From a virus, in IMG/VR virus record IMGVR_UViG_3300029203_000004: a DNA stretch of 64,000 bases. One strand, written 5' to 3'. Made by a program: the position numbers and the translations under genes. This document shows, piece after piece, positions 1 to 64,000 of the stretch; position 1 is the stretch's first letter, and each line of letters opens with the position of its first letter. Under the pieces are notes generated by a model that did no database searches, was not told where the DNA came from, and worked only from the letters and a program-made list of their open reading frames with translations.

Positions 1-84
1 CCCTGTGCAGCTAGACTGCCCCTGTGCAGCTAGACTGCCCCTGTGCAGCTAGACTGCCCCTGTGCAGCTAGACTGCCCCTGTGC
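1..84. repeat. Tandem repeat, 19-bp unit CTGTGCAGCTAGACTGCCC x ~4.4; runs into the left window edge
   Basis: Perfect copies start at 3, 22, 41, 60; a fifth starts at 79 and breaks after CTGTGC. GC-rich against an AT-rich flank; no spacers. Confidence 0.9.
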
Positions 85-132
85 TCCCTCGCTTTGCTTC
101 GGTCGCACACCAAATTTCCATTTACAAACAAA

Positions 133-417
133 TTAATTTTCATCTAACTCACGTATTAAATCATTAACATATTTTACACAGGAATCTAACTCGTCATACC
201 CGTCCAAAATCATAGCACCCACAGTAATGTGAAGTTTGTCTATCACTTCTTTTTTGAACAGCACAGCATTTGCCTTGCTTGTATCAGACTTTTCTATAAC
301 CGTTATTGCGGAATCAATTATCCTAGTTACTTCGGATGGCGGCATCATGGGAGTGTCAGCACCTTTCCTCCAAGACTGATATTCTCTCAATTTTTTAAGA
401 AGTTCTTTTTTTCTCAT
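133..417 (-). CDS. hypothetical protein (94 aa)
   Basis: ORF track; first gene of the co-oriented minus-strand block; no motif recognised. Confidence 0.6.
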   Translation of the reverse strand: MRKKELLKKLREYQSWRKGADTPMMPPSEVTRIIDSAITVIEKSDTSKANAVLFKKEVIDKLHITVGAMILDGYDELDSCVKYVNDLIRELDEN

Positions 418-430
418 GTGTTTAGTAAAT

Positions 431-478
431 AAGGGGTGATTATAGGCTAAATGAAGAGGGGCCTATAAAACACCCCTT
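431..478 (-). terminator. Nested hairpin between minus-strand genes (AAGGGGTG..TATAGGC / GCCTATA..CACCCCTT)
   Basis: Outer 8-bp and inner 7-bp complementary arms read directly; lies just downstream of the stop of 588..1295. Confidence 0.5.
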
Positions 479-587
479 TTATGTGATATGAAAAGATTTA
501 AAATTAAGGCAACAGTCCATAAGACAAATGTTGTTTTAATGATCTTTTATGGTACAAATATAATAATTATTGTGAATTAAGCCAAAA

Positions 588-1295
588 TTAAACAACAATC
601 TCCCAATCATCGGCAAATATATCGCTAATAGACGGAACCCATGAATCAGCACGTCCGGTATTCTCATTGTAGATAAGACACTGGCTTGTATAGTCAATAA
701 ATCCCTTACCTTTCAGAATAAGGTCTTTTGCCGATTGGGGAAGAGATTGCATCTTTGGAATAATGTCGCTTTCTATATGAGCCGGGATTTGCTTGAACAC
801 CATTAATCCTTTTCCGTTCCAACCACTTCTACGGATAGCACCACCTTGTTTGAGAATTTCAATAGCATCACCAAATGACATCTGATGTAGAGGTGCTTCG
901 GGGGAGCCATCAAGCCTACCAATACGACATTCCAATACATTGATGTACCTGCTCATGATTCTATGCTGCAAACGAAGCAAATAGTTCTGATATTTGTCTG
1001 TTACAACTTCGTCTATCTTACCGGATTCAATAAATGGAGATAGTTTATCCATCTTCTCATATAAATCTCGCATTTCAATATGCAAGCGGTCAAGAAAAGT
1101 ATCAGCTATTTTATACGCCTTTTCAAACGTATCTTTAGGGCTCCAACTTTCGTACCCATCTTCATAACGGACATAATAACCCTCATCATTGAAATTTTCT
1201 GTTGACGGTTTTTCTCTAAGAAGATGTTTTTCCCACGCATCACCTCTTGTCATAGGTTCCGCTTCAATTTGTTTTGTTCCAATGTACTTTTTCAT
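588..1295 (-). CDS. phage protein with C-terminal DUF2829 (Tad2-like) domain
   Basis: C-terminal ~95 aa MSFGDAIEILKQGGAIRRSGWNGKG...SWVPSISDIFADDWEIV fits the DUF2829 hallmark (FG.A...LK.G...R.GWngkg ... W.pS..D..a.DWei). Confidence 0.65.
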   Translation of the reverse strand: MKKYIGTKQIEAEPMTRGDAWEKHLLREKPSTENFNDEGYYVRYEDGYESWSPKDTFEKAYKIADTFLDRLHIEMRDLYEKMDKLSPFIESGKIDEVVTDKYQNYLLRLQHRIMSRYINVLECRIGRLDGSPEAPLHQMSFGDAIEILKQGGAIRRSGWNGKGLMVFKQIPAHIESDIIPKMQSLPQSAKDLILKGKGFIDYTSQCLIYNENTGRADSWVPSISDIFADDWEIVV

Positions 1296-1315
1296 TTCAA
1301 TCTAATTTAATTATT

Positions 1316-2002
1316 TTATAGTCCAAAATAAAGTATTTTAAATACATCCCTTTCTATCTTTGTCACAACGCTCTCATCAAACTTATCCTCGTCAATGCTT
1401 TTTATGTAGTCAACCAAAGAATGAATCTTCCTGTTAACATGAATCATAGTAGAACGGACATCATCAATCATCACGCTGTTTGAAGCCTTATCCATCCCCT
1501 TGTCTGCAAAAGTTCTTTCATGTATAGTTCCATCTTCCTCAATTTTGTATGAAGGAATTTTGAAGAACTCACAGATATCAAAACGACTAAAAAGACTAAC
1601 TGCATTCATTATACTTGTAATGTCATCATCAGAGCAATCCAAGACGATATCCCTATAATCTTCACACACCAAACAACTCTTAAAAGAAAAATATGGGATA
1701 TCATCTTCCGAATCAAAAAGCCATGTTTCTTTATACTCGTTTGTTTTCATCTCGACAAATCTAGAATGATCATAGCCAACAGACTTGTATTGATTGATAG
1801 TATCAATCCACCCCATAAGTTTAGACATTGTATCATTCAAATACTTTTCATATAACACAACATCATAATACAATGCAGGTAAAGTATTATCACGGGAATA
1901 GAAAGTTACAGGTTCAGAAATAGATTTCAAAACGGATAACTTACCCAACACAAAATTAAATATGTCAGCTAAAGGATATTTACTCTTTATTCGTTTCATC
2001 AT
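1316..2002 (-). CDS. hypothetical protein (228 aa)
   Basis: ORF track; 20-nt gap to the downstream gene; same strand. Confidence 0.65.
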   Translation of the reverse strand: MMKRIKSKYPLADIFNFVLGKLSVLKSISEPVTFYSRDNTLPALYYDVVLYEKYLNDTMSKLMGWIDTINQYKSVGYDHSRFVEMKTNEYKETWLFDSEDDIPYFSFKSCLVCEDYRDIVLDCSDDDITSIMNAVSLFSRFDICEFFKIPSYKIEEDGTIHERTFADKGMDKASNSVMIDDVRSTMIHVNRKIHSLVDYIKSIDEDKFDESVVTKIERDVFKILYFGL

Positions 2003-2018
2003 AAACTATAAATAAAAT

Positions 2019-2068
2019 CGGATGGAGGAAAACCCGAAATATGGCAAAAAAAGATAAACCTCCATCCG
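2019..2068 (-). terminator. 10-bp stem hairpin CGGATGGAGG / CCTCCATCCG with a 30-nt loop
   Basis: Perfect 10-bp inverted repeat in the 130-nt gap between 2133..2468 and 1316..2002. Confidence 0.4.
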
Positions 2069-2132
2069 CAAACAAAAACAAGAATTTAATCAATACAAGC
2101 AAAAATCACACATTTCAGAAAGCATTGCAATA

Positions 2133-2468
2133 CTAAAAGGGTAAATCATCCCGTCTTTCAGGTTGGACAGGTGCTGGTGCAGGCGCAGGTGCTGGTTGCG
2201 GCATATCTATCTTAAAACACCCAACTTCATTGTAATATTTACCCTGGTATTCTCTTGCTCTGATTTCAAGATGGGCAGTAATAGTATCACCCTCTTTCAA
2301 TTGAAGATCACACAAGTTGCCCATTACATAAAAATACACCTCTTTGGCATACATAGAACCAATTTCCTCAACGAGAAGATTTCTCTTTTGCCAAGGATTA
2401 CCTGCCTTACTTGTACCAGTCTGTAACTGACCTACTTTCTTTACTTTACAATTTAATACTAAATCCAT
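2133..2468 (-). CDS. DUF3127-type OB-fold/ssDNA-binding-like protein with SSB-like C-terminal DDLPF tail
   Basis: N-terminus ...GQLQTGTSKAGNPWQKRNLLVEE...REYQGKYYNEV resembles DUF3127. Pro/Ala linker PQPAPAPAPAPVQP then RRDDLPF, the canonical SSB tip. Confidence 0.65.
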   Translation of the reverse strand: MDLVLNCKVKKVGQLQTGTSKAGNPWQKRNLLVEEIGSMYAKEVYFYVMGNLCDLQLKEGDTITAHLEIRAREYQGKYYNEVGCFKIDMPQPAPAPAPAPVQPERRDDLPF

Positions 2469-2473
2469 TTTTT

Positions 2474-2674
2474 TTATTTTTTATACTTTTCCTCTTTGAT
2501 TTTGTCCAATTCTCTCATTGCGGACAGCCTTCTTTTGTGAGCGTCCACTCTTATCCAGAAAACCTTCCAACTAACTTCCTTACCGTTAGTTGTGTTCTCT
2601 TTAAGTATCTTGCCACATTTAAAAATCTCGTTGACAAGATAATCATACCGTTCTTTATCATAGCAATATCTCAT
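2474..2674 (-). CDS. hypothetical protein (66 aa)
   Basis: ORF track; 5-nt gap to the downstream gene on the same strand. Confidence 0.5.
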   Translation of the reverse strand: MRYCYDKERYDYLVNEIFKCGKILKENTTNGKEVSWKVFWIRVDAHKRRLSAMRELDKIKEEKYKK

Positions 2675-2733
2675 GCGACAAAAGTAATATTAAAAAATAA
2701 ACTAACACAGAAAACAATACTAAAAATAGTTAA

Positions 2734-3330
2734 CTAAATGGTTAATTCTTCCTCTTCCTCTTTCGACAATGCTTCCACATCACCATCTTCACCTTTAGGG
2801 AAATACAGTTCGTCAAGATAATTGCTCGCTTCACTCTTTTCAGTGAAACTCTTTATAACACTCCCCCGTTTGCTAACGACACGGTAACTAATATTATCCT
2901 CTGCTACAACTTTGTAACAATTTAAATCATCCACATCTACAACATCGGGAGCATTATCATCAATACGCATCATGCTCAATATATGAGAATACTCGTTCAC
3001 CTTCACCGTACAGGAAAAAACATTAGGAACTGGTTCTATTATCAATCCGGCATTTATCAATGAATCAAAAACAGAACGCCTGGGCTTGTATTTCAGTTGC
3101 CTCCTTATAAACTTCAACGTTATCATATTATCTCCCCTCTGTGCGGATAATACGCACAAACGTAATACCCGTAACGCATCAATACTACATAGAGGTGAAA
3201 GGTACTTGTACAACTGGACAGGAGTAAATTTATGGTAATAATCAAATACTCCCTCTTCCTCTATTTCCCTTACACGCCTTTCCCTTTCCTTGTTCCTTAC
3301 CGTCAAATTAGTGGTTTTCCTTACCGACAT
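2734..3330 (-). CDS. hypothetical protein (198 aa), acidic C-terminus
   Basis: ORF track; tight packing. Confidence 0.65.
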   Translation of the reverse strand: MSVRKTTNLTVRNKERERRVREIEEEGVFDYYHKFTPVQLYKYLSPLCSIDALRVLRLCVLSAQRGDNMITLKFIRRQLKYKPRRSVFDSLINAGLIIEPVPNVFSCTVKVNEYSHILSMMRIDDNAPDVVDVDDLNCYKVVAEDNISYRVVSKRGSVIKSFTEKSEASNYLDELYFPKGEDGDVEALSKEEEEELTI

Positions 3331-3333
3331 AGA

Positions 3334-4020
3334 CTACCCTTTCCATGTATCGTTTTCCTTTATCCATTTACGTTCATCATCACTAAGATCACCTGTTGAT
3401 TCACGATGATATACACACTTGTTGCATAACCCTGCCTTGGCACGTACACACTTGTCGCAATCGTATGGGAAAAACGCTATGGTGGTCTTGTCATAGAAAT
3501 CCTCACTAGCATCATCGTCAGAAAGCCATCCTTTGAACTTTGCAAGCATATCAAGCGCACCTTTCACATCCTTAAAATCAGCAGTGTCTATATCAGAACG
3601 CTTTAGGAAACTTTCTATAAGGCTTATCGCATCTTCAAATTCAAGGTTATCCTTGTTTATCAAAGTCTTTGTCTTTTCCTTATTCTCACCTTCCAATACA
3701 CGCCTCATGGATGGTGTCACATAATCGGAAGCAAGCATGGAAGATTTGGCATAATTGACAATCTGGGTTATTCTTGGAGAGTTCACCCATTGCTTGGCTT
3801 TCATAAGCAAAGAACGCTCTGACATACCCTCGTCAACAACGTGCGTAGCCTTGTAAAACAAGACAGGATTGGTATCTATGACATAAGCGGACGCAGCCCA
3901 TAACTCCATCTCATTCGCATCATCAATATGCTTTGCTATATCAATCTTCTTCTGTTTTTCATCGTCAATAAGAAGATTGTTACTAAGGGGAAGTTTACCC
4001 CATCCTTTATTCAAACCCAT
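3334..4020 (-). CDS. hypothetical protein with C-terminal Cys cluster (CDKC..CNKC)
   Basis: ORF track; FFPYDCDKCVRAKAGLCNKCVYH suggests a zinc ribbon. Confidence 0.65.
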   Translation of the reverse strand: MGLNKGWGKLPLSNNLLIDDEKQKKIDIAKHIDDANEMELWAASAYVIDTNPVLFYKATHVVDEGMSERSLLMKAKQWVNSPRITQIVNYAKSSMLASDYVTPSMRRVLEGENKEKTKTLINKDNLEFEDAISLIESFLKRSDIDTADFKDVKGALDMLAKFKGWLSDDDASEDFYDKTTIAFFPYDCDKCVRAKAGLCNKCVYHRESTGDLSDDERKWIKENDTWKG

Positions 4021-4295
4021 TACCTTTCCTCCTTTATCTTAGATTTTATCTCCCTTACCCTCTCGTCAAGTTCAGAAGAATATTTAAAAAGATTGTATAT
4101 GCTACTCCTGTCAATACATAGGAAATCAGAAATATCAGACATACTTAAACCCATGTCACGCATAACACAGCACACAAGCGCACGGTTCATAACAATATCA
4201 TGCTTCCTACTTTTCCTGTTAATATCAGTATCGGAAAGACCGCTTGCCGCTAAAACTCTCCGATACATCAAAGCATTGTCAGCCTTTTTCCCCAT
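4020..4295 (-). CDS. small helix-turn-helix DNA-binding protein (DnaA C-terminal-domain-like)
   Basis: SRKHDIVMNRALVCCVMRDMGLSMSDISDFLCIDRSSIYN resembles the DnaA domain IV HTH. Its stop (4020-4022) overlaps the last base of the start codon (4018-4020) of 3334..4020. Confidence 0.5.
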   Translation of the reverse strand: MGKKADNALMYRRVLAASGLSDTDINRKSRKHDIVMNRALVCCVMRDMGLSMSDISDFLCIDRSSIYNLFKYSSELDERVREIKSKIKEER

Positions 4296-4779
4296 TTCTC
4301 ACATTTTCCTTATCTACAATTAATTGCATTATATCAGCGTAGCCAGCCAAGTCAACCATATTGTCACGCTTTTTATGGAATCCCTGTCTGCATAGTTTTA
4401 CAGCTATCTGTACAGCAACACAGTCATAAGGAGATAATTCCTTTCCCGTAATCAAAGAAGCCATCTTGGAAATATTTTCAAAATTGGCTACAGCATCACC
4501 ATAGTCAGACTGCCTGCTGTTGCTGCGGATATCCTTTGCCTCATCAAGAATACTTCTCTCTTTAACATGATCAACATAAGCAATACAATCCGAGAAAAGA
4601 ATATACTCTTTACCCTGGTCATCCGCACAAAGAAACTTTTCACCATTCTCAAAACAGTATTTAACAGTGACAAATTTACCGAACACATTTGACTTGCTTA
4701 CAGAATCTTCACCATGAAGTGAAATGTATTTATCACGGTTTATAATTTTTACCCTACTGTTCAACTTAACTCCAATCAT
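4279..4779 (-). CDS. hypothetical protein (166 aa)
   Basis: ORF track; overlaps its neighbours by a few nt, as expected for an operon. Confidence 0.65.
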   Translation of the reverse strand: MIGVKLNSRVKIINRDKYISLHGEDSVSKSNVFGKFVTVKYCFENGEKFLCADDQGKEYILFSDCIAYVDHVKERSILDEAKDIRSNSRQSDYGDAVANFENISKMASLITGKELSPYDCVAVQIAVKLCRQGFHKKRDNMVDLAGYADIMQLIVDKENVRNGEKG

Positions 4780-4943
4780 AACAAATCACCAACTTTTATG
4801 TTATCCGCATCCTTCTTATCAGAAAAGAAAATACGATCATACTTCGTTTCACCAAACTCAACAAACATAGCTAAGATAAAATACTTGTTCAGTACACTAT
4901 CATAACCCTTGTCGTAAATCTTGTTTATCTTTTTTGTTTTCAT
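4776..4943 (-). CDS. small hypothetical protein (55 aa, below the ORF-track cutoff)
   Basis: Hand translation gives MKTKKINKIYDKGYDSVLNKYFILAMFVEFGETKYDRIFFSDKKDADNIKVGDLL. ATGA overlap with the 4279..4779 start; fills an otherwise empty 166-nt gap. Confidence 0.45.
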   Translation of the reverse strand: MKTKKINKIYDKGYDSVLNKYFILAMFVEFGETKYDRIFFSDKKDADNIKVGDLL

Positions 4944-4945
4944 AC

Positions 4946-5404
4946 TTACTTACCTGCATTGTTTGTAGAACCAAAACCTCCATCACCCCTATCCGTTGAA
5001 TCAAGGCTTTCAACCTCAACAAATTCAACCTCAATATAATTACTGAAAAGAAGCTGAGCAATCCTCTCCTTGGCAGCAATATAGAAAGGCTCTTTCTCAA
5101 AACTCTTCACTATAACACCGATACAACCAGTATAGTCACAATCAATAACACCATCCAACACATCAGCGTCATGATACTTCCCGTCAACGCCAATAATACC
5201 TTTCAGAGAAAATCCACTTCGAGGCTTGATAATAGCCTTCATATTTGATGGCATCTGAATGGCTATACCAAGTTTAATCAGATTACGACCTTTTCTTATC
5301 AACGTGTTGTCAGGAACATACAAATCATACCCGGCAGCACCATCAGTTTTTTTTTCGGGAAGAACTGCATCCCGTCTTAATTTTACAAATTTTACTTGAT
5401 TCAT
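4946..5404 (-). CDS. dut: dUTP diphosphatase (dUTPase)
   Basis: Motifs AAGYDL, PRSGFS, GVIDCDYTG, RIAQLL and C-terminal RGDGGFGST. Confidence 0.9.
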   Translation of the reverse strand: MNQVKFVKLRRDAVLPEKKTDGAAGYDLYVPDNTLIRKGRNLIKLGIAIQMPSNMKAIIKPRSGFSLKGIIGVDGKYHDADVLDGVIDCDYTGCIGVIVKSFEKEPFYIAAKERIAQLLFSNYIEVEFVEVESLDSTDRGDGGFGSTNNAGK

Positions 5405-5862
5405 TTTTTATTTCCTTTTCTCTTTAAATCATACATAGCGCATTCCCTGCTTCTGTAAATCTTGCTTGCAGGATAAATCACATCATTAACAATAACAAAG
5501 CCGACAACAGGATCTGTAATGGGAACAACTTCACCATCAACAATAGTAAAATTATTCTCGGATAAAAGCCTTCTCATGGCAGCAATCTGTTCGAGAGTAG
5601 CCTTTGATATATCATAGTTGTTAGAAAAGTTAAACTCTAAATTACAGATAAGAACATTCTTGTCCTTATATAAGAAATTAGCTTTCAAACCACCAGTATT
5701 AATAAATACATAATCTATTAAATCTCCTGTTCTGCTTTTAGCAAACAGGAAATCTCCTTTCTTGAAATCGTCAATCTTGACTAGTTCATAAGTGCGCTCA
5801 TCAATCTTCTTCAATGAATACCCATCAGGTAGTTTTATTACACTTGCATCTGTCTTACCCAT
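5401..5862 (-). CDS. hypothetical protein (153 aa)
   Basis: ORF track; 4-nt overlap with dut. Confidence 0.65.
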   Translation of the reverse strand: MGKTDASVIKLPDGYSLKKIDERTYELVKIDDFKKGDFLFAKSRTGDLIDYVFINTGGLKANFLYKDKNVLICNLEFNFSNNYDISKATLEQIAAMRRLLSENNFTIVDGEVVPITDPVVGFVIVNDVIYPASKIYRSRECAMYDLKRKGNKK

Positions 5863-6070
5863 TTCTTTCCTCCGTATTTAACCTGAATGCAGCCTCCCTA
5901 GCCTGATCCTTCGTTCTATACAACTCTATTTTTTCAAACATACGACCATCATCACAGTCATACGTACATAAGGTGACAGCCCACATATTACCACGCGGAG
6001 AATAGAAATACCTGCCGTAATCCTTTCCCATCACCTTACCGTCAATCCTTATTTCTCCTTTATTAGCCAT
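5855..6070 (-). CDS. hypothetical protein (71 aa)
   Basis: ORF track; overlaps the downstream gene by 8 nt. Confidence 0.55.
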   Translation of the reverse strand: MANKGEIRIDGKVMGKDYGRYFYSPRGNMWAVTLCTYDCDDGRMFEKIELYRTKDQAREAAFRLNTEERNG

Positions 6071-6078
6071 AACATGCC

Positions 6079-6621
6079 TTATTTCCTCACCCCGAACTTT
6101 TTCCTAAACTCATCAATAGAGCACGCTATTCGCTGACCAAGTTGGTCCACATACAAAACAGCATCTTTAATCATTTTATCATTCTCGGCAAGCATGTGGA
6201 TAATACTGTCAACAACACACTCTTTGCCGCTACCTAATTCAACATACTTATTACCCATGACAATGCAGTCTTTTTCCTTCAAAGGAACAATACGTTCAAT
6301 CTTGCTTTCACGATATTTTTTCAATTTTTCAAAGAACTCACGGTGCATGACACGCTCGTTATCATCCATCACATGATAAAATTCACAGCAAATACCGTGA
6401 ACATTATCCACTGTATTAATCTCATCAAGGTTGTCAATCACATTCTGCAATGCGTCAAAGAAATTCACATCATGCTCATCCAATACTTCTTCCATCATTC
6501 TGTCAATGGAAGCAATAGCCGCGTTCTTGAAATCAATATCGTCACAACGAAATCCCAAAGAGATATAATTACGCAAGGAAAGAAGGTTTTCCTTAAAATC
6601 AATTCCTATTCCAATATCCAT
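6079..6621 (-). CDS. hypothetical protein (180 aa)
   Basis: ORF track; co-oriented. Confidence 0.65.
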   Translation of the reverse strand: MDIGIGIDFKENLLSLRNYISLGFRCDDIDFKNAAIASIDRMMEEVLDEHDVNFFDALQNVIDNLDEINTVDNVHGICCEFYHVMDDNERVMHREFFEKLKKYRESKIERIVPLKEKDCIVMGNKYVELGSGKECVVDSIIHMLAENDKMIKDAVLYVDQLGQRIACSIDEFRKKFGVRK

Positions 6622-7583
6622 TTCCTAAATTCTTTAATGTTAATACTCTTCAAATTATTAATAACAGCATCTCCGATATCATCGTTATGCTTCAATCCTA
6701 AAGACAGGCTAGGGAACTCCCACCATCTCGCCACACGTCCTTTGTCACCCCACAAAGATATAGCTTTATTATCAAAGTCGGGGAATAAAATAACATTTTT
6801 TGGCAATTTATTTCCAAGTTGGTTCATTCCGCCACAAGCTGTCCATATAAAACCGTTACCGAAAGCCATAGATGCGATAAGGGCGGTTTTCTCTGATTCA
6901 ACCATACAAGTTATCGCATCGCTGCAATACTCCCCTAAAAACGGCTTAAAAAAGCCACGATGGGTAAACCCTTCGCCCGTAGTAAACTTCCTGAAAGCAT
7001 GGGTTTCCTTCTTCCTGTGACCGTTCACCCCATATCTTATCCTGTTGTCATGGCATACGTTACCATCCTTGTCAGAATACCAGAATACAGAGGATTCCCT
7101 TCCAAGACACCCTACCTTGTACCTTGAAAACACATCATTCACGGAATCAACACCGAAAACACCTAAAAGGTACTCATACAGATTACTCCCCTTCCAATGC
7201 CCGGCATCGCTAAGCCTGTCAACATACTTCACATCAACAAACCTTGATTCCTGTCTACCCGAATCATACTCCCTCTCGTAGAAATCCTTCAAACTCATCC
7301 TGCAACCGTCCGGGCTTGACAGAATCCTAAAAGCATCAGAAGCACTACTGCAACCGGGAAGATAAGATACAAGAAAGTCAAACAGGTTGACAGAATCACC
7401 GCCCTGTTCGGTAACGGTAATACTGCCCGACTTGTTCATATAGAAAACCAGCTTGTCCTTCCTGCTATGGCTCTCCAGATTTATCCTGGCAGGTAAAGTC
7501 CACCGTTTTCCCCTACGTCTGAGAGGAAGACCAAGCACAGTGTCAAGATTGGAAAAAATATAATCATAATCAATACTAGCCAT
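6606..7583 (-). CDS. Toprim-domain primase-like protein
   Basis: VESEKTALIASMAF (Toprim Glu) and ILFPDFDNKA (DxD) in the C-terminal half; sits in the replication module with the D5/P4 helicase. Confidence 0.55.
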   Translation of the reverse strand: MASIDYDYIFSNLDTVLGLPLRRRGKRWTLPARINLESHSRKDKLVFYMNKSGSITVTEQGGDSVNLFDFLVSYLPGCSSASDAFRILSSPDGCRMSLKDFYEREYDSGRQESRFVDVKYVDRLSDAGHWKGSNLYEYLLGVFGVDSVNDVFSRYKVGCLGRESSVFWYSDKDGNVCHDNRIRYGVNGHRKKETHAFRKFTTGEGFTHRGFFKPFLGEYCSDAITCMVESEKTALIASMAFGNGFIWTACGGMNQLGNKLPKNVILFPDFDNKAISLWGDKGRVARWWEFPSLSLGLKHNDDIGDAVINNLKSINIKEFRKWILE

Positions 7584-7587
7584 GTCA

Positions 7588-7821
7588 CTACTTAAAATTA
7601 CGCCATCCCTGTTTCAAATCCCTGAAGAAATCGCTCAACGTATAACGATAACCATCAGGGTATCCCAGAAAATCAGAAAGGCATGAAATATATCCATTAG
7701 GCTTACGACCGCTCGTCCATCGGTACACCATTTCGGCAGGAACCATAAACACAAGAAGAACAAATACAATGTCAATGTATATGAGAAACATGACAAAACG
7801 AACAAAGCATCTCATAATCAT
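7588..7821 (-). CDS. small membrane protein (77 aa from the internal ATG)
   Basis: Start moved to MIMRCF.., whose ATG overlaps the upstream stop as ATGA. Hydrophobic stretch FVMFLIYIDIVFVLLVFMV. Confidence 0.45.
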   Translation of the reverse strand: MIMRCFVRFVMFLIYIDIVFVLLVFMVPAEMVYRWTSGRKPNGYISCLSDFLGYPDGYRYTLSDFFRDLKQGWRNFK

Positions 7822-8420
7822 TCCTCCACATCCCCTAAAAGAAGTTTCTTTGCATAACGCAACGCAAACTCCCAATTGTAATAAAACGTACCTAGCAAAT
7901 CAAAAAACAGGCTATACACGGCATTCTTGTAACCATCGGGAACGAAATACATGATATCATCCATCATACGGATATCATCACTGAACCTAGCATTCTTTGT
8001 CGTATAACGCCACAAACCGCCAACGGCAAGTATCTTGGCGTGTTCATAAACATGATAGTCAATGGAATATACATCACAAACGTAATCATTAAACCAATCT
8101 TCATTGTCTAGTACACCACTAACAGGGCTTGCCGACAAAATCATATTAACAAACACACCAAAATGACAATACTGCTCTATCTTACCCGAATCATTATCAA
8201 ACTCAACCTTGAAAGCATCCTTGCCACTCTCATTAATACTGCAAACCATATCACTTACGTAAAGCGTCTTTAACCACTGGCTGAAATTATACCTTTTCAA
8301 ACCAGCCCTGTTACGAGATTCATTTATCGCACACTGGGCATCAGACACACATACATACCAATCAGAAGTAACACGAATACTTCTATCAAATAAAACAATC
8401 TCTTTATTATCCATACACAA
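7818..8420 (-). CDS. hypothetical protein (200 aa)
   Basis: ORF track. Confidence 0.65.
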   Translation of the reverse strand: MCMDNKEIVLFDRSIRVTSDWYVCVSDAQCAINESRNRAGLKRYNFSQWLKTLYVSDMVCSINESGKDAFKVEFDNDSGKIEQYCHFGVFVNMILSASPVSGVLDNEDWFNDYVCDVYSIDYHVYEHAKILAVGGLWRYTTKNARFSDDIRMMDDIMYFVPDGYKNAVYSLFFDLLGTFYYNWEFALRYAKKLLLGDVEE

Positions 8421-8484
8421 TAAAATTTTTCAGCAAAAATACATATTAAAGTAATATGGCAAAAACAATAACAGTTAAACAATA

Positions 8485-9099
8485 TTAAACAGATAACTTA
8501 TTATCCTTCCATTTTTTAGCTTTCAACAAACCAACACGGACAGCTTCATTGTTATTCCATTTAAAAATGTCACACATAAGAGATATATATTCATGAATCT
8601 TATCTCTATACAACAACTGTTCTTCTGTTGCGTGTTGCCAATCTGTTGTTATACCACATTCTTCTTTTATCATAGTGCACAATAAAGACATAGCTTTTGA
8701 GAACTGGCTTTTATTGGAACAATTATTATACAGCGCACCAGTCATTTCTTTAAATGAATCACCGCTATCATTACGATATTCAAGAAGTTTGTCGAATAAC
8801 CATTCATACACCTCAACTTTCAACTTTGGATTTATCGCCAACGCCAAATCCAAGAATAAAAAAGGATGAACCCATGTATGATGCCCTCTACCCCTTCCGC
8901 TAATAATAGCAGTACCATATTTTTTTTCTAACTCCACAATAAACTCTCTTGTATTATTGCTTTGCCGCCATTCATGCCATGAAAACAAAGATTTACCATT
9001 TTTTAAAAGCCAATTATTACCAGCTTTAATCAAATCCGTAGCAGAATACATTCCACTATCAGAAACAGTTATTTTTTGACCAAAAATAGATGTATCCAT
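8485..9099 (-). CDS. KilA-N domain protein
   Basis: N-terminus ...MYSATDLIKAGN...REFIVELEKKYG..ISGRGRGHHTWVHPFLFLDLALAINPKLKVEVYEW is typical of KilA-N. Confidence 0.7.
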   Translation of the reverse strand: MDTSIFGQKITVSDSGMYSATDLIKAGNNWLLKNGKSLFSWHEWRQSNNTREFIVELEKKYGTAIISGRGRGHHTWVHPFLFLDLALAINPKLKVEVYEWLFDKLLEYRNDSGDSFKEMTGALYNNCSNKSQFSKAMSLLCTMIKEECGITTDWQHATEEQLLYRDKIHEYISLMCDIFKWNNNEAVRVGLLKAKKWKDNKLSV

Positions 9100-9100
9100 A

Positions 9101-9718
9101 TCAATAAGTTTTATATAACTCGAAATTATTATCCATAATACATTTATAGACTATGCCAATAAACTTTCCAATATTAACCTTGTTGTCTATTCTAATAACC
9201 TTATACCCCTTGCCTATTAAAAAGTTGGTTCTATTTATTTCGTCAATTGTATCATATCCAATATGCCTGTTTTCATCTATTTCAACTATAATGGATTTAT
9301 TAATTAAAATATCAACACAATATGGCTCTATAGGATACTGCCTTTCTATCGTAAAATTAATTCCAGATGATTCCATAAATGATTTCAATTCAAAGAAAAA
9401 CTCACTTTCGTCTATTTTTCTCAAAGATATATCAGAATCAGAAACTAATCCTTGGACAAAAAGCTCGTGTATAAAAAACTTTTTCTCGAACAAAGAAAGC
9501 CTATAAGACTTAGATAACCATTCTTTAATACATTCTCCATTAACAAGGACACAACTTCCTCTTCCTTTTTTACTAGGACGAATTATGTTATCTTGATTAA
9601 GACTGTTTAATTCAGTATGTTTAAAAGAATTACTTCCTATAAACACATTAAAAACAGACGATTTAAACCATCCATCTTTAACACTTTCTACTTTTACATT
9701 ATTAAATGTATATTCCAT
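9101..9718 (-). CDS. PD-(D/E)XK / DUF559-like endonuclease-fold protein
   Basis: C-terminus YCVDILINKSIIVEIDENRHIGYD...GYKVIRI has a D..E.D/K-type core. Start set to the internal MEYTF because 9719-9763 forms a 14-bp hairpin. Confidence 0.5.
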   Translation of the reverse strand: MEYTFNNVKVESVKDGWFKSSVFNVFIGSNSFKHTELNSLNQDNIIRPSKKGRGSCVLVNGECIKEWLSKSYRLSLFEKKFFIHELFVQGLVSDSDISLRKIDESEFFFELKSFMESSGINFTIERQYPIEPYCVDILINKSIIVEIDENRHIGYDTIDEINRTNFLIGKGYKVIRIDNKVNIGKFIGIVYKCIMDNNFELYKTY

Positions 9719-9750
9719 ATCTCCTTTTTTATGCAAAGATATGGAATATA
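9709..9750 (-). terminator. Perfect 14-bp inverted repeat TATATTCCATATCT / AGATATGGAATATA
   Basis: Read directly; downstream of the primase-helicase stop (9803) and overlapping the start of the next gene. Confidence 0.5.
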
Positions 9751-9802
9751 CATTAATAAACAAAACAAAAAGGGTATTTATTTATCATAAAACAAACCAC
9801 CC

Positions 9803-11269
9803 TTAAAACGGCAAATCCTCCTTCATTATATCATCAGCCTGTTGCAGAAGGTATTCGTCAGGATTATACTTCCGTCTTAGGACAATCTGGAACATTCTGT
9901 TCCTGTTCTCATCCCATGCAGAAGTGACAGAATACCCTTCCTGGCGTATCATGTCAACCATCTTTCTCTTACTGTAAGGTCTAACGCCACAGTCAATACA
10001 ATATGCACTGTATTTCACATACAAGTCACGGTCACGGATAGCCTCAAGTTCAATTCCCCCATCAGAATCATACCCCGAATCGTAAAGATACGACAGGACA
10101 CTGTTGGAATCACGTCTTGCGTTCTCCGTAACGGATTCTATCGTATAACTTCTCGTAAACTCACCCTTGTTCTTAACAAACCGTCTTGCACCCTCTATTA
10201 TCCAGTTTATGATAGCTGCCGATTCCTTTGACAGCTTCAACGGAAGCGACCTGTCCTGTTCCGATTCCTTGAACACACGATAGAACGGAATGACAAGAGA
10301 ACGTCTGAAATGGCCATAAGTCTGGTCCGAAACGGAAGGCATCTTGTTAAGGTTGGCCATAAACGGTGGCATCATGTCAGCAAGGAAAGGCTCACCGAAC
10401 GGAAGACGCGCCATAGTAGGCTCACCGGATATGAACTTCTTATACTTGCCACCGCTCACATCCTTCCCACCCATCTCGGAAGCGTAGTTGAGCAGCTTGC
10501 CGTTTATCATCGCTATATTGTACTCGCAAGTAGACTTGTCACCCGACAGGTCAGCCATCTCCATATACGACACATTGTCTTTCCCCAGGGCATTGACAAC
10601 AGCGTCAAAGAACACCGACTTACCGTTACTACCACAACCGAGAAGGTAACACATCTTCTCCATCTTGATCTTCTTCCTGTCAACAAAGGCACACCCCACA
10701 AACTCCTGTAAGGCATCCTGTGTATCCTTTACAGGGATCACATCGTCCAAAAACTTCTCCCACAACGGGCTGCGTGCCAACGGGTCATAATTGATATTGA
10801 TACGTATGCACGATTCTATCATGGGCGAGAAATCGAACGTTTCCATCGTTTCCGTGTCAAGGACGCAGTTGTCAAACGTGATGAAGTTACGCTTGGGGTT
10901 GAATATCTCATGCGTCACGTTCTTTACGATGGTACGGTAGAACCGCTCGCTCGTATCGGTCATATACAGTTCGCTAAGACCGTTTATCCGACACAAGTCC
11001 ATGCACAGGCGCATCAGATCCTCCTTCATCATGGGCACGAATATCTTACCGTCAAAAGCCATGATGGAACCGCTCCTGTGCCGTCTGAAATTACACTCCC
11101 TGCACGCATCGGCTATATCCATCTCAACCATAGCGGATATGGAACGTTTCCACTCGCCTTCATCCCTGGCTTTACGGAAGCCTCGACCACCGCCCTTGTC
11201 CGCCAGCTTGCCCATAACGGAATCAAGGATATATTCATAAGAAGCCTTTGCAGATTCAGCGACAGTCAT
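9803..11269 (-). CDS. D5/P4-family primase-helicase (SF3, phage/plasmid primase C-terminal domain)
   Basis: Walker A LLGCGSNGKSVF. The size and N-terminal D5_N-like region fit. C-terminus ends in MKEDLPF, an SSB-tip-like motif. Confidence 0.8.
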   Translation of the reverse strand: MTVAESAKASYEYILDSVMGKLADKGGGRGFRKARDEGEWKRSISAMVEMDIADACRECNFRRHRSGSIMAFDGKIFVPMMKEDLMRLCMDLCRINGLSELYMTDTSERFYRTIVKNVTHEIFNPKRNFITFDNCVLDTETMETFDFSPMIESCIRININYDPLARSPLWEKFLDDVIPVKDTQDALQEFVGCAFVDRKKIKMEKMCYLLGCGSNGKSVFFDAVVNALGKDNVSYMEMADLSGDKSTCEYNIAMINGKLLNYASEMGGKDVSGGKYKKFISGEPTMARLPFGEPFLADMMPPFMANLNKMPSVSDQTYGHFRRSLVIPFYRVFKESEQDRSLPLKLSKESAAIINWIIEGARRFVKNKGEFTRSYTIESVTENARRDSNSVLSYLYDSGYDSDGGIELEAIRDRDLYVKYSAYCIDCGVRPYSKRKMVDMIRQEGYSVTSAWDENRNRMFQIVLRRKYNPDEYLLQQADDIMKEDLPF

Positions 11270-12296
11270 TTTCCCCTCCTTTCTCTACCGATTCTACCGA
11301 TTTCTCCCGGTCCACAACCTTCCCGAACATTACAACGGGATACAGGTCATAATCGTCCGTTGATATATCAGGGCGTGCGTCCGTATCGTCAAGCGAAGAG
11401 TACACGTCCGCGATGTGTTCCAGTTTCCTGCACACGATGGAATTACGTCTTATCCCGTAATACTCTATAAGGTCAGCCATATACTGTATGGTGATGTCCT
11501 TGAACCATGTGAACGCATCGTCACGTGTCTTTGCCCCGTCACAGCAGGTGTTGAACGTGTACCCGAAACGCCTCATCTTCACGAAATAGCTGTTCCGCCA
11601 CAACGACACCGACTTGTCCATCTCGTTCCCGGCGTTACGTATGGCGGTGACGATGCTCCCGGGAATGAGCGCGCACCGTGAAACGCGTGCTGCCGAAGGC
11701 TTCCCGTTCGCCCCAGTCCCATCCACCATATCCACATCGGGCACGAACCTAAGGTCATCCACGCTCCTTCCGCCCACAACGGACGTGTCATGCCGCATGA
11801 GATAGTCGGCATCCACGATATGACCGTACTGCCTTACCTGGTCCTCGCACCACGAAGCGAATCTCCTTAACGACCGCTTCCACTCAGAAGGAAGCACATA
11901 CCCGTACTTTCCGCATATATCCTCTATATGCTTTCTCTCCTTCTCCCATTTCCGCTTCATCTTCCTCTCGTACTCCATCACTTCACCCTCCACGCTGACA
12001 CCAGCGACCTGTGCGGACATGGATCTTGCAGTCAAAGGTACGGGCACGCGCCTGATGAATGACTTTTCCGACACAAGAACCGTCCTAGTACCGTCCTTCA
12101 ACGGCTCGTCAAGTTTGAGGAAACACTGTCTGTCCGCAGCATTAACGAGCGTAACCCACCCGAACAGCCGTGTCTGAACCCTCATGCCCTTGTACCAACG
12201 TTCCCTGTCGGGCATTGCATCGGACAGGCATATGACACGCCTTGATTCGGGCAACCTAAGTTTAATCTCTATTTCTTCTTCCATCTTTACACACAC
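11256..12296 (-). CDS. hypothetical protein (346 aa), GC-rich relative to the window
   Basis: ORF track; overlaps the helicase start by 14 nt. A TAtaTTTG box lies 20 nt upstream of the 12296 ATG. Confidence 0.65.
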   Translation of the reverse strand: MCVKMEEEIEIKLRLPESRRVICLSDAMPDRERWYKGMRVQTRLFGWVTLVNAADRQCFLKLDEPLKDGTRTVLVSEKSFIRRVPVPLTARSMSAQVAGVSVEGEVMEYERKMKRKWEKERKHIEDICGKYGYVLPSEWKRSLRRFASWCEDQVRQYGHIVDADYLMRHDTSVVGGRSVDDLRFVPDVDMVDGTGANGKPSAARVSRCALIPGSIVTAIRNAGNEMDKSVSLWRNSYFVKMRRFGYTFNTCCDGAKTRDDAFTWFKDITIQYMADLIEYYGIRRNSIVCRKLEHIADVYSSLDDTDARPDISTDDYDLYPVVMFGKVVDREKSVESVEKGGENDCR

Positions 12297-12316
12297 ATTT
12301 TATCTGATTTCACCTG

Positions 12317-12324
12317 CAAATATA
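12317..12324 (-). promoter_or_regulatory. Bacteroidota -7 promoter box TAtaTTTG (minus strand)
   Basis: The plus strand reads CAAATATA; 20 nt upstream of the ATG at 12296. Confidence 0.45.
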
Positions 12325-12632
12325 GCGCAAAAAACAATACAAAAACAAATAGTTAAATTAATTAACTGCAAATGTTTACGTGATTAACAAATGCGTGTCA
12401 AGGAAGATAGTTTATCTTTCTTTACACAAGATTTTTTACTTTCACGCCAACAGTGTGTTTTAAACAGGAAAAGTAAAAAATGTTGATTGTTGTTATTTTT
12501 TATTTTTGTTATGATTTTTCTCATTTTAGTTAAAATGATTTAACTATAATTTTTTATTTACTTGCTATTTTCTACGTTAAGAAATGTAAAATTGACTTAA
12601 TTTAACATAAAATAAAAAATCTCAACACCGAT

Positions 12633-12648
12633 AGTTGCATATGCAACT
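12633..12648. promoter_or_regulatory. Perfect 16-bp palindrome AGTTGCATATGCAACT (candidate operator)
   Basis: Read directly; lies in the divergent intergenic control region. Confidence 0.5.
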
Positions 12649-12664
12649 AATTGATTTGGGAAAA

Positions 12665-12721
12665 TTCGTAAAAAACCTACGAAATTCGTTGTTTTTTCGT
12701 AGACTTCGTAAACTCTTCGTT
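12665..12721. repeat. Cluster of TTCGTA/TACGAA hexamer boxes
   Basis: TTCGTA at 12665, 12696, 12705; TACGAA at 12678; TTCGTT at 12685 and 12716. More copies at 13076, 13097-13109 (TACGA-TTT-TCGTA) and 13405-13419 (TACGAA-GAT-TTCGTA). Confidence 0.7.
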
Positions 12722-12872
12722 TTTCAACACTTGTCAAAAAACTTGCGCAAATTAGTGGTTAAATGGCTGAAAACAAGCTGTTTAGTCTTGTCAAAAAAAA
12801 TTGAATCGTAAATCTTTGAAAATTTACTCTCTATTAATTTGCATATTAAATGTTAAAAGTAATATATATTTA

Positions 12873-12956
12873 CAACATATACATACACGTACACCTTACA
12901 TGCTCTATTACAATACATATACATACACAATACATACATAACACATACACATACAG
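12873..12956. repeat. Low-complexity ACATAC/ACACA-rich tract
   Basis: acatatacatacacgtacacc...caatacatatacatacacaatacatacataacacatacacatacag. Confidence 0.7.
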
Positions 12957-13604
12957 AAACCAAAACTGCATACGTAATTTAGTATAGATACATATCAAAA
13001 CGACGAAATCAACGAAGAATACTGTAAACCAATAACTTATACTGCAAAAAAAGACATAAAAAATGCAACCACACCTACGAAACACACCAAAAAACCTACG
13101 ATTTTCGTAACTTTTTATGTAAATATTTATCCGATTTTGTTGAAAACTACCGAAAATACACCTCCAAAACGCAAAATCAGCCATCCGAGCAAAATTTGGG
13201 GGAAAAAAATTTTCAGAAAAAAATTTATCGGGAGCGACACACCCGCCGCGAAGCCTCCACAAAAGGGGGTATGGCACTGATTTACAGTATATTACGATTG
13301 TACAACAACCAAGGCGCACACCATTTGTAAATAAAAAAGAATTCTTTTCTACGACAATCGAATTTCAAAATCTTTACAAATAAAATATCTTTACAAGTGA
13401 CTTCTACGAAGATTTCGTAATTCCCTCACGTTCAGACACTTACAAACAGATTTAACACAAATTAACATTGAAAAATCTTGAAATTAAACATAATATTAAG
13501 CTAAAATAGGTCTTGCATGGTCGGATCTATTAATATTATGCAATATTAATTTAAAATATGTATATAAACTGTATTGATTTTGGAAAAAACGGGCTTAATT
13601 TATA

Positions 13605-13793
13605 ATGAATGTTAAAGAAATATACAAGGTAAATAAGTTTGTTGTATGTTTGCAGTGTCGGAAGGACAAAGCGATATATGACATATTGAAACAGCTTGCC
13701 ACGGTGAGAGCGTGGTACAGATCCGCAAACAAGGATAAGCGGAATATAAATAGCGGTGTAGCTAGCCACGATACAGAGATACGGAATACTTGA
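13605..13793 (+). CDS. possible small protein (62 aa), first plus-strand ORF
   Basis: The ORF-track peptide MNVKEIYKVNKFVVCLQCRKDKAIYDILKQL... looks protein-like, but it lies inside the control region with no clear promoter. Confidence 0.25.
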   Translation: MNVKEIYKVNKFVVCLQCRKDKAIYDILKQLATVRAWYRSANKDKRNINSGVASHDTEIRNT

Positions 13794-14029
13794 TACAGGC
13801 GACAGTGTTTTAGTGTGATATGTGATTAGCTCCTGATACGATATAATATAATGTGTGTGCGTGTATACGTATCTTATACATAAGCCTTAATACTTGTCTG
13901 TTATGCACGGATAAGTTAATATAAGCCGTAAAAACATACGACACGCACATATTGTAATGTAGCTGCCATGATAGTGGTAACGGTTACAAGCCCGTATAGA
14001 TACAGAGTACAATTTAAACATTTTATATT

Positions 14030-14239
14030 ATGATAGTTTATACAGTAGAAACGATTGGCGGGCAAATTACAAGCTACGAAGCGAATAAGGAAAATTTGCC
14101 CAAATTTTTAGAAAAGCCCGTTAAGGAAAGTTTTAAAAAGTACGGTTTTTGTATGTGGAAAACACCAGAATACGAGTGTATTATATATCCTACCTTACAG
14201 GCTGCACAGCATGCTATACAATGGACAATTGAAAATTAA
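14030..14239 (+). CDS. hypothetical protein (69 aa)
   Basis: ORF track; begins the co-oriented plus-strand array. Confidence 0.55.
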   Translation: MIVYTVETIGGQITSYEANKENLPKFLEKPVKESFKKYGFCMWKTPEYECIIYPTLQAAQHAIQWTIEN

Positions 14240-14257
14240 CAATTAAATATTACAATT

Positions 14258-15151
14258 ATGGAAACAAATAATTTATCTTACAATGTGACAAAAATTTACG
14301 TAGAGAACAGAATAACCTATAAAATGAATGTGCGCATAAGTTTAGACGATTCTTGCAAGAACGGTATATGCGATTGGAGTATCACGGCTGATATATACGA
14401 AAAACGTAAGAACGGGCGTTGGTGTGCTAATGGTTGCTGTTACAAAGAAATACTCAAACATTTTCCACAGTTTAAAACGTTTATTGACTTACATCTGTGC
14501 AACCATTACGGGCAACCTATGTATCCCGTTGAAAATGGCTTTTACCACCTTAAAAACAACGATAAAGAAAATACCATAAACTACCTACGTATTACCGAAT
14601 CAGAATATAATATACTACGTGATAGTGCGGAGGATAAGGGGTACTTTACATACCTATTATATACTCTAGGGATCGTAGACCGCTGGAAACAAGAAAGTTT
14701 AAAAGCTATAAAACAATTGGAAGCATTGACGGGTAACACATGGGAAAACCCGTATAAGCCCGAAAACGAACGTTTTGTATTAAGATTGACGGATGAAGAG
14801 CGTACACTAATTGAAAACAGAATCAAGGACGGGTATTATACAAGTGAAGCCATACAGGCACGGAAAGACCAGAAAAAACGTGAAGAATACGAAAAGAAAC
14901 GCAATGAAATAATTGCAGACTGTGAAAAATCCATACAAAAAGCGGAAAACAAAAAGCTAGTTATGTTAGCCATTCTTGATGCCGGAATTTCTTCAAAAAA
15001 TGCAATATATTACGACTTCAAAAATGAACTTACGTTTAATTGGAATGACTACGAAACAAAGATAACGCAAGAACAATTTGACGAATTTATGAATACAGTT
15101 GACAAAACTAAACTTCCTGAAAATATAACCTTTAAATTAAAGAAATTATGA
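14258..15151 (+). CDS. hypothetical protein (297 aa)
   Basis: ORF track; long clean ORF. Confidence 0.7.
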   Translation: METNNLSYNVTKIYVENRITYKMNVRISLDDSCKNGICDWSITADIYEKRKNGRWCANGCCYKEILKHFPQFKTFIDLHLCNHYGQPMYPVENGFYHLKNNDKENTINYLRITESEYNILRDSAEDKGYFTYLLYTLGIVDRWKQESLKAIKQLEALTGNTWENPYKPENERFVLRLTDEERTLIENRIKDGYYTSEAIQARKDQKKREEYEKKRNEIIADCEKSIQKAENKKLVMLAILDAGISSKNAIYYDFKNELTFNWNDYETKITQEQFDEFMNTVDKTKLPENITFKLKKL

Positions 15152-15363
15152 GAACGTTTTTTGCACAAGTTGAAACACGGTATCAGGGTTTTTGGCGGTT
15201 ATATGTGCTTTGAGAGTGATAATGATTATAGAGTTTGGAAAAATCAAAAGTAAATAACAATGATTGAAACATTAATACTATTAGGTTGCCTGTATCTATC
15301 AATACGGGTAACTGATTACATAGAGAACCAAAACAAACAATAACAATTTAAAAACGTAACATT

Positions 15364-15666
15364 ATGGAAACAAGAAACGACATATCTAATTTGCTTGCAA
15401 TGTATATACGTAACACAAGCGAAATATACAATATAACATTATGGCTGCAAAACTGTGTGATCAAAAAAGCAAACAAGGGCATACAACCACAAGTGGAATG
15501 CCTTGCCAATTGCAGCACAATGAAAACTATAATCAGAGAGGCCGCCAAACTATTGTACAAGTATGACGGAATAACACCCACCAGACAAGAAAAACAGCAA
15601 GCGGCTAAAGAGCACGCAAAATATATACTTGACGGTGTGCAATACTCCATCCAAAAACGCCAATAG
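15364..15666 (+). CDS. hypothetical protein (100 aa)
   Basis: ORF track; the antisense 117-aa ORF is hydrophobic and low-complexity, so it was rejected. Confidence 0.55.
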   Translation: METRNDISNLLAMYIRNTSEIYNITLWLQNCVIKKANKGIQPQVECLANCSTMKTIIREAAKLLYKYDGITPTRQEKQQAAKEHAKYILDGVQYSIQKRQ

Positions 15667-15739
15667 AAGGCAAAATAAAGCCTTCTATTGAAAGATCTCA
15701 ATCAATACCGATATATTATCCATAAAAACAAAAAACATT

Positions 15740-16084
15740 ATGATACTAGTAACAGTAAAAAACAGCAAAACAGGTAGCCAATATATTTGTAAATCGGCCT
15801 CAAAAACGGTAAAGGATATAGCATATAAACACATAAGTTATCATCTCGTATGCAGACATAAAGATCACCCGTTTTTTAAACAGTTTTACCACGGTCCAAA
15901 AGGTATATATATAGATTCGCCCCAGTACAAAGAAATAGAAGCTCTAGAAAAACCTATCTGGAATACACCAATATACAAATTACTAGAGCTAACCATTACG
16001 AAAACACCCCTAGACGGGCGTACTAGATACGCAAAACAGTTACCCGTATATAATACGGACGTATTAGCAGAACTTACCTATTAA
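15740..16084 (+). CDS. hypothetical protein (114 aa)
   Basis: ORF track. Confidence 0.6.
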   Translation: MILVTVKNSKTGSQYICKSASKTVKDIAYKHISYHLVCRHKDHPFFKQFYHGPKGIYIDSPQYKEIEALEKPIWNTPIYKLLELTITKTPLDGRTRYAKQLPVYNTDVLAELTY

Positions 16085-16109
16085 CTATTTATAAAAAAAC
16101 AATATAATT

Positions 16110-16406
16110 ATGATACAATTTACTATCGATAGTTTCAGCGGCGGTGTATCAGGCCGCCCGTACAATTCAATCAATGAAGCGATAAAGGATGGAGGCTACT
16201 CCGTTTGGTGTAATGAAAAAATTAAACTAGCGTTTAGTTTTGGGAACGGCACGGAAAAGGACTTTGAAAGGTATTGCAAAGACAATAAGTGTAAAATTGT
16301 GAGTGAAAACGAATTTTACAAAGAACTGTATTCTTTGCCATTGAATGAACAAGAAACACATATCCAATTTATTCGGGAACAATTAAGTCATTACAATTAT
16401 CTATAA
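16110..16406 (+). CDS. hypothetical protein (98 aa)
   Basis: ORF track. Confidence 0.6.
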   Translation: MIQFTIDSFSGGVSGRPYNSINEAIKDGGYSVWCNEKIKLAFSFGNGTEKDFERYCKDNKCKIVSENEFYKELYSLPLNEQETHIQFIREQLSHYNYL

Positions 16407-16420
16407 AACATAATGCAGCA

Positions 16421-16837
16421 ATGAAAAAGCAAAATTTACAAAAAGAATTATCTCCTATTTTTGACAATGAAAGTATTAAGATAGGAACGTTTAAAGCTAA
16501 CAGAAGTATTGATACATTGGATCTTATCAAGGAAAATATCAAGTTTTGGAAAAGCTATGACGGGCACAAACTACCCCATAAACAGGTTAAACGAGCGTAT
16601 TATAACGGCACTAAGACACAAAAAATAATCAAAATGTACAGAGATACGCCCGAATTGATTAAGTTTGTAAGAGAGCACGCAAGCGACTACGATACGTTAA
16701 ACCGAAAAGACGTACCGAGCTGCATAACTATTAAGTGTATACGGAATAAACGTTATTTTTCCGTATTTGGGAAAATAAGTTTTAAAGAAGTTTTGAATGT
16801 TTTCCCGTTACTTCCCAAATCATATTTGAACGAGTAA
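16421..16837 (+). CDS. hypothetical protein (138 aa)
   Basis: ORF track. Confidence 0.6.
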   Translation: MKKQNLQKELSPIFDNESIKIGTFKANRSIDTLDLIKENIKFWKSYDGHKLPHKQVKRAYYNGTKTQKIIKMYRDTPELIKFVREHASDYDTLNRKDVPSCITIKCIRNKRYFSVFGKISFKEVLNVFPLLPKSYLNE

Positions 16838-16933
16838 TGAAAGTGATTAGAGTAATAAGAAGAATACTAACCGACTCAGATATTATAGATCTATACGGTT
16901 TATATTGTGAATTTTATAAAAACATACAATAAT

Positions 16934-17113
16934 ATGAAACGCAAAGAATTAGACAACATTTTGCGCAACTTGTTAGTTGCTGGAAACATTGTAACCGTAC
17001 CGTTTGAACAAATGAGAGAGATACGCAAGGAACTAGACCGCTTTGTTAAGCCTGTACAGATACAGATTATTAAGAGTGATTTTGAAACGGTTTCATTCAG
17101 GGAATTAAGATAA
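16934..17113 (+). CDS. hypothetical protein (59 aa from the ATG)
   Basis: The ORF track begins at a GTG (16907); the first ATG gives MKRKELDNILRNLL... Confidence 0.45.
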   Translation: MKRKELDNILRNLLVAGNIVTVPFEQMREIRKELDRFVKPVQIQIIKSDFETVSFRELR

Positions 17114-17152
17114 TATAAGGTGAAAGATAAAGCGGAAATAGTAAAGGTTATA

Positions 17153-17284
17153 ATGTATGGTAGAACGATATACAAAGTAAACCTAATTAATACCCGAACG
17201 GGAATGTATTATAACAGTGCATCATTGTGGTTCGATACAATGAATGAGGCTAAAGAGTATATTTTAAAAAACGATTTGATATGA
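17153..17284 (+). CDS. possible small protein (43 aa)
   Basis: Hand translation gives MYGRTIYKVNLINTRTGMYYNSASLWFDTMNEAKEYILKNDLI. The theme resembles neighbouring small proteins (..EA.K..). Confidence 0.3.
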   Translation: MYGRTIYKVNLINTRTGMYYNSASLWFDTMNEAKEYILKNDLI

Positions 17285-17333
17285 TTTGATATGAACAATT
17301 CGTACAATGCAATGATTAATATTGTGCATCATA

Positions 17334-17363
17334 GAACGGTTTGAAACGGTTTGAAACGGTTTG
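17334..17363. repeat. 3 x 10-bp tandem repeat (A/G)AACGGTTTG
   Basis: gaacggtttg aaacggtttg aaacggtttg, read directly. Also GATTTGATAT x2 at 17273-17292 and a 9-bp-stem hairpin at 17373-17418. Confidence 0.8.
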
Positions 17364-17444
17364 AAACATATTTTCCCGGTATGGAGAACAACAAACAGAG
17401 CGACACTGTTACCGGGAACTATTAATAACTAAAAAGCAAAAACA

Positions 17445-17900
17445 ATGATTTACGAAGTACGCGCCTATTTGGGCAAAGGCGAAAACCTATATACCCGCAT
17501 TTTCGCAACGATGGAAGCAGCAAGAAAAGAGGTAGAACGACTTACTAACGGCTGCAATTTGAACGGGGTAAAAATTATCGGAATGATTTATACTTTATCT
17601 GCTGTGAATGACAAATACGAACATATCAGCGAGAAAACCGTATTTTTCGATAATAAGAAAGATTTAGCGAAATTCTATATAGCAAGGGATAAGGACGGGA
17701 AATTATTTAAATACCCTTATTGGGCTGGAATGTGTGCAACTGACATACCGCATAAGCATATTAACGCATACCCTTTTGATGGTAATTTCTACGTGCAAGG
17801 AAGGGACTACCAGCCAAAGAAAGGCAAAGAAATAGACGGTAAATTATACGGGTATGTGATTTATGAAAACTCGCCCGTACTGATAACAGAAGGTGATTAA
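17445..17900 (+). CDS. hypothetical protein (151 aa)
   Basis: ORF track. Confidence 0.65.
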   Translation: MIYEVRAYLGKGENLYTRIFATMEAARKEVERLTNGCNLNGVKIIGMIYTLSAVNDKYEHISEKTVFFDNKKDLAKFYIARDKDGKLFKYPYWAGMCATDIPHKHINAYPFDGNFYVQGRDYQPKKGKEIDGKLYGYVIYENSPVLITEGD

Positions 17901-17921
17901 CTATTAAAACAAAAAAAGGAT

Positions 17922-18152
17922 ATGGAAAGAACAAAGACACCCGAACAATTAAACAAGCAATGGAAGCGAATAAGCCGATATACAAGGCAGCGCGGCAAGT
18001 TCATGGACTATTTCGGAATATACGTACGTTATAGCAACAGTATGACAAAGTATTTAGGCTCTTCCCCTTATTGGAATATGAAGACTGGATACCAATATAC
18101 AGAGGAGAATAATGCGCCTGTCCCTGTCCGTATATATACAGCAAGTTACTAA
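17922..18152 (+). CDS. hypothetical protein (76 aa)
   Basis: ORF track. Confidence 0.55.
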   Translation: MERTKTPEQLNKQWKRISRYTRQRGKFMDYFGIYVRYSNSMTKYLGSSPYWNMKTGYQYTEENNAPVPVRIYTASY

Positions 18153-18348
18153 TTTAAATAAGATAATGATATACATTTTCCTTGTAGAATCGTTGTTTGC
18201 GATAACAAATTGGATCGTGTGTGGGACATTGAAGGTGATGACTGGGTACAACGGTTTTTAAGCCGAATTATCCGCCAAAGGTTCAACGCCTTGCAAGTGG
18301 TGCAAGTTCCACGGGCGGAACTATTACTAACAATTAAATGATTGAATT

Positions 18349-18495
18349 ATGAAACGAATTGAAATTTTGGCTTTATTATCATTAAGTCTATCATCATGTA
18401 GTGAATACTTCGATAAACAACAAAGTAAGAATGAACTAAAGAAAAAGTATTCTTTCGCATTAAATTACTATGTTGAAAGATTGTCCGTTATTTGA
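18349..18495 (+). CDS. small putative lipoprotein (48 aa)
   Basis: Hand translation gives MKRIEILALLSLSLSSCSEYFDKQQ...: a signal peptide with the lipobox-like LSLSS-C. Confidence 0.4.
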   Translation: MKRIEILALLSLSLSSCSEYFDKQQSKNELKKKYSFALNYYVERLSVI

Positions 18496-18570
18496 ATCAT
18501 ACAGAGATAGTATCAACAAGTACACAATACTTTCAAATGAACTTGATTACTAACTTAAAAACAAAAGAAT

Positions 18571-18843
18571 ATGGGAACGAGCAATCAGCTAAGTATTAAG
18601 CAAATTATTTGTTTTAACATTATAGCGGCTGAAAAAGTTGCCGGGAATATATGTCAAGGTCTTGCTGTTAAGCTAGGGAAAGCGTTTATATACGATAACC
18701 GTGATATTGATGTCAATGAAATCTCATACATTAGCCAACAATGTGAGATTGCGCTTCAAAATATATCCGAATTAGGTCTTACGGAAGCCAAGAACAATGA
18801 AATGAATAATATAATAGCTAAATATAATGGGAACAAACAATAA
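18571..18843 (+). CDS. hypothetical protein (90 aa)
   Basis: ORF track. Confidence 0.55.
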   Translation: MGTSNQLSIKQIICFNIIAAEKVAGNICQGLAVKLGKAFIYDNRDIDVNEISYISQQCEIALQNISELGLTEAKNNEMNNIIAKYNGNKQ

Positions 18844-19075
18844 ACAATCCATCCTGGAAGGACGGAAATGGGATGTGATAGAGAGTGTTGACGGATATTT
18901 TTCCGGGGAAAAGAACGGAGTTATCATACAAGGAACGACAATGAGTGATCTGTATGAAAAATGTAAATCTTTTGACATAGCTTCGGTTATGGAAAAGATT
19001 AAGACGGGTGACAATCTGAACGACTGGGAAAAACGCTTAATAAAAGTTAATAAAAAGTTGTTGGAAAACCAATAA
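18827..19075 (+). CDS. hypothetical protein (82 aa)
   Basis: ORF track; 17-nt overlap with the upstream ORF. Confidence 0.55.
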   Translation: MGTNNKQSILEGRKWDVIESVDGYFSGEKNGVIIQGTTMSDLYEKCKSFDIASVMEKIKTGDNLNDWEKRLIKVNKKLLENQ

Positions 19076-19091
19076 ACTATATCTTTGCCGT

Positions 19092-19244
19092 ATGAGAAAG
19101 AAATACGTAGCATATTATAAGGGATGTACAATAGAGGTCACAGGAGAAAAAGACTTCATGTACCGAATAATAAAAGGCGAACGGATGAATATCTTTGTAG
19201 ATATGTTTTATAAGTCCACATCTGATGCGCTAAAGGTGCAATGA
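19092..19244 (+). CDS. possible small protein (50 aa)
   Basis: Hand translation gives MRKKYVAYYKGCTIEVTGEKDFMYRIIKGERMNIFVDMFYKSTSDALKVQ; ATGA coupling to the next small ORF. Confidence 0.3.
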   Translation: MRKKYVAYYKGCTIEVTGEKDFMYRIIKGERMNIFVDMFYKSTSDALKVQ

Positions 19245-19396
19245 GGTGGTTGGACAATAATATTAGAAAGGAGTTAATTTATGCTTTTTGGAATTGTTTT
19301 TGCTATGATAATGAGGGCTATATGTGGAAATATGTTGGACGATTGATATTTGTTGTTGTATGGCTTATTGTGTTACAGATTTTGTCTGAATGTTAA
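19241..19396 (+). CDS. possible small membrane protein (51 aa)
   Basis: Hand translation gives MRWLDNNIRKELIYAFWNCFCYDNEGYMWKYVGRLIFVVVWLIVLQILSEC. Confidence 0.3.
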   Translation: MRWLDNNIRKELIYAFWNCFCYDNEGYMWKYVGRLIFVVVWLIVLQILSEC

Positions 19397-19408
19397 ACGT
19401 GTGTGTCT

Positions 19409-19759
19409 ATGACTAAAGAAGAATTTAAAACAAAGAAAGGAATTATCAATTCTAAGATAAGGGAATTGAATAACGAAATGGTAAGACTAAAGAAGGAGTA
19501 CATTGAATATAATGCAAAGTATCCTATCGGAAGCAAGGTATGTATTACTACTCCTGCATCTACATATACAAAATTAGATAGCTTAGAAAGTGTTACTGTC
19601 CCCGAAAGAAAACAATACGCCTATGTCAGGGATTATAAAATTGATTTTCTTGATAACGTTGAGCCATTGTTTAGCAAGGTGAAGAAAGATGGAACCATGT
19701 CGGAGGTGAACTTGTATGTTTGTCTTATGAACACTAAGATAGAACTGGTAAAGGAGTAA
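19409..19759 (+). CDS. hypothetical protein, paralog of 42017..42337
   Basis: Both share KEEF..K..I..K..ELN.E...LKKEYIE.N...PIGSKVCIT. Start moved from GTG to the ATG at 19409. Confidence 0.6.
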   Translation: MTKEEFKTKKGIINSKIRELNNEMVRLKKEYIEYNAKYPIGSKVCITTPASTYTKLDSLESVTVPERKQYAYVRDYKIDFLDNVEPLFSKVKKDGTMSEVNLYVCLMNTKIELVKE

Positions 19760-19896
19760 TTGTTATGGCAAAAATAATGAATTTAGGGGCGCATTGTAGT
19801 GAGTGTATTCACTATCAAGTATTGTATGGCTTTGCAGAAGAGAATAACGGCTAGGAAAACGCCTAAATATTGTAAACACTATAAAAAGTATAAAAT

Positions 19897-20157
19897 ATGA
19901 GCAAATATAAAACAGAAGCTGGGATAGAATGTACTCCCGAAGAATGTAAGTTGATTGACTCTTTGAAACGACTTGCAAAAAAGTGGGAAAAGGACGGTAA
20001 ACGCCTTTGGCTGTATTCAGCCAGTGGTTCACTTCACGTAATGATGCACGGAGATACAGAAGATAATCCCGAACCAGAATTTGAAAAATTTGGTGGCAGT
20101 AATTATAACAATTCAATAGATACTATAGATATTCCAAATGATGGTGGAGACTGGTAA
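19897..20157 (+). CDS. hypothetical protein (86 aa)
   Basis: ORF track. Confidence 0.55.
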   Translation: MSKYKTEAGIECTPEECKLIDSLKRLAKKWEKDGKRLWLYSASGSLHVMMHGDTEDNPEPEFEKFGGSNYNNSIDTIDIPNDGGDW

Positions 20158-20178
20158 TTAACGAATAACGATATAGAA

Positions 20179-20238
20179 ATGAGTAAAACAACAATTTATT
20201 ATCTATTCCTAATAGCAATGTATATGCTTCTAGGATAG
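20179..20238 (+). CDS. conserved 19-aa hydrophobic peptide (duplicated at 39028..39087)
   Basis: MSKTTIYYLFLIAMYMLLG versus MSKTTIYYLFLVVMYMLLG. The DNA is ~90% identical in both copies. Confidence 0.3.
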   Translation: MSKTTIYYLFLIAMYMLLG

Positions 20239-20253
20239 GTGGAAAGGAGAGAT

Positions 20254-20622
20254 ATGAAACAGACAGTAGAAGAAGCAGCAAAAAAATATTCCAATGATTG
20301 CAGAAACAGGCAGCTTCATTGTGAACCGTACTGCATTGTTGACTTTATTTCTGGTGCCGAATGGCAGTCAAAGCAATCGCCGTGGATAAGCGTCAAGGAC
20401 AAGACTGGTTGTGACACATCAGATGATTGTATTGTAATGGTTGCGAATGGTGATATATTCAAAGCGTATTTTTCATCTAAAAACAAATGGATGAAAAGTA
20501 ATGGAGGCTATTATGATGAAGTGATAGATGATGTTGTTGCATGGATGCCCATCCCGTCTTTCGACGATATACTCGAAGAGAACAGGGATGTACTGGAACG
20601 GATTAAAGAGAAAGGAGATTAA
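20254..20622 (+). CDS. DUF551-like protein, paralog of 39103..39495 with a swapped central segment
   Basis: Shared blocks are MK.TVE.AAK, GAEWQSKQSPWISVK and WMPIPSFDDILE.N.DVLERIK.KGD; the middle third is unrelated. Confidence 0.6.
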   Translation: MKQTVEEAAKKYSNDCRNRQLHCEPYCIVDFISGAEWQSKQSPWISVKDKTGCDTSDDCIVMVANGDIFKAYFSSKNKWMKSNGGYYDEVIDDVVAWMPIPSFDDILEENRDVLERIKEKGD

Positions 20623-20623
20623 T

Positions 20624-20824
20624 ATGGAAGTAAATAACGGAATAATAATAGACGGAGTGTTGCATGAATTGTGCGTTGGAATATGTGATGAGTGCTCATT
20701 ACAAAATGAGTGTGATGATAGTTCAGAAATCATTTGCGATATAGCTTATGAAAACCCAAACATGGACCAGTGCTTTGTCAGTCGTGGGAAAGTAACGGAT
20801 ATTAAGATAGATAAGGAGGAATAA
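20624..20824 (+). CDS. Cys-rich 66-aa protein (family NGIIIDGVLHE...CSLQNEC...CFVSRGK.TDIK), copy 1 of 3
   Basis: Near-identical to 39501..39707; more distant copy at 59607..59822. Confidence 0.6.
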   Translation: MEVNNGIIIDGVLHELCVGICDECSLQNECDDSSEIICDIAYENPNMDQCFVSRGKVTDIKIDKEE

Positions 20825-20827
20825 ATT

Positions 20828-21118
20828 ATGTGTAATTCAATAGAATGGGGCAGATGCGAAATATGTGGAAAAGAAACCCAGTTGGAACGTACTTATTTTT
20901 ACTATCCAATTCATTGTGAATGTTGTGGCAATAAGGGAAATAGACATTTTGAAATGATAAGACATTGTAAAAAATGTCCTGCCCCTATGCCTAAAGAAAT
21001 ACATCCACTATGTAAGGCAATGGACGGTAAGACTTATCATGCGAGTGTTTCCAATATGCTTCCCATTGATATTCATGGAGAGTTTATTATAAATGAGCGA
21101 ATAATTAAGGAGGAATAA
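20828..21118 (+). CDS. zinc-ribbon protein (96 aa)
   Basis: CEICGK..CECCG..CKKC Cys pairs. Confidence 0.6.
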   Translation: MCNSIEWGRCEICGKETQLERTYFYYPIHCECCGNKGNRHFEMIRHCKKCPAPMPKEIHPLCKAMDGKTYHASVSNMLPIDIHGEFIINERIIKEE

Positions 21119-21120
21119 TT

Positions 21121-21615
21121 ATGGGATTTACAACACCGTGCTTTATACGCAAAAACACACCGGAGCTTCGGAAGAAGCTGGAAGAATTGGGATATGAAAT
21201 ACTTAATTCTGGTAATACAACATTAGATGAACATAATTATGACGGAAAGGGAAGTCATAAAAGTATCGAAGAAGGGAAAGCTATTATAACGTCTTATGGT
21301 AATTTATATGGAGTGATATATAATGTAGATACTGTCACTAAGAAAGGACGTATTGATTGCGGAACGAATGAGGAACTTTTCTTGGCTATAGCTGCATTAA
21401 GGGATGATAGTAACTACATGCAGTGGTTTATAGCAGATTCCATTCTTAGCGTTTCTTATGGCGATTCTATTGGTAACGATCATTATTTCACAGAGCCAAA
21501 AGGCATTATGTTCTTTTGGGATGAAAATTGGGATAATGCAACCATTATTTCAGGACGTTATCACAAGGCTACCGTAAATGAACTGATTGAACACTTTAAA
21601 ATAAAGGAGGAATAA
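21121..21615 (+). CDS. hypothetical protein (164 aa), NTPELR-motif family
   Basis: The N-terminus CFIRKNTPELRKKLEELGYE is shared with 28940..29218 and, more loosely, 24935..25426. Confidence 0.6.
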   Translation: MGFTTPCFIRKNTPELRKKLEELGYEILNSGNTTLDEHNYDGKGSHKSIEEGKAIITSYGNLYGVIYNVDTVTKKGRIDCGTNEELFLAIAALRDDSNYMQWFIADSILSVSYGDSIGNDHYFTEPKGIMFFWDENWDNATIISGRYHKATVNELIEHFKIKEE

Positions 21616-21869
21616 TGAAAGCAAAGTATTTTAAAAAGATAAGAAGCCAAGTAAAGTGGTATAAGGTATCATATAGAGATAGTTTATTTTTTAGTTTTAG
21701 CGATGAGAAAGAAATATTGGCTAAATCTCCTGAAAATGCTTGTGTCAGATACCATAAACGTACTGGATGTTTTGTTAACAAATATAATCCCAATAATATT
21801 ACACAATATAGTGAATCTCTTTCAAGGTTCAAGGTATGTATAGGTAAGAAAGTAATGTATTTCGATTAA
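21615..21869 (+). CDS. hypothetical protein (84 aa)
   Basis: ORF track; the start overlaps the upstream stop. Confidence 0.55.
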   Translation: MKAKYFKKIRSQVKWYKVSYRDSLFFSFSDEKEILAKSPENACVRYHKRTGCFVNKYNPNNITQYSESLSRFKVCIGKKVMYFD

Positions 21870-21938
21870 ATATGAAAGCAGAATGGAGCCTTGGTTTCAC
21901 TGATGCGCTAATAAAGAAATTAAAAGGAGAATAAAATT

Positions 21939-22325
21939 ATGACCGAAGAACTTGTAACATTGGAAACAGCGAAGTTGCTGAAAGAGAAAGGGTTTAATGA
22001 GTATTGCAAAGATATTATTAAAGAAGACAATAATCGGATAATGCAATCTGTGTTCCGAACAAATAAGAATTTGCCAAAATTGTGTTATAGTCGTCCCACT
22101 CAGTCCGTTGCACAAAAGTGGCTACGTGAAATAAGAGGTGTGTATGTATATGTAGAACCTGTTATTGGAAAAAGATGGACGCTTTCTTTTTGTGATTTCA
22201 ATGTTCCAACAGAAGAAAGCGACTGGATGGAGAACGAAATAAACAAAGGGAATGGCTATAAAGTATATGCCACCTACGAAGACGCACTTGAAGCCGGAAT
22301 ACAAGAAGCATTAAAACTTATATGA
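21939..22325 (+). CDS. hypothetical protein, paralog of 40974..41267
   Basis: Shared ends are MTEELVTLETAKLLKEKG... and ...EDALEAGIQEALKLI; the core diverges. Confidence 0.6.
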   Translation: MTEELVTLETAKLLKEKGFNEYCKDIIKEDNNRIMQSVFRTNKNLPKLCYSRPTQSVAQKWLREIRGVYVYVEPVIGKRWTLSFCDFNVPTEESDWMENEINKGNGYKVYATYEDALEAGIQEALKLI

Positions 22326-22588
22326 TTATGAAAACAATTATACTTACAATTATATGTATTATCGCCCTATTATGGGTTGGCGATCTAACAATTACATTTA
22401 AGCCGTTTTCCATATCCCTTCCTGGTTGGCATAAGGCTTTAGGTATCATCCTGTTTGTATTTGCAATGGCGGTGTATAACATTGGAGAATACGCTAAGGG
22501 GTACAAGCATGGTTTTGATGATGGAGTAAAGGAATGTATTGAAGCGATTAAGGGAAATGGAAAGAATAGAGCAGATAGCAACAATTGA
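22322..22588 (+). CDS. small membrane protein (88 aa)
   Basis: Two hydrophobic segments (IILTIICIIALLWVG; ALGIILFVFAMAVY). Confidence 0.55.
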   Translation: MIMKTIILTIICIIALLWVGDLTITFKPFSISLPGWHKALGIILFVFAMAVYNIGEYAKGYKHGFDDGVKECIEAIKGNGKNRADSNN

Positions 22589-22811
22589 TTTTTGTTATTT
22601 CCGATTAAAAATTCTCTGCAAACAGCTTTCTAATACCAAGTCAAACATCGAAAGACTAGTCGATAAGGCTTGCGGTTATAATGAAACCGAAGAGATGAGA
22701 AAGGAGTGTATAATGCTTGTAGAGCAGATCATTGAAAGCAAGAAGCAAATCGGAGAAGATTTCACAAGAGATGAACGTGTTTTGAATAAATTGAAAAGAA
22801 ATGAACAGTAG
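22557..22811 (+). CDS. hypothetical protein (84 aa from the ATG)
   Basis: The ORF track starts at a TTG; the first ATG gives MERIEQIATIDF... Confidence 0.5.
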   Translation: MERIEQIATIDFCYFRLKILCKQLSNTKSNIERLVDKACGYNETEEMRKECIMLVEQIIESKKQIGEDFTRDERVLNKLKRNEQ

Positions 22812-23250
22812 CGACATTGATTTCCCGTTACTCCGTATATTTAATGGAGTAACGGGGCGATATGAACTTCTTATTGACGATGTATCCATAGATGCTTATG
22901 GACGTGTAAGAGATAGCAGTGGTTGTGTTGTAGAATGGTTTACAGGCGTGTTTGACATGAACGGAATACCATTGTTTGAAAACGACATAATCATGCCTGT
23001 AAAGGACGGGATAAGCCAATACAGGCGTATCTGGAGAACAGTAGGTGGATTTGTACTAAGCAGAAGAAATGATGTGAAAGGACTGTCCAAATTGGATATG
23101 CTTGATGCGGACTATCTTGTGAACGAACGTGTGCAGCAATACATATCTGATGGATGCGTAAAGGTGGGTTCTGCAACAATTGATCTTAACCTGTTAAAAG
23201 GAAGAACGAAAGAAGATATTATTAGAAATTTAGCTAGAATGGTCAGATGA
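22801..23250 (+). CDS. YopX-like phage protein
   Basis: WFTGVFDMNGIPLFENDII resembles the YopX core (qfTGl.DknG..I.EgDIv). Confidence 0.5.
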   Translation: MNSSDIDFPLLRIFNGVTGRYELLIDDVSIDAYGRVRDSSGCVVEWFTGVFDMNGIPLFENDIIMPVKDGISQYRRIWRTVGGFVLSRRNDVKGLSKLDMLDADYLVNERVQQYISDGCVKVGSATIDLNLLKGRTKEDIIRNLARMVR

Positions 23251-23783
23251 AAGACAAAATGCTAGAGGAAAGTTTGAACAATTTCTACAGGACGTTTCTT
23301 ATTTGGATGATAAGATGTTATCCTATATTGTTCTGTCTTGCGATACTTGTCCATCAGTGTGAGGTTATACACTCTGTTGGAACAGGGGATATTATTGAGT
23401 ATTATGATGGTGATACATTGGAGTATATTCAGTATGCCACTCCGTTTTCGGACAAGTACCTTACCATATTCTTTAACGCCAAACTGTTTAATGCAATATT
23501 GTTTTATGTGTTGTCAAAGGTATTTTTATTTTGTATATACCATAGAGTATTTGTCATTGAAATGTTTATATACGCAATACTAGATATTGTATTTAATAAT
23601 GTGGTGTTTGAGGATGCACATTTGATTAATGCGATATACTATACATCAATTGGTTTTGTTACTGTTGGATTCTTTATTGCATTATACTTGCATCAAAGAT
23701 ATGGAGATAGGAAAGTGCACACGCATCAAACTATTAGTGATGGGTATAGGTGTTGTAATAAGCAATCTATTTTTTACCCATAG
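23247..23783 (+). CDS. multi-pass membrane protein (178 aa)
   Basis: Several hydrophobic helices in the ORF-track peptide. Confidence 0.55.
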   Translation: MKDKMLEESLNNFYRTFLIWMIRCYPILFCLAILVHQCEVIHSVGTGDIIEYYDGDTLEYIQYATPFSDKYLTIFFNAKLFNAILFYVLSKVFLFCIYHRVFVIEMFIYAILDIVFNNVVFEDAHLINAIYYTSIGFVTVGFFIALYLHQRYGDRKVHTHQTISDGYRCCNKQSIFYP

Positions 23784-23940
23784 CTTGTGTTCCTCCCGTA
23801 TTCTTCATGTTTATCTTGACCTTTATGGGAGATGCCTTTTTATTTGATGTTACCTTAGGGGATTTAACATTAACCCTAATCACTTTCTTTACCATATATT
23901 ACTAATTTTAATTGTTTAACAAAGTTAATTATTTTTATTT

Positions 23941-24600
23941 ATGCAACAAAACAATATTACCGATAAAACAGCTTCGGCACACAAAACGGACGAAATAATG
24001 GTTTACGAACATCCTTTTTTTGGCAAAATTCGTGTGTTTGTTCGATATGGTAAAATTTGGTTCTGTGGATTAGATGCTGCATCTTCTTTACAGTATTCAA
24101 ATCCATTAAAAGCTCTTTTAGAGCACTGTAAACCATCCTCCGTAATGATGCGTGAAGTAGGGGATGATATAATGGAGTTTATTAATGAAAGGAGTATGTA
24201 TATACTGATTTATAAAAGCCCTTTTCCTCCTATGGCTGATGAATTTGAACGTTGGATATTTGATTATATTGTTCCATCAGCTACCAATACAGGCAGTTAT
24301 TATGCACAGGTTAGATTACCAAACTTCAACAATCCTGCCGAAGCTGCCAGGGCGTGGGCTGATGAGTACGAAAGGAATCAAGCGTTAAAGCCACAACCAA
24401 ACGAATCCAATGAATGGTATAGTATCAAAAGATGGGCAAAGGAAAACGGTGTCAACTGGAAAAAGATTAGCCGGATGAAGATGAAAGTAATATCTTGTAA
24501 GCTAGGTTATCAGATAAAAAAGATTTTTGACGATAACCATTGCCAGGTAAACACATACAATGTAAACGTATTTAAGGAATACTTTAATAAATGTGAATAA
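23941..24600 (+). CDS. Bro-N domain protein (antirepressor-like)
   Basis: N-terminus VYEHPFFGKIRVFVRYGKIWFCGLDAASSLQYSNPLKALLEHCK fits Bro-N. Confidence 0.6.
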   Translation: MQQNNITDKTASAHKTDEIMVYEHPFFGKIRVFVRYGKIWFCGLDAASSLQYSNPLKALLEHCKPSSVMMREVGDDIMEFINERSMYILIYKSPFPPMADEFERWIFDYIVPSATNTGSYYAQVRLPNFNNPAEAARAWADEYERNQALKPQPNESNEWYSIKRWAKENGVNWKKISRMKMKVISCKLGYQIKKIFDDNHCQVNTYNVNVFKEYFNKCE

Positions 24601-24657
24601 ATAATATATATTTTAAAACATTTTATAGTATGTCATTTTATTGATTATATTTGCATC

Positions 24658-24951
24658 ATGTTTGAGTGTAGAAGCAAGCATATCTATAATGAAAGTTTAG
24701 GGGGAAAGCGTTCCCCCGATTTTATTAACCGTAAAAATGATAAAACAATGATTCTACTAGAAATTTTTCAAAACTGCTTTATTGTAGGGTATGATGGAAA
24801 GAAAATACCCTTTGTAAAAGATGATTTCCTGTTTAGTGATACTGGGGAAAGATATATTTTGACCAACAAGGAAAACAGTGAACAGGTTAGCCTACCGAAG
24901 CAATCGACAATAATAATTAAACATAATATTTTTCATGAAGGTATTGATTAG
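24658..24951 (+). CDS. hypothetical protein (97 aa; the start may be the internal M at 24748)
   Basis: A TAtaTTTG box at 24646-24653 sits only 5 nt before the first ATG, so a downstream start is possible. Confidence 0.45.
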   Translation: MFECRSKHIYNESLGGKRSPDFINRKNDKTMILLEIFQNCFIVGYDGKKIPFVKDDFLFSDTGERYILTNKENSEQVSLPKQSTIIIKHNIFHEGID

Positions 24952-25426
24952 AAAGGATTCAAGCGACATAAGAAACAGACTTGAACGGTTAGGGTACACC
25001 GCTTCCGAAAAAGCGTTGGAGGGATTTGGTGATGGTATCTTTGTAGACAAGTCAGATAATACTTTTCACGTAAAATCAGAGTGGAATGTTATTTATATGT
25101 TTCTTGAAACAGTAGATTGCGGAGATGACGAGAATATGTTTTTTGATTTTGTAGAAAACGATATAACGTCAATAACGCCAACAATGCTAGGTAAATATAA
25201 ATCTTTAATAAAAGTTGATAACTTTCCCATCATTAATACATCTAGCATTAAAGATGTGTTATACCGTGAAGATAGAGAACATAACATCATAGAAGTTATT
25301 GTTATTTCAGTGTATGGGTTAAAGTTGAAAAGCGTAAAGGATATTGACTTTTCATATCCTAATGCGGATACAATAATAGAGTATATGAAATCGTTGCATA
25401 AACAACTAAAAGAATATATCAAATGA
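24935..25426 (+). CDS. hypothetical protein (163 aa)
   Basis: ORF track. Confidence 0.6.
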   Translation: MKVLIRKDSSDIRNRLERLGYTASEKALEGFGDGIFVDKSDNTFHVKSEWNVIYMFLETVDCGDDENMFFDFVENDITSITPTMLGKYKSLIKVDNFPIINTSSIKDVLYREDREHNIIEVIVISVYGLKLKSVKDIDFSYPNADTIIEYMKSLHKQLKEYIK

Positions 25427-25704
25427 AATGTAATTTTACCCCTATGGACAAATTCTACCAGATACTGGATTACTACGGTTTGTCTTACACGGAGATTAAG
25501 AAAAATCATATCCGTGTGTTTTATGAAAACAAGAAAATGTTTGATTATTATCCGCTTCGTATGAAGCTGTTTGATTACCATGAATGGCATCAGCTTACTT
25601 ATCCGTTCGTGAAGGGAAAGGAAGATGAATGGGAAATAGAACTTACCATGTTCATTATCGGAGTGTTGGGAGATGAGATGTTTAAAAAGTTTAAAAACGA
25701 TTGA
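25423..25704 (+). CDS. hypothetical protein (93 aa)
   Basis: ORF track; ATGA coupling. Confidence 0.6.
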   Translation: MKCNFTPMDKFYQILDYYGLSYTEIKKNHIRVFYENKKMFDYYPLRMKLFDYHEWHQLTYPFVKGKEDEWEIELTMFIIGVLGDEMFKKFKND

Positions 25705-25706
25705 TT

Positions 25707-25949
25707 ATGGATAAGAAAGAGAAGGAATTTACTCCAAAAGCTATAAATTTGTGTGGCAAACGGAGAATGCTATCATCCATAAAAGGATGGGAGATTGTTC
25801 ATTATAACAATTACTCTAAAGGTATAGCCAATGTCCAGCCTGTGGACAAGTTGAGAATAACACTTTCAGGGCGAGAAGTCATTGAGTACGTCCTGAGGGA
25901 TGGAGATAAAACGATTGAAAAACTAGACAGTTATTTCGGATTGCTATGA
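25707..25949 (+). CDS. hypothetical protein (80 aa from the ATG)
   Basis: ORF-track TTG start replaced by the ATG at 25707. Confidence 0.55.
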   Translation: MDKKEKEFTPKAINLCGKRRMLSSIKGWEIVHYNNYSKGIANVQPVDKLRITLSGREVIEYVLRDGDKTIEKLDSYFGLL

Positions 25950-26164
25950 TGATAAAAGTAGACATACCAGAACCGTTCATAGACGGTGACAATACGATGG
26001 TAAACATCACGTCTGATTCATTCTGCTATTCCAGCATTGATTCACGTTATGAAGGATTTCAGAGTTCCTACAAGGACGGTAATATGAATCAGAAGATACA
26101 GGGAAAACTAGAGATAATTGCGGACCAGTTTAAAGAACTTATAAAAATAATAGAAGATAATTGA
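25946..26164 (+). CDS. hypothetical protein (72 aa)
   Basis: ORF track; ATGA coupling. Confidence 0.55.
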   Translation: MMIKVDIPEPFIDGDNTMVNITSDSFCYSSIDSRYEGFQSSYKDGNMNQKIQGKLEIIADQFKELIKIIEDN

Positions 26165-26166
26165 AG

Positions 26167-26664
26167 ATGGAAAGACATTTGTTAATACAGGAGTGTGAGA
26201 GAGAGGAAAAGATGAAGGAGTTGCGCAAGCAACAGAACGATCTTATCAAGAAAGGCCGTATGGTTGAATGCTCTCATGTAACAGCTAAGATAAAGGAGTT
26301 TCAGGAAGCATATATCAAGGCTTATCCTGACGGTAAATATGTAAGGGGCATGGATATTATCAAGAAGATGTCTGATGATGAGAAAATGGATTGGATGATG
26401 TATGTCAACGCCATTGCTTTTTGTGCTGATATTATCCATTCTTCTTCCATAGAGTTGAATGAAATGCTAAAGAAAACACTCCCCGGATCTAGCCTTCAAA
26501 TGTTTGAAACGCTTGAAAAGGTAGGTACTATGGCAAAGAATCAAATACTATGGATGGATAACAATGTTGACGAGAAATACCAGGATGATTTTGCAAGATA
26601 TGCCGATGAAATATCCGTGATGCTTTTATCATTTGTTAAAAATAAATTTTTACCCAGAAAATGA
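26167..26664 (+). CDS. hypothetical protein (165 aa from the ATG)
   Basis: ORF-track TTG start replaced by the ATG at 26167. Confidence 0.6.
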   Translation: MERHLLIQECEREEKMKELRKQQNDLIKKGRMVECSHVTAKIKEFQEAYIKAYPDGKYVRGMDIIKKMSDDEKMDWMMYVNAIAFCADIIHSSSIELNEMLKKTLPGSSLQMFETLEKVGTMAKNQILWMDNNVDEKYQDDFARYADEISVMLLSFVKNKFLPRK

Positions 26665-26861
26665 CACGCGAAGAAATACATAATAACGTACTGACAATAA
26701 GAAATTATTATTTCAGTATTCAGAACAAGATTGACAATGGATACAATGTTTCAGAATTGGACATAGATTCTAAAACGCACAACAAAATGATTGACGATAC
26801 AATAAAATCAGCCTTTGAAGATCATAAAATTATTCTTGCTTTGGAAAAATACAAGTTATGA
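26661..26861 (+). CDS. hypothetical protein (66 aa)
   Basis: ORF track; ATGA coupling on both sides. Confidence 0.55.
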   Translation: MTREEIHNNVLTIRNYYFSIQNKIDNGYNVSELDIDSKTHNKMIDDTIKSAFEDHKIILALEKYKL

Positions 26862-27307
26862 AAAAGAAAGATATAGACGAAGGATATATTGTAGGTGACT
26901 TTTATATAGTTAAAAGCCCTATCAAAGAGGGATGGCTTCACGTAGTGAATATAAAAACATCTTGGCAGATAAAGGTGATGATGGGAGCGAATACGGCAAA
27001 GTTTCTAAGCCTTTCCCAACAGGAAATATTTGACAGGATTAACGGAATATACATTCAATCCATGATGTCTTTATACGATTCAGATTATGCCTTGAAAATA
27101 GCTAAAGATGCTGTGTCTTATATGTCTGAAAAGGCAGAAAAGATGGAAAAGGTGGAAAAGGTGGGAAATACTGAAAATGAAGATATTGAAAAGGTGAAGA
27201 AAGATGAGTTTATGATGAAGATAGCCACATCTTCCGATGAAGAAATCATGGACATGATCGTAAATGGAGAGATAAAGTACGAATATTTCAAACAAGAACA
27301 GGAGTAA
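26858..27307 (+). CDS. hypothetical protein (149 aa)
   Basis: ORF track. Confidence 0.6.
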   Translation: MKKKDIDEGYIVGDFYIVKSPIKEGWLHVVNIKTSWQIKVMMGANTAKFLSLSQQEIFDRINGIYIQSMMSLYDSDYALKIAKDAVSYMSEKAEKMEKVEKVGNTENEDIEKVKKDEFMMKIATSSDEEIMDMIVNGEIKYEYFKQEQE

Positions 27308-27311
27308 ATTT

Positions 27312-27728
27312 ATGAAAGCATTATTTAAAATGGACTTCGATTGCGGAAGAATGGGCAATCTTGAAGGAGTATTTATTGCAGACACAGAAGATGTCGAATA
27401 CTTAGTGAATAACAAAATCAGTGTTTACTTCGGTGAAGTACTTGGCAAGCACTCTGAAATATCCGGGTGTGTGGCTGAAAGTGAAATCAAACAAATAACC
27501 ACCGATGAAAATGTAATCAAGATAGTTGAAGAATATGGGCTCAACAGTGGGTATAATCCATTTGAATACACTCTTTGTACATCAGAAACGGAAGATATAC
27601 CAGACAACGGAGTTGATTGGGATGATTGTACTGTACAAGAATACATAGACTTTATGAGGAAAGGTATAATACCCCAATATTATGAGAAAGATTATAAAGA
27701 ATGGCTAAGTAGCCAAAAGGAGGATTAA
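27312..27728 (+). CDS. hypothetical protein (138 aa)
   Basis: ORF track. Confidence 0.6.
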   Translation: MKALFKMDFDCGRMGNLEGVFIADTEDVEYLVNNKISVYFGEVLGKHSEISGCVAESEIKQITTDENVIKIVEEYGLNSGYNPFEYTLCTSETEDIPDNGVDWDDCTVQEYIDFMRKGIIPQYYEKDYKEWLSSQKED

Positions 27729-27731
27729 ATC

Positions 27732-27830
27732 ATGCAAGACTATATTTCAGATTGGTTCATTCCTATGGATTTCGGTAATGATATGCCGGACGAAGAACCT
27801 AACGGTGAGGATAACTTTAATTTTGAATGA
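27732..27830 (+). CDS. possible acidic 32-aa peptide
   Basis: Hand translation gives MQDYISDWFIPMDFGNDMPDEEPNGEDNFNFE; ATGA coupling to the radical-SAM gene. Confidence 0.3.
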   Translation: MQDYISDWFIPMDFGNDMPDEEPNGEDNFNFE

Positions 27831-28615
27831 TTATGAAAATAGTAAAAAACAAGAGTTTTGGGAATGGTATCGTGTATTGCTTACGGCTAGATGATGGAAT
27901 GCTTGTAGAAACCACTGACACATTCTTGCCGTACTACACAAAAGACGCTATCGGAAGGAAGCAGAACTTTTTGGATAACGAAAATCTTGGAAACCGTTCG
28001 GAAAGGTGGATGATTGGAGTTTCAACCATGAGTGGTTGTCCTGTACGCTGTAAGTTCTGCGCTACTGGTAATATGAAGAAATACCGCAATCTTACTGCGG
28101 ACGAGATAGTAGACCAAGTTTTATTTGCCATTAAGCAATCTGGATGCTGCCCGAAGGATTCAAAGGAATTTAAGATTAACTACACTCGTATGGGCGAACC
28201 TTTCTTAAACATAGAAGCCGTAAAAGAAGCTATTGAGCGGATTACTGAAATATACCCGAATACACATCATTATGTTTCTACGATTGGTATTAAAGGTAGT
28301 GATTTTTCTTTTGTAAAGGGAAATGTAACATTGCAAATAAGTTTGCATAGTTTCGATGAAGAAAAGAGAGACTGGCTTATTCCTTATCCGAAGAAAATGT
28401 CTATTGAGGAACTTGGGCAAATAAGAACAGAAAGTAACTTGAAAACCACTATCAACTTAACATTGGTAGATGAATCAGACTTTGATGCGGATAAACTGGA
28501 AAAGTATTTTGATAAGAAGCACTTCTTTGTGAAGTTGTCCCCAATCAATCCAAACAATATATCAGAGAAAAACAAACTCGGCAATGGAATTATCGAGGGA
28601 GTTAATTTAGTATAA
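27827..28615 (+). CDS. RlmN/Cfr-family radical SAM enzyme, core part (N-terminally short, C-terminus split off)
   Basis: SGCPVRCKFCATGNMKKYRNLTADEIVDQV (CX3CX2C), MGEPFLN, LQISLHSFDEEKRDWLIP and LSPINPNN are colinear with RlmN/Cfr motifs. Confidence 0.8.
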   Translation: MIMKIVKNKSFGNGIVYCLRLDDGMLVETTDTFLPYYTKDAIGRKQNFLDNENLGNRSERWMIGVSTMSGCPVRCKFCATGNMKKYRNLTADEIVDQVLFAIKQSGCCPKDSKEFKINYTRMGEPFLNIEAVKEAIERITEIYPNTHHYVSTIGIKGSDFSFVKGNVTLQISLHSFDEEKRDWLIPYPKKMSIEELGQIRTESNLKTTINLTLVDESDFDADKLEKYFDKKHFFVKLSPINPNNISEKNKLGNGIIEGVNLV

Positions 28616-28635
28616 ACATTTTAATTGACAGAATC

Positions 28636-28770
28636 ATGAAAGAGATTAAAGAACAGCTTGAAAAAATGGGCTATGACTACGCAGTAGCAATAGCAACAAA
28701 GTCAGAGATTGAGAACGGAGCCGCTTGCGGTCAGCTTTCAATTATAGTTGAAGATGAAACAGAAAAATAG
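28636..28770 (+). CDS. 44-aa ORF encoding the RlmN/Cfr C-terminal AACGQL cysteine motif
   Basis: MKEIKEQLEKMGYDYAVAIATKSEIENGAACGQLSIIVEDETEK versus E. coli RlmN ...[23 protein letters not shown]. Lies 20 nt after the core ORF stop, in a different frame. Confidence 0.6.
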   Translation: MKEIKEQLEKMGYDYAVAIATKSEIENGAACGQLSIIVEDETEK

Positions 28771-28785
28771 TGAACTTTTTGTTCA

Positions 28786-28900
28786 ACCCGCCTGCTCGGT
28801 CTGTAAAGATAGGGTGGGCGAACATGGGACGTTTGGATGGTGTGACTAATGTGACGCGCGGCATTGTAGAGGAGGACAGTTCGATTCTGTCACGCCCCTC
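28786..28900 (+). ncRNA. GC-rich structured element with a tRNA-like T-arm (not a canonical tRNA)
   Basis: GACAG-TTCGATT-CTGTC T-arm at 28875-28891 followed by ACGCCCC. ~53% GC by hand count over 28781-28910. I could not build a cloverleaf acceptor or anticodon stem. Confidence 0.3.
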
Positions 28901-28939
28901 ATAAGTGGCACAAATTACATAACAGCATGTATTATAATC

Positions 28940-29218
28940 ATGAAAAAAGAAGCATACATAAATGAAAACACTCCCGAACTAAGGGATTGGCTAAAAGGAC
29001 AAGGACTTATACCTGAAACATATCCTGATTGTTGTGATTACAATGGTCTGACTGCACCATATCCAAATTCATTTGGAGAAATGACAATGTATAAAGATGG
29101 TGTTAGGTATGAAGAGGATGATGATTTTGAGGAATTTATCATTTGTGAAAACGAAGAAATGTTTAAGGAAACCGTAATAGAACTATTAAATAACAATAAA
29201 TATGAAAACATTTTTTGA
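28940..29218 (+). CDS. hypothetical protein (92 aa), NTPELR-motif family
   Basis: AYINENTPELRDWLKGQGL. Confidence 0.6.
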   Translation: MKKEAYINENTPELRDWLKGQGLIPETYPDCCDYNGLTAPYPNSFGEMTMYKDGVRYEEDDDFEEFIICENEEMFKETVIELLNNNKYENIF

Positions 29219-29750
29219 GTGTAAAATTCGCTACGAAAAAGTAGCAGAAAATGGGATGAATAAGAAAGTAAGTGAGCAATACCTAGTTGATGCGCTTAGC
29301 TTCACTGAGGCGGAAGCACGTATTATATCTGAAATGACACCGTTTATCAGTGGCGAGTTCACTGTTTCGGACATTAAACGCTCCAATTACAGCGAACTGT
29401 TCCCCTCTGAGGAAGATGCAGCCGATCGCTGGTTTAAGTGTAAGCTGTATTACATCACTCTGGACGAAAAAAGCGGAGCGGAGAAAAAGACATCATGCTA
29501 TATGCTTGTTCAGGCATCAGATTTGAGAGATGCTGTAAAGAAACTTGACGAAGGAATGAAAGGCACAATGGCAGACTATGTGATTTCATCCATAGCCGAA
29601 ACTGCCATTATGGATGTATATCCGTATGAAGCGGAAAATGATTCTTGCTTATCGGAATACCCAAGTGGACACAAGACGGAAGCTGTTATAGGCGGAAAGG
29701 GCGTCATTGTAGACAAAACGGGAAATTCAACTGTAGTTTTACCTATTTAA
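29202..29750 (+). CDS. DUF4494-like protein
   Basis: FECKIRYEKVAENGMNKKVSEQYLVDALSFTEAEARIISEMTPFISGEFTVSDIKR matches my recollection of DUF4494. Confidence 0.5.
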   Translation: MKTFFECKIRYEKVAENGMNKKVSEQYLVDALSFTEAEARIISEMTPFISGEFTVSDIKRSNYSELFPSEEDAADRWFKCKLYYITLDEKSGAEKKTSCYMLVQASDLRDAVKKLDEGMKGTMADYVISSIAETAIMDVYPYEAENDSCLSEYPSGHKTEAVIGGKGVIVDKTGNSTVVLPI

Positions 29751-29762
29751 ATTTAAGAAAGT

Positions 29763-30290
29763 ATGTCAAACGAACAACAAAACCAGGTTTTCCATCATTG
29801 GAGAACTGGAAGTCAATCTGATTATGTGGGAGTAGAAATACTCCCTAACGGTCAGTCTATTATTGCTACAATATCCCATATCGTATGGGATGAGAATGCA
29901 AAGGTACAAGGTAGTAAGAAACCATCATGGATTGCTTACTTTAAAGAAACAAACCTTGTTCCTAAACCTATGCTGTTGAACAGTACGAACCGTAAACGCC
30001 TTACCAAGCTGGCACAAACTGATTATCCTGAAACCATCCATGATTTCCGTGTAATATTATGCAAGGAACTGACACGTGACCCAAGCGATGGAGGAAAGGT
30101 TTACGGATTGCGTATAGGGCGTGATGTTCCGCCACCACCACAGAAAGAGAAAATGACGGTGAACTCTGATAAGTTCAAGGCTGCATTGGAAGCATTGAAA
30201 AGTGGGAAATGCGACATTGGATACATCACGGCAAGCTATGATGTGGATGCGGAAGCTATGAAATTGTTTAACGAAGCGACTAAGAAATGA
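29763..30290 (+). CDS. hypothetical protein (175 aa) upstream of the exonuclease
   Basis: ORF track; ATGA coupling to the YqaJ-like gene. Confidence 0.6.
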   Translation: MSNEQQNQVFHHWRTGSQSDYVGVEILPNGQSIIATISHIVWDENAKVQGSKKPSWIAYFKETNLVPKPMLLNSTNRKRLTKLAQTDYPETIHDFRVILCKELTRDPSDGGKVYGLRIGRDVPPPPQKEKMTVNSDKFKAALEALKSGKCDIGYITASYDVDAEAMKLFNEATKK

Positions 30291-31093
30291 TGGAAGCGGA
30301 AGAAAAAGAAAAATTATGGCTTATGAAGAGGTGTGGTAAAATCACCTCTTCCGCCATTGGAAAACTTATGGTTTCCGGGAGAAGGGAAATGACATCTTCC
30401 GAACTAGAGATTGCAAAAAAACAGGGCGTAAAGAGAAAGACAGTTGACGTTCCTTTCGGAGATACAGCTATCTCTTATCTTTATCAGGTTGCAAGGGAGA
30501 GAAGGTTAAACAAACCATGCCGACATATATCCACTTCTGACATGGAGTGGGGAAAGGATCATGAAAAAGACGCTATAGAGTGTTTTAACCATAACACGTT
30601 CTCCAGACTAATGTCCTGTGCGGATGATTTTGACGAAATTGTTTTTGTCGATAATATCTATGATGGATATGGCGATTCTCCCGATGGATATGGATTTGAT
30701 GTCAATGGTAAATTGTCTTATATAGCAGAAGTGAAATGCTTTACTTCTGAAAGTAAGATTGAATATTTGAGAGAAGCCACAAAGGAACAGGCTATAGAGG
30801 AATACTATTGGCAGTTAATGTCGCATTTTCTTTCCCATCCCGATGTGGATAAAATGTATTATATCGTATATGACGGTAAATCTGATGATGATCCATTTGA
30901 TTTACGCCCGGTTAATGATCCGTCAAGGCTTTTGTATTGGGAACTTGACAGAAGCGATTATAAAGATGATATAGGCAGGATGGAGGATAAGTTACAAATG
31001 GCTCTATCTTATCTTTCACTCAACGAACGTGATGCAAAAAAATACCCAATAAGCAAAGTAAATGACTACATTAATCAAGCACAACAAACCTAA
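30287..31093 (+). CDS. YqaJ/lambda-Exo-like PD-(D/E)XK recombination exonuclease
   Basis: GDSPDGYG...YIAEVKC (D..E.K core) and N-terminal RCGKITSSAIGKLM, typical of YqaJ. Confidence 0.65.
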   Translation: MMEAEEKEKLWLMKRCGKITSSAIGKLMVSGRREMTSSELEIAKKQGVKRKTVDVPFGDTAISYLYQVARERRLNKPCRHISTSDMEWGKDHEKDAIECFNHNTFSRLMSCADDFDEIVFVDNIYDGYGDSPDGYGFDVNGKLSYIAEVKCFTSESKIEYLREATKEQAIEEYYWQLMSHFLSHPDVDKMYYIVYDGKSDDDPFDLRPVNDPSRLLYWELDRSDYKDDIGRMEDKLQMALSYLSLNERDAKKYPISKVNDYINQAQQT

Positions 31094-31367
31094 TCGTGGG
31101 GATGAAATAATCATCCCCTATCTTGCCATAGAAAACAATATCAACTTTATCATGCTCAATGGGGGTGTAGGTGACGTTGAACTTATGGACGGAACGAAAT
31201 GTAAGTCAACAAGCTGCACTCCTATCAAATTTGATGATGCAGGAGATGATATATATCGTATATATGGCATAGGAAAAGAAGCATGGAAAATGGCATGGCT
31301 GAAAAGAGTACATACCATGAGTGACGAAATTGTAAAACTAAAGTTAGATTTCAATGCCAGCAATTAG
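31062..31367 (+). CDS. hypothetical protein (101 aa)
   Basis: ORF track; 32-nt overlap with the exonuclease, so the start is uncertain. Confidence 0.5.
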   Translation: MTTLIKHNKPNRGDEIIIPYLAIENNINFIMLNGGVGDVELMDGTKCKSTSCTPIKFDDAGDDIYRIYGIGKEAWKMAWLKRVHTMSDEIVKLKLDFNASN

Positions 31368-31737
31368 CGAATTATGGATAGATTATCCAATATCTTACCG
31401 TGACGAAAAAGGAAGGTTCGTCAAAGGTCATAATTATGGATTTAAGAAAGGAAGGGAAGTGTCGGATGAGGAACGTGAAAAGAAAAGAGTTATTATGAAT
31501 GAACTCATAAAGAAACGAAAGGAAAACGGTTCTTATCTCGGTCATAGAAACAACACAAGGGCTGTCATTGCGATAGAGGATGGCACGAACAGATTCCTAT
31601 GCTTTGAAGCCTGTTGTGACTGTGAGAGGAAATTAGGTATGCCACAACGCTCATGCAGTTCTTTCTGTAAGGGGAAAAACGGGCATAGATGGAGGAACTT
31701 TAAATTGTTTTACGAAGATGAATACGGATTACGTTGA
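31354..31737 (+). CDS. hypothetical protein (127 aa), Cys-rich C-terminus
   Basis: ORF track. Confidence 0.55.
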   Translation: MPAISELWIDYPISYRDEKGRFVKGHNYGFKKGREVSDEEREKKRVIMNELIKKRKENGSYLGHRNNTRAVIAIEDGTNRFLCFEACCDCERKLGMPQRSCSSFCKGKNGHRWRNFKLFYEDEYGLR

Positions 31738-32068
31738 CGAATTTGAAAACTACGACAGGAAGTTAATCAAACTAAATAGTGACACTGCCATTTTGCTGCA
31801 TATATTCAAGAAAAAACCAAACCACCACTTCGAGGATTGGATGGTTCTTCAAGACAATGAGGAATACTTCAAAAAGGAATGTGTTCCTGATTATGAAGAT
31901 TCCGCCAGGCAGTTTGTCAAGCAGTTTGAAGGAGAAGAGTGCATGGCTTTTGTGATTGCATTGAAAAACGAACTTGAAAGAATGATACAAGAAGATGAGT
32001 ACAAACGAAATCAGGCTAAGGGATTACCAGGAGGTGGGGATAACCCGTCTGAGAAATGCCCTGACTAA
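31718..32068 (+). CDS. hypothetical protein (116 aa)
   Basis: ORF track; overlaps the helicase N-terminus by 74 nt. Confidence 0.5.
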   Translation: MNTDYVDEFENYDRKLIKLNSDTAILLHIFKKKPNHHFEDWMVLQDNEEYFKKECVPDYEDSARQFVKQFEGEECMAFVIALKNELERMIQEDEYKRNQAKGLPGGGDNPSEKCPD

Positions 32069-33476
32069 TCATAAACACGTTATATTTTCAGCTTGTGTAA
32101 GTTACGGCAAAACGGTCATAATGAGTTTTATGGCTAAAGGTGCTGTCGAAAAGGGGAATAAGGTGCTTATCGTATCCCACAGATCTGAACTTATGACACA
32201 GACAGGGGGAACGTTGGAAAGAGTTGGCATACAGGCTGAATACATCTCCCCTAAGCACAGGAACATACCTAAAGGTCTAGTAGTGTCCGCAATGGCTCAA
32301 ACTCTCCGTAGAAGGCTAGAAAAGCCCGAATGGGTTGAATGGGTTAAGAGTGTATCTCTCTGCCTAATAGACGAAGGACACACCTCTGATGCGGACTTTC
32401 TCTTTGAATCTGGTTTGCTTGATGACAAGTATGTAGTAGGTCTTACAGGAACCCCGATGAGAAGTGGAAACCAAAGGCAGCTTGGCATGAACTATGAAGA
32501 GATTGTAGAAACCGCTCAGATACAGGATATGATGGACCGGGGAAACATAACCAAGTTGAGGACGTTTACAGTTGATGCACCCGACTTGTCTAAGGTTAAT
32601 ACCGACTATCGTACAGGTGACTTTGATAGCAGGCAGATGGGGGCAGTGTTCAACAAGTCTGTACAGTACAAGGGGGTGATTGAAAACTATATGCGTATCT
32701 GTCCGATGAAAAAAGCAATCTGTTTTGATGCCACACAGGCAAATGCGATAAGGATGTGTGCTGAATTTAATGAAGCTGGCATTCCTGCAAAATTCCTCAT
32801 ATCAGGTATAGACAAGAACAAGCCGGATGAGTTGGAGTTATATGAAAAATACAAGCATCTTACAGGAAACAGGGAACAGCTTATCAAGGATTTCCATGAC
32901 GATAAATTCACCGTTATATGCAACAGTGGCATATTGTCTACGGGATACGATGAAACAAGTATAGAGGTTTGTATATTGAACCGTGCTACCCAATCCGTTC
33001 AGTTTTATATCCAGGCAACTGGCAGGGCTATCCGGCTTCACCCAAATAAGACAGAAGCATTTCTCCTTGACTTCGGTGGTAACATATCGCGGCTCGGCAA
33101 GTTTGAGAAAGAACGTCAATGGACTTTATGGCATAACAAGGGGAAATGTGAAGGGATACAAGGAGTGAAAGAGTGTAAACAGTGTGGTAAATATATTGCC
33201 ATAACCGCTTCGGAATGCCCTTTCTGCGGATATGTATATCCTACCGAAAAGGAAATAAGAATCGCGGAACTGCAAGAACTGGTAGGAGATTTAAAGTTCG
33301 AGCAAATGACACCTACGCAATTTTTCCAGTATGCGGAACTTAAAGGATACAATACTTACTGGGCGATACGGCAGTTGTATATCAGAAATACGGAATCTGA
33401 TTTTCGTAAAGCCATGAAAGAATGCGGATATTCCAGCAAGTTTATATGGGGTTATATCCAAAGAAACAAAAAATAA
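31995..33476 (+). CDS. DEAD/DEAH-box (SF2) helicase with C-terminal zinc ribbon
   Basis: LRDYQ, SYGKT (motif I), DEGH (II), LTGTPMR (III), QATGRAIR (VI), CKQCGK..CPFCG. Confidence 0.85.
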   Translation: MSTNEIRLRDYQEVGITRLRNALTNHKHVIFSACVSYGKTVIMSFMAKGAVEKGNKVLIVSHRSELMTQTGGTLERVGIQAEYISPKHRNIPKGLVVSAMAQTLRRRLEKPEWVEWVKSVSLCLIDEGHTSDADFLFESGLLDDKYVVGLTGTPMRSGNQRQLGMNYEEIVETAQIQDMMDRGNITKLRTFTVDAPDLSKVNTDYRTGDFDSRQMGAVFNKSVQYKGVIENYMRICPMKKAICFDATQANAIRMCAEFNEAGIPAKFLISGIDKNKPDELELYEKYKHLTGNREQLIKDFHDDKFTVICNSGILSTGYDETSIEVCILNRATQSVQFYIQATGRAIRLHPNKTEAFLLDFGGNISRLGKFEKERQWTLWHNKGKCEGIQGVKECKQCGKYIAITASECPFCGYVYPTEKEIRIAELQELVGDLKFEQMTPTQFFQYAELKGYNTYWAIRQLYIRNTESDFRKAMKECGYSSKFIWGYIQRNKK

Positions 33477-33480
33477 CATT

Positions 33481-34209
33481 ATGAAAAACAACATTAATCC
33501 TTGGGAAGTGTTTGATGAGATTGAATGTTCCCATAACCCGGAATATATTGTTTGCGTGTCACATCTTAGACATTACACGAATATTTTTGGCATAGACAAA
33601 AGGCTTATAGATTTTCTTGGAATGGAAAAGAATACAATCTTAGATATTGAAACATTTTGTTTTGGCGGAATGGACGTTTTCGGGATAAAAGAAAATTATG
33701 TTTCCGTAATAGAAGATTGTAAAAGACAAAGGGAAGCAAAGAAAGAAGCCTTGGAGAAAAACAGGAAATTGATATCCATGCTAAAATTAAAACGTGAAAA
33801 TATGTGCGGCATAGGTACAAGAAAGGTAAAATTAATGCTTAATAAAAAGATAAAACAAGGAGATTTTACGGCTAAAATTTACCGTGTTGCATTGGAGATA
33901 CAAGATTACAACATAAAGGCTAAAGACGCTCCATTTCCCTACTCAGAAAAGATGTATGCAAAGAAAGAAGATTTGATTGACAAACTTATCGAAATATATA
34001 ACGAAAGTAAGTTATCTTTTGGGTGCTCGGAGGATAAGGGAAAAAGAGTTTCTTTTATTATGTATTTTGATCTTCCTTTAGGGAATCAAATCTCTTTTCA
34101 CTCTACAGTAAAAAGGAATATTCCTGCATATGAAAAAGAGTGGGATGGATTGGTAAACAGTACATTGGACAAGTTAGAAAAAGAAATAAAACAATACTTA
34201 AACATTTAA
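33481..34209 (+). CDS. hypothetical protein (242 aa)
   Basis: ORF track. Confidence 0.65.
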   Translation: MKNNINPWEVFDEIECSHNPEYIVCVSHLRHYTNIFGIDKRLIDFLGMEKNTILDIETFCFGGMDVFGIKENYVSVIEDCKRQREAKKEALEKNRKLISMLKLKRENMCGIGTRKVKLMLNKKIKQGDFTAKIYRVALEIQDYNIKAKDAPFPYSEKMYAKKEDLIDKLIEIYNESKLSFGCSEDKGKRVSFIMYFDLPLGNQISFHSTVKRNIPAYEKEWDGLVNSTLDKLEKEIKQYLNI

Positions 34210-34211
34210 TC

Positions 34212-35135
34212 ATGGGAAAAAATTTACTTAACAGCGATGGTAAAATTGCCTTGTTTCATGAAGCTATAAGGCTTGACTTTAATCTGCCCAAATATGCCGT
34301 TATAGAGCAGAAAGATCCTAATCCAAGTGTAATGTCTTACGATTTCCTAAAACAATACATGGAAAGCAATGACAAGGAAGGAGTGGCGGAATTTAATCTT
34401 ACCGTTTCACCTACAATGCTTGATTCTGTAAAAACAAACCAGGAACACAAGCAAGTAAGAACCTCTCTTCTTGGCATAAACCATAAGGAAAACTCATGGT
34501 TTAAAAAGATTAAGGATTATGTAGACGAATATAGAAGATCCAAGTTTGACGTAATACATTTCTTTTCTGAGGTGAAGATACAGACAGAGAACGAGATGAA
34601 GCAATACAGGGATAGAATAAAAGACTATATACTGATGCTAGGTTATGCTGAAAGATCCGGTCAACACGCCTTGAAAGAAAAACTGTTCCGAAACATGGTG
34701 ATATGTAAATACGAAAGCATATTGTTCAGTAAAGGATTATACAAGGCTATATCAGAGGAAAATCTTATGAAGTTTGCAAAAGGATGTCCGAAAAATCTAT
34801 GCCTTGATTACATATCTGACTATACAAGAATCATACCATTTGACATAATTAGGAAAAAGACGGACATAGACAAATATGAAATATTTGATAATTATGTCAT
34901 TCTCCACTACGACTTTGATAACAACGGAACAGATTTACCGTCTGACAAGAAAAAAGAAGAGGTGGAAAAAAGAAAAGACCCTATTCTGTTTGGTATTATT
35001 GCAGGAAGTAACAAACTATACTTCATAGGTGACTGGATTGACGAGTATTGCGATTTGCGGTTCGATGATGTGGTAAAACAATGCACGGACGATTTCTTGT
35101 CAGAAAACATTTCTTTGGATGATCTTGCAAAATAG
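34212..35135 (+). CDS. hypothetical protein (307 aa from the ATG)
   Basis: The ATG at 34212 immediately follows the upstream stop; the longer ORF-track start overlaps the upstream gene by 70 nt. Confidence 0.65.
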   Translation: MGKNLLNSDGKIALFHEAIRLDFNLPKYAVIEQKDPNPSVMSYDFLKQYMESNDKEGVAEFNLTVSPTMLDSVKTNQEHKQVRTSLLGINHKENSWFKKIKDYVDEYRRSKFDVIHFFSEVKIQTENEMKQYRDRIKDYILMLGYAERSGQHALKEKLFRNMVICKYESILFSKGLYKAISEENLMKFAKGCPKNLCLDYISDYTRIIPFDIIRKKTDIDKYEIFDNYVILHYDFDNNGTDLPSDKKKEEVEKRKDPILFGIIAGSNKLYFIGDWIDEYCDLRFDDVVKQCTDDFLSENISLDDLAK

Positions 35136-35328
35136 CAACACAAAGCCTTGCAGGAACGGAGAGTATTGCTGCTGTCGCTGCAAGCATAGATACACAGTTA
35201 TTGTAGATGGTTTGTTTGTTGGATACGTATGTTATATTCCTTGGTTTGAAAAAAACGTTGCCATGAAGATAAGAAACAGCGGACATGATATGTGCGAAGG
35301 ATTTGAGATGGTTGATAACAAACTTTAA
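35119..35328 (+). CDS. Cys-rich small protein (69 aa)
   Basis: ORF track; CRNGEYCCCRCKH. Confidence 0.45.
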   Translation: MILQNSNTKPCRNGEYCCCRCKHRYTVIVDGLFVGYVCYIPWFEKNVAMKIRNSGHDMCEGFEMVDNKL

Positions 35329-35361
35329 CCTTTTATTTTTCTCATATATCCCATTTCGTGA

Positions 35362-35369
35362 TACCTTTG
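35362..35369 (+). promoter_or_regulatory. -7 promoter box TAccTTTG
   Basis: 22 nt upstream of the ATG at 35391. Confidence 0.4.
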
Positions 35370-35390
35370 CCAAATACAATTTTTTTTATT

Positions 35391-35864
35391 ATGGTTGAGG
35401 AAAAACGGTCTGCGGAAGAAAAGAAAATGCAGAAAGATATAGTAGTTAGTTATAGGAACGAGAAGGAAGGTAAAGGGTGCAGGGGATTGCTTGTAGCGTT
35501 CTTTTCCGAACTTCTCCATCCTGCTGTAAGTGGTAACAAGTCGGCTGAATTTCGTGCTCTAGGAGCAAAGAAAAGTATGCCGGACCTTGCTTATATACAT
35601 GACGGTAAGATATATGGCATAGAACTTAAAATGCCTGACAGTAACCATGACCGTAATCATATAATAGAACAAGCTGATGTGATGGCTACATATTTCTTTA
35701 GAGGATATTTCGTATGGTCTAAGGAAATGTTGTGGAATATACTTGACGCTATCGAGCGTGGTCAGCCGGGGATGTCAAATACACTACAGATAAAAGATTA
35801 TTGTATGCGTAACAGCAGTACAAAAGTAAGTTTTGAAAAAATAATTAAAGAGCTGTTTCAATGA
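35391..35864 (+). CDS. VRR-NUC-like PD-(D/E)XK nuclease
   Basis: MPDLAYIHDGKIYGIELKMPDS (PD...E.K); start set to the ATG downstream of the promoter box. Confidence 0.5.
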   Translation: MVEEKRSAEEKKMQKDIVVSYRNEKEGKGCRGLLVAFFSELLHPAVSGNKSAEFRALGAKKSMPDLAYIHDGKIYGIELKMPDSNHDRNHIIEQADVMATYFFRGYFVWSKEMLWNILDAIERGQPGMSNTLQIKDYCMRNSSTKVSFEKIIKELFQ

Positions 35865-36175
35865 AAGTTATATATAACAAAATAATTCCATTCAAGGGGT
35901 ACAAGTGTATAAATTTGTTTGGGGTTCTTTTCGTAAGAAAAGGATGTACGATGCGTGAAAGCGATTACAATCACGAAGCGATTCATACAAAACAAATGAA
36001 AGAGCTTTTGTATGTTCCGTTTTACATTTTGTATCTTTTGGAATGGCTGTACAGGCTTACACAAAAAGGTAATGCGTATAGGAATATATCGTTTGAGAAG
36101 GAAGCCTATGATAACGAGAACGACATGGATTACCTTGATAAAAGAGAACATTTTTCTTGGATTGAATACATTTGA
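35861..36175 (+). CDS. small protein with HExxH motif (104 aa)
   Basis: NHEAIHTKQ; ATGA coupling. Confidence 0.5.
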   Translation: MKVIYNKIIPFKGYKCINLFGVLFVRKGCTMRESDYNHEAIHTKQMKELLYVPFYILYLLEWLYRLTQKGNAYRNISFEKEAYDNENDMDYLDKREHFSWIEYI

Positions 36176-36186
36176 ATTTTACATTT

Positions 36187-37350
36187 ATGAATAAGATAGT
36201 TTTTGATAGAAAAGTTTTATATTCAACGTTAAACTCAGCCAAAGCCTGCCTTTCCGATACAGGCTTGACGATACTTAAATGTTTCCGTTTTAAATATGTA
36301 GCATCAGAAAATTCAATAGAGGTTACTTCATACAATAACCTTAATGAGATGCGTTTGATCATTCCAGTTGTTGATTCAGACTGTAATGACGGACAGGAGT
36401 TTGCAGTAGACGGAATAAGACTTGTAAAGCTGCTCAAAACAGTAAAGGATTCCATTGTTACGGTAAAGATATATGATAAGGATATAATATTCTCTTACAA
36501 TGGCAGTGAAGCGTCTTTCTTTGCGGAAGATGTAGAATCTTATCCTGATATTAAAATGGGTAAGCGTGGTACCGGGATAAGGGTCAACTTGAACAGGAAT
36601 GATCTGTATAGAGCATTAAAAAGGAACATAGGATTTAATGATATCAGTGACGTTGTGACCAGCCTTAGTGGAGTGGGGATAAATTTTATTTGTTCCAATA
36701 ATTGCATTGATATATGTTCGTCCGATAAGATTGTATTTGTAAGAGATGTTATAGAATGTCAGCCGGATATATCCAAGGACTTGTGCATAAATGTAATGCC
36801 TACTTCGGTAAAGGAAGCGTTATCTTTTCTTGAGATGTTGTCAGAAGAAAATGTAACTGTTTCTGTATCTGATGATGAAAGGGTGATGTCTATATATTAT
36901 GGGGATTTCGGTTCTGTCTTTAATTGTACGCTGATGGAGGTTAAGTTTGTAAACTACACACCATTGGTAAACAATATAAAATCAAACTTTAATTACTTTA
37001 TTAAAGCAAGAAATAGCGACTTGATAGATTCCCTTTCAAGAATAAAGGTAATGTCAGATGTGTATAACATATCACATTTTGTTTGCAGGGAGGGGGATAA
37101 TAAAATGGATATAACATACACAAATGATGCAGGGTATAAAATATCGGAAAATGTCGGAATTGAAGGATATTGTCAAGGGCGTTTGGATTGCAATCTGAAT
37201 ATTGAAAAGATGATTAACGCATTGAAGGTGTTCCCTGGGGATTATGTTACATTGGCATATACCAATCCTGATAATAATGCTCCTATATGTATCATTAACG
37301 AAGAGGGAGATTATAAATTAATGGGCGTAGTAAACATTTTTAAGAGTTGA
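36187..37350 (+). CDS. DNA polymerase sliding-clamp (beta-clamp)-like protein
   Basis: Its ~390-aa size, N-terminus ..FDRKVLYSTLNSAKACLSDTGLTILKCFRFKYVASENSIEVTSYN (DnaN-like opening) and replication context support the call. Not verified by search. Confidence 0.5.
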   Translation: MNKIVFDRKVLYSTLNSAKACLSDTGLTILKCFRFKYVASENSIEVTSYNNLNEMRLIIPVVDSDCNDGQEFAVDGIRLVKLLKTVKDSIVTVKIYDKDIIFSYNGSEASFFAEDVESYPDIKMGKRGTGIRVNLNRNDLYRALKRNIGFNDISDVVTSLSGVGINFICSNNCIDICSSDKIVFVRDVIECQPDISKDLCINVMPTSVKEALSFLEMLSEENVTVSVSDDERVMSIYYGDFGSVFNCTLMEVKFVNYTPLVNNIKSNFNYFIKARNSDLIDSLSRIKVMSDVYNISHFVCREGDNKMDITYTNDAGYKISENVGIEGYCQGRLDCNLNIEKMINALKVFPGDYVTLAYTNPDNNAPICIINEEGDYKLMGVVNIFKS

Positions 37351-37386
37351 TAACTATCGTTTAACCTATCGAATATACCGTTTTAT

Positions 37387-37394
37387 TATTTTTG
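37387..37394 (+). promoter_or_regulatory. -7 promoter box TAttTTTG
   Basis: 20 nt upstream of the recombinase ATG (37414). Confidence 0.45.
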
Positions 37395-37413
37395 CAACAA
37401 AAATATATAACTT

Positions 37414-38487
37414 ATGGAAAACGAAGAAAGAACAATTCAGATTCTCGCTGAAACAATAGATAGGTTAAACAAGACTATAGAATCACAGAACAGTCTGATT
37501 GAGGATTTAAGAAACAGACTTGAAACAATTCAGAACGAATATAGCCCTTCAATTATGACTGTAGGCGTATTGATAGAAAAATTGAATAATACAAAGACAA
37601 GAAGCGGAAAGGTAAGATTTGAAGCATTATCAAAACATATAATGCCATATCTTACCAATCAGCTTTATGACGAGTATGATTTTGATGATGCCATTCCTAT
37701 GTTCAAGGAAGTCCCGTCCGTTGAAAAGCCTGTCAATCGTGACATGATAGATGATATGATCAATGTTATAAAATCAAAGAGAAAGATAAGCGAATCATCC
37801 CAAAAGGCATATCTTTTAATGCTTAAAAGAATATTGTCCGAATCAAAAGAGATGAGCAAATATATCAATGATTATATTATCTCACTGAACGTAAAATCTC
37901 CTTCAAATATATCTCTTACGGATGAAGAAATAGAATTATTCTGGAATGTCGAGCCGTTTAACGTTACAGAAAAAATTGTAAAGAAATTGTTTCTGATTCA
38001 ATGCTATACTGCCATGAGATATTCCGATATTTTCAGATTGAAAGATTCTATGATGGAGGGAAATGTTATTTCGTATATATCAAAAAAGACAGGTAAGAAC
38101 GTTGAGGTTCCTGTACCTTCCAAGATTATAGAAATGATAAAAGAGGTTAGATCGTTCGATAAATACAACATAGAATCTTCCTTAAAGACTACTATGAATG
38201 AAGTTCTACCAACTCTTGGATGTAGAGCAGGTATAAACAAGCAGGTATTTGTAAGACGGGCAAATGTACTCATGAAAGGCCCGAAGTACCAGTTCATCAA
38301 AACACATACAGGACGTAGAACAGCTATTACAAGATGGGCTAATATGGGAATACCAGAAGGAGAACTTAAATCTATGGCTGGTCATTCTGATATAAGAACC
38401 ACGAACAGATATATTACTGCAAGCGTATCAAATAAAACTAAAAATATTTTAACGGATGGAAATTTTGGAGAATGTGCTGTCAATTGA
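37414..38487 (+). CDS. int: tyrosine recombinase / phage integrase family protein
   Basis: AMRYSDI (Arg), HTGRRTAITRW (H-x-x-R), GHSDIRTTNRYI (His...Tyr nucleophile). Confidence 0.85.
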   Translation: MENEERTIQILAETIDRLNKTIESQNSLIEDLRNRLETIQNEYSPSIMTVGVLIEKLNNTKTRSGKVRFEALSKHIMPYLTNQLYDEYDFDDAIPMFKEVPSVEKPVNRDMIDDMINVIKSKRKISESSQKAYLLMLKRILSESKEMSKYINDYIISLNVKSPSNISLTDEEIELFWNVEPFNVTEKIVKKLFLIQCYTAMRYSDIFRLKDSMMEGNVISYISKKTGKNVEVPVPSKIIEMIKEVRSFDKYNIESSLKTTMNEVLPTLGCRAGINKQVFVRRANVLMKGPKYQFIKTHTGRRTAITRWANMGIPEGELKSMAGHSDIRTTNRYITASVSNKTKNILTDGNFGECAVN

Positions 38488-38860
38488 AAAAATGAAACAC
38501 CTGCAAGAACTTGGAGTGAATACAGGTAACGCATCAATGACTTGGATGTTATATCCTTATGAGGAAGGGAAACAACCACAATTATCTTTACGAGAGTGGA
38601 AAACTTTCAAGGAACCGTTCAGAAAAGAACATTGTATTCCTGCATTTACTTTTCTTGACATCTTGGAACTGTTACCAAAAGAGATAAAAACAGGAACGGA
38701 TACTTATTGGATTACAATGTACTTTAGTGACAATTGTTGGCATATATGTTATTCCATGTCTGACGAGTTTGATTATTATCAAGAATTTTTATCTTGCTCA
38801 TTAATAGATGCAGCTTATGAAATGCTATGTTGGTGCGTTGAGGAAAGATTAATATCATAA
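38456..38860 (+). CDS. hypothetical protein, paralog of 39704..39970
   Basis: Shared VLS..KMKHLQELG, LDILE.LP and IDAAYEMLCWC.E. Confidence 0.6.
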   Translation: MEILENVLSIEKMKHLQELGVNTGNASMTWMLYPYEEGKQPQLSLREWKTFKEPFRKEHCIPAFTFLDILELLPKEIKTGTDTYWITMYFSDNCWHICYSMSDEFDYYQEFLSCSLIDAAYEMLCWCVEERLIS

Positions 38861-38894
38861 AGATAAAACGGAATTAATTAAAAACGAATTAGAA

Positions 38895-39014
38895 ATGAAT
38901 GATGGAGTTCACTTTGACCAAAATGGTAACGAGGTAATCGTAATCAATGGATTTGAATATTCACGAGAAGAATTTGATTCCCTTGTGAATATATGTGGAG
39001 ATTGCAATATATAA
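38895..39014 (+). CDS. possible small protein (39 aa)
   Basis: Hand translation gives MNDGVHFDQNGNEVIVINGFEYSREEFDSLVNICGDCNI. Confidence 0.3.
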   Translation: MNDGVHFDQNGNEVIVINGFEYSREEFDSLVNICGDCNI

Positions 39015-39027
39015 TAACAAGAAAGTA

Positions 39028-39087
39028 ATGAGTAAAACAACAATTTATTACCTATTCCTAGTAGTAATGTATATGCTGCTAGGATAG
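39028..39087 (+). CDS. conserved 19-aa hydrophobic peptide (copy of 20179..20238)
   Basis: MSKTTIYYLFLVVMYMLLG. Confidence 0.3.
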   Translation: MSKTTIYYLFLVVMYMLLG

Positions 39088-39102
39088 GTGGAAAGGAGAG
39101 AT

Positions 39103-39495
39103 ATGAAACATACAGTAGAAGATGCAGCGAAGGAAGCGGCAGAAGATTGTTATGAATGCCAATACGATAATAGCTTAGAAATGAGGTTGGTTAAAGAGGC
39201 ATTCAGACAAGGTGCCGAATGGCAGTCAAAGCAATCGCCTTGGATAAGTGTAAAGGAACGGTTGCCAGAGCCTAACAAGATTGTCCTTTGCAGAATGGTA
39301 TCAAATGGAGCGATTGTTAGTGGCTATATCGTTGTTTCATCCGGGAGATCGCCATACGTTGCGACAGACGGAGGATTTGAATTTGAGGATTGGAACGACT
39401 ACGAGTGTGACATGTGGATGCCCATTCCTTCTTTCGATGATATACTCGAAGCCAACAAGGATGTGCTGGAACGGATTAAACAGAAAGGAGATTGA
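39103..39495 (+). CDS. DUF551 domain protein
   Basis: SPWISVKERLPEPNKIVLCRM is the DUF551 signature (W.svkdrLPe...vl.). Confidence 0.65.
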   Translation: MKHTVEDAAKEAAEDCYECQYDNSLEMRLVKEAFRQGAEWQSKQSPWISVKERLPEPNKIVLCRMVSNGAIVSGYIVVSSGRSPYVATDGGFEFEDWNDYECDMWMPIPSFDDILEANKDVLERIKQKGD

Positions 39496-39500
39496 ACGGT

Positions 39501-39707
39501 ATGAAAGTCAAGAACGGAATAATAATAGACGGAGTGCTACATGAATTGCGAGTTGGAATATGTGATGAGTGCTCATTACAAAATGAGTGCGATGATAGTT
39601 CAGAAATCATTTGCGATATAGCTTACGAAAACCAAAACATGGACCAGTGCTTTGTCAGTCGTGGGAAAATAACAGATATTAAGATAGATAAGGAGGAAAA
39701 GAAATGA
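39501..39707 (+). CDS. Cys-rich 68-aa protein (NGIIIDGVLHE family), copy 2 of 3
   Basis: Near-identical to 20624..20824. Confidence 0.6.
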   Translation: MKVKNGIIIDGVLHELRVGICDECSLQNECDDSSEIICDIAYENQNMDQCFVSRGKITDIKIDKEEKK

Positions 39708-39970
39708 AACAGGTATTGTCATTCAAGCAAATGAAGCATTTACAAGAACTTGGATTATACCATATCTACACCTTGCAGGATATTCTCGATAAGCTGCCTT
39801 GCTTTATTGGCAATCAAGTGCTTACCATCCAAAAACTTGCGGATAGCTATACGTGCTTGTATATGGAATCTTATAAGATTACAGAGAGTAAAGAACTCAT
39901 TGATGCAGCATACGATATGTTGTGCTGGTGCATTGAAAACGGATATGTTAAAGTTGGGAAGAAGGAATAA
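39704..39970 (+). CDS. hypothetical protein (88 aa)
   Basis: ORF track; ATGA coupling. Confidence 0.6.
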   Translation: MKQVLSFKQMKHLQELGLYHIYTLQDILDKLPCFIGNQVLTIQKLADSYTCLYMESYKITESKELIDAAYDMLCWCIENGYVKVGKKE

Positions 39971-39972
39971 CA

Positions 39973-40131
39973 ATGAAAGCAAGAATAAAAAGAAAAATAC
40001 AAAAAAGACCATTCCTATACAATGTAGGACAAGTTTTTAAGGCTTGTGATTGGCTTACTGAAATTCAGCGTGGAAATATAGTTTGGCATCGGTATCATTC
40101 ATTCGGTACTATTACTAAGCGTTATGTTTAA
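39973..40131 (+). CDS. possible small basic protein (52 aa)
   Basis: Hand translation gives MKARIKRKIQKRPFLYNVGQVFKACDWLTEIQRGNIVWHRYHSFGTITKRYV; shares the MKAR start with the next gene. Confidence 0.35.
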   Translation: MKARIKRKIQKRPFLYNVGQVFKACDWLTEIQRGNIVWHRYHSFGTITKRYV

Positions 40132-40146
40132 ATAAATGATTAAACA

Positions 40147-40425
40147 ATGAAAGCAAGAGTAAAATTAACAGGAGAAATTGTAAATATCAAGGATTTATAT
40201 GATGATGGCACTGCATTGGTGAATGATAAATATTTAAAAATATCAGAACTTGATTTCTTTAGTGAAACTATCGACTGGGAACAGCGTAGATACGAATTGG
40301 CAAAAGAAATCGTTAATGTGGTTATAGCAAACGATATTGGTGTTTGTTCTGATGTAGCTGCTAAATATTCGGTTAATTGTGCTAATGCCATAATTAAAAG
40401 ATTAAAGGAGGTGAATAATGAATAG
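40147..40425 (+). CDS. hypothetical protein (92 aa)
   Basis: ORF track. Confidence 0.6.
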   Translation: MKARVKLTGEIVNIKDLYDDGTALVNDKYLKISELDFFSETIDWEQRRYELAKEIVNVVIANDIGVCSDVAAKYSVNCANAIIKRLKEVNNE

Positions 40426-40624
40426 CGTACAGACACAAACACTTTCCATTAAAGGAGATGGAGGTGGCGAAGCGTATATTGACTTTTGCGATGGACAATT
40501 ATGTGTTTCTGTTGTCATAGAAGGAAAACAGGCGGATTTTCACTTTGAACCTGTCACTCTAGGAATGTTTGCCCATGCTTACAAGCTGCATTGTGAAGAG
40601 TGTGAAAAGAAGAAAGGAGAATAA
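40418..40624 (+). CDS. hypothetical protein (68 aa)
   Basis: ORF track. Confidence 0.55.
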   Translation: MNSVQTQTLSIKGDGGGEAYIDFCDGQLCVSVVIEGKQADFHFEPVTLGMFAHAYKLHCEECEKKKGE

Positions 40625-40626
40625 CC

Positions 40627-40971
40627 ATGAAAGTGTTAAGAGATAAAACTCCTGTCGCTCGTAAAGAGCACAGGTGCAATTTTTGCGGTGGAGTAATTTC
40701 CATTGGAGAAAAATACAACAGACAGACCAATGTTTATGACGGTCGTGTTTATGACTGGGTATCCCACTGTGAATGTTCCGAGTTAGCCTGTGAACTTAAT
40801 ATGTTTGATGATTGCGATGAAGGACTTGACGATGATGGATTTATTGATAGACTTGATCAGTATGTTTACGACAATCATTATGACGATAAAATAGATGATA
40901 TTGCGAAGGATTGGCAATTACCACGTTATGAATTAGTAAAGAAAGTATTGAATGAATTAAACAAGAAATAG
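40627..40971 (+). CDS. zinc-ribbon protein (114 aa)
   Basis: HRCNFCGG...SHCEC. Confidence 0.6.
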   Translation: MKVLRDKTPVARKEHRCNFCGGVISIGEKYNRQTNVYDGRVYDWVSHCECSELACELNMFDDCDEGLDDDGFIDRLDQYVYDNHYDDKIDDIAKDWQLPRYELVKKVLNELNKK

Positions 40972-40973
40972 TT

Positions 40974-41267
40974 ATGACCGAAGAACTTGTGACATTGGAA
41001 ACAGCAAAGTTGCTGAAAGAGAAAGGGATGTTTATAGATATAGAATTTCCTCCACAATCCGTTGCCCAAAAGTGGCTACGTGAAACTAAGAACATTCATA
41101 TATGTATATACAACTGTGCCTGTGGTTATGGATACGAAATATCTAAAGCTGACAATGGAACTCATATAGCTAGTTCTGCTTATAAAGAAACAAATGACGG
41201 AGAAAAATGGGATACCTATGAGGAAGCACTGGAAGCTGGTTTACAGGAAGCATTAAAACTTATATAA
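40974..41267 (+). CDS. hypothetical protein, paralog of 21939..22325
   Basis: MTEELVTLETAKLLKEKG...EEALEAGLQEALKLI. Confidence 0.6.
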   Translation: MTEELVTLETAKLLKEKGMFIDIEFPPQSVAQKWLRETKNIHICIYNCACGYGYEISKADNGTHIASSAYKETNDGEKWDTYEEALEAGLQEALKLI

Positions 41268-41278
41268 AATGACGAAAA

Positions 41279-41488
41279 ATGAAAAGAATAGTTACTGTCC
41301 AAGATATGATTGACGAACTAATGTTAGTTGTCAATAAGGATGCTGAAATAAATATCGTAATGAATACAGGAGATTATCAAACTGAATACATTCCTGATCT
41401 ATATGATTTTTCTGTCATTGATTTTACTGATGTACATCCTGATGATGGAAACTCGGAAAATAAAGTGGTAATAGAAATGTTTCGTTAA
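41279..41488 (+). CDS. hypothetical protein (69 aa)
   Basis: ORF track. Confidence 0.55.
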   Translation: MKRIVTVQDMIDELMLVVNKDAEINIVMNTGDYQTEYIPDLYDFSVIDFTDVHPDDGNSENKVVIEMFR

Positions 41489-41522
41489 AAGAGAAATAAA
41501 TAACACTCAAAACATAAAAGAA

Positions 41523-42005
41523 ATGAATACAACTTTTGAAAGATCGTCTAATAGTACCGATGAATGGTACACACCGAAAGAAATTATAGACGCATTGGGT
41601 GAATTTGACCTTGATCCATGTGCTCCCATGCACCCTCTTTGGCCTACTGCAAAAATCATGTACAACAAGCAGGACAATGGTCTTATACAAAATTGGGGAG
41701 GGCGAATTTGGCTTAACCCTCCGTACTCCAAACCGCTTATGTGGCAGTTTGTAGAGAAATTGGCAGAACCCGGCAACGGTATAGCACTACTTTTTAACCG
41801 ATGTGACAGCAATAAGTTTCAAGACATCATCTTCAAGAAAGCAACCGGTATGATGTTTTTGAGGAATCGAATAAAATTCTTCCGTCCAGACGGAACTCGT
41901 GGGGATTCTCCTGGCTGTGGCAGTATTCTCATCGCTTTTGGTGAGGATAATGCAGAAATATTGAGAACCTGCGATATTGCAGGAAAGTACGTTAGAATCA
42001 ATTAG
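41523..42005 (+). CDS. phage Dam-family DNA N6-adenine methyltransferase
   Basis: STDEWYTPKEIIDALGEFDLDPCA and WLNPPYS (motif IV), with the size typical of the phage N6A-MTase family. Confidence 0.75.
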   Translation: MNTTFERSSNSTDEWYTPKEIIDALGEFDLDPCAPMHPLWPTAKIMYNKQDNGLIQNWGGRIWLNPPYSKPLMWQFVEKLAEPGNGIALLFNRCDSNKFQDIIFKKATGMMFLRNRIKFFRPDGTRGDSPGCGSILIAFGEDNAEILRTCDIAGKYVRIN

Positions 42006-42016
42006 AATGACAAAAA

Positions 42017-42337
42017 ATGAATAAGGAAGAATTTTTAAGCAAAAGATACGCCATTGATTTAAAGCTAAAAGAATTGAATGGAGAAAAGGAACAGTTGGAA
42101 AAGGAATACATTGAATCCAACCAAGTATTCCCTATTGGAAGCAAAGTCTGTATAACGGTCATGGCTCATGAAAGGATATTAGTTCCCGAAGCGAAGAAGT
42201 TAGCCTATATTGCAGATTATGATATTGATGATAACGGAGAGGTTGTACCCTCTTTAAGACAGTTGGATTGCAATGGGGGCATGTCAGCAATACCTTTATT
42301 TGTTAATTTAAAGAAGGCTATAATTAAATTGGTATGA
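42017..42337 (+). CDS. hypothetical protein, paralog of 19409..19759
   Basis: KEEF..K......K..ELNGE...LEKEYIESN..FPIGSKVCIT. Confidence 0.6.
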   Translation: MNKEEFLSKRYAIDLKLKELNGEKEQLEKEYIESNQVFPIGSKVCITVMAHERILVPEAKKLAYIADYDIDDNGEVVPSLRQLDCNGGMSAIPLFVNLKKAIIKLV

Positions 42338-43239
42338 AAGAAATAATAGATGAACAAATGGTTATGGATGAAAAAGAACAATTAGCCATTACTAGAATAC
42401 AAAAATTCAGTAAGATAGCTAAAACAATGGGGTTGGAAGTACATTTGGGTTTTTCGGGAGGAAAAGATAGTCAGGTATGTTATGACCTTTGTAAACGTGC
42501 CGGGATACCGTTCAAAGCCTTTTTCAACCATGCCTTTGAAAGTAATATTACATTAAGGTTCATAAAAGAAAACTATCCCGATGTAATATGGAGGCGTGAT
42601 TATAAATTCGGGTTTATACAAAATATATGGAAAAACCACAAATCCATCCTTCCTACTGTACAAATAGCTTATTGTTGCAAGGATTATAAGCACAACCCTA
42701 AATATGTGGATGCGTGCAGTATTACGGGAGTAAGGAAAGCTGAAAGTAGGAGTAGAAGTGCTAGGACGGCATTTGAAGCGAAAAACAAAACGACTTTAAA
42801 GAAAAACAAAGAATTGTTTGATTCCTATTTTGAAGAACATTGTCAGTCTATTGGTGCTACTTCCATCATACAATTAAAGCCTATTATAGATTGGACGGAT
42901 AAGGATGTATGGGATTATATCCATAAATATTCATTACCTATAAATCCCGAATATGATTATTGCAAAAGAGTTGGATGTATTGTTTGCCCGAAAGCAAATT
43001 TAAATAGTAATTACATAGGACTTATAAAATATCCAAAACTTATTGACGCCTTTATTTCTGCAAGAGAAATGAGGAATGACGTTGATTGGTTTATTAATAT
43101 TGATGAAACTGATTATTCCAATGATAAATGTTATTATATATGTCGGTGGTTAAATCATTCCTTCATGCCGTTCACAAAGAAGCAGGAAGAAAGGTATAAA
43201 CAGGTAAGAGAAATATATGATAAATTACATAACAAATAA
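42334..43239 (+). CDS. PAPS-reductase-like (PP-loop ATP pyrophosphatase) family protein
   Basis: The PP-loop GFSGGKDS sits near the N-terminus; the size is typical of phage PAPS-reductase-like proteins. Confidence 0.7.
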   Translation: MKEIIDEQMVMDEKEQLAITRIQKFSKIAKTMGLEVHLGFSGGKDSQVCYDLCKRAGIPFKAFFNHAFESNITLRFIKENYPDVIWRRDYKFGFIQNIWKNHKSILPTVQIAYCCKDYKHNPKYVDACSITGVRKAESRSRSARTAFEAKNKTTLKKNKELFDSYFEEHCQSIGATSIIQLKPIIDWTDKDVWDYIHKYSLPINPEYDYCKRVGCIVCPKANLNSNYIGLIKYPKLIDAFISAREMRNDVDWFINIDETDYSNDKCYYICRWLNHSFMPFTKKQEERYKQVREIYDKLHNK

Positions 43240-43241
43240 TT

Positions 43242-43667
43242 ATGGCTATTATAGGAATTGACTTTGACGGAACAGTCGTGACACACGACTTTCCTAAAAT
43301 CGGCAAGGACATAGGTGCCGTGCCTGTATTGAAAAAATTGGTTGAAAACGGACACAAACTTATCTTGTTTACCATGAGAAGTGATATTGATGAGGTGACT
43401 TCCGATGATTACAACATACACAAACAGGGAGGAAAGTATCTATCGGAAGCCGTAAAATGGTTTATGAACAACAACGTTCCCCTGTTCGGTATAAACGAGA
43501 ATCCTGAACAGCACGCATGGACCACATCACCCAAACCTTATTGTCACATATATATTGACGATGCGGCATTGGGATGTCCATTGAAATATGATGTAAACCT
43601 GTCAAACAGACCGTTTGTTGATTGGATGGAAGTAGAAAACACTCTTATAAAAAGAAAACTTATATGA
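43242..43667 (+). CDS. HAD-superfamily hydrolase-like protein
   Basis: N-terminal IGIDFDGTV (DxDGT nucleophile motif). Confidence 0.6.
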   Translation: MAIIGIDFDGTVVTHDFPKIGKDIGAVPVLKKLVENGHKLILFTMRSDIDEVTSDDYNIHKQGGKYLSEAVKWFMNNNVPLFGINENPEQHAWTTSPKPYCHIYIDDAALGCPLKYDVNLSNRPFVDWMEVENTLIKRKLI

Positions 43668-43891
43668 ATAATTTTAGATTATATATCGCCCGTGATGAAG
43701 GCATAAAGAAAGAAGGGGAATTGAACCTGTTCTATGACACCCCGCAACTTCTGTTTGATGTAGAAAACTGGACATCATACTGGGGAAATGCCCGAAAGAT
43801 AGCACAGATTCCATCATACATGTATCCGCAAGTCAAGGATAAAGAGTGTTATGTTTTCAAAAATCTTGAATTATACCAAAGTTTTAACTGA
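43664..43891 (+). CDS. hypothetical protein (75 aa), last gene of the plus-strand array
   Basis: The ATG at 43664 overlaps the upstream stop (ATGA). Confidence 0.55.
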   Translation: MNNFRLYIARDEGIKKEGELNLFYDTPQLLFDVENWTSYWGNARKIAQIPSYMYPQVKDKECYVFKNLELYQSFN

Positions 43892-43897
43892 TAAAAG

Positions 43898-43924
43898 AGA
43901 GGATAGGGAATTTCCCTATCTTCT
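43898..43924. terminator. Bidirectional hairpin at the convergence point (GATAGGG-AATTT-CCCTATC plus extension)
   Basis: Lies between the converging 43664..43891 (+) and 43916..44080 (-). Confidence 0.55.
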
Positions 43925-44080
43925 CTTTTCGTATTTTCTTTTCATTTTTCTTCTCTCCACCCGTGACATACCTATGCTTTGAGCAATACCGAACAGGATT
44001 TCCTTTTCCGAATCGTTAAGCATATCATACACTTCTTCTTTGCTCTTTCCGCTAATCATAGCCATAAAAATCTTTTTCAT
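43916..44080 (-). CDS. possible small protein (54 aa)
   Basis: Hand translation gives MKKIFMAMISGKSKEEVYDMLNDSEKEILFGIAQSIGMSRVERRKMKRKYEKRR; HTH-like middle. Confidence 0.35.
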   Translation of the reverse strand: MKKIFMAMISGKSKEEVYDMLNDSEKEILFGIAQSIGMSRVERRKMKRKYEKRR

Positions 44081-44086
44081 AGTGAT

Positions 44087-44497
44087 TTATTTTAGTTTTT
44101 TCTTACAACAATCGCAAATCTCGTCTTTTATAGGCTTTGTAAATAAAGCACCTACATATCCTGCAAGGTATCCGGCTTCTTCTGATGAAGGCTTTATGCC
44201 ATAATGATCAATTATATGACCAATCATGTGCTGTTTTTCATGCTCCAGTGTATTCATAAATTCTTCATCAGACGTACTGTGACTGATAATAATTACAGTG
44301 CACTTATTGTTTGAATACGTTACACCGTAATTGTATTTTTCAGTCTTTATCTTATCCGTTATCCTGTTCAGCAAATGAAAAGGACAGCCAATATATTCCA
44401 GTCTGTATATCGCTCTTAAATAAGAGTATTTATCCACAGAATAGAATACATCAACCGTCCAATCATATTCCTCAATGTATAGTCTTTGTCGTACCAT
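44087..44497 (-). CDS. HExxH-motif protein (putative small metallopeptidase-like, 136 aa)
   Basis: TLEHEKQHMIGH. Start set to MVRQRLY.., 5 nt after the upstream stop. Confidence 0.5.
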   Translation of the reverse strand: MVRQRLYIEEYDWTVDVFYSVDKYSYLRAIYRLEYIGCPFHLLNRITDKIKTEKYNYGVTYSNNKCTVIIISHSTSDEEFMNTLEHEKQHMIGHIIDHYGIKPSSEEAGYLAGYVGALFTKPIKDEICDCCKKKLK

Positions 44498-44502
44498 AGC
44501 AA

Positions 44503-44910
44503 TCAGATATAATCCTCCCAAGAGAAAGGTGTTCCACAGGCTATACACTTTGCATAATACTCGTCAAGAGCACGGGTAGGGCTTCCGTCAACATCGTCAA
44601 GATAGTCTTTTACAAACATACAGGCATATTGCTCATTGACTATGGATGAACCCATATAGTCGGCACGTACCATATTCAATACATAAACCTTGTTGTATTC
44701 CACATCATTCTTCAACTCAACATTGAATTGCTTCATCAATGCTTCTACTTGATCTTTGTCATACGGGTGTATTTTGTTTCCGTTCCTGTCTTTCATTTTG
44801 GAAACGGCATATTCACATAATTTCTTAGAGAAGTTCCATCCGTGTTCCGCAAGATATTTTTCCATTCCCGAAGGAAGTTTCTCATATACATCTAATCTCG
44901 TTCTTTCCAT
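44503..44910 (-). CDS. hypothetical protein (135 aa from MERTRL)
   Basis: A terminator hairpin at 44932-44956 argues against the longer ORF-track start. Confidence 0.6.
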   Translation of the reverse strand: MERTRLDVYEKLPSGMEKYLAEHGWNFSKKLCEYAVSKMKDRNGNKIHPYDKDQVEALMKQFNVELKNDVEYNKVYVLNMVRADYMGSSIVNEQYACMFVKDYLDDVDGSPTRALDEYYAKCIACGTPFSWEDYI

Positions 44911-44931
44911 AGCTTTTGTTTTTAAAAAGAT

Positions 44932-44956
44932 AGCCCGTAGCAAACCACTACGGGCT
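44932..44956 (-). terminator. Hairpin AGCCCGTA-(9 nt)-TACGGGCT
   Basis: 8-bp GC-rich stem just downstream of the stop of 44970..45218. Confidence 0.55.
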
Positions 44957-44969
44957 TAAACCAATTTAA

Positions 44970-45218
44970 TTAGCGTCTACGTCTGGCGTAAGGACCAGTA
45001 CCTTTGACTCCGCGTCTTTCTCCGTACTCATCATCATCATCCCACATTCTTTCGCCATAACCGCCTCCACTTCGTCCGCCACGTCCGCCACGTTCACCAT
45101 AGCGATCTTCCATTTCTTCCATAGCGTCACGATAACCTTCTTTATACGCTTTTTCTAATTCCCGGTCCATATCTTCACCTTCAAAGCTACGGCCCATTCC
45201 ATATACTTTCCAACCCAT
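44970..45218 (-). CDS. small Arg/Gly/Glu-rich low-complexity protein (82 aa)
   Basis: GERGGRGGRSGGGYGERMWDDDDEYGERRG. Confidence 0.55.
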   Translation of the reverse strand: MGWKVYGMGRSFEGEDMDRELEKAYKEGYRDAMEEMEDRYGERGGRGGRSGGGYGERMWDDDDEYGERRGVKGTGPYARRRR

Positions 45219-45223
45219 AGTGT

Positions 45224-45772
45224 TTATTTTTTATTGTTGTTATTATTATTGTTTACATGTTGCACATCAGGCAATTTGATACCAGAAGCAGCAAGTTGTG
45301 CAAGTATATCCTTTATCTGTGACAATTCACCTTTAAGTTCCTTCATCTCCTTGTCCTGCTGTGCCTTTTCGGCAAATGCAGGATTCAATGCTGTAAGCAT
45401 CTCATCGCAGCTTTTGATTACTTTCTGATGGTATTCCACAGATTCCACAACCCTTACACTACTTATTTTCATTGCTTCTATCTCTGCATTGATGGCATCC
45501 TTGCTTTCCGATACAACCACATTCCCGCCTACTTGGGAAAAGTCTGCTATACTAAGATTGGCTGGCAACTTTTGAAAATCAAGAGTATCATCTCCAACCT
45601 TAACTTTCACATCCACAACCATTTCATTTTGCGGAAGAGGATATGCTGTATATCCGTTCTGATATTTAGGAACAGGATTTGAAACACTTACCACAGTGCC
45701 CACATCACATCTTGGGTTTTCCCCTTTATGCAATATGAAAAACTGCTGTCCTTGTCGTATTGATTGAAACAT
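45224..45772 (-). CDS. hypothetical protein (182 aa), coiled-coil C-terminus with an Asn run
   Basis: ORF track; ...KEMKELKGELSQIKDILAQL...NNNNNNNKK. Confidence 0.65.
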   Translation of the reverse strand: MFQSIRQGQQFFILHKGENPRCDVGTVVSVSNPVPKYQNGYTAYPLPQNEMVVDVKVKVGDDTLDFQKLPANLSIADFSQVGGNVVVSESKDAINAEIEAMKISSVRVVESVEYHQKVIKSCDEMLTALNPAFAEKAQQDKEMKELKGELSQIKDILAQLAASGIKLPDVQHVNNNNNNNKK

Positions 45773-45793
45773 ACTTATTCTAACTTTTTAATA

Positions 45794-46243
45794 TCATTTT
45801 ACAGTGCTTCTAGCCTGTGCGGCAGTAGCAGGTGCAACGATATGGTTAACTACTTGAAATATCCCATTACATTTGTCGTAATAGACAAAGTATTTATTCC
45901 CCTGTGAAATTTCACTAGACGGAATCTGATCCCCAGAACCGTTTACCAAAGGAACCTTGCTTGTGGATGTTGATGTGGTATTTGTCAATGTAGTGGCTAC
46001 AGAAACAAGATACGCATCAGACCCAGCAGCAGGAACATGATTTACGCTTAAAAGCAAAATACCTTGATTTGGCAATCGTCTGAACAGACACGGGTTAATA
46101 CCATAGATAACCTCTGAATTTGTCGTATCTGTCGTTACAGAAGATGTCCTAACAAACGGTATTCCTCCAAAGTCAAGTCTATGTACGCCTTTAAAACGGT
46201 TAGCGTTATATCCCATCATATAAGGATTAAAAAAATAACTCAT
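45794..46243 (-). CDS. hypothetical protein (149 aa)
   Basis: ORF track. Confidence 0.65.
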   Translation of the reverse strand: MSYFFNPYMMGYNANRFKGVHRLDFGGIPFVRTSSVTTDTTNSEVIYGINPCLFRRLPNQGILLLSVNHVPAAGSDAYLVSVATTLTNTTSTSTSKVPLVNGSGDQIPSSEISQGNKYFVYYDKCNGIFQVVNHIVAPATAAQARSTVK

Positions 46244-46373
46244 AACTTTTCCCTTTCTTTAAAATTTTACTATTTTTGCATCGGGATAGATAGGAGTGAT
46301 CAGCCTATTGAAAAGGGTTCGCTAACGCCCTTCCCTCTTTTTTCTATGTTAGCATCACTAAAACTAGTTAGCA

Positions 46374-47015
46374 ATGACAAACGAAGAATTTATTAAGAGC
46401 ATCTCCTTGGAAGGAGAAATTTGGAAGGACGTAATCGGATATGAAGAAACATATATGGTTTCTTCATATGGTAGAGTTGTGTTTAAAGAACGTTTTAGAG
46501 ATAATGGCAATGGTGGATACGTTATGCCACCAAAGCTATGTCATTTAATGGAAACGAAATTTGGATACTTACAAGCTCGCCTATATAAAGATAATAAAGA
46601 GAAAAAATGCTATGTTCATAGATTAGTTGCATCTGCACATATATCTAACCCTAATAATTATCCCATAATAGACCATATTGATACCAACAGGAAAAACAAC
46701 AAAGTATCTAATTTAAGATGGTGTAATTCCTCTATGAATGCTCTAAATCCAATAACAAGAAAAAGAAACTCTTTATCTAAAATTGGAAATAGAAAAATTA
46801 TTCTAGCAAACAGTAAATCTGTTGTTCGTATCAATCCAAGTAATCCTAATGATATTAAGATTTATGAATCACCCACTTTTGCTAAGAAAACAGAAGGATA
46901 TAACCAAGGTCATATTTCCGCTGTATGTTTAGGTAAAAGAAAGTATCATAAAGGATATAAATGGATGTACCTATCCGATTACGAAGCCCAATTCAATAAG
47001 TCAAAGAACTCTTAA
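46374..47015 (+). CDS. HNH homing endonuclease with NUMOD4 motif
   Basis: EIWKDVIGYEETYMVSSYGRV (NUMOD4) and HRLVASAH...IDHIDTNRKNNKVSNLRW (HNH). Opposite strand to the flanking late genes. Confidence 0.8.
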   Translation: MTNEEFIKSISLEGEIWKDVIGYEETYMVSSYGRVVFKERFRDNGNGGYVMPPKLCHLMETKFGYLQARLYKDNKEKKCYVHRLVASAHISNPNNYPIIDHIDTNRKNNKVSNLRWCNSSMNALNPITRKRNSLSKIGNRKIILANSKSVVRINPSNPNDIKIYESPTFAKKTEGYNQGHISAVCLGKRKYHKGYKWMYLSDYEAQFNKSKNS

Positions 47016-47022
47016 CTAAACT

Positions 47023-47916
47023 TTAGCAATTGCAACCACAGTTGTCACCAGCAGCATAACCTGCACCAAAACCAGCCATGAACGGATAACCTCCATAGCA
47101 ACAATTTGGGTTAGGCACTATATAGGATGGAACTGGGCACGGAGCCTTAAGTTGTCCAACTATATTTGCAGTCTGAGCCTGTTGAGAAGCAGCCAGAGCC
47201 AAATTGCTGTTTTCCTGTCTAAGTGCATCTATCTTGTTTTGCATTTCACGCATTTCAAGCTGACAGAATTTATCATTGATGATAGCTGTTTGAGCGTCTA
47301 TCTTTGCGCCAAGAATGTTAAACTGAGTGTTTGCATTGCTTGTCAAAGTATTGGTCTGCTCTACAGTAGCCAAACGGCTATCACATCCTTGACGTTCAAT
47401 AGCTGTACGGATATCGCAGCAGCAAGAAGCAAGCTGAGAACCGATAGCTGCACTATTGGACTGAATTGAGTTGATGATCTGTTGAGAGGAAAGACCTACT
47501 TGGTTACCAACTTGCTGAATCTGTCCTTGAATTTGGCAGATAGCATTCTGCAACTGTTGAGTAGAGCAGTTCAAAGAACTAGCCAACTGATTGATAGCTG
47601 TTCCGTTTCCTTGAATAGCGTTCATCAACAATTCACGTCCTGCTTCATTGTTCAATTGAGCAGGGATTCCGTTTGCTCCATTGCCAAACCCGTTACCGAA
47701 TCCGTTACCACCCCACAGGAAGAAGAGCAGGATAATCCAGATCCACCAACAACCAGCACCACCCCAAGCGTCTTGATTGTTTTTATTGCTCATAAGAGCG
47801 GCAACCATATTGGGGTCTAATCCTTTATTCTGCAACAGTGCAGGAATCATTGACATAATACCTGCGCTTTCTCCAGCGGCAGGATTGTCGAACATAAAAA
47901 TTTTGTCTGAACCCAT
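47023..47916 (-). CDS. Gly-rich membrane-anchored coiled-coil protein with a Cys-rich C-terminus
   Basis: WWIWIILLFFLWGGNGFGNGFGNG TM/Gly tract, a Q/N-rich heptad-like middle, and C-terminal NPNCCYGG...DNCGCNC. Start set to MGSDKIF because a hairpin covers the longer start. Confidence 0.6.
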   Translation of the reverse strand: MGSDKIFMFDNPAAGESAGIMSMIPALLQNKGLDPNMVAALMSNKNNQDAWGGAGCWWIWIILLFFLWGGNGFGNGFGNGANGIPAQLNNEAGRELLMNAIQGNGTAINQLASSLNCSTQQLQNAICQIQGQIQQVGNQVGLSSQQIINSIQSNSAAIGSQLASCCCDIRTAIERQGCDSRLATVEQTNTLTSNANTQFNILGAKIDAQTAIINDKFCQLEMREMQNKIDALRQENSNLALAASQQAQTANIVGQLKAPCPVPSYIVPNPNCCYGGYPFMAGFGAGYAAGDNCGCNC

Positions 47917-48020
47917 AATATTGTAATTTAATGTGTGTGTATTATAACTCCCGTAAAGACTGTGCACTCATCTTTACGAGTGTAAATTTACAACATGGAT
48001 TGCCTAAACAAAAATAAAAA

Positions 48021-49003
48021 TCTGATTATCCGTTTATGCACCTGTTATATTCGCAATTACTAGTCTGTCAAAGAGTTTGTCTCCAAAATACCGTCTGTTT
48101 AATTTGTAAATAAACTCGTTGAGATACAACTGTAAGTATTTCCTTTTGATTTTATGGTAGTTGCCCAGCAATGTCCGTTTTGCATTACTGATTGCGATAT
48201 GCACCCATTTGAGTGTTTCCTTGGTGGTTTTGGCGTCTGATTTCTCGGTGACGTGCAATTCCACCAGATCGGAGATGTCAACGTAAGAAGTGCTTTTGTC
48301 CGAAAATACGATGGCATCATCCTCCATGCAGTCCCTGACCACGCCGTTGATTCCTTCACTTTGATGGCTATCCAGTACCCTGGCCTTGAAATAACGCACA
48401 TGCTTCTCCTTTTTGCCCGTTTCGATATCTTCCAACGGGGTGCTTTCGGCCATCACCGCAACGTTCTGCTTTCCCTCGGCTCCCCGGCCACGTGTACCCT
48501 TGCCTCGCTCGATTTCCTTACTGGCCACCGAAAAGTAACCCTCATCCAGTTCTATCATCCCTTCCAGTGTATACCTTGCATCCCGGTTGCCCATCGCCCT
48601 GCGGAGTTTGTGTACCATCGCCCATACCGGTTCGTAACGCTTCAATCCTAATTGCTTCTGGAGTTCGTTGGTGGAGAATCCCTTTTTTGTGCAACTCATC
48701 AGGAACATCGTTTTGTACCACACCAGAAACGGCAGCTTGGAGCTCTCCATGATCGTACCGCTGCGCAACGAGGTGCGGAAACGGCAACCTTTGCATTCAT
48801 AACTCCATTTACCCTGTAACCAATAATGGGAAGTGCCCCCGCATCGCTTGCAGACAACCCCTTCCTTATCACGCTGCTCCTTGAAATGCAAACGACAATC
48901 TTCCTCCGAACCGAAATGAGCCGTAAAACTGAATATGTTCATAATCCCTGCTTTTTGAGCGCTAATATACTAAAAATATTAGGTGTGTTTGCGGAGAATC
49001 AGA
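48021..49003 (-). mobile_element. IS1595-family insertion sequence (983 bp) with imperfect terminal IRs and an 8-bp TSD AATAAAAA
   Basis: Left end is TCTGATTATCCG...; right end is ...CGGAGAATCAGA (17/23 IR match). AATAAAAA sits at 48013-48020 and 49004-49011. GC-rich relative to the flanks. Confidence 0.8.
48034..48942 (-). CDS. IS1595-family (ISXO2-like DDE) transposase
   Basis: N-terminal zinc ribbon CKRCGGTSHYWL..YECKGCRFRTSLRSGT followed by a DDE-type domain. Confidence 0.8.
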   Translation of the reverse strand: MNIFSFTAHFGSEEDCRLHFKEQRDKEGVVCKRCGGTSHYWLQGKWSYECKGCRFRTSLRSGTIMESSKLPFLVWYKTMFLMSCTKKGFSTNELQKQLGLKRYEPVWAMVHKLRRAMGNRDARYTLEGMIELDEGYFSVASKEIERGKGTRGRGAEGKQNVAVMAESTPLEDIETGKKEKHVRYFKARVLDSHQSEGINGVVRDCMEDDAIVFSDKSTSYVDISDLVELHVTEKSDAKTTKETLKWVHIAISNAKRTLLGNYHKIKRKYLQLYLNEFIYKLNRRYFGDKLFDRLVIANITGA

Positions 49004-49132
49004 AATAAAAATTTCGCAGTATAACCTATTGTGTTTCAGATAGTTTAAAGTTGTTAAAATAAGTTATTTGCTTGTGTGTTGTTTTTCCTATTCGTATATT
49101 AGCGCAATAATTTTAAAATAGAGGAATTGAAG

Positions 49133-49351
49133 ATGAAAGAATTAAAAAAATGGAATAATAATCCAATAAAGATTACGTATTTAATACCTAGTGGAAACAA
49201 GTATGCTTATATAAAATTAGGTGACACTGTTGATCTGACGAACGGAACATATAAAATAACCGCTTTGGATAATGAAGAAAACATTTTCCAAGCGGTTAAT
49301 ATGGAGAATAAAGATGATTGTGTTACAATGTATGCGTATGAGGTTGTCTAG
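49133..49351 (+). CDS. hypothetical protein (72 aa from the ATG)
   Basis: ORF-track TTG start replaced by the ATG at 49133; converges with 49348..49716. Confidence 0.5.
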   Translation: MKELKKWNNNPIKITYLIPSGNKYAYIKLGDTVDLTNGTYKITALDNEENIFQAVNMENKDDCVTMYAYEVV

Positions 49352-49716
49352 CTTTTAGTCTTGTATTTGCCCCTTGACTTCTTTGGACGTATAAGCCCGT
49401 TGTTTTTAAGAGCATCCAATGTTTCTTTCAAATAAACGGGTTTTGTCATTCCTTGTACTCTCACGGGAGATAATAACGGTTGTACGGGATGAAACTTAGT
49501 GCCTTTGTATGTAAGCCTTGCAAACTCGGTGTCACTCACATCAAGATACTTTATGGCATTTTCTCTATCAAAATAAGACGGTATGATAGTTGATTTGTTT
49601 ATTGCGTCAGTAAGGAAGTTGAACTGTTCCGCATCAACATTCGAGTTTCCGCTTTTCAATGCTAGAGATATTCCGTCAAGTAAGGAAGCTAATATAGTGT
49701 TATAATTCATGCCCAT
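49348..49716 (-). CDS. hypothetical protein (122 aa), basic C-terminus
   Basis: ORF track. Confidence 0.6.
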   Translation of the reverse strand: MGMNYNTILASLLDGISLALKSGNSNVDAEQFNFLTDAINKSTIIPSYFDRENAIKYLDVSDTEFARLTYKGTKFHPVQPLLSPVRVQGMTKPVYLKETLDALKNNGLIRPKKSRGKYKTKS

Positions 49717-49719
49717 GAC

Positions 49720-50046
49720 TTACTCGATAGATGATATGTTTGCTGTTCCCGTAACACTCACCTTGCTTCCTGGTGTGACTGAAAAATATTCCACCGTTCC
49801 TGCCGGGAGAAGCATTCCTGTTGGTGATATTCTGCTTGATCTGCTTTTCGTTTCCTGTACCAATGAGATACGGCATCCATCCGATGTCGCTACTCTTATA
49901 AGGTTTGACAATGCTGTGTATTCCTTGTCGGTTACATCTTCCGATGCTGATATTCTTGCAGCTACGATACCTTTTAACGCTTCATCCTTTGAAGCGTTTT
50001 TGGTGGAGAAATACCCACCTATCTGTTGTTTATCATTGTTTTCCAT
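49720..50046 (-). CDS. hypothetical protein (108 aa)
   Basis: ORF track. Confidence 0.6.
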   Translation of the reverse strand: MENNDKQQIGGYFSTKNASKDEALKGIVAARISASEDVTDKEYTALSNLIRVATSDGCRISLVQETKSRSSRISPTGMLLPAGTVEYFSVTPGSKVSVTGTANISSIE

Positions 50047-50389
50047 ATCCTTTCAAGTAAGATTGTTTCACACTTTCGGCAAACTCGTTCAGCTTTACAT
50101 AATCCGGGTCAAGTTTGTTTAAAATACCTTTTCTGAGAGCCGCTTCTTCCTCACCGTTGGGAAATTCATCCTTTATGGCGGCATCTACCGTTTTGTCGTA
50201 TGATACAGGGTTCTTTACACGCTGTACATCGGCTTTCCACTTTTTGACGAACTTTTCCTGTACAATATTTCCCATATCGTCCGTTTCGGGTTCGTCAACT
50301 TGTTCAATGTTTAAATGAACATTGCTATATCCAGTGCCTAAATCAAAGATAAAGGCAGGCTTCTCGTCAAAAATCAAACCTCTTTCCAT
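50033..50389 (-). CDS. hypothetical acidic protein (118 aa) immediately downstream of the RT
   Basis: ORF track; 3-nt gap to the RT stop. Confidence 0.6.
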   Translation of the reverse strand: MERGLIFDEKPAFIFDLGTGYSNVHLNIEQVDEPETDDMGNIVQEKFVKKWKADVQRVKNPVSYDKTVDAAIKDEFPNGEEEAALRKGILNKLDPDYVKLNEFAESVKQSYLKGYGKQ

Positions 50390-50392
50390 AGT

Positions 50393-51682
50393 TTAAATAT
50401 CTAATGTTCCATCAAAATAATAACCCCTATTGAATTTTATGACAACATCTTCCAATGGTAAAAGGCTTTTGTCTACTTGGGAAAGGAATGCTCCTAATGT
50501 TTCGTATCCGCCTTTCACAAAGCATTTTTCTCCTTTGAACAGTATCTGCATTCTTACCCATGTACTATTGTCCTTCTTTGTAGATGGTCTTACATCAAAA
50601 TCAAGAATGTCTATATGCTCATCGACAAGTTTGTCTATCTTTATATCCTTTCCGTCAAACTTTCTTGACACTCTTATATTTAAGTCACTAATCTTTGTCA
50701 TGTGGCTATTATTATTAACTAAAACTTTATTAATTAAGTTTTTAGAATCACAGTGCATCAACATACCCATATAACTCGTAATTGATTTTGGGTTATTACG
50801 TTTTGACGCAAAGTTTTTCTTTATTCTCTTTCTTATTTTGGTATGACCGGGAGTAAAGACAAATCCACCGAAATCTATCCCTTCTGAAACGGGGAATATC
50901 CTGTAATTTTTCTTCATCTCCAACTTTTTTTCATACCACAGGTAATTTCTTATCCTCCACAGCCATTCATGCAACTGTTTCTTGTCGTGGGATAATATCA
51001 CCATATCATCGGCAAATCTGAAATAATGCTTTACTTTGAACTGCTCCTTTATAACATGATCCAAAGACCTTAATACCAAATGGCTTCCTATCTGAGCGTC
51101 AGGATTGCCAATAGCCAGACCTTTGTTGCTGTAATTAAGCGTATTCATAAGCCATAACGCATCCCTGTCTTTCAAGTCTTTGCTATATGCCTTCTTGTAA
51201 ACGCTGTGTCTTACGGACGGATAAAACTTCTTAATATCCATTTTCAAAACGTATATTTTTCCGTTTTTGTCCATTTCAAGCAATGTCCGTTTCATCTTTC
51301 TCACAAGGGAATGCTTTTTAACCTTACTTGTAATACCCCTTTTGGGCAGACAGTTATATGAATCAAGTGTAAGGCTTTTTGTCCATCTGTCCATCATGGG
51401 TACCAAAAGGCTGTGCTGGATAATCCTGTCCGGGTAAAACGGGAGTTTGTGTATCTCCCTTACCTTTCCTGCATCAGTCACTTTCTCTATCACCTCATAC
51501 TTGCTTACATGGTATGATTTGTCTTTGAGCATCTGATAAACATTCTGATGATATTCATCCTTATGTTTCTCATAATCCCTCACACCCCTGTGATTCCTCT
51601 TTCCTTTCTTTGCCTTTTCAGCAGCAGAGATAATATTATCCATACTGCCTATCGTTTCAAAAATATTATTCAATCTTTTCAT
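50393..51682 (-). CDS. DGR reverse transcriptase (429 aa, long C-terminal extension)
   Basis: RT motifs include LAIGNPDAQ (DGR-type I/LGxxxSQ variant) and RFADDMVIL (YxDD box). Lies 159 nt downstream of the TR. Confidence 0.85.
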   Translation of the reverse strand: MKRLNNIFETIGSMDNIISAAEKAKKGKRNHRGVRDYEKHKDEYHQNVYQMLKDKSYHVSKYEVIEKVTDAGKVREIHKLPFYPDRIIQHSLLVPMMDRWTKSLTLDSYNCLPKRGITSKVKKHSLVRKMKRTLLEMDKNGKIYVLKMDIKKFYPSVRHSVYKKAYSKDLKDRDALWLMNTLNYSNKGLAIGNPDAQIGSHLVLRSLDHVIKEQFKVKHYFRFADDMVILSHDKKQLHEWLWRIRNYLWYEKKLEMKKNYRIFPVSEGIDFGGFVFTPGHTKIRKRIKKNFASKRNNPKSITSYMGMLMHCDSKNLINKVLVNNNSHMTKISDLNIRVSRKFDGKDIKIDKLVDEHIDILDFDVRPSTKKDNSTWVRMQILFKGEKCFVKGGYETLGAFLSQVDKSLLPLEDVVIKFNRGYYFDGTLDI

Positions 51683-51841
51683 CTTACGTGCTTTTCTTTG
51701 TCCGTTGAGCCAAAGATAACTAACTTTCCATATACCTACAACTGTAAATGTACTAATAAGTTCCCATTCTCAAACAATGGGTTGTCTTGACATTTTCCAT
51801 CTTCCTGACGAGGCTTCTGTATAGCAGTAATTTTTTTTAGC

Positions 51842-51951
51842 ACGTTAGCTGCCACCGATGTTCGTGTTCGCATTCGAAGGGGCATTGTTCGCATTACCAT
51901 TCCGCAGAGAACAATTGTCGTTGTCCGACTTACCACCAAAGTAAACACCAC
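51842..51951 (-). repeat. DGR template repeat (TR), 110 bp
   Basis: Aligns with no gaps to 52125-52234 (offset 283). The in-frame reading GVYFGGKSDNDNCSLRNGNANNAPSNANTNIGGS contains nine AAY codons. Confidence 0.9.
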
Positions 51952-52038
51952 CATTCTACAGACCGCCTTTTTTCAACTAACCGCCTTTGACAGACTTATT
52001 TAACTTTGCTGACGCATTTGGTTAGATTTTTAATTATG

Positions 52039-52046
52039 CAAACTTA
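52039..52046 (-). promoter_or_regulatory. -7 promoter box TAagTTTG upstream of the TR (candidate promoter of the TR-RT RNA)
   Basis: The plus strand reads CAAACTTA; ~88 nt upstream (minus sense) of the TR. Confidence 0.4.
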
Positions 52047-52083
52047 AACATTATTAATATATTTTGCAAGTTTTGGGAGGGGG

Positions 52084-52104
52084 ATTTTTCACTTCGTGAA
52101 AAAT
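52084..52104 (-). other. 9-bp-stem hairpin ATTTTTCAC-TTC-GTGAAAAAT at the target-gene stop, 20 nt 3' of the VR
   Basis: Perfect inverted repeat read directly. Could be a terminator and/or the hairpin/cruciform that marks DGR target sites. Confidence 0.5.
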
Positions 52105-54134
52105 TAGGGTTGGGTTATTGTACAACGAAAGCCGCCACCGAAGTTCGTGAACGCAACCGAAGGGGCATGGTACGCACTACCAGGCCGCAGAGAACAATGG
52201 TCGTTGATCGACAGACCACCAAAGAAAACACCACGCCTTCCAATCTTACCCGAACCTGCATTTCCCGTAAACCAGTTGTAATGGCATTCCCCCGTGTGAA
52301 GATTGCTTCCCTTGACCTCTCCAATAAGAGAGTTCTTAAAGTTCTTCGTTATGCATCCTTCACCTCTAGCCATAGAACCGACAAATTCATATGTATTCTC
52401 AAAACCGTAAGATTCCCCAGGATTCTTTTCTGTGGCTACATTGTCCGTAGTCAGATTGTTCACGTCATAGGTCTGATAGATGTCTATGGATGTAGAATCG
52501 TGCATGACACAATCTATCCCACTGTACCACATCCATATATCTCCCCACCCGGCAATACGTCCGCGAATGATAGGCTGTGTGAAGCATATCTCTATTTCAC
52601 GGTTTGTAACTGCCGCATTGTCAGGAATACTCCATCCGCTAGTTACAGTTGCATTGACAAACTTGGCTACGATACCCGACATCTCCCCGTCAGCCAATCC
52701 GTTATGACCTTGGAAGTTGTAGTATTTGTATTTTGTGCTTTCATATTCAAACTCGGTGTCGGGAGCGACATTGTGTTCCTTTGCGTATGACATGGCAAGC
52801 TGCGCTTCAAACATCTTCATGCAAGGACGGTAGTTGTTTATAAGCTGTGAAAAATTGTAAGCAGTTCCTGTTTCTGATGCTTTAAATCCTTGCCCGTTCA
52901 TCTTGTAATACACATAAGTCTGACCGTCCGCCTTCTTGAATCTGACGCCTGTCATTTTCCCCCAGCTTGACGCATCGGGGGCTGAATCGTTGGATGATAT
53001 TCCTTTTCCGCAAACAGACTGTGCGTGTAGGTCTTTTGTTCTAAACTTAATAAAGAGAAGCGTACACCACACTTCAAGGTCAAGGGCGAAGGCATTGGCA
53101 TAAGGATAGTTCTTCGTAATGTCCGGGTTCTTTGCCCTGGCGTATTTCTCAAAATCAAAACGTGATACATTTGTCGTAGGCCATCCATTTCCTTCCATTA
53201 TGTTTACGCCTAGATTTCCTACTGATGTTGCTCCTTTTACCGTGTTGTCAAAAATAGATCTCTGCTTCCCATCCTTTATCGTGGAGTAACCGATACTCAT
53301 TCCGAACGGTTTTATCTCTATGGCCGTATCGCCACCGTATGTAAACGGAGCGTCACTGACTAGCCTTCTTTCGTATGTATCATCCGTTCCTCCGTTGATT
53401 ATCCAGAAAGGCTTGGTGTTTACAAGCATAATATCGCTTCCGTCATCTGTTACATCAGTTCCGTCAATAACAATATTTGACGGGCTACCGTCAGTCATTT
53501 TGAAGAAATTGGTCTGGTCAAGGAATCCTACTACCTTACCGTCCTTTACCTTTGCCGCACGGAAAGAGTTGAGGATAGGATGTGATGTCTTGAACTCTTC
53601 CTTTCCTATCCATGTCTGAAATACAGGGTCTGTCTGCCCTCTTCTCATTTCCACTCCATATATATTCCCCTGCTGCATCTTTATCTGTTCGAGAAGCGTT
53701 TTGTAGTCATTGGTGAAATCATTTGTGGATAACTCCTTACCGTCCACCTTGTCTACCTTCTTGTCTAGGGCTGTTTTCTGTGCGGTGGATACAGGCTTTT
53801 CTGCATCGGACGTATTGTCCACATTAGACAGACCTATATTGTCTTTCGTTATATTGACATTCCCTGTCCTGTAAGACTGTTCGGCATTACCTTTCACGCC
53901 TATGACGGTATTCTTCTGTGCGCCTTTCTCTATCCCGTCAAGTTTGGTTTTTAACTGGGTAGTAAAGTTGTTGTCGGTATGAACATAGTTTTCGTCCATT
54001 ACCATGCCTTGTCTTATCTTGGACACCGTGACGGATTTGTTCTCTTTAGGGCTTCCCGTCACACATGGTATCATCTCTTCTCCCGTAGCGGTCTCAACGG
54101 GAGGCATCTGTGAAATTTTAAGATTATCTTCCAT
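52104..54134 (-). CDS. DGR target protein: tail-fibre/receptor-binding protein with a C-terminal variable region
   Basis: The VR encodes the last ~40 aa (GVFFGGLSINDHCSLRPGSAYHAPSVAFTNFGGGFR). N-terminus MEDNLKISQMPP is tail-fibre-like. The ORF track allows a start at 54203. Confidence 0.8.
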   Translation of the reverse strand: MEDNLKISQMPPVETATGEEMIPCVTGSPKENKSVTVSKIRQGMVMDENYVHTDNNFTTQLKTKLDGIEKGAQKNTVIGVKGNAEQSYRTGNVNITKDNIGLSNVDNTSDAEKPVSTAQKTALDKKVDKVDGKELSTNDFTNDYKTLLEQIKMQQGNIYGVEMRRGQTDPVFQTWIGKEEFKTSHPILNSFRAAKVKDGKVVGFLDQTNFFKMTDGSPSNIVIDGTDVTDDGSDIMLVNTKPFWIINGGTDDTYERRLVSDAPFTYGGDTAIEIKPFGMSIGYSTIKDGKQRSIFDNTVKGATSVGNLGVNIMEGNGWPTTNVSRFDFEKYARAKNPDITKNYPYANAFALDLEVWCTLLFIKFRTKDLHAQSVCGKGISSNDSAPDASSWGKMTGVRFKKADGQTYVYYKMNGQGFKASETGTAYNFSQLINNYRPCMKMFEAQLAMSYAKEHNVAPDTEFEYESTKYKYYNFQGHNGLADGEMSGIVAKFVNATVTSGWSIPDNAAVTNREIEICFTQPIIRGRIAGWGDIWMWYSGIDCVMHDSTSIDIYQTYDVNNLTTDNVATEKNPGESYGFENTYEFVGSMARGEGCITKNFKNSLIGEVKGSNLHTGECHYNWFTGNAGSGKIGRRGVFFGGLSINDHCSLRPGSAYHAPSVAFTNFGGGFRCTITQP
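52125..52234 (-). repeat. DGR variable repeat (VR)
   Basis: 19 mismatches to the TR, 18 of them at TR adenines (coding strand). 81 of 82 non-A positions are identical. Confidence 0.9.
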
Positions 54135-54376
54135 TATTTTTATAGTATTAATATACGATCTTACACCAAATAAATTTTGATAACTTTTAGTTATAAAAGT
54201 CATAATTATTTTGGTGCTAAGGTAAGAATAAAATGCCTAAATTTATATATATTATAAGTTTTTTTTTGCAAATTAAGCATTAAGATAAAAGTTCCTCTTT
54301 TATCTTTGGTGTCCGCTTGTATATCAGTGCCGATGATAATCAATAAAAATAGTTTTGCATTCCAATATTTTTTTCG

Positions 54377-54384
54377 TATCTTTG
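54377..54384 (+). promoter_or_regulatory. -7 promoter box TAtcTTTG
   Basis: 27 nt upstream of the tnpB ATG (54411). Confidence 0.45.
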
Positions 54385-54410
54385 AGTATTAAAAATCAAA
54401 TAAAATCGCC

Positions 54411-55649
54411 ATGTTGAGAGCTTATAAATATAGAATCTATCCGACAGAAGAACAGAAGGTTTTGCTTGCCAAGACCTTCGGCTGCTGCCGCTTTGTCTAT
54501 AACTGGGCACTCAAAATGAAGATTGAAGCCTACAAGCAGGAAAAGAAATCTATTGGCAATGTTGAACTGACCAATCGCATGAAGAGGGAATTGAAAACGG
54601 AATATGAGTGGTTAGGTGAGGTAAATTCGCAATCTTTGCAAAGTGCGTTGAGAAACCTTGACGCCGCCTTTAAGAACTTTTTCCGTGATACTCATGCAGT
54701 AGGCTTTCCTAAATTAAAAAACAAAAAGGACAGGCAGAGTTTTCAGTGCCCCCAGCATTGTGTCGTGGATTTCGGCAAAGGAACAATAACCATACCGAAA
54801 GTAAAGGATATTCCTGCTGTGTTTCACCGCAAATTCAAGGGAATGGTCAAAACCGTCACCATCAGCATGACACCATCGAGAAAATACTTCGCTTCCGTAT
54901 TGGTTGACACAGACATTGAAGAACTTCCGGTAACACCGATACATGACGATACGTGTTTGGGTATAGATTTGGGTATCAAATCACTTGCCGTATGTTCTGA
55001 TGGGAGAACGTTTGACAACCCGAAAAACCTGCAACGAAACCTTGACCGTTTAAAATTGCTTCAAAAGCGGTTGAGCCGCAAACAGAAAGGTTCTTCAAAC
55101 CGCAACAAGGCACGCATCCGCGTAGCTAGGCTGCATGAACATATTGCCAATTGCCGTAAAGATAACCTTCACAAAATCACCCATACTCTCACGCACGATA
55201 GCCAAGTGCGTACCATCTGCATGGAGGATTTGAACGTGAAAGGAATGATGCAAAACCACCACTTGGCACAGGCAGTAGGTGACGCATCTTTCGGGATGTT
55301 TCTTACGCTGCTTAAATACAAATGCAGTTGGTATGGTGTGAACCTCATTCAGATAAACCGATTTGCCCCAAGTTCAAAGACTTGCGGAAAATGCGGTTAT
55401 GTGTATAAAGGATTGAAATTGAGCGATCGCAGTTGGATCTGTCCGGAATGTGGCACACACCATGACCGTGACTTCAATGCAGCTTGCAATATAAAGGAAT
55501 TTGGCTTAAAAGCCCTACCCACGGAGCGTGGGAAAGTTAAGCCTGTGGACTGTCCTCTTGTGGATGACCGACCTCGTGTCCTAAAAAGCAATGACAGGAA
55601 GAAGCAGGAAAAGAGAGGATGTGTTGGCATCTCCAATCCGCTAAACTAA
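54411..55649 (+). CDS. tnpB: TnpB (IS200/IS605 OrfB, RuvC-like RNA-guided nuclease family)
   Basis: MLRAYKYRIYPT N-terminus; RuvC D/E/D in GIDLGIK, CMEDLNVKGM and HDRDFNAACNI; zinc finger CGKCGY...CPECG. Confidence 0.9.
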   Translation: MLRAYKYRIYPTEEQKVLLAKTFGCCRFVYNWALKMKIEAYKQEKKSIGNVELTNRMKRELKTEYEWLGEVNSQSLQSALRNLDAAFKNFFRDTHAVGFPKLKNKKDRQSFQCPQHCVVDFGKGTITIPKVKDIPAVFHRKFKGMVKTVTISMTPSRKYFASVLVDTDIEELPVTPIHDDTCLGIDLGIKSLAVCSDGRTFDNPKNLQRNLDRLKLLQKRLSRKQKGSSNRNKARIRVARLHEHIANCRKDNLHKITHTLTHDSQVRTICMEDLNVKGMMQNHHLAQAVGDASFGMFLTLLKYKCSWYGVNLIQINRFAPSSKTCGKCGYVYKGLKLSDRSWICPECGTHHDRDFNAACNIKEFGLKALPTERGKVKPVDCPLVDDRPRVLKSNDRKKQEKRGCVGISNPLN

Positions 55650-55659
55650 AGATTTAGCG
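55637..55659. terminator. Hairpin CCGCTAAA-CTAAAGA-TTTAGCGG spanning the tnpB stop
   Basis: 8-bp perfect stem. Lies between the converging tnpB and 55665..57359; may also be the IS right-end/omega-RNA terminal hairpin. Confidence 0.5.
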
Positions 55660-55664
55660 GTAGC

Positions 55665-57359
55665 TCACTCCGTTAATATTAAACCATCGTTTTCAAGCAA
55701 TATGCTGTATCCATTTTCAGTGATTACGGTATTCCGAAGAACCTCTAGCGTTATCCTTGAATCAGCAAGCTTCCATGAATTGTCAGAAAACGGCATATAC
55801 CCGTCTTTCTTTACAGACAGCGACATCGTGCCATTTGCCATACCCCGTACTTTCACTGTACCGTCAGACAACGTTTTGTACTGTACGCCTCCCACCGTGA
55901 CCGTTGCGTCCTGTATGGGTGAGCCTGATACGTCCACCACCGTTATCGTTACGATAGCCTTCGGTATATAGTAGTCAATCAAATCCTGCTCGGTGAATCC
56001 GTCATTCTGTTTGGTGGGAACTGAATCGAAACCGATGGAGTTGTAGAAAGCTGAACTAATCCATCCGCTATTATGGTCAGTATTGCTAAAGAATATAGGA
56101 GTTTTAGTTTTATCACCTGTCACATCATTGTTTACTATGGTGATTATTTGCTTTTTGTTTAACAAAGCGGAAACTATTGTAGATTCATTCAGTGTTCCAT
56201 CAATATAGGTCTTGCCGTTTGAGTTCCTACTATTATAAGCAATACTACCTTTGTCATTGAATACGGCAAACAGCCAAGGTTCAGTAGTATTCAGTCTTTG
56301 GTCATAGATAAACTTTCCATCAACAAACGGATTAATAGTAGTAAACAACACCTTAACGCCATGCTGTAAGTTCTGTATTTGCCCATAATCATCTACCCCA
56401 TCAGTTACTAGGGCGTTGGGATATCTAGGTATAAACTCTATTGTTACATCCATATCTCCTGTACTTCCTGTAACTCCTATGGCGTTATACAATGAAGTGG
56501 TTCCTTCGGGATAGGTTAATGTCACCTCATGCTCCCCGTTGTCAAAAGTATAAAATCCGCCATTTCTGTTTACCAAACTAACTTGTCTGCCATCAGAAAG
56601 ACCTGTAACCTTAAACTTATGCGTTGGGTTAGAGTTTGCCGGAACTATGTTTACCATGTTATCTGTGGTGGATAGTTTCTTAGTAATATGTATAACCCTG
56701 TTATCCGTAACAGTAACATTTGCTCTATCGGGTAGAATATTGGTGCTAGAAATGTCATACCCTCCCACACCGCTCATTGCAGCGAACAGGAAATTGTTAA
56801 GTTTCAATCGTCTGTTGTTTCCACTGAAATCCTGCAAGTATGGATTGGCTTTTAGTATTTCGTTTGTGGGAACGGATTGTCCTGACGGTAGCTGGGTAAT
56901 GGTAAGACCTATGTAATCAGTTACTCCACTTACTCCCATAAAAGCAACAGTTGTAGCAAAACTATGAGGAAGTACATTTTCTCCGTCTTTTAACTTAATA
57001 TTTGTGATTTGATTACTATTTTCATCCAACTTCACTCTATATACTAAGTTTTTATCACCAAGACCTTCTATAAATACGGAAAATGATTCTGTTTCTTTTC
57101 CTATGGATGCTATTCTAAAATTGTCTATCAAACCATTAACCACAATCTTATTGTTGGTTATACTAACAGAATTAGGGTTATAATTTTGCCAATCATTAAA
57201 ATTCTGTGTATAAACATCCACAGGCTTTGTCATATCATACCAAAACACCATGTGTTCTTTCACCCATTTTTCTATCACCTTGCTTATGTCGGTTTTCGCC
57301 TTTCCTGCCGACTTGACAAGACCAAGTTTTCCTATGTTAAAAAGCCCTATCTTTCTCAT
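55665..57359 (-). CDS. tail fibre / receptor-binding-like protein with C-terminal CarboxypepD_reg-like Ig domain
   Basis: C-terminus VTITVVDVSGSPIQDATVTVGGVQYKTLSDGTVKVRGMANGTMSLSVKKDGYMPF; late-module context. Confidence 0.6.
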   Translation of the reverse strand: MRKIGLFNIGKLGLVKSAGKAKTDISKVIEKWVKEHMVFWYDMTKPVDVYTQNFNDWQNYNPNSVSITNNKIVVNGLIDNFRIASIGKETESFSVFIEGLGDKNLVYRVKLDENSNQITNIKLKDGENVLPHSFATTVAFMGVSGVTDYIGLTITQLPSGQSVPTNEILKANPYLQDFSGNNRRLKLNNFLFAAMSGVGGYDISSTNILPDRANVTVTDNRVIHITKKLSTTDNMVNIVPANSNPTHKFKVTGLSDGRQVSLVNRNGGFYTFDNGEHEVTLTYPEGTTSLYNAIGVTGSTGDMDVTIEFIPRYPNALVTDGVDDYGQIQNLQHGVKVLFTTINPFVDGKFIYDQRLNTTEPWLFAVFNDKGSIAYNSRNSNGKTYIDGTLNESTIVSALLNKKQIITIVNNDVTGDKTKTPIFFSNTDHNSGWISSAFYNSIGFDSVPTKQNDGFTEQDLIDYYIPKAIVTITVVDVSGSPIQDATVTVGGVQYKTLSDGTVKVRGMANGTMSLSVKKDGYMPFSDNSWKLADSRITLEVLRNTVITENGYSILLENDGLILTE

Positions 57360-57607
57360 TTTTCTCCCATTTTAGCCCATTCCTCAGATAAAAGCAGCTT
57401 CTCAAACTCTCTTGTGCCAGTGTCGTATGTGTCGTAAGGGAAAGGGTGTTCCGTTCCGTCCTCAGGTAACGTCATAGGCATCACTTCCATAACCTTCTCG
57501 GTATGGATCATATAATACAGACCGTCTGTCGATCGTCTGAAAACGGACAGATCATCTTCCGAAAACATAATCTCGGCATCTATTTTTGGTACTATAGAAA
57601 ACTGCAT
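57356..57607 (-). CDS. hypothetical protein (83 aa)
   Basis: ORF track; ATGA coupling to the downstream fibre gene. Confidence 0.6.
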   Translation of the reverse strand: MQFSIVPKIDAEIMFSEDDLSVFRRSTDGLYYMIHTEKVMEVMPMTLPEDGTEHPFPYDTYDTGTREFEKLLLSEEWAKMGEK

Positions 57608-57682
57608 ATTATGAATTTTATCTATTATCGCAAAGATAATTAAAAAAAGTTAAACGTATTGGTTGCATACAGTTTTATGTCG

Positions 57683-57690
57683 TATATTTG
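57683..57690 (+). promoter_or_regulatory. -7 promoter box TAtaTTTG
   Basis: 26 nt upstream of the methyltransferase ATG (57716). Confidence 0.45.
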
Positions 57691-57715
57691 CTGAAAATTT
57701 AAAAAAAATATAACG

Positions 57716-58873
57716 ATGAATGTATTAAGCCTTTTCGATGGGATGTCGTGCGGACGGATAACACTTTCCGAACTTGGCATTTCAGTAGAAAAATACTATG
57801 CGTCCGAAGTGGACAAGTTTGCCATAAAGGCAACCATGCAGAATTTTCCTGACATCATACAGGTTGGTGATGTAAGAGAACTTGAAGTAAGCAGACTGGA
57901 TAAGATAGATTTGATAATCGGAGGATCGCCATGTACTAATCTGTCCATGTCTGGCAAGAGAAAAGGGCTTTCAACGAAAGAAGGCATGGAGGTTCTAGAC
58001 TTGCAAACGTATCTTGAATTGAAGGAGAACGGTTTTGAATTTGAAGGGCAATCCTATCTGTTTTGGGAATACATACGTATATACCACGAACTTATTAAGC
58101 GTGGTGACAATCCCAAATTCTTCCTTGAAAATGTGGAAATGGGAAAGAAATGGGAATCTGTGTTCAATGAAACAATGGGTAGGAAAGGAATACATATCAA
58201 CTCCGCACTTGTATCGGCACAAAACAGAAGGCGCATATACTGGACGGATATCCATGACGATATTCCACAGCCGGAAGATAGGGGAATACTTTTAAAGGAT
58301 ATCCTTGAAGAAGAGGTTGATGAAAAATATTTCTTGTCTGACAAGATGATTGAATGCTTGAAGGGCAGGGTAAAGACGGAAAAATTCAGTCCTGTCCAGT
58401 TTAGCCCTATCAAGTTTCCGTATGAACAAAAGGCTCGCACTATAAATACAAGATTGTTCAAGATGGGTGACAATGACAATTACATACAGGTGGATAATGA
58501 TCCGATATGTGTTGCGATGCGAGGGCGTGAATCAGCCTGCCTTACTCCAAAAAGAACCGAATATGGAAAAAAGATAAGAAAGGAATATGAAGCCGGGATT
58601 GTAAAGGAACAGAGAAAGAACATCCAACAGCTTGAACCTAGGGAAGATGGAAAAACCAATTGCCTTACAACAGTACAAAAGGACAACTTGGTATTGGTTG
58701 ATAACGGTAATTTTCGCATTCGTAGGCTTACCCCAACCGAGTGTGCACGGCTTCAAACTATTCCCGAATGGTATATATGGGATGGAATATCCGATACTCA
58801 GCGTTACAAGATGCTTGGGAACGGATGGAATATAGAAACAATCAAACATATATTTAAATATTTAAGACGATGA
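57716..58873 (+). CDS. DNA (cytosine-5) methyltransferase
   Basis: Motif I LSLFDGMSCG, IV GGSPCTNLS, VI ENV, VIII QNRRRIYW, X GNGWNIETI. Confidence 0.9.
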   Translation: MNVLSLFDGMSCGRITLSELGISVEKYYASEVDKFAIKATMQNFPDIIQVGDVRELEVSRLDKIDLIIGGSPCTNLSMSGKRKGLSTKEGMEVLDLQTYLELKENGFEFEGQSYLFWEYIRIYHELIKRGDNPKFFLENVEMGKKWESVFNETMGRKGIHINSALVSAQNRRRIYWTDIHDDIPQPEDRGILLKDILEEEVDEKYFLSDKMIECLKGRVKTEKFSPVQFSPIKFPYEQKARTINTRLFKMGDNDNYIQVDNDPICVAMRGRESACLTPKRTEYGKKIRKEYEAGIVKEQRKNIQQLEPREDGKTNCLTTVQKDNLVLVDNGNFRIRRLTPTECARLQTIPEWYIWDGISDTQRYKMLGNGWNIETIKHIFKYLRR

Positions 58874-59581
58874 ATGTACTAAGTTTATGTGACGGGATAG
58901 CTTGCGGACGTATTGCACTAGAAAGAATGGGATATACAGTGGAAAGATATTGATTTATTGATTGGCGGAACACCATGCCAGGATTTCTCACAGTTAGGGA
59001 AAGAGAAACTGAACTTCGATGGCGAGCGTTCGGGATTATTCTTTGAATATGTCAATATACTGAACCATATCAGACAGTTTAACCCTAACATAAAGTTCAT
59101 GCTCGAAAATGTGAAGATGAAATCCGATTGGGCTGACTTGATTTCGTCACATCTTGGAGTAGACTATGTGTATATCAACAGTTCCGATTTCTCCGCGCAA
59201 ATGAGAGCAAGATACTACTGGTGCAATTGGGAAATACCTGCATGGAAGGACAAGGGAATACTGTTCAAGGACATCATTACGGACGGGTATGTGGAGAAAG
59301 ACAAATCATGGTGTATGCTTGAATCATGGAACAGGTTTGCCAAGAACCCCGAATCGTTGTTAAGAAGATATAAAAAATCACTCACACCGTTGATATTCAA
59401 CTCACCCGACTGTAATCCCGAAAAAGGTTTCAGAACGCCCAATATTACGGAAGCGGAAAGATTGCAGACAGTTCCAGAAGGATACACAAAGTCAGTACAG
59501 CCACATATAGGGATGGGGCTTCTAGGAAATGGATGGACTGTAGATGTTGTTAGTCATATTTTTAAAGGACTTATATCATAA
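58870..59581 (+). pseudogene. second C5 methyltransferase, disrupted between motif I and motif IV (internal deletion plus frameshift)
   Basis: MNVLSLCDGIACGRIALERMGYTVERY then a stop at 58951. The +1 frame continues WKDIDLLIGGTPCQDFS...ENV...GNGWTVDV. About 35 aa are missing relative to the upstream paralog. Confidence 0.6.
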
Positions 59582-59606
59582 AAAAAGTCAGATAAGTGGA
59601 TTTATT

Positions 59607-59822
59607 ATGGAAATAAAGAATGGAATAATAATAGATGGTGTGTTGCATGAAATGAGCAAAACATTCAATGAAAATTTCGATTGCAGCGAATGTTCATTGT
59701 GTAAAGAATGCAAAGAGTGTAAGATGGAGCATGAATCATACCTGTGTAATGTGATGGGATGTTTCTGTTTTGTCAATCGTGGCAAAGTAACGGATATTAA
59801 AACAGAGGAGGAAAAGAAATGA
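59607..59822 (+). CDS. Cys-rich 71-aa protein (NGIIIDGVLHE family), copy 3 of 3
   Basis: MEIKNGIIIDGVLHEM...CFCFVNRGKVTDIK. Confidence 0.55.
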   Translation: MEIKNGIIIDGVLHEMSKTFNENFDCSECSLCKECKECKMEHESYLCNVMGCFCFVNRGKVTDIKTEEEKK

Positions 59823-60037
59823 AACAGACATTAGAAAAAGCGGCTCATTCTTTTGCTGAAAGCAGAAGCAGCGGAAGTATGTTTCCGGCATATTATATGG
59901 GGTTTATCGCTGGCGCAGAGTGGCAGAAAGAACAAGCTATCGAAGTTCTTTCCTCCGTTTTAGAGAATTGGGTACATGGCGGTGATGCAGACTGTATCAT
60001 TGCGGAGTTTGAGGAAAAACTAATGAAAACGAAATAA
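59819..60037 (+). CDS. hypothetical protein sharing the N-terminal block of the DUF551-like paralogs
   Basis: MKQTLEKAAHSFAE...GAEWQKEQ. Confidence 0.55.
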   Translation: MKQTLEKAAHSFAESRSSGSMFPAYYMGFIAGAEWQKEQAIEVLSSVLENWVHGGDADCIIAEFEEKLMKTK

Positions 60038-60041
60038 ACAC

Positions 60042-60070
60042 TCCCCCTTGCTGGTAAACGGCAAGGGGGA
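60042..60070. terminator. Bidirectional GC-rich hairpin TCCCCCTTGC-(9 nt)-GCAAGGGGGA
   Basis: 10-bp perfect stem between the converging 59819..60037 (+) and 60080..61183 (-). Confidence 0.7.
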
Positions 60071-60079
60071 TGATTGTGC

Positions 60080-61183
60080 TTATAACCCAGGACCCATAGA
60101 AAGAAGCAATGTACTTCCCTTATATGCAGCACTGTTAAGGCTTACCCATACCCTTGCAGTTCCTGCATTAATCAGTTCCGATGATATTAATATTCTCACC
60201 TTCTTGTCAATGCTGGAATTGGCGGATACTTGGAAATCTTCTATTGTTTCTCTTGATTCACCTATAACCATAGGATCTTCAAATTTCTTACTTGCAAACC
60301 TAGACATACAACTATTATTACGGAAAGAAATAAGGCTACTCGAACCGTTTCTTACTCTTACGGTAACTTCAATATATCCCATAACGGATGGCATCACTTC
60401 ACCAAGTATTGTTATGCTTACGTAAGAACCAACTATCTCTATATCTCTTTTACTTACCATTGGAACAGTGTATGCTATATGAGCAATATCGGAGTCATCC
60501 TGCTTCAATATAGCTGTACTAAGGAAAGGATAAACTTCCCAATCACCAGCAGTCATACCCCACGAGTTTACAGTAACCGTAGCGTATCCTGTTCCTATCT
60601 TCTTGTCGGCAGTAACACGCCTAGACATCTGACTGGTCTTGTGCTTAACATAGACACCGAAATAGCAATCAGCTATCTCGGCAAAGTCACCCATGTTAAG
60701 AAAATCAGTATCATGCCCCTCCGATGGCATCATTATAGCCGCAGAACAGACAAAATTACTACTTGTAAACTGATTGGTAGCAGTATCCGGGCAGGAGAAT
60801 CTACTTATCGGTGGACTGGCAAGATGGTTGTATCCGTTAAAGTCGGTAAGACGACATGGGAATCTACCACCTGTCGGTGCTGTATATTCCCATCCGTTCA
60901 TGCTTCCATCTGCGTGTTTTGGCGCATCCCAGTATCCTGCCATTTGAAAAGGTTTGACACCACAGTTCCCATCCCATCCTTGCCACCATTTTTCATTTGG
61001 TCCAGGTGCAAGGCTTTCGTAACGTACAGGTTTGTACCGTGCCCACGGGTTTATTTTCCCGTGGGTGTTTGCGCACGCATACCCTAATTCATAACCATCA
61101 CTAGTAGGACCGATGCCAAGAGTGGCGTAAACGTCACCAGCAAGGTTTATCGGGGCTGTAATCTTTCCATTAGAATGACTCAT
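60080..61183 (-). CDS. hypothetical late protein (367 aa), probably tail-fibre associated
   Basis: ORF track; directly downstream of the large fibre gene. Confidence 0.65.
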   Translation of the reverse strand: MSHSNGKITAPINLAGDVYATLGIGPTSDGYELGYACANTHGKINPWARYKPVRYESLAPGPNEKWWQGWDGNCGVKPFQMAGYWDAPKHADGSMNGWEYTAPTGGRFPCRLTDFNGYNHLASPPISRFSCPDTATNQFTSSNFVCSAAIMMPSEGHDTDFLNMGDFAEIADCYFGVYVKHKTSQMSRRVTADKKIGTGYATVTVNSWGMTAGDWEVYPFLSTAILKQDDSDIAHIAYTVPMVSKRDIEIVGSYVSITILGEVMPSVMGYIEVTVRVRNGSSSLISFRNNSCMSRFASKKFEDPMVIGESRETIEDFQVSANSSIDKKVRILISSELINAGTARVWVSLNSAAYKGSTLLLSMGPGL

Positions 61184-61199
61184 AATATTTTTTTATTTA

Positions 61200-64000
61200 T
61201 TAATTGTTAATTCCTAATCTATTTTCCAATTCTCTTACTCTTTTCTTTAATCTTGTAACTTCATCGTCAACTTCCTGCAACCCCTTCCATACAACAGGAA
61301 TAAGTCTTTCATAATCTATGGTGTAATAGTCCTTGAATATATCACTGACCCACTGACTGTAACCGCCGGAAAGTAAATCCTGGGCGATAAGACCATAATT
61401 CCATTTTTTATGATTGAATATCTCGGAATTTCTCTTGGCAAGATTGTTCCAGTGATATTTCACGCTCCGGAATTTGCGGATAATACCCATAGCATCATAA
61501 CCCTGAATATCGGTTTTCAACCTTATATCGGAAGAGGATGCCTTGGCAGTAATTGCTCCAGTGGCTATTATATTCCCATTAGATTTTATAGAACCATTCA
61601 CCGTCAATTTATATCCCGTGTCACCGCCATCTGGATTTTGCCCAATATATACTTGCCCACCCCTTGGTTGGAGCGATAAGTTACATCTTGATTGATACTG
61701 CGTAGGATAACTATGAGATTGTCCGTCTGTCGCATCAATAGAAGTCTGCAAACATATATTTCCGTCACTTCTTGCATCAGTTATACGCCCACTGTAAACC
61801 TTTAATGTAGCATCTCCAGTTTGCACAAATATACTTGTTGAAGTCATTTGCCCACCAACATCTCCAGAACCATTAAACGGCTGACCAAAAATATTTCTAG
61901 TATTGACAAGAACATTTGCCGCATGGGAAAGACCTGCTGTTACTGCAACAACAGTGTATTTTGAACCGCCAGGTGTTCCCGTAGTGCCATTATTTTGTGT
62001 GGTCACATACCCATAAGGGTATTGTTCCACTATCTTTATTGCAATATACGGGTCATAACTGTCCTTGACACATTTCATCCATACTCTCCATGTTATGCCA
62101 TCATCCGTTGTACATCTTAATTCGGGAAGCCAACTTTGCCCGAAATTTGTCACGTAGAAAATATAACCTGCATTATTATCTCTACCTCTTCTTATTCTAA
62201 GAACTGCACGCCCATTCATACCACCACCCGTTTCCACTCTACATAAGTCAAATATTACGTATGCTCTTAATTGTTCCTGCCCAGTAGGAATCACGAACCT
62301 TAAAAATTCTATATAGTCATAATTATTATATTGGGAAACAAAACCATCGTATTTACGATTCTGATAATATGCTCCATGTTGTCCGTCCAGTAAATCCGCA
62401 CTTAGATTATCTACGGTTGTATTGCTTGAAACTATCAAAGGTGATAACCCTGTGGCAACAGTTGACATGAATCTCGGTGCTCTTACATCATTTGGAGTGA
62501 CACGTAAAACCAGCTTGTTGTTATGGTCTACGACACCAAATCCTGCACTATCCGTACTACTTCCTCTAAGGTTTCCTATATACCAGTAGGTGTCATGCCA
62601 GTTGAACCTTAATCCGTTTCTTATAGAAGTAAGCCCACCATCATCGTTCTTGATAACTCCGTTATCTTTATAGATATTGGTAATATCACAATTTTCCACT
62701 CCCTTGAATACGATTGCGCCGGAAGTGGAAGCGGATGTAAGGGTTCCAGTCATAGTATCGCCAGCCTTTTTCACCCATCTACCGTCCAATACGGAAGTAG
62801 GGATATGACTTGCATCTATGACTTTACTTGAATCAGCCTTTTTCAATTCAGCCCACATAGCGTCAGCGTCAAGTCCTCCCTGCCCAGCCATGTCGTACAG
62901 TTTCTTTATCGTGTACGCATTAAACGTATTGTCAAGGTCTGAATCGGAGAAGGTTGTGCCGTCAGTAAGGTTTGCGAAGCTGTAAACGGTATTTACAACA
63001 CCGCTGCCACCACCGCTACCACCTGTTTTCACGCCAAGAGCAGATACCCAACCGTCCGAGTAGAATCCTACCGTGTTTCCGTCTGTTCTATGCTTCACTC
63101 TCAGAGCCTTGTTTGCAGAATCGTAAACAAGTTGGGCATCTCCTATCTGTATATATTCGTTTGCTGTAAGTCGTGCTGCGGAAACGCCACCTGTAAATCC
63201 TGCTGAAACGCCATTGAGGTGTCCTTGTTTGTTTATTTGTATTACTCCTACATCTGACGTATCTCCATTAGGACGGAAATAAATCATACCCTCATTTCCA
63301 TAGCTTGATATGACGGTATTGCCTGTCGTGTTACGGAAAACAGTATTTCCGCCATAAGACAGACCGATACCACTATTCATCAGAATATTCTTGGTAAATG
63401 TCTTTTGTCCCGAAATAGTCTGAGCAGTAGTCAAGGTAACGGCATCAGTAATCCCGTACCCTGCCAAAGTGGTAGGATTATCACCAACTGTAACACGCCC
63501 GTAGGTGTCTACTGTAACTTTCGTATATGTACCAGCATTCACCCCCGTGGTAGCCAGTGACAATGTGCGGTTTGCGGACAGGTTTCCACCTCCCGTAAGA
63601 CCAGTTCCTGCACTTATCGTTATGGTCTTGTCCGCTTTCAGTGCAAGAAGTTCGGCTAGGTTGTCGCTTTCCGTAAGACCGTCAAGAAACGCTTCAAGTT
63701 CTTTCCATTTGTTGATAATGTTATCGGCATCGCTTCCTTCTAGGAAGTTATTCAACTTGTTGCTTAACTGTGTTACAGTATTATTCAGCGTACCCAAGTC
63801 CTGTTGTCTAGCGAATGTTTCCCCGAATACGGCAGTGATGGTTTTCCCGTCAGAACTAAGTGCCATGTTTGTTACGGCATTTCCACTTCCCGACTGGGTG
63901 ATGTTTTTTATACCACCACCTTCCTTCGCCATTTTCCAAATCTCGTTTATCGTGTACGCATTAAACGTATTGTCAAGGTCTGAATCGGAGAAGGTTGTGC
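61200..64000 (-). CDS. large tail fibre with C-terminal peptidase-S74 intramolecular chaperone domain (5' end outside the window)
   Basis: C-terminus SSDIRLKTDIQ...YGLIAQDL...IDYERLIPVVWKGLQE fits S74. The frame stays open upstream of the M at 63932 (..TTFSDSDLDNTFNAYTINEIWK-M) up to the window edge. Confidence 0.8.
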   Translation of the reverse strand, partial: TTFSDSDLDNTFNAYTINEIWKMAKEGGGIKNITQSGSGNAVTNMALSSDGKTITAVFGETFARQQDLGTLNNTVTQLSNKLNNFLEGSDADNIINKWKELEAFLDGLTESDNLAELLALKADKTITISAGTGLTGGGNLSANRTLSLATTGVNAGTYTKVTVDTYGRVTVGDNPTTLAGYGITDAVTLTTAQTISGQKTFTKNILMNSGIGLSYGGNTVFRNTTGNTVISSYGNEGMIYFRPNGDTSDVGVIQINKQGHLNGVSAGFTGGVSAARLTANEYIQIGDAQLVYDSANKALRVKHRTDGNTVGFYSDGWVSALGVKTGGSGGGSGVVNTVYSFANLTDGTTFSDSDLDNTFNAYTIKKLYDMAGQGGLDADAMWAELKKADSSKVIDASHIPTSVLDGRWVKKAGDTMTGTLTSASTSGAIVFKGVENCDITNIYKDNGVIKNDDGGLTSIRNGLRFNWHDTYWYIGNLRGSSTDSAGFGVVDHNNKLVLRVTPNDVRAPRFMSTVATGLSPLIVSSNTTVDNLSADLLDGQHGAYYQNRKYDGFVSQYNNYDYIEFLRFVIPTGQEQLRAYVIFDLCRVETGGGMNGRAVLRIRRGRDNNAGYIFYVTNFGQSWLPELRCTTDDGITWRVWMKCVKDSYDPYIAIKIVEQYPYGYVTTQNNGTTGTPGGSKYTVVAVTAGLSHAANVLVNTRNIFGQPFNGSGDVGGQMTSTSIFVQTGDATLKVYSGRITDARSDGNICLQTSIDATDGQSHSYPTQYQSRCNLSLQPRGGQVYIGQNPDGGDTGYKLTVNGSIKSNGNIIATGAITAKASSSDIRLKTDIQGYDAMGIIRKFRSVKYHWNNLAKRNSEIFNHKKWNYGLIAQDLLSGGYSQWVSDIFKDYYTIDYERLIPVVWKGLQEVDDEVTRLKKRVRELENRLGINN

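Follow-up and report, generated by a model that had tools for sequence, protein, structure and literature searches.

An Avd-less diversity-generating retroelement cassette targeting a tail-fibre gene of a human-gut phage

Two similar repeats, one at the 3' end of a tail-fibre gene and one beside a reverse transcriptase (RT) gene, raise the question of whether the phage that carries them still rewrites its fibre and with what machinery. In this study, we analysed 64,000 nucleotides of a virus genome (IMG/VR record IMGVR_UViG_3300029203_000004; hereafter the window) together with related gut-phage contigs, and we conclude with high confidence that the locus is a diversity-generating retroelement (DGR), active now or until very recently, of a human-gut tailed phage, the host of which is probably a member of Bacteroidales. 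The initial annotation had already read it as a recently active DGR, and this is borne out by the adenine bias of the repeats, by an RT resembling that of Bordetella phage BPP-1 (bRT) and by 34 cognate repeat pairs. Tail-fibre diversification by DGRs is already well documented in gut Bacteroidales phages, and the kind of system is well known; what is unusual here is the lack of an Avd helper and the fusion of the RT to a small partner protein that is uncharacterised.

On the minus strand, TR (51842-51951) and VR (52125-52234) align over 110 bp without gaps and with 19 mismatches, and the likeness ends abruptly at either side. In 18 of the 19 mismatches the TR base is an adenine (10 A>T, 5 A>C, 3 A>G; hypergeometric/Fisher P = 1.1e-12), that is, 18 of the 28 TR adenines are changed in VR and 81 of the 82 non-A positions are unchanged; codon positions 1 and 2 hold 27 of the 28 adenines, and seven of the nine AAY codons are recoded. 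These counts and both peptide readings had been given from the sequence at the outset and were all reproduced on recount, with two changes of meaning. The figure of 18 adenine mismatches is right, but the three 3'-most (TR 51850, 51846, 51845 / VR 52133, 52129, 52128), at which the last 17 nt of the repeats differ, are fixed in every recovered VR and are thus differences between IMH and IMH* rather than products of mutagenesis. All 18 VRs of the first scan, 14 of them unique, read G, T, T here, and G, T, T is also fixed within the anchor pattern of the metagenome scan, which recovered 33 more loci; TR copies, sought in the form AGCTAACGT, were found downstream of each recovered locus. With these differences set aside, 15 of 25 mutable adenines are changed in the window VR. 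The sole non-A mismatch, a G>A (TR 51925 / VR 52208), had been placed correctly, but falls where both G and A occur in TR itself across the population. The assignment of IMH follows what is known of BPP-1, and its homing function is presumed by analogy. A hairpin lies 20 nt past IMH, its first base being the last of the target stop codon, and a hairpin of other sequence was seen by eye at the matching place in loci L001 and L021-L024; the z-score of the entire 101-nt stretch is only -1.5, and the hairpin may act as a homing enhancer or a terminator. The features of the cassette are collected in Table 1.

Table 1. Features of the cassette and their positions in the window
Feature	Position	Strand	Description
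DGR target, tail-fibre / receptor-binding protein	52104..54134	-	676 aa plus stop
VR, mutable part	52142..52234	-	25 adenine-templated positions in 15 codons; all 25 vary among related phages
IMH (initiation of mutagenic homing), VR 3' end	52125..52141	-	TCGGTGGCGGCTTTCGT; encodes conserved GGGFR
Hairpin	52084..52104	-	ATTTTTCAC-GAA-GTGAAAAAT; MFE and centroid folds
Putative Bacteroidota-type promoter of TR-spacer-RT transcript	52039..52070	-	CTTG, 20 nt, TAAGTTTG; read from sequence
TR, templating part	51859..51951	-	25 mutable adenines, 9 AAY codons
IMH*, TR 3' end	51842..51858	-	TCGGTGGCAGCTAACGT; in-frame TAA inside
Structured spacer RNA, TR to RT start	51683..51841	-	four helices, two invariant single-stranded blocks
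Spacer RNA helices	51810-51807/51801-51798; 51781-51776/51768-51763; 51761-51755/51725-51719; 51750-51744/51735-51729	-	
Spacer RNA invariant single-stranded blocks	51797-51782; 51760-51751	-	GAAAATGTCAAGACAA; CTTATTAGTA
DGR reverse transcriptase, polymerase part	50708..51682	-	residues 1-325 of 429-aa ORF; Pfam RVT_1 3e-9; PHROG 1423; PDB
RT C-terminal domain	50393..50707	-	residues ~326-429 plus stop; fused copy of ~98-aa protein

Whether such a pattern arises by copying from TR was examined between genomes. In place of the read mapping first suggested, a blind scan that ignored VR content and a TR-anchored scan of related gut-phage contigs yielded 40 cognate TR/VR pairs, 34 of them unique, in which variation lies at TR-A sites and tracks the cognate allele. 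Among the unique pairs, 494 of 870 TR-A cells (57%) are mutated in VR (206 to G, 160 to T, 128 to C), as against 13 of 2292 non-A cells (0.57%), and the former density is in line with the ~50% published for active Bacteroides DGRs (10.1101/2024.11.15.621889). Non-A polymorphisms of TR (indices 59, 60, 70, 74 and 79) are copied in the cognate VR in 34/34 pairs at each site, index 59 mirroring its two TR alleles in 14/14 and 20/20 cases; at indices 26, 33, 65, 69, 75, 76 and 78, which are A in some TR alleles only, VR varies almost only where the cognate TR has A, with exceptions in four cells. Two genomes with TR(G26), the window included, have A at VR index 26, which the present TR cannot account for if templating is strictly A-only. 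All 28 adenines are kept in 15/15 TR copies of the first scan, the population has only a few TR alleles, and no stop codon occurs in the recovered VRs. In eight near relatives, 1101 bp upstream of VR are 99.8-99.9% identical to the window and the VR-TR spacer and TR are 100% identical, and in the seven whose loci reach it the RT is 99.1-100% identical; over the 110 bp of the repeat, even so, their VRs depart from the window VR at 12-21 positions. The target protein belongs to a 90%-identity cluster of 6131 distinct sequences, and its remoter homologues (33-74% identity) all lie in target-TR-RT cassettes with mismatches at A only or almost only. Since variation is confined to TR-A sites and follows the cognate allele, copying runs from TR to VR, adenine-specifically, in natural populations, and the element is active or recently active; the test is one between genomes rather than in real time, and we infer the activity of the window's own genome from between-contig variation.

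In the sole DGR that has been dissected biochemically, Avd is essential. The window cassette runs target-VR(IMH)-TR(IMH*)-RT on one strand and includes neither Avd nor any other known accessory gene; this order recurs in all relatives examined. It had been likened to BPP-1, and the succession of target-VR, TR and RT on one strand does agree, but no Avd lies between VR and TR, where 173 non-coding bp (51952-52124) hold no ORF. A phmmer search of the window with BPP-1 Avd gave no match, and the Pfam bAvd model, which finds BPP-1 Avd at 7e-36, matched 0 of 106 window ORFs and none of 148 RT-flanking ORFs in 48 related loci; a BPP-1-type cassette (Wu architecture B, avd-TR-RT) was rejected on these grounds. 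The cassette is of the Avd-less TG-VR(IMH)-TR(IMH*)-RT type (Wu architecture A1 / lineage 3; crAssphage LMMB), described for crAss-like phages and for lineage 3 of Wu et al. (PMC7290462, PMC5758913), the likeness to lineage 3 being one of layout and of 36-40% RT identity to crAss-like phage RTs.

The RT matches the phage RT family PHROG 1423 at 7.5e-77, and its nearest solved structure is BPP-1 bRT (8ub7_A; E 3e-21, residues 2-291), with group II intron RTs behind it (E 6e-6). Its motifs LAIGNPDAQ and FRFADD align to IGSLTSQ and YMDD of BPP-1 bRT, which upholds the earlier description of a DGR-type RT with IGxxx(S/A)Q and FADD; they depart from the usual form in having IGxxxAQ for SQ and FADD for YxDD. 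By these motifs and profiles, the RT appears to belong to the DGR clade with its catalytic motifs intact. The C-terminal domain is conserved in RTs as low as 31% identity and is homologous to stand-alone ORFs adjoining RT in related DGRs: a member of this ~98-aa family is present at 53 of 56 related loci, fused at 8, immediately downstream at 39 and upstream at 6. The domain had no match in Pfam or PDB and falls in PHROG 19665, a family of unknown function; its linkage to RT suggests a role in the cassette.

Between TR and RT lies a spacer with conserved structure. Eight spacers, whose RTs are 36-93% identical to that of the window, were aligned with MAFFT, and RNAalifold found 24 pairs, 19 of them with compensatory changes; 93.7% of cells are paired, whereas slid controls gave 21-52% and the observed value was reached by 0 of 500 shuffles. 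The conserved structure is thus supported by covariation, and the spacer had no match in Rfam. The transcript may start from a promoter between VR and TR, where a candidate conserved in L020 may match the Bacteroides consensus (-33 TTTG / -7 TAnnTTTG).

The target start was fixed at ATG 54134 by comparing relatives (676-685 aa), in agreement with the gene span first proposed; a longer mechanical ORF to 54203 was rejected, as its extension falls within a TnpB insertion. Only the window genome has this 1.5-kb TnpB element, 6 nt upstream of the target's ATG, and it might disturb target expression. The description of the target as a tail-fibre-type protein also holds: residues 60-177 match tail-fibre PHROGs and phage tail-fibre genes, the best BFVD match of its AlphaFold model is a 'Receptor binding complex' at ~100% identity, and crAss-like tail fibres come next (cr7_1, cr55_1, cr85_1 and cr6_1 proteins, E 1e-20 to 1e-24). 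In the full-length model, residues 178-699 are confident (mostly pLDDT above 90) and 1-177 disordered. Among PDB structures, the DGR variable proteins TaqVP (probability 0.98, E 2e-3) and Mtd rank first, and further BFVD matches include one that is TvpA-like (E 1e-7, TMt 0.52) and another that is FGE/SUMF-like (8e-4); the TM-scores of the C-type-lectin structure matches are low, the shortened model gave no structure match, and searches by sequence and by profile (hhalign included) gave no match to Mtd or in PDB and Pfam. A GGGFR motif is present at the C-terminus. From the model, VR is predicted to lie in a C-type-lectin-like ligand-binding domain. The target gene is located within a tail-fibre gene cluster and is flanked by two other large fibre-like genes (55665-57359 and 61200-63932).

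Several other explanations have to be weighed against this reading. The cassette might be a fossil, inactive now in the window genome, with VR differences that are old alleles shuffled by recombination; the TnpB insertion unique to this genome and the A in VR where the present TR has G would fit, and crAss-like phages often have cassettes that are incomplete or silent (PMC7290462, PMC12386605). However, old alleles are expected to gather non-A changes, which are rare here, VRs follow their own TR allele, 32 of the 33 VRs from the blind scan are mutually different while their flanks differ by ~0.1%, all TR adenines are kept, and the intact RT ORF shows 96-100% identity between relatives, all of which makes present inactivity very improbable. 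It is also conceivable that a conventional Avd or known accessory factor is encoded by the host or outside the window, the RT C-terminal domain being unrelated to retrohoming, since related contigs reach 95-128 kb and the genome extends beyond the window, and since Avd proteins are poorly conserved and could escape Pfam (PMC5758913). Against this stand the bAvd model, which recognises BPP-1 Avd and nothing here, the small protein or domain tied to RT in three arrangements, and the survey of Wu et al., in which genomes with avd-less DGRs hold no remote avd and lineage 3 is without avd altogether (PMC5758913); we consider a remote factor unlikely.

A different doubt concerns not the activity of the cassette but the role of its product, which could be an accessory adhesin (for mucus, glycans or capsule) rather than a host-receptor binder, in which case host range would not be what diversification tunes. 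The equivalent protein of BPP-1 is the tropism determinant, which speaks against an adhesin, as do the tail-fibre families matched by the N-terminal part, the name of the closest deposited protein and the position within the tail-fibre cluster. On the other hand, the two flanking fibre-like genes give the phage several candidate binders, and both tentaclins and the lectin of Hankyphage have been suggested to play such adhesin roles (PMC6199706, PMC10743442). On balance, an accessory adhesin seems to us unlikely.

For an active cassette that diversifies a receptor-binding protein, we propose that a transcript of TR and the ~160-nt structured spacer, probably made from the promoter between VR and TR and possibly including RT, is the template of a cDNA, from a priming site whose exact position we infer, that would replace VR at the 3' end of the tail-fibre gene. 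The GC-rich IMH would set the 3' boundary of replacement, and the non-identical IMH* in TR would keep information flowing one way, from TR to VR. Fifteen codons, most of them AAY, would be rewritten on the predicted C-type-lectin-like tip, with about 1e15 possible DNA and about 5e14 possible peptide variants and a stop reachable from one codon only; the benefit would presumably be receptor retargeting. In place of Avd, the RT bears its fused ~100-aa C-terminal domain, of which related DGRs have a counterpart in a separate small RT-adjoining gene.

Compared with known systems, the cassette shares with BPP-1 (mtd-avd-TR-brt) the adenine-specific TR/VR pair at the 3' end of a tail-fibre gene, IMH and IMH* at the repeat 3' ends, a hairpin just past the target, a spacer between TR and RT, and bRT as the best solved-structure match of its RT. 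It differs in that BPP-1 has a 128-aa avd gene in place of the non-coding interval, motifs SQ and YMDD for AQ and FADD, a spacer without obvious sequence similarity, an Mtd without detectable sequence similarity to the window target, and an RT of 328 aa, the window RT being longer (429 aa) because of its extra C-terminal domain. The DGRs of crAss-like phages (crAssphage LMMB, cr55_1, cr50_1 and csAssE-Sib, OR575929), with Wu lineage 3 / A1, have the same avd-less layout, and those of crAss-like phages share the tail-fibre target and human-gut origin (PMC7290462). The cr phage RTs are 36-40% identical to the window RT over residues 1-312, and that of csAssE-Sib, whose record annotates VR/IMH/TR/IMH* in the window's order, is 28% identical over residues 13-428 and has a GxxxSP motif instead; these are different phages, and at the nucleotide level no deposited phage matched across the cassette. 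Hankyphage (Bacteroides phage p00), of the same gut Bacteroides host group, likewise has target-VR, TR and a long RT (434 aa), but it is a Mu-like transposable phage, its RT is just 28.6% identical, and its target is very large, with VR at residues 2188-2225, in contrast to the 676-aa fibre of the window. The Hankyphage DGR is experimentally active (PMC12135933), the small ORF named Avd in that phage was so named on size and charge alone (PMC6199706), and residues 327-422 of its RT belong to the same domain family that ends the window RT (E 2e-18).

Alignment of the template repeat (TR) with the variable repeat (VR) at the 3' end of the tail-fibre gene was ungapped over 110 bp on the minus strand, with 19 mismatches and an abrupt stop of similarity at both ends. 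Eighteen mismatches fall on TR adenines (10 A>T, 5 A>C and 3 A>G; P = 1.1e-12 for at least 18 of 19, given 28 adenines in 110 positions), and the remaining one is a G>A change (TR 51925 / VR 52208, index 26 of the alignment). TR adenines occupy codon positions 1 or 2 in 27 of 28 cases, and seven of the nine AAY codons of the TR are recoded in the VR. The mismatch and AAY-codon counts and the peptide readings of both repeats are those of the initial annotation, in which a diversity-generating retroelement (DGR) acting on the fibre C-terminus had been recognized. Its 18 adenine mismatches are correct as counts, but three of them are not products of mutagenesis: the 3'-most, at indices 101, 105 and 106, are G, T and T in all 18 VRs (14 unique) recovered in the first of two population scans, and represent fixed differences between the 3' ends of VR (IMH) and TR (IMH*). 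The same three bases also belonged to the anchor by which 33 further VRs were picked up. This leaves a mutable set of 25 adenines, spread over 15 codons, which permits 4^25 = 1.1e15 DNA variants and about 5e14 peptides, with only one mutable codon (AAG) able to turn into a stop. A second VR was sought in the window and none was found. As for index 26, this site is itself polymorphic (G or A) among the TRs of the population, and VRs paired with G-allele TRs carry G in 13 cases and A in two (the window and the related locus L010); either an A-allele TR was the last template of the VR of the window, or the G>A change is a rare non-A error.

Related loci were collected in two scans, one using the TR pattern with every A masked (18 IMG/VR contigs) and the other a pattern anchored on the VR flanks only and blind to VR content (33 human-gut metagenome contigs). 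Together with the window, they provided 40 cognate TR/VR pairs, 34 of them unique, in which cells were counted over the first 93 positions. Among the unique pairs the VR differed at 494 of 870 TR-adenine cells (57%; 206 to G, 160 to T and 128 to C) versus 13 of 2292 non-A cells (0.57%), the former agreeing with the mutation density of about 50% in active Bacteroides DGRs (10.1101/2024.11.15.621889), and no stop codon was present in the 14 unique VRs of the first scan. Eight relatives share with the window 99.8-99.9% identity over the 1101 bp directly 5' of the VR, 100% identity in the VR-TR spacer and TR and, in the seven loci extending into the reverse transcriptase (RT), 99.1-100% RT identity; their VRs differ from that of the window at 12-21 positions of the 110-bp repeat. 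At the non-A polymorphisms of the TR (indices 59, 60, 70, 74 and 79) VR and cognate TR share the same base in 34 of 34 pairs per site (at index 59, for example, in 14/14 and 20/20 pairs for the respective alleles), and at sites with A and non-A alleles (indices 26, 33, 65, 69, 75, 76 and 78) the VR is variable almost solely where its own TR has A, with four cells excepted. This shows that copying from TR to VR is cognate, one-way and adenine-specific. The population evidence thus bears out the A-to-N mutagenic homing and recent activity proposed initially: the finding is real and its interpretation essentially right, the DGR has been writing adenine-directed variation into the tail-fibre tip, and the population data point to ongoing or very recent activity. 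As expected from a hypervariable tip, the 90%-identity cluster of the target protein holds 6131 distinct sequences.

At least seven TR alleles circulate among the related loci L002-L057, and the commonest metagenome allele differs from the TR of the window at seven positions. Some alleles gain adenines (indices 26, 69, 75 and 76) and others lose them (indices 33, 65 and 78), with the result that which codons can be diversified is itself subject to evolution. These alleles constitute a clean natural experiment, in which a VR site becomes variable or invariant as the matching TR position gains or loses an adenine, and cognate, adenine-specific templating is demonstrable from natural alleles without laboratory work. 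Rare non-adenine changes occur in the VRs of L009 and L011 (indices 18-21) and of L003 and L012 (index 81); those in L009/L011 directly adjoin mutated adenines (GGTAAG to GCCCGG), a hint that the RT, or repair, now and then introduces errors of several bases.

Coordinates of the DGR cassette and neighbouring features
Feature	Coordinates	Strand	Description
Template repeat (TR)	51951-51842	minus	110 bp
Variable repeat (VR)	52234-52125	minus	110 bp
Target tail-fibre gene	52104-54134	minus	676 aa
Reverse transcriptase (RT)	50393-51682	minus	429 aa
118-aa ORF	50033-50389	minus	start 4 nt past RT stop
IMH		minus	3' end of VR; TCGGTGGCGGCTTTCGT, codes for conserved GGGFR
IMH*		minus	3' end of TR; TCGGTGGCAGCTAACGT, in-frame TAA
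Near-invariant single-stranded spacer block	51797-51782	minus	GAAAATGTCAAGACAA
Near-invariant single-stranded spacer block	51760-51751	minus	CTTATTAGTA
Hairpin, 9 bp	52104-52084	minus	begins at target stop codon, 20 nt past IMH
Putative promoter	52070-52039	minus	CTTG-N20-TAAGTTTG
TnpB element, 1528 bp	54141-55668	plus (tnpB ORF)	IS200/IS605-type, TnpB only; tnpB ORF 54411-55649; NCBIfam IS200_TnpB, 2.8e-123
IS1595-family transposase gene	48034-48942	minus	NCBIfam 8e-59

The RT matches Pfam RVT_1 and PHROG 1423 (7.5e-77), and contains the IGNPDAQ motif and FADD box read initially. Its closest solved structure is the BPP-1 DGR RT (8ub7_A, E 3e-21), and its phage relatives are DGR RTs of crAss-like phages (36-40% identity) and of csAssE-Sib and Hankyphage (28-29%). 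The accessory protein Avd was not matched in the window by phmmer with BPP-1 Avd as query, nor did Pfam bAvd, which scores BPP-1 Avd at 7e-36 as positive control, match any of the 106 window ORFs of 85-200 aa. The ORF of 118 aa that follows the RT was rejected as an Avd candidate; it has no Pfam or NCBIfam match and does not resemble the ORF after the csAssE-Sib RT. Its relatives are 92-100% identical in nucleotide sequence, it is syntenic and of the same size in the related locus L020, and its sole match is PHROG 11557 (unknown function, 1e-4). In another related locus, L021, the called RT of 502 aa (2831-4339) overlaps the TR (2796-2903) at its 5' end; the real start probably lies further downstream, and the case illustrates that over-extended RT ORFs can swallow TRs.

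Compared with bRT, the RT has about 100 extra residues, an extension kept in relatives with as little as 31% identity. Searching viral contigs with an RT alignment returned many DGR RTs, and where these measure ~320 aa, the match of the extension in tblastn carries on in another frame, the extension being homologous to a stand-alone ORF of ~98-101 aa. An HMM of these ~98-aa ORFs detected the family in 53 of the 56 related DGR loci: eight fused to the RT, 39 immediately downstream, typically with a 4-10 nt overlap with the RT stop, and six ~250 nt upstream, in the usual position of avd. Exhaustive phmmer with the C-terminal domain gave 26 representatives, some of them fused proteins of 435-488 aa and the others free ones of 77-144 aa, compared with four matches in a word-indexed protein search. 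The family corresponds to PHROG 19665 (unknown function), and its HMM matches residues 327-422 of the RT of Hankyphage (E 2e-18), whose DGR is experimentally active (PMC12135933). According to Wu et al. (PMC5758913), unexplained extensions at the C-terminus occur in ~20% of DGR RTs, and avd is missing from lineage 3; in the literature searched we found no statement equating the RT extension with a fused accessory gene.

It is possible, although we hold the idea only tentatively and regard it as somewhat doubtful, that the C-terminal domain and its ~98-aa homologues are the missing accessory subunit of Avd-less DGRs, and may replace Avd in its job with no detectable similarity to it. Such a protein or domain would hold the RT on the structured TR-spacer RNA and enable priming. 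A kinship of the domain with Avd was looked for and not found (hhalign probability 0.1 against BPP-1 Avd); the family HMM matched neither BPP-1 Avd nor bbp4, the domain and family had no match in Pfam or PDB, and Pfam Avd matched none of the 148 ORFs flanking the RT in 48 split loci. If a replacement of Avd by this family is true, a large and abundant lineage of gut-phage DGRs uses a different two-part enzyme, and the fusion in this phage is a natural single-chain version, handy for biochemistry. About 48 viral contigs from many environments (L091-L138), which are without Avd and have a ~98-aa ORF overlapping the RT stop, contain 2-3 tandem genes of ~125-160 aa located 0.2-1.5 kb upstream of ~320-aa RTs related to that of the window; the encoded proteins end in ...G(S/A)RLC(F/T)...YAG.QF..LY and look like multiple small variable-protein targets.

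The spacer between TR and RT start (159 nt) is 98-100% identical in close relatives and recognisably conserved in DGRs with RTs 36-70% identical to that of the window. An unguided alignment of eight spacers gave a consensus of 24 pairs in five helices with compensatory changes at 19 pairs; 93.7% of cells are paired, versus 21-52% with partners slid by 1-3 columns, and none of 500 shuffles reached the observed values. In BPP-1, a spacer adenosine primes cDNA synthesis, and by analogy one of the invariant adenines here, with candidates at 51796, 51795, 51793, 51788 and 51783, may be the primer. The BPP-1 spacer and this one have no evident similarity in sequence. Scanning the window with Rfam (at the gathering threshold) and for tRNAs returned nothing. 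The hairpin after the target gene may aid homing, as in BPP-1, or may simply terminate transcription; distant relatives have, by eye, unrelated hairpins at the same place. Where the window has one hairpin, csAssE-Sib has a run of four short ones after its target gene (6282-6345; ATGGGT-GCA-ACCCAT, GATGGC-GCA-GCCATC, AGCGC-A-GCGCT and AAGGC-GCA-GCCTT), three of them with a GCA loop. The putative promoter is proposed from its likeness to the Bacteroides promoter consensus.

The target start at 54134, as annotated initially, is an ATG and holds, the product length of 676 aa being in line with relatives; a longer ORF up to 54203 extends into an inserted element. Tail-fibre repeats occupy residues 60-177, and other fibre genes lie nearby (55665-57359 and 61200-63932). 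The AlphaFold model is confident over residues 178-699, and in the PDB it comes closest to two DGR variable proteins, TaqVP (probability 0.98, E 2e-3) and Mtd. In BFVD, the target matched a "Receptor binding complex" of Myoviridae sp. ct04y17 (~100% identity), crAss-like tail-fibre proteins (E 1e-20 to 1e-24), a TvpA-like protein (E 1e-7) and an FGE/SUMF-like protein. A C-type-lectin fold, which the initial annotation suggested looking for, is thus supported by the model but not firmly established, because TM-scores were low, a truncated model (residues 330-699) had lower confidence and no meaningful PDB match, and neither profile searching of PDB sequences nor hhalign against Mtd gave a match.

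The window is phage DNA, with helicase, primase, sliding clamp, integrase, methyltransferase and tail-fibre genes, and related contigs (up to 128 kb) originate from human-gut samples. In megablast searches of deposited phages the cassette had no match, and 24 kb of the window had only short matching patches in the DNA methyltransferase region (about 38900-42000), ~90% identical in nucleotides to Bacteroides LoVEphage and Phocaeicola phage PV4-TP1, which suggests gene exchange among phages of Bacteroidaceae in this region; the remainder of the 24 kb matches no deposited phage. The host is probably a member of Bacteroidales, because nucleotide matches are only to Bacteroides/Phocaeicola phages, the RT and target have crAss-like and Hankyphage relatives, and a Dysgonamonadaceae MAG holds one target homologue. 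An exact TR 57-mer had no match in GTDB species-representative genomes, so no prophage copy was found there.

The TnpB element is inserted between the stop of a 564-aa tail gene and the target ATG, 6 nt from the latter and antisense to both genes, and is absent from every related contig covering the site. Through the insertion the upstream gene has a changed stop codon (GAA TAA to GAG TGA), and the end past tnpB has a subterminal hairpin, CCGCTAAA...TTTAGCGG. As a host clue the element was discarded, its best genome relatives being only 46% identical and in Clostridia and actinomycetes. A second mobile element near the cassette is represented by the IS1595-family transposase, ~1.5 kb past the RT.

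Gut Bacteroidales phages are already known to vary their tail fibres with such cassettes, and as a DGR the present one is ordinary; it adds one more case, well supported, from a lineage of human-gut phages that is abundant and uncultured. About one in four DGRs is Avd-less, the crAss-like and Hankyphage types among them. For specialists, the small protein fused or adjacent to the RT and the covarying ~160-nt spacer RNA, both candidates for the machinery of Avd-independent retrohoming, may outweigh the DGR itself. The BPP-1-like order initially ascribed to the cassette does not stand, since BPP-1 is arranged as mtd-VR, avd, TR and brt, whereas here VR and TR are separated by 173 non-coding bp (51952-52124) and avd is absent between them. 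The order TG-VR(IMH)-TR(IMH*)-RT without avd is the layout of crAssphage LMMB and of lineage 3 / architecture A1 of Wu et al. (PMC7290462, PMC5758913). csAssE-Sib is annotated with the same order, and distant target homologues on other contigs (33-74% identity) are all in the order target-TR-RT, with mismatches at A only or almost so. The cassette is thus of the Avd-less, crAss/Hankyphage-like type rather than of the BPP-1 type.
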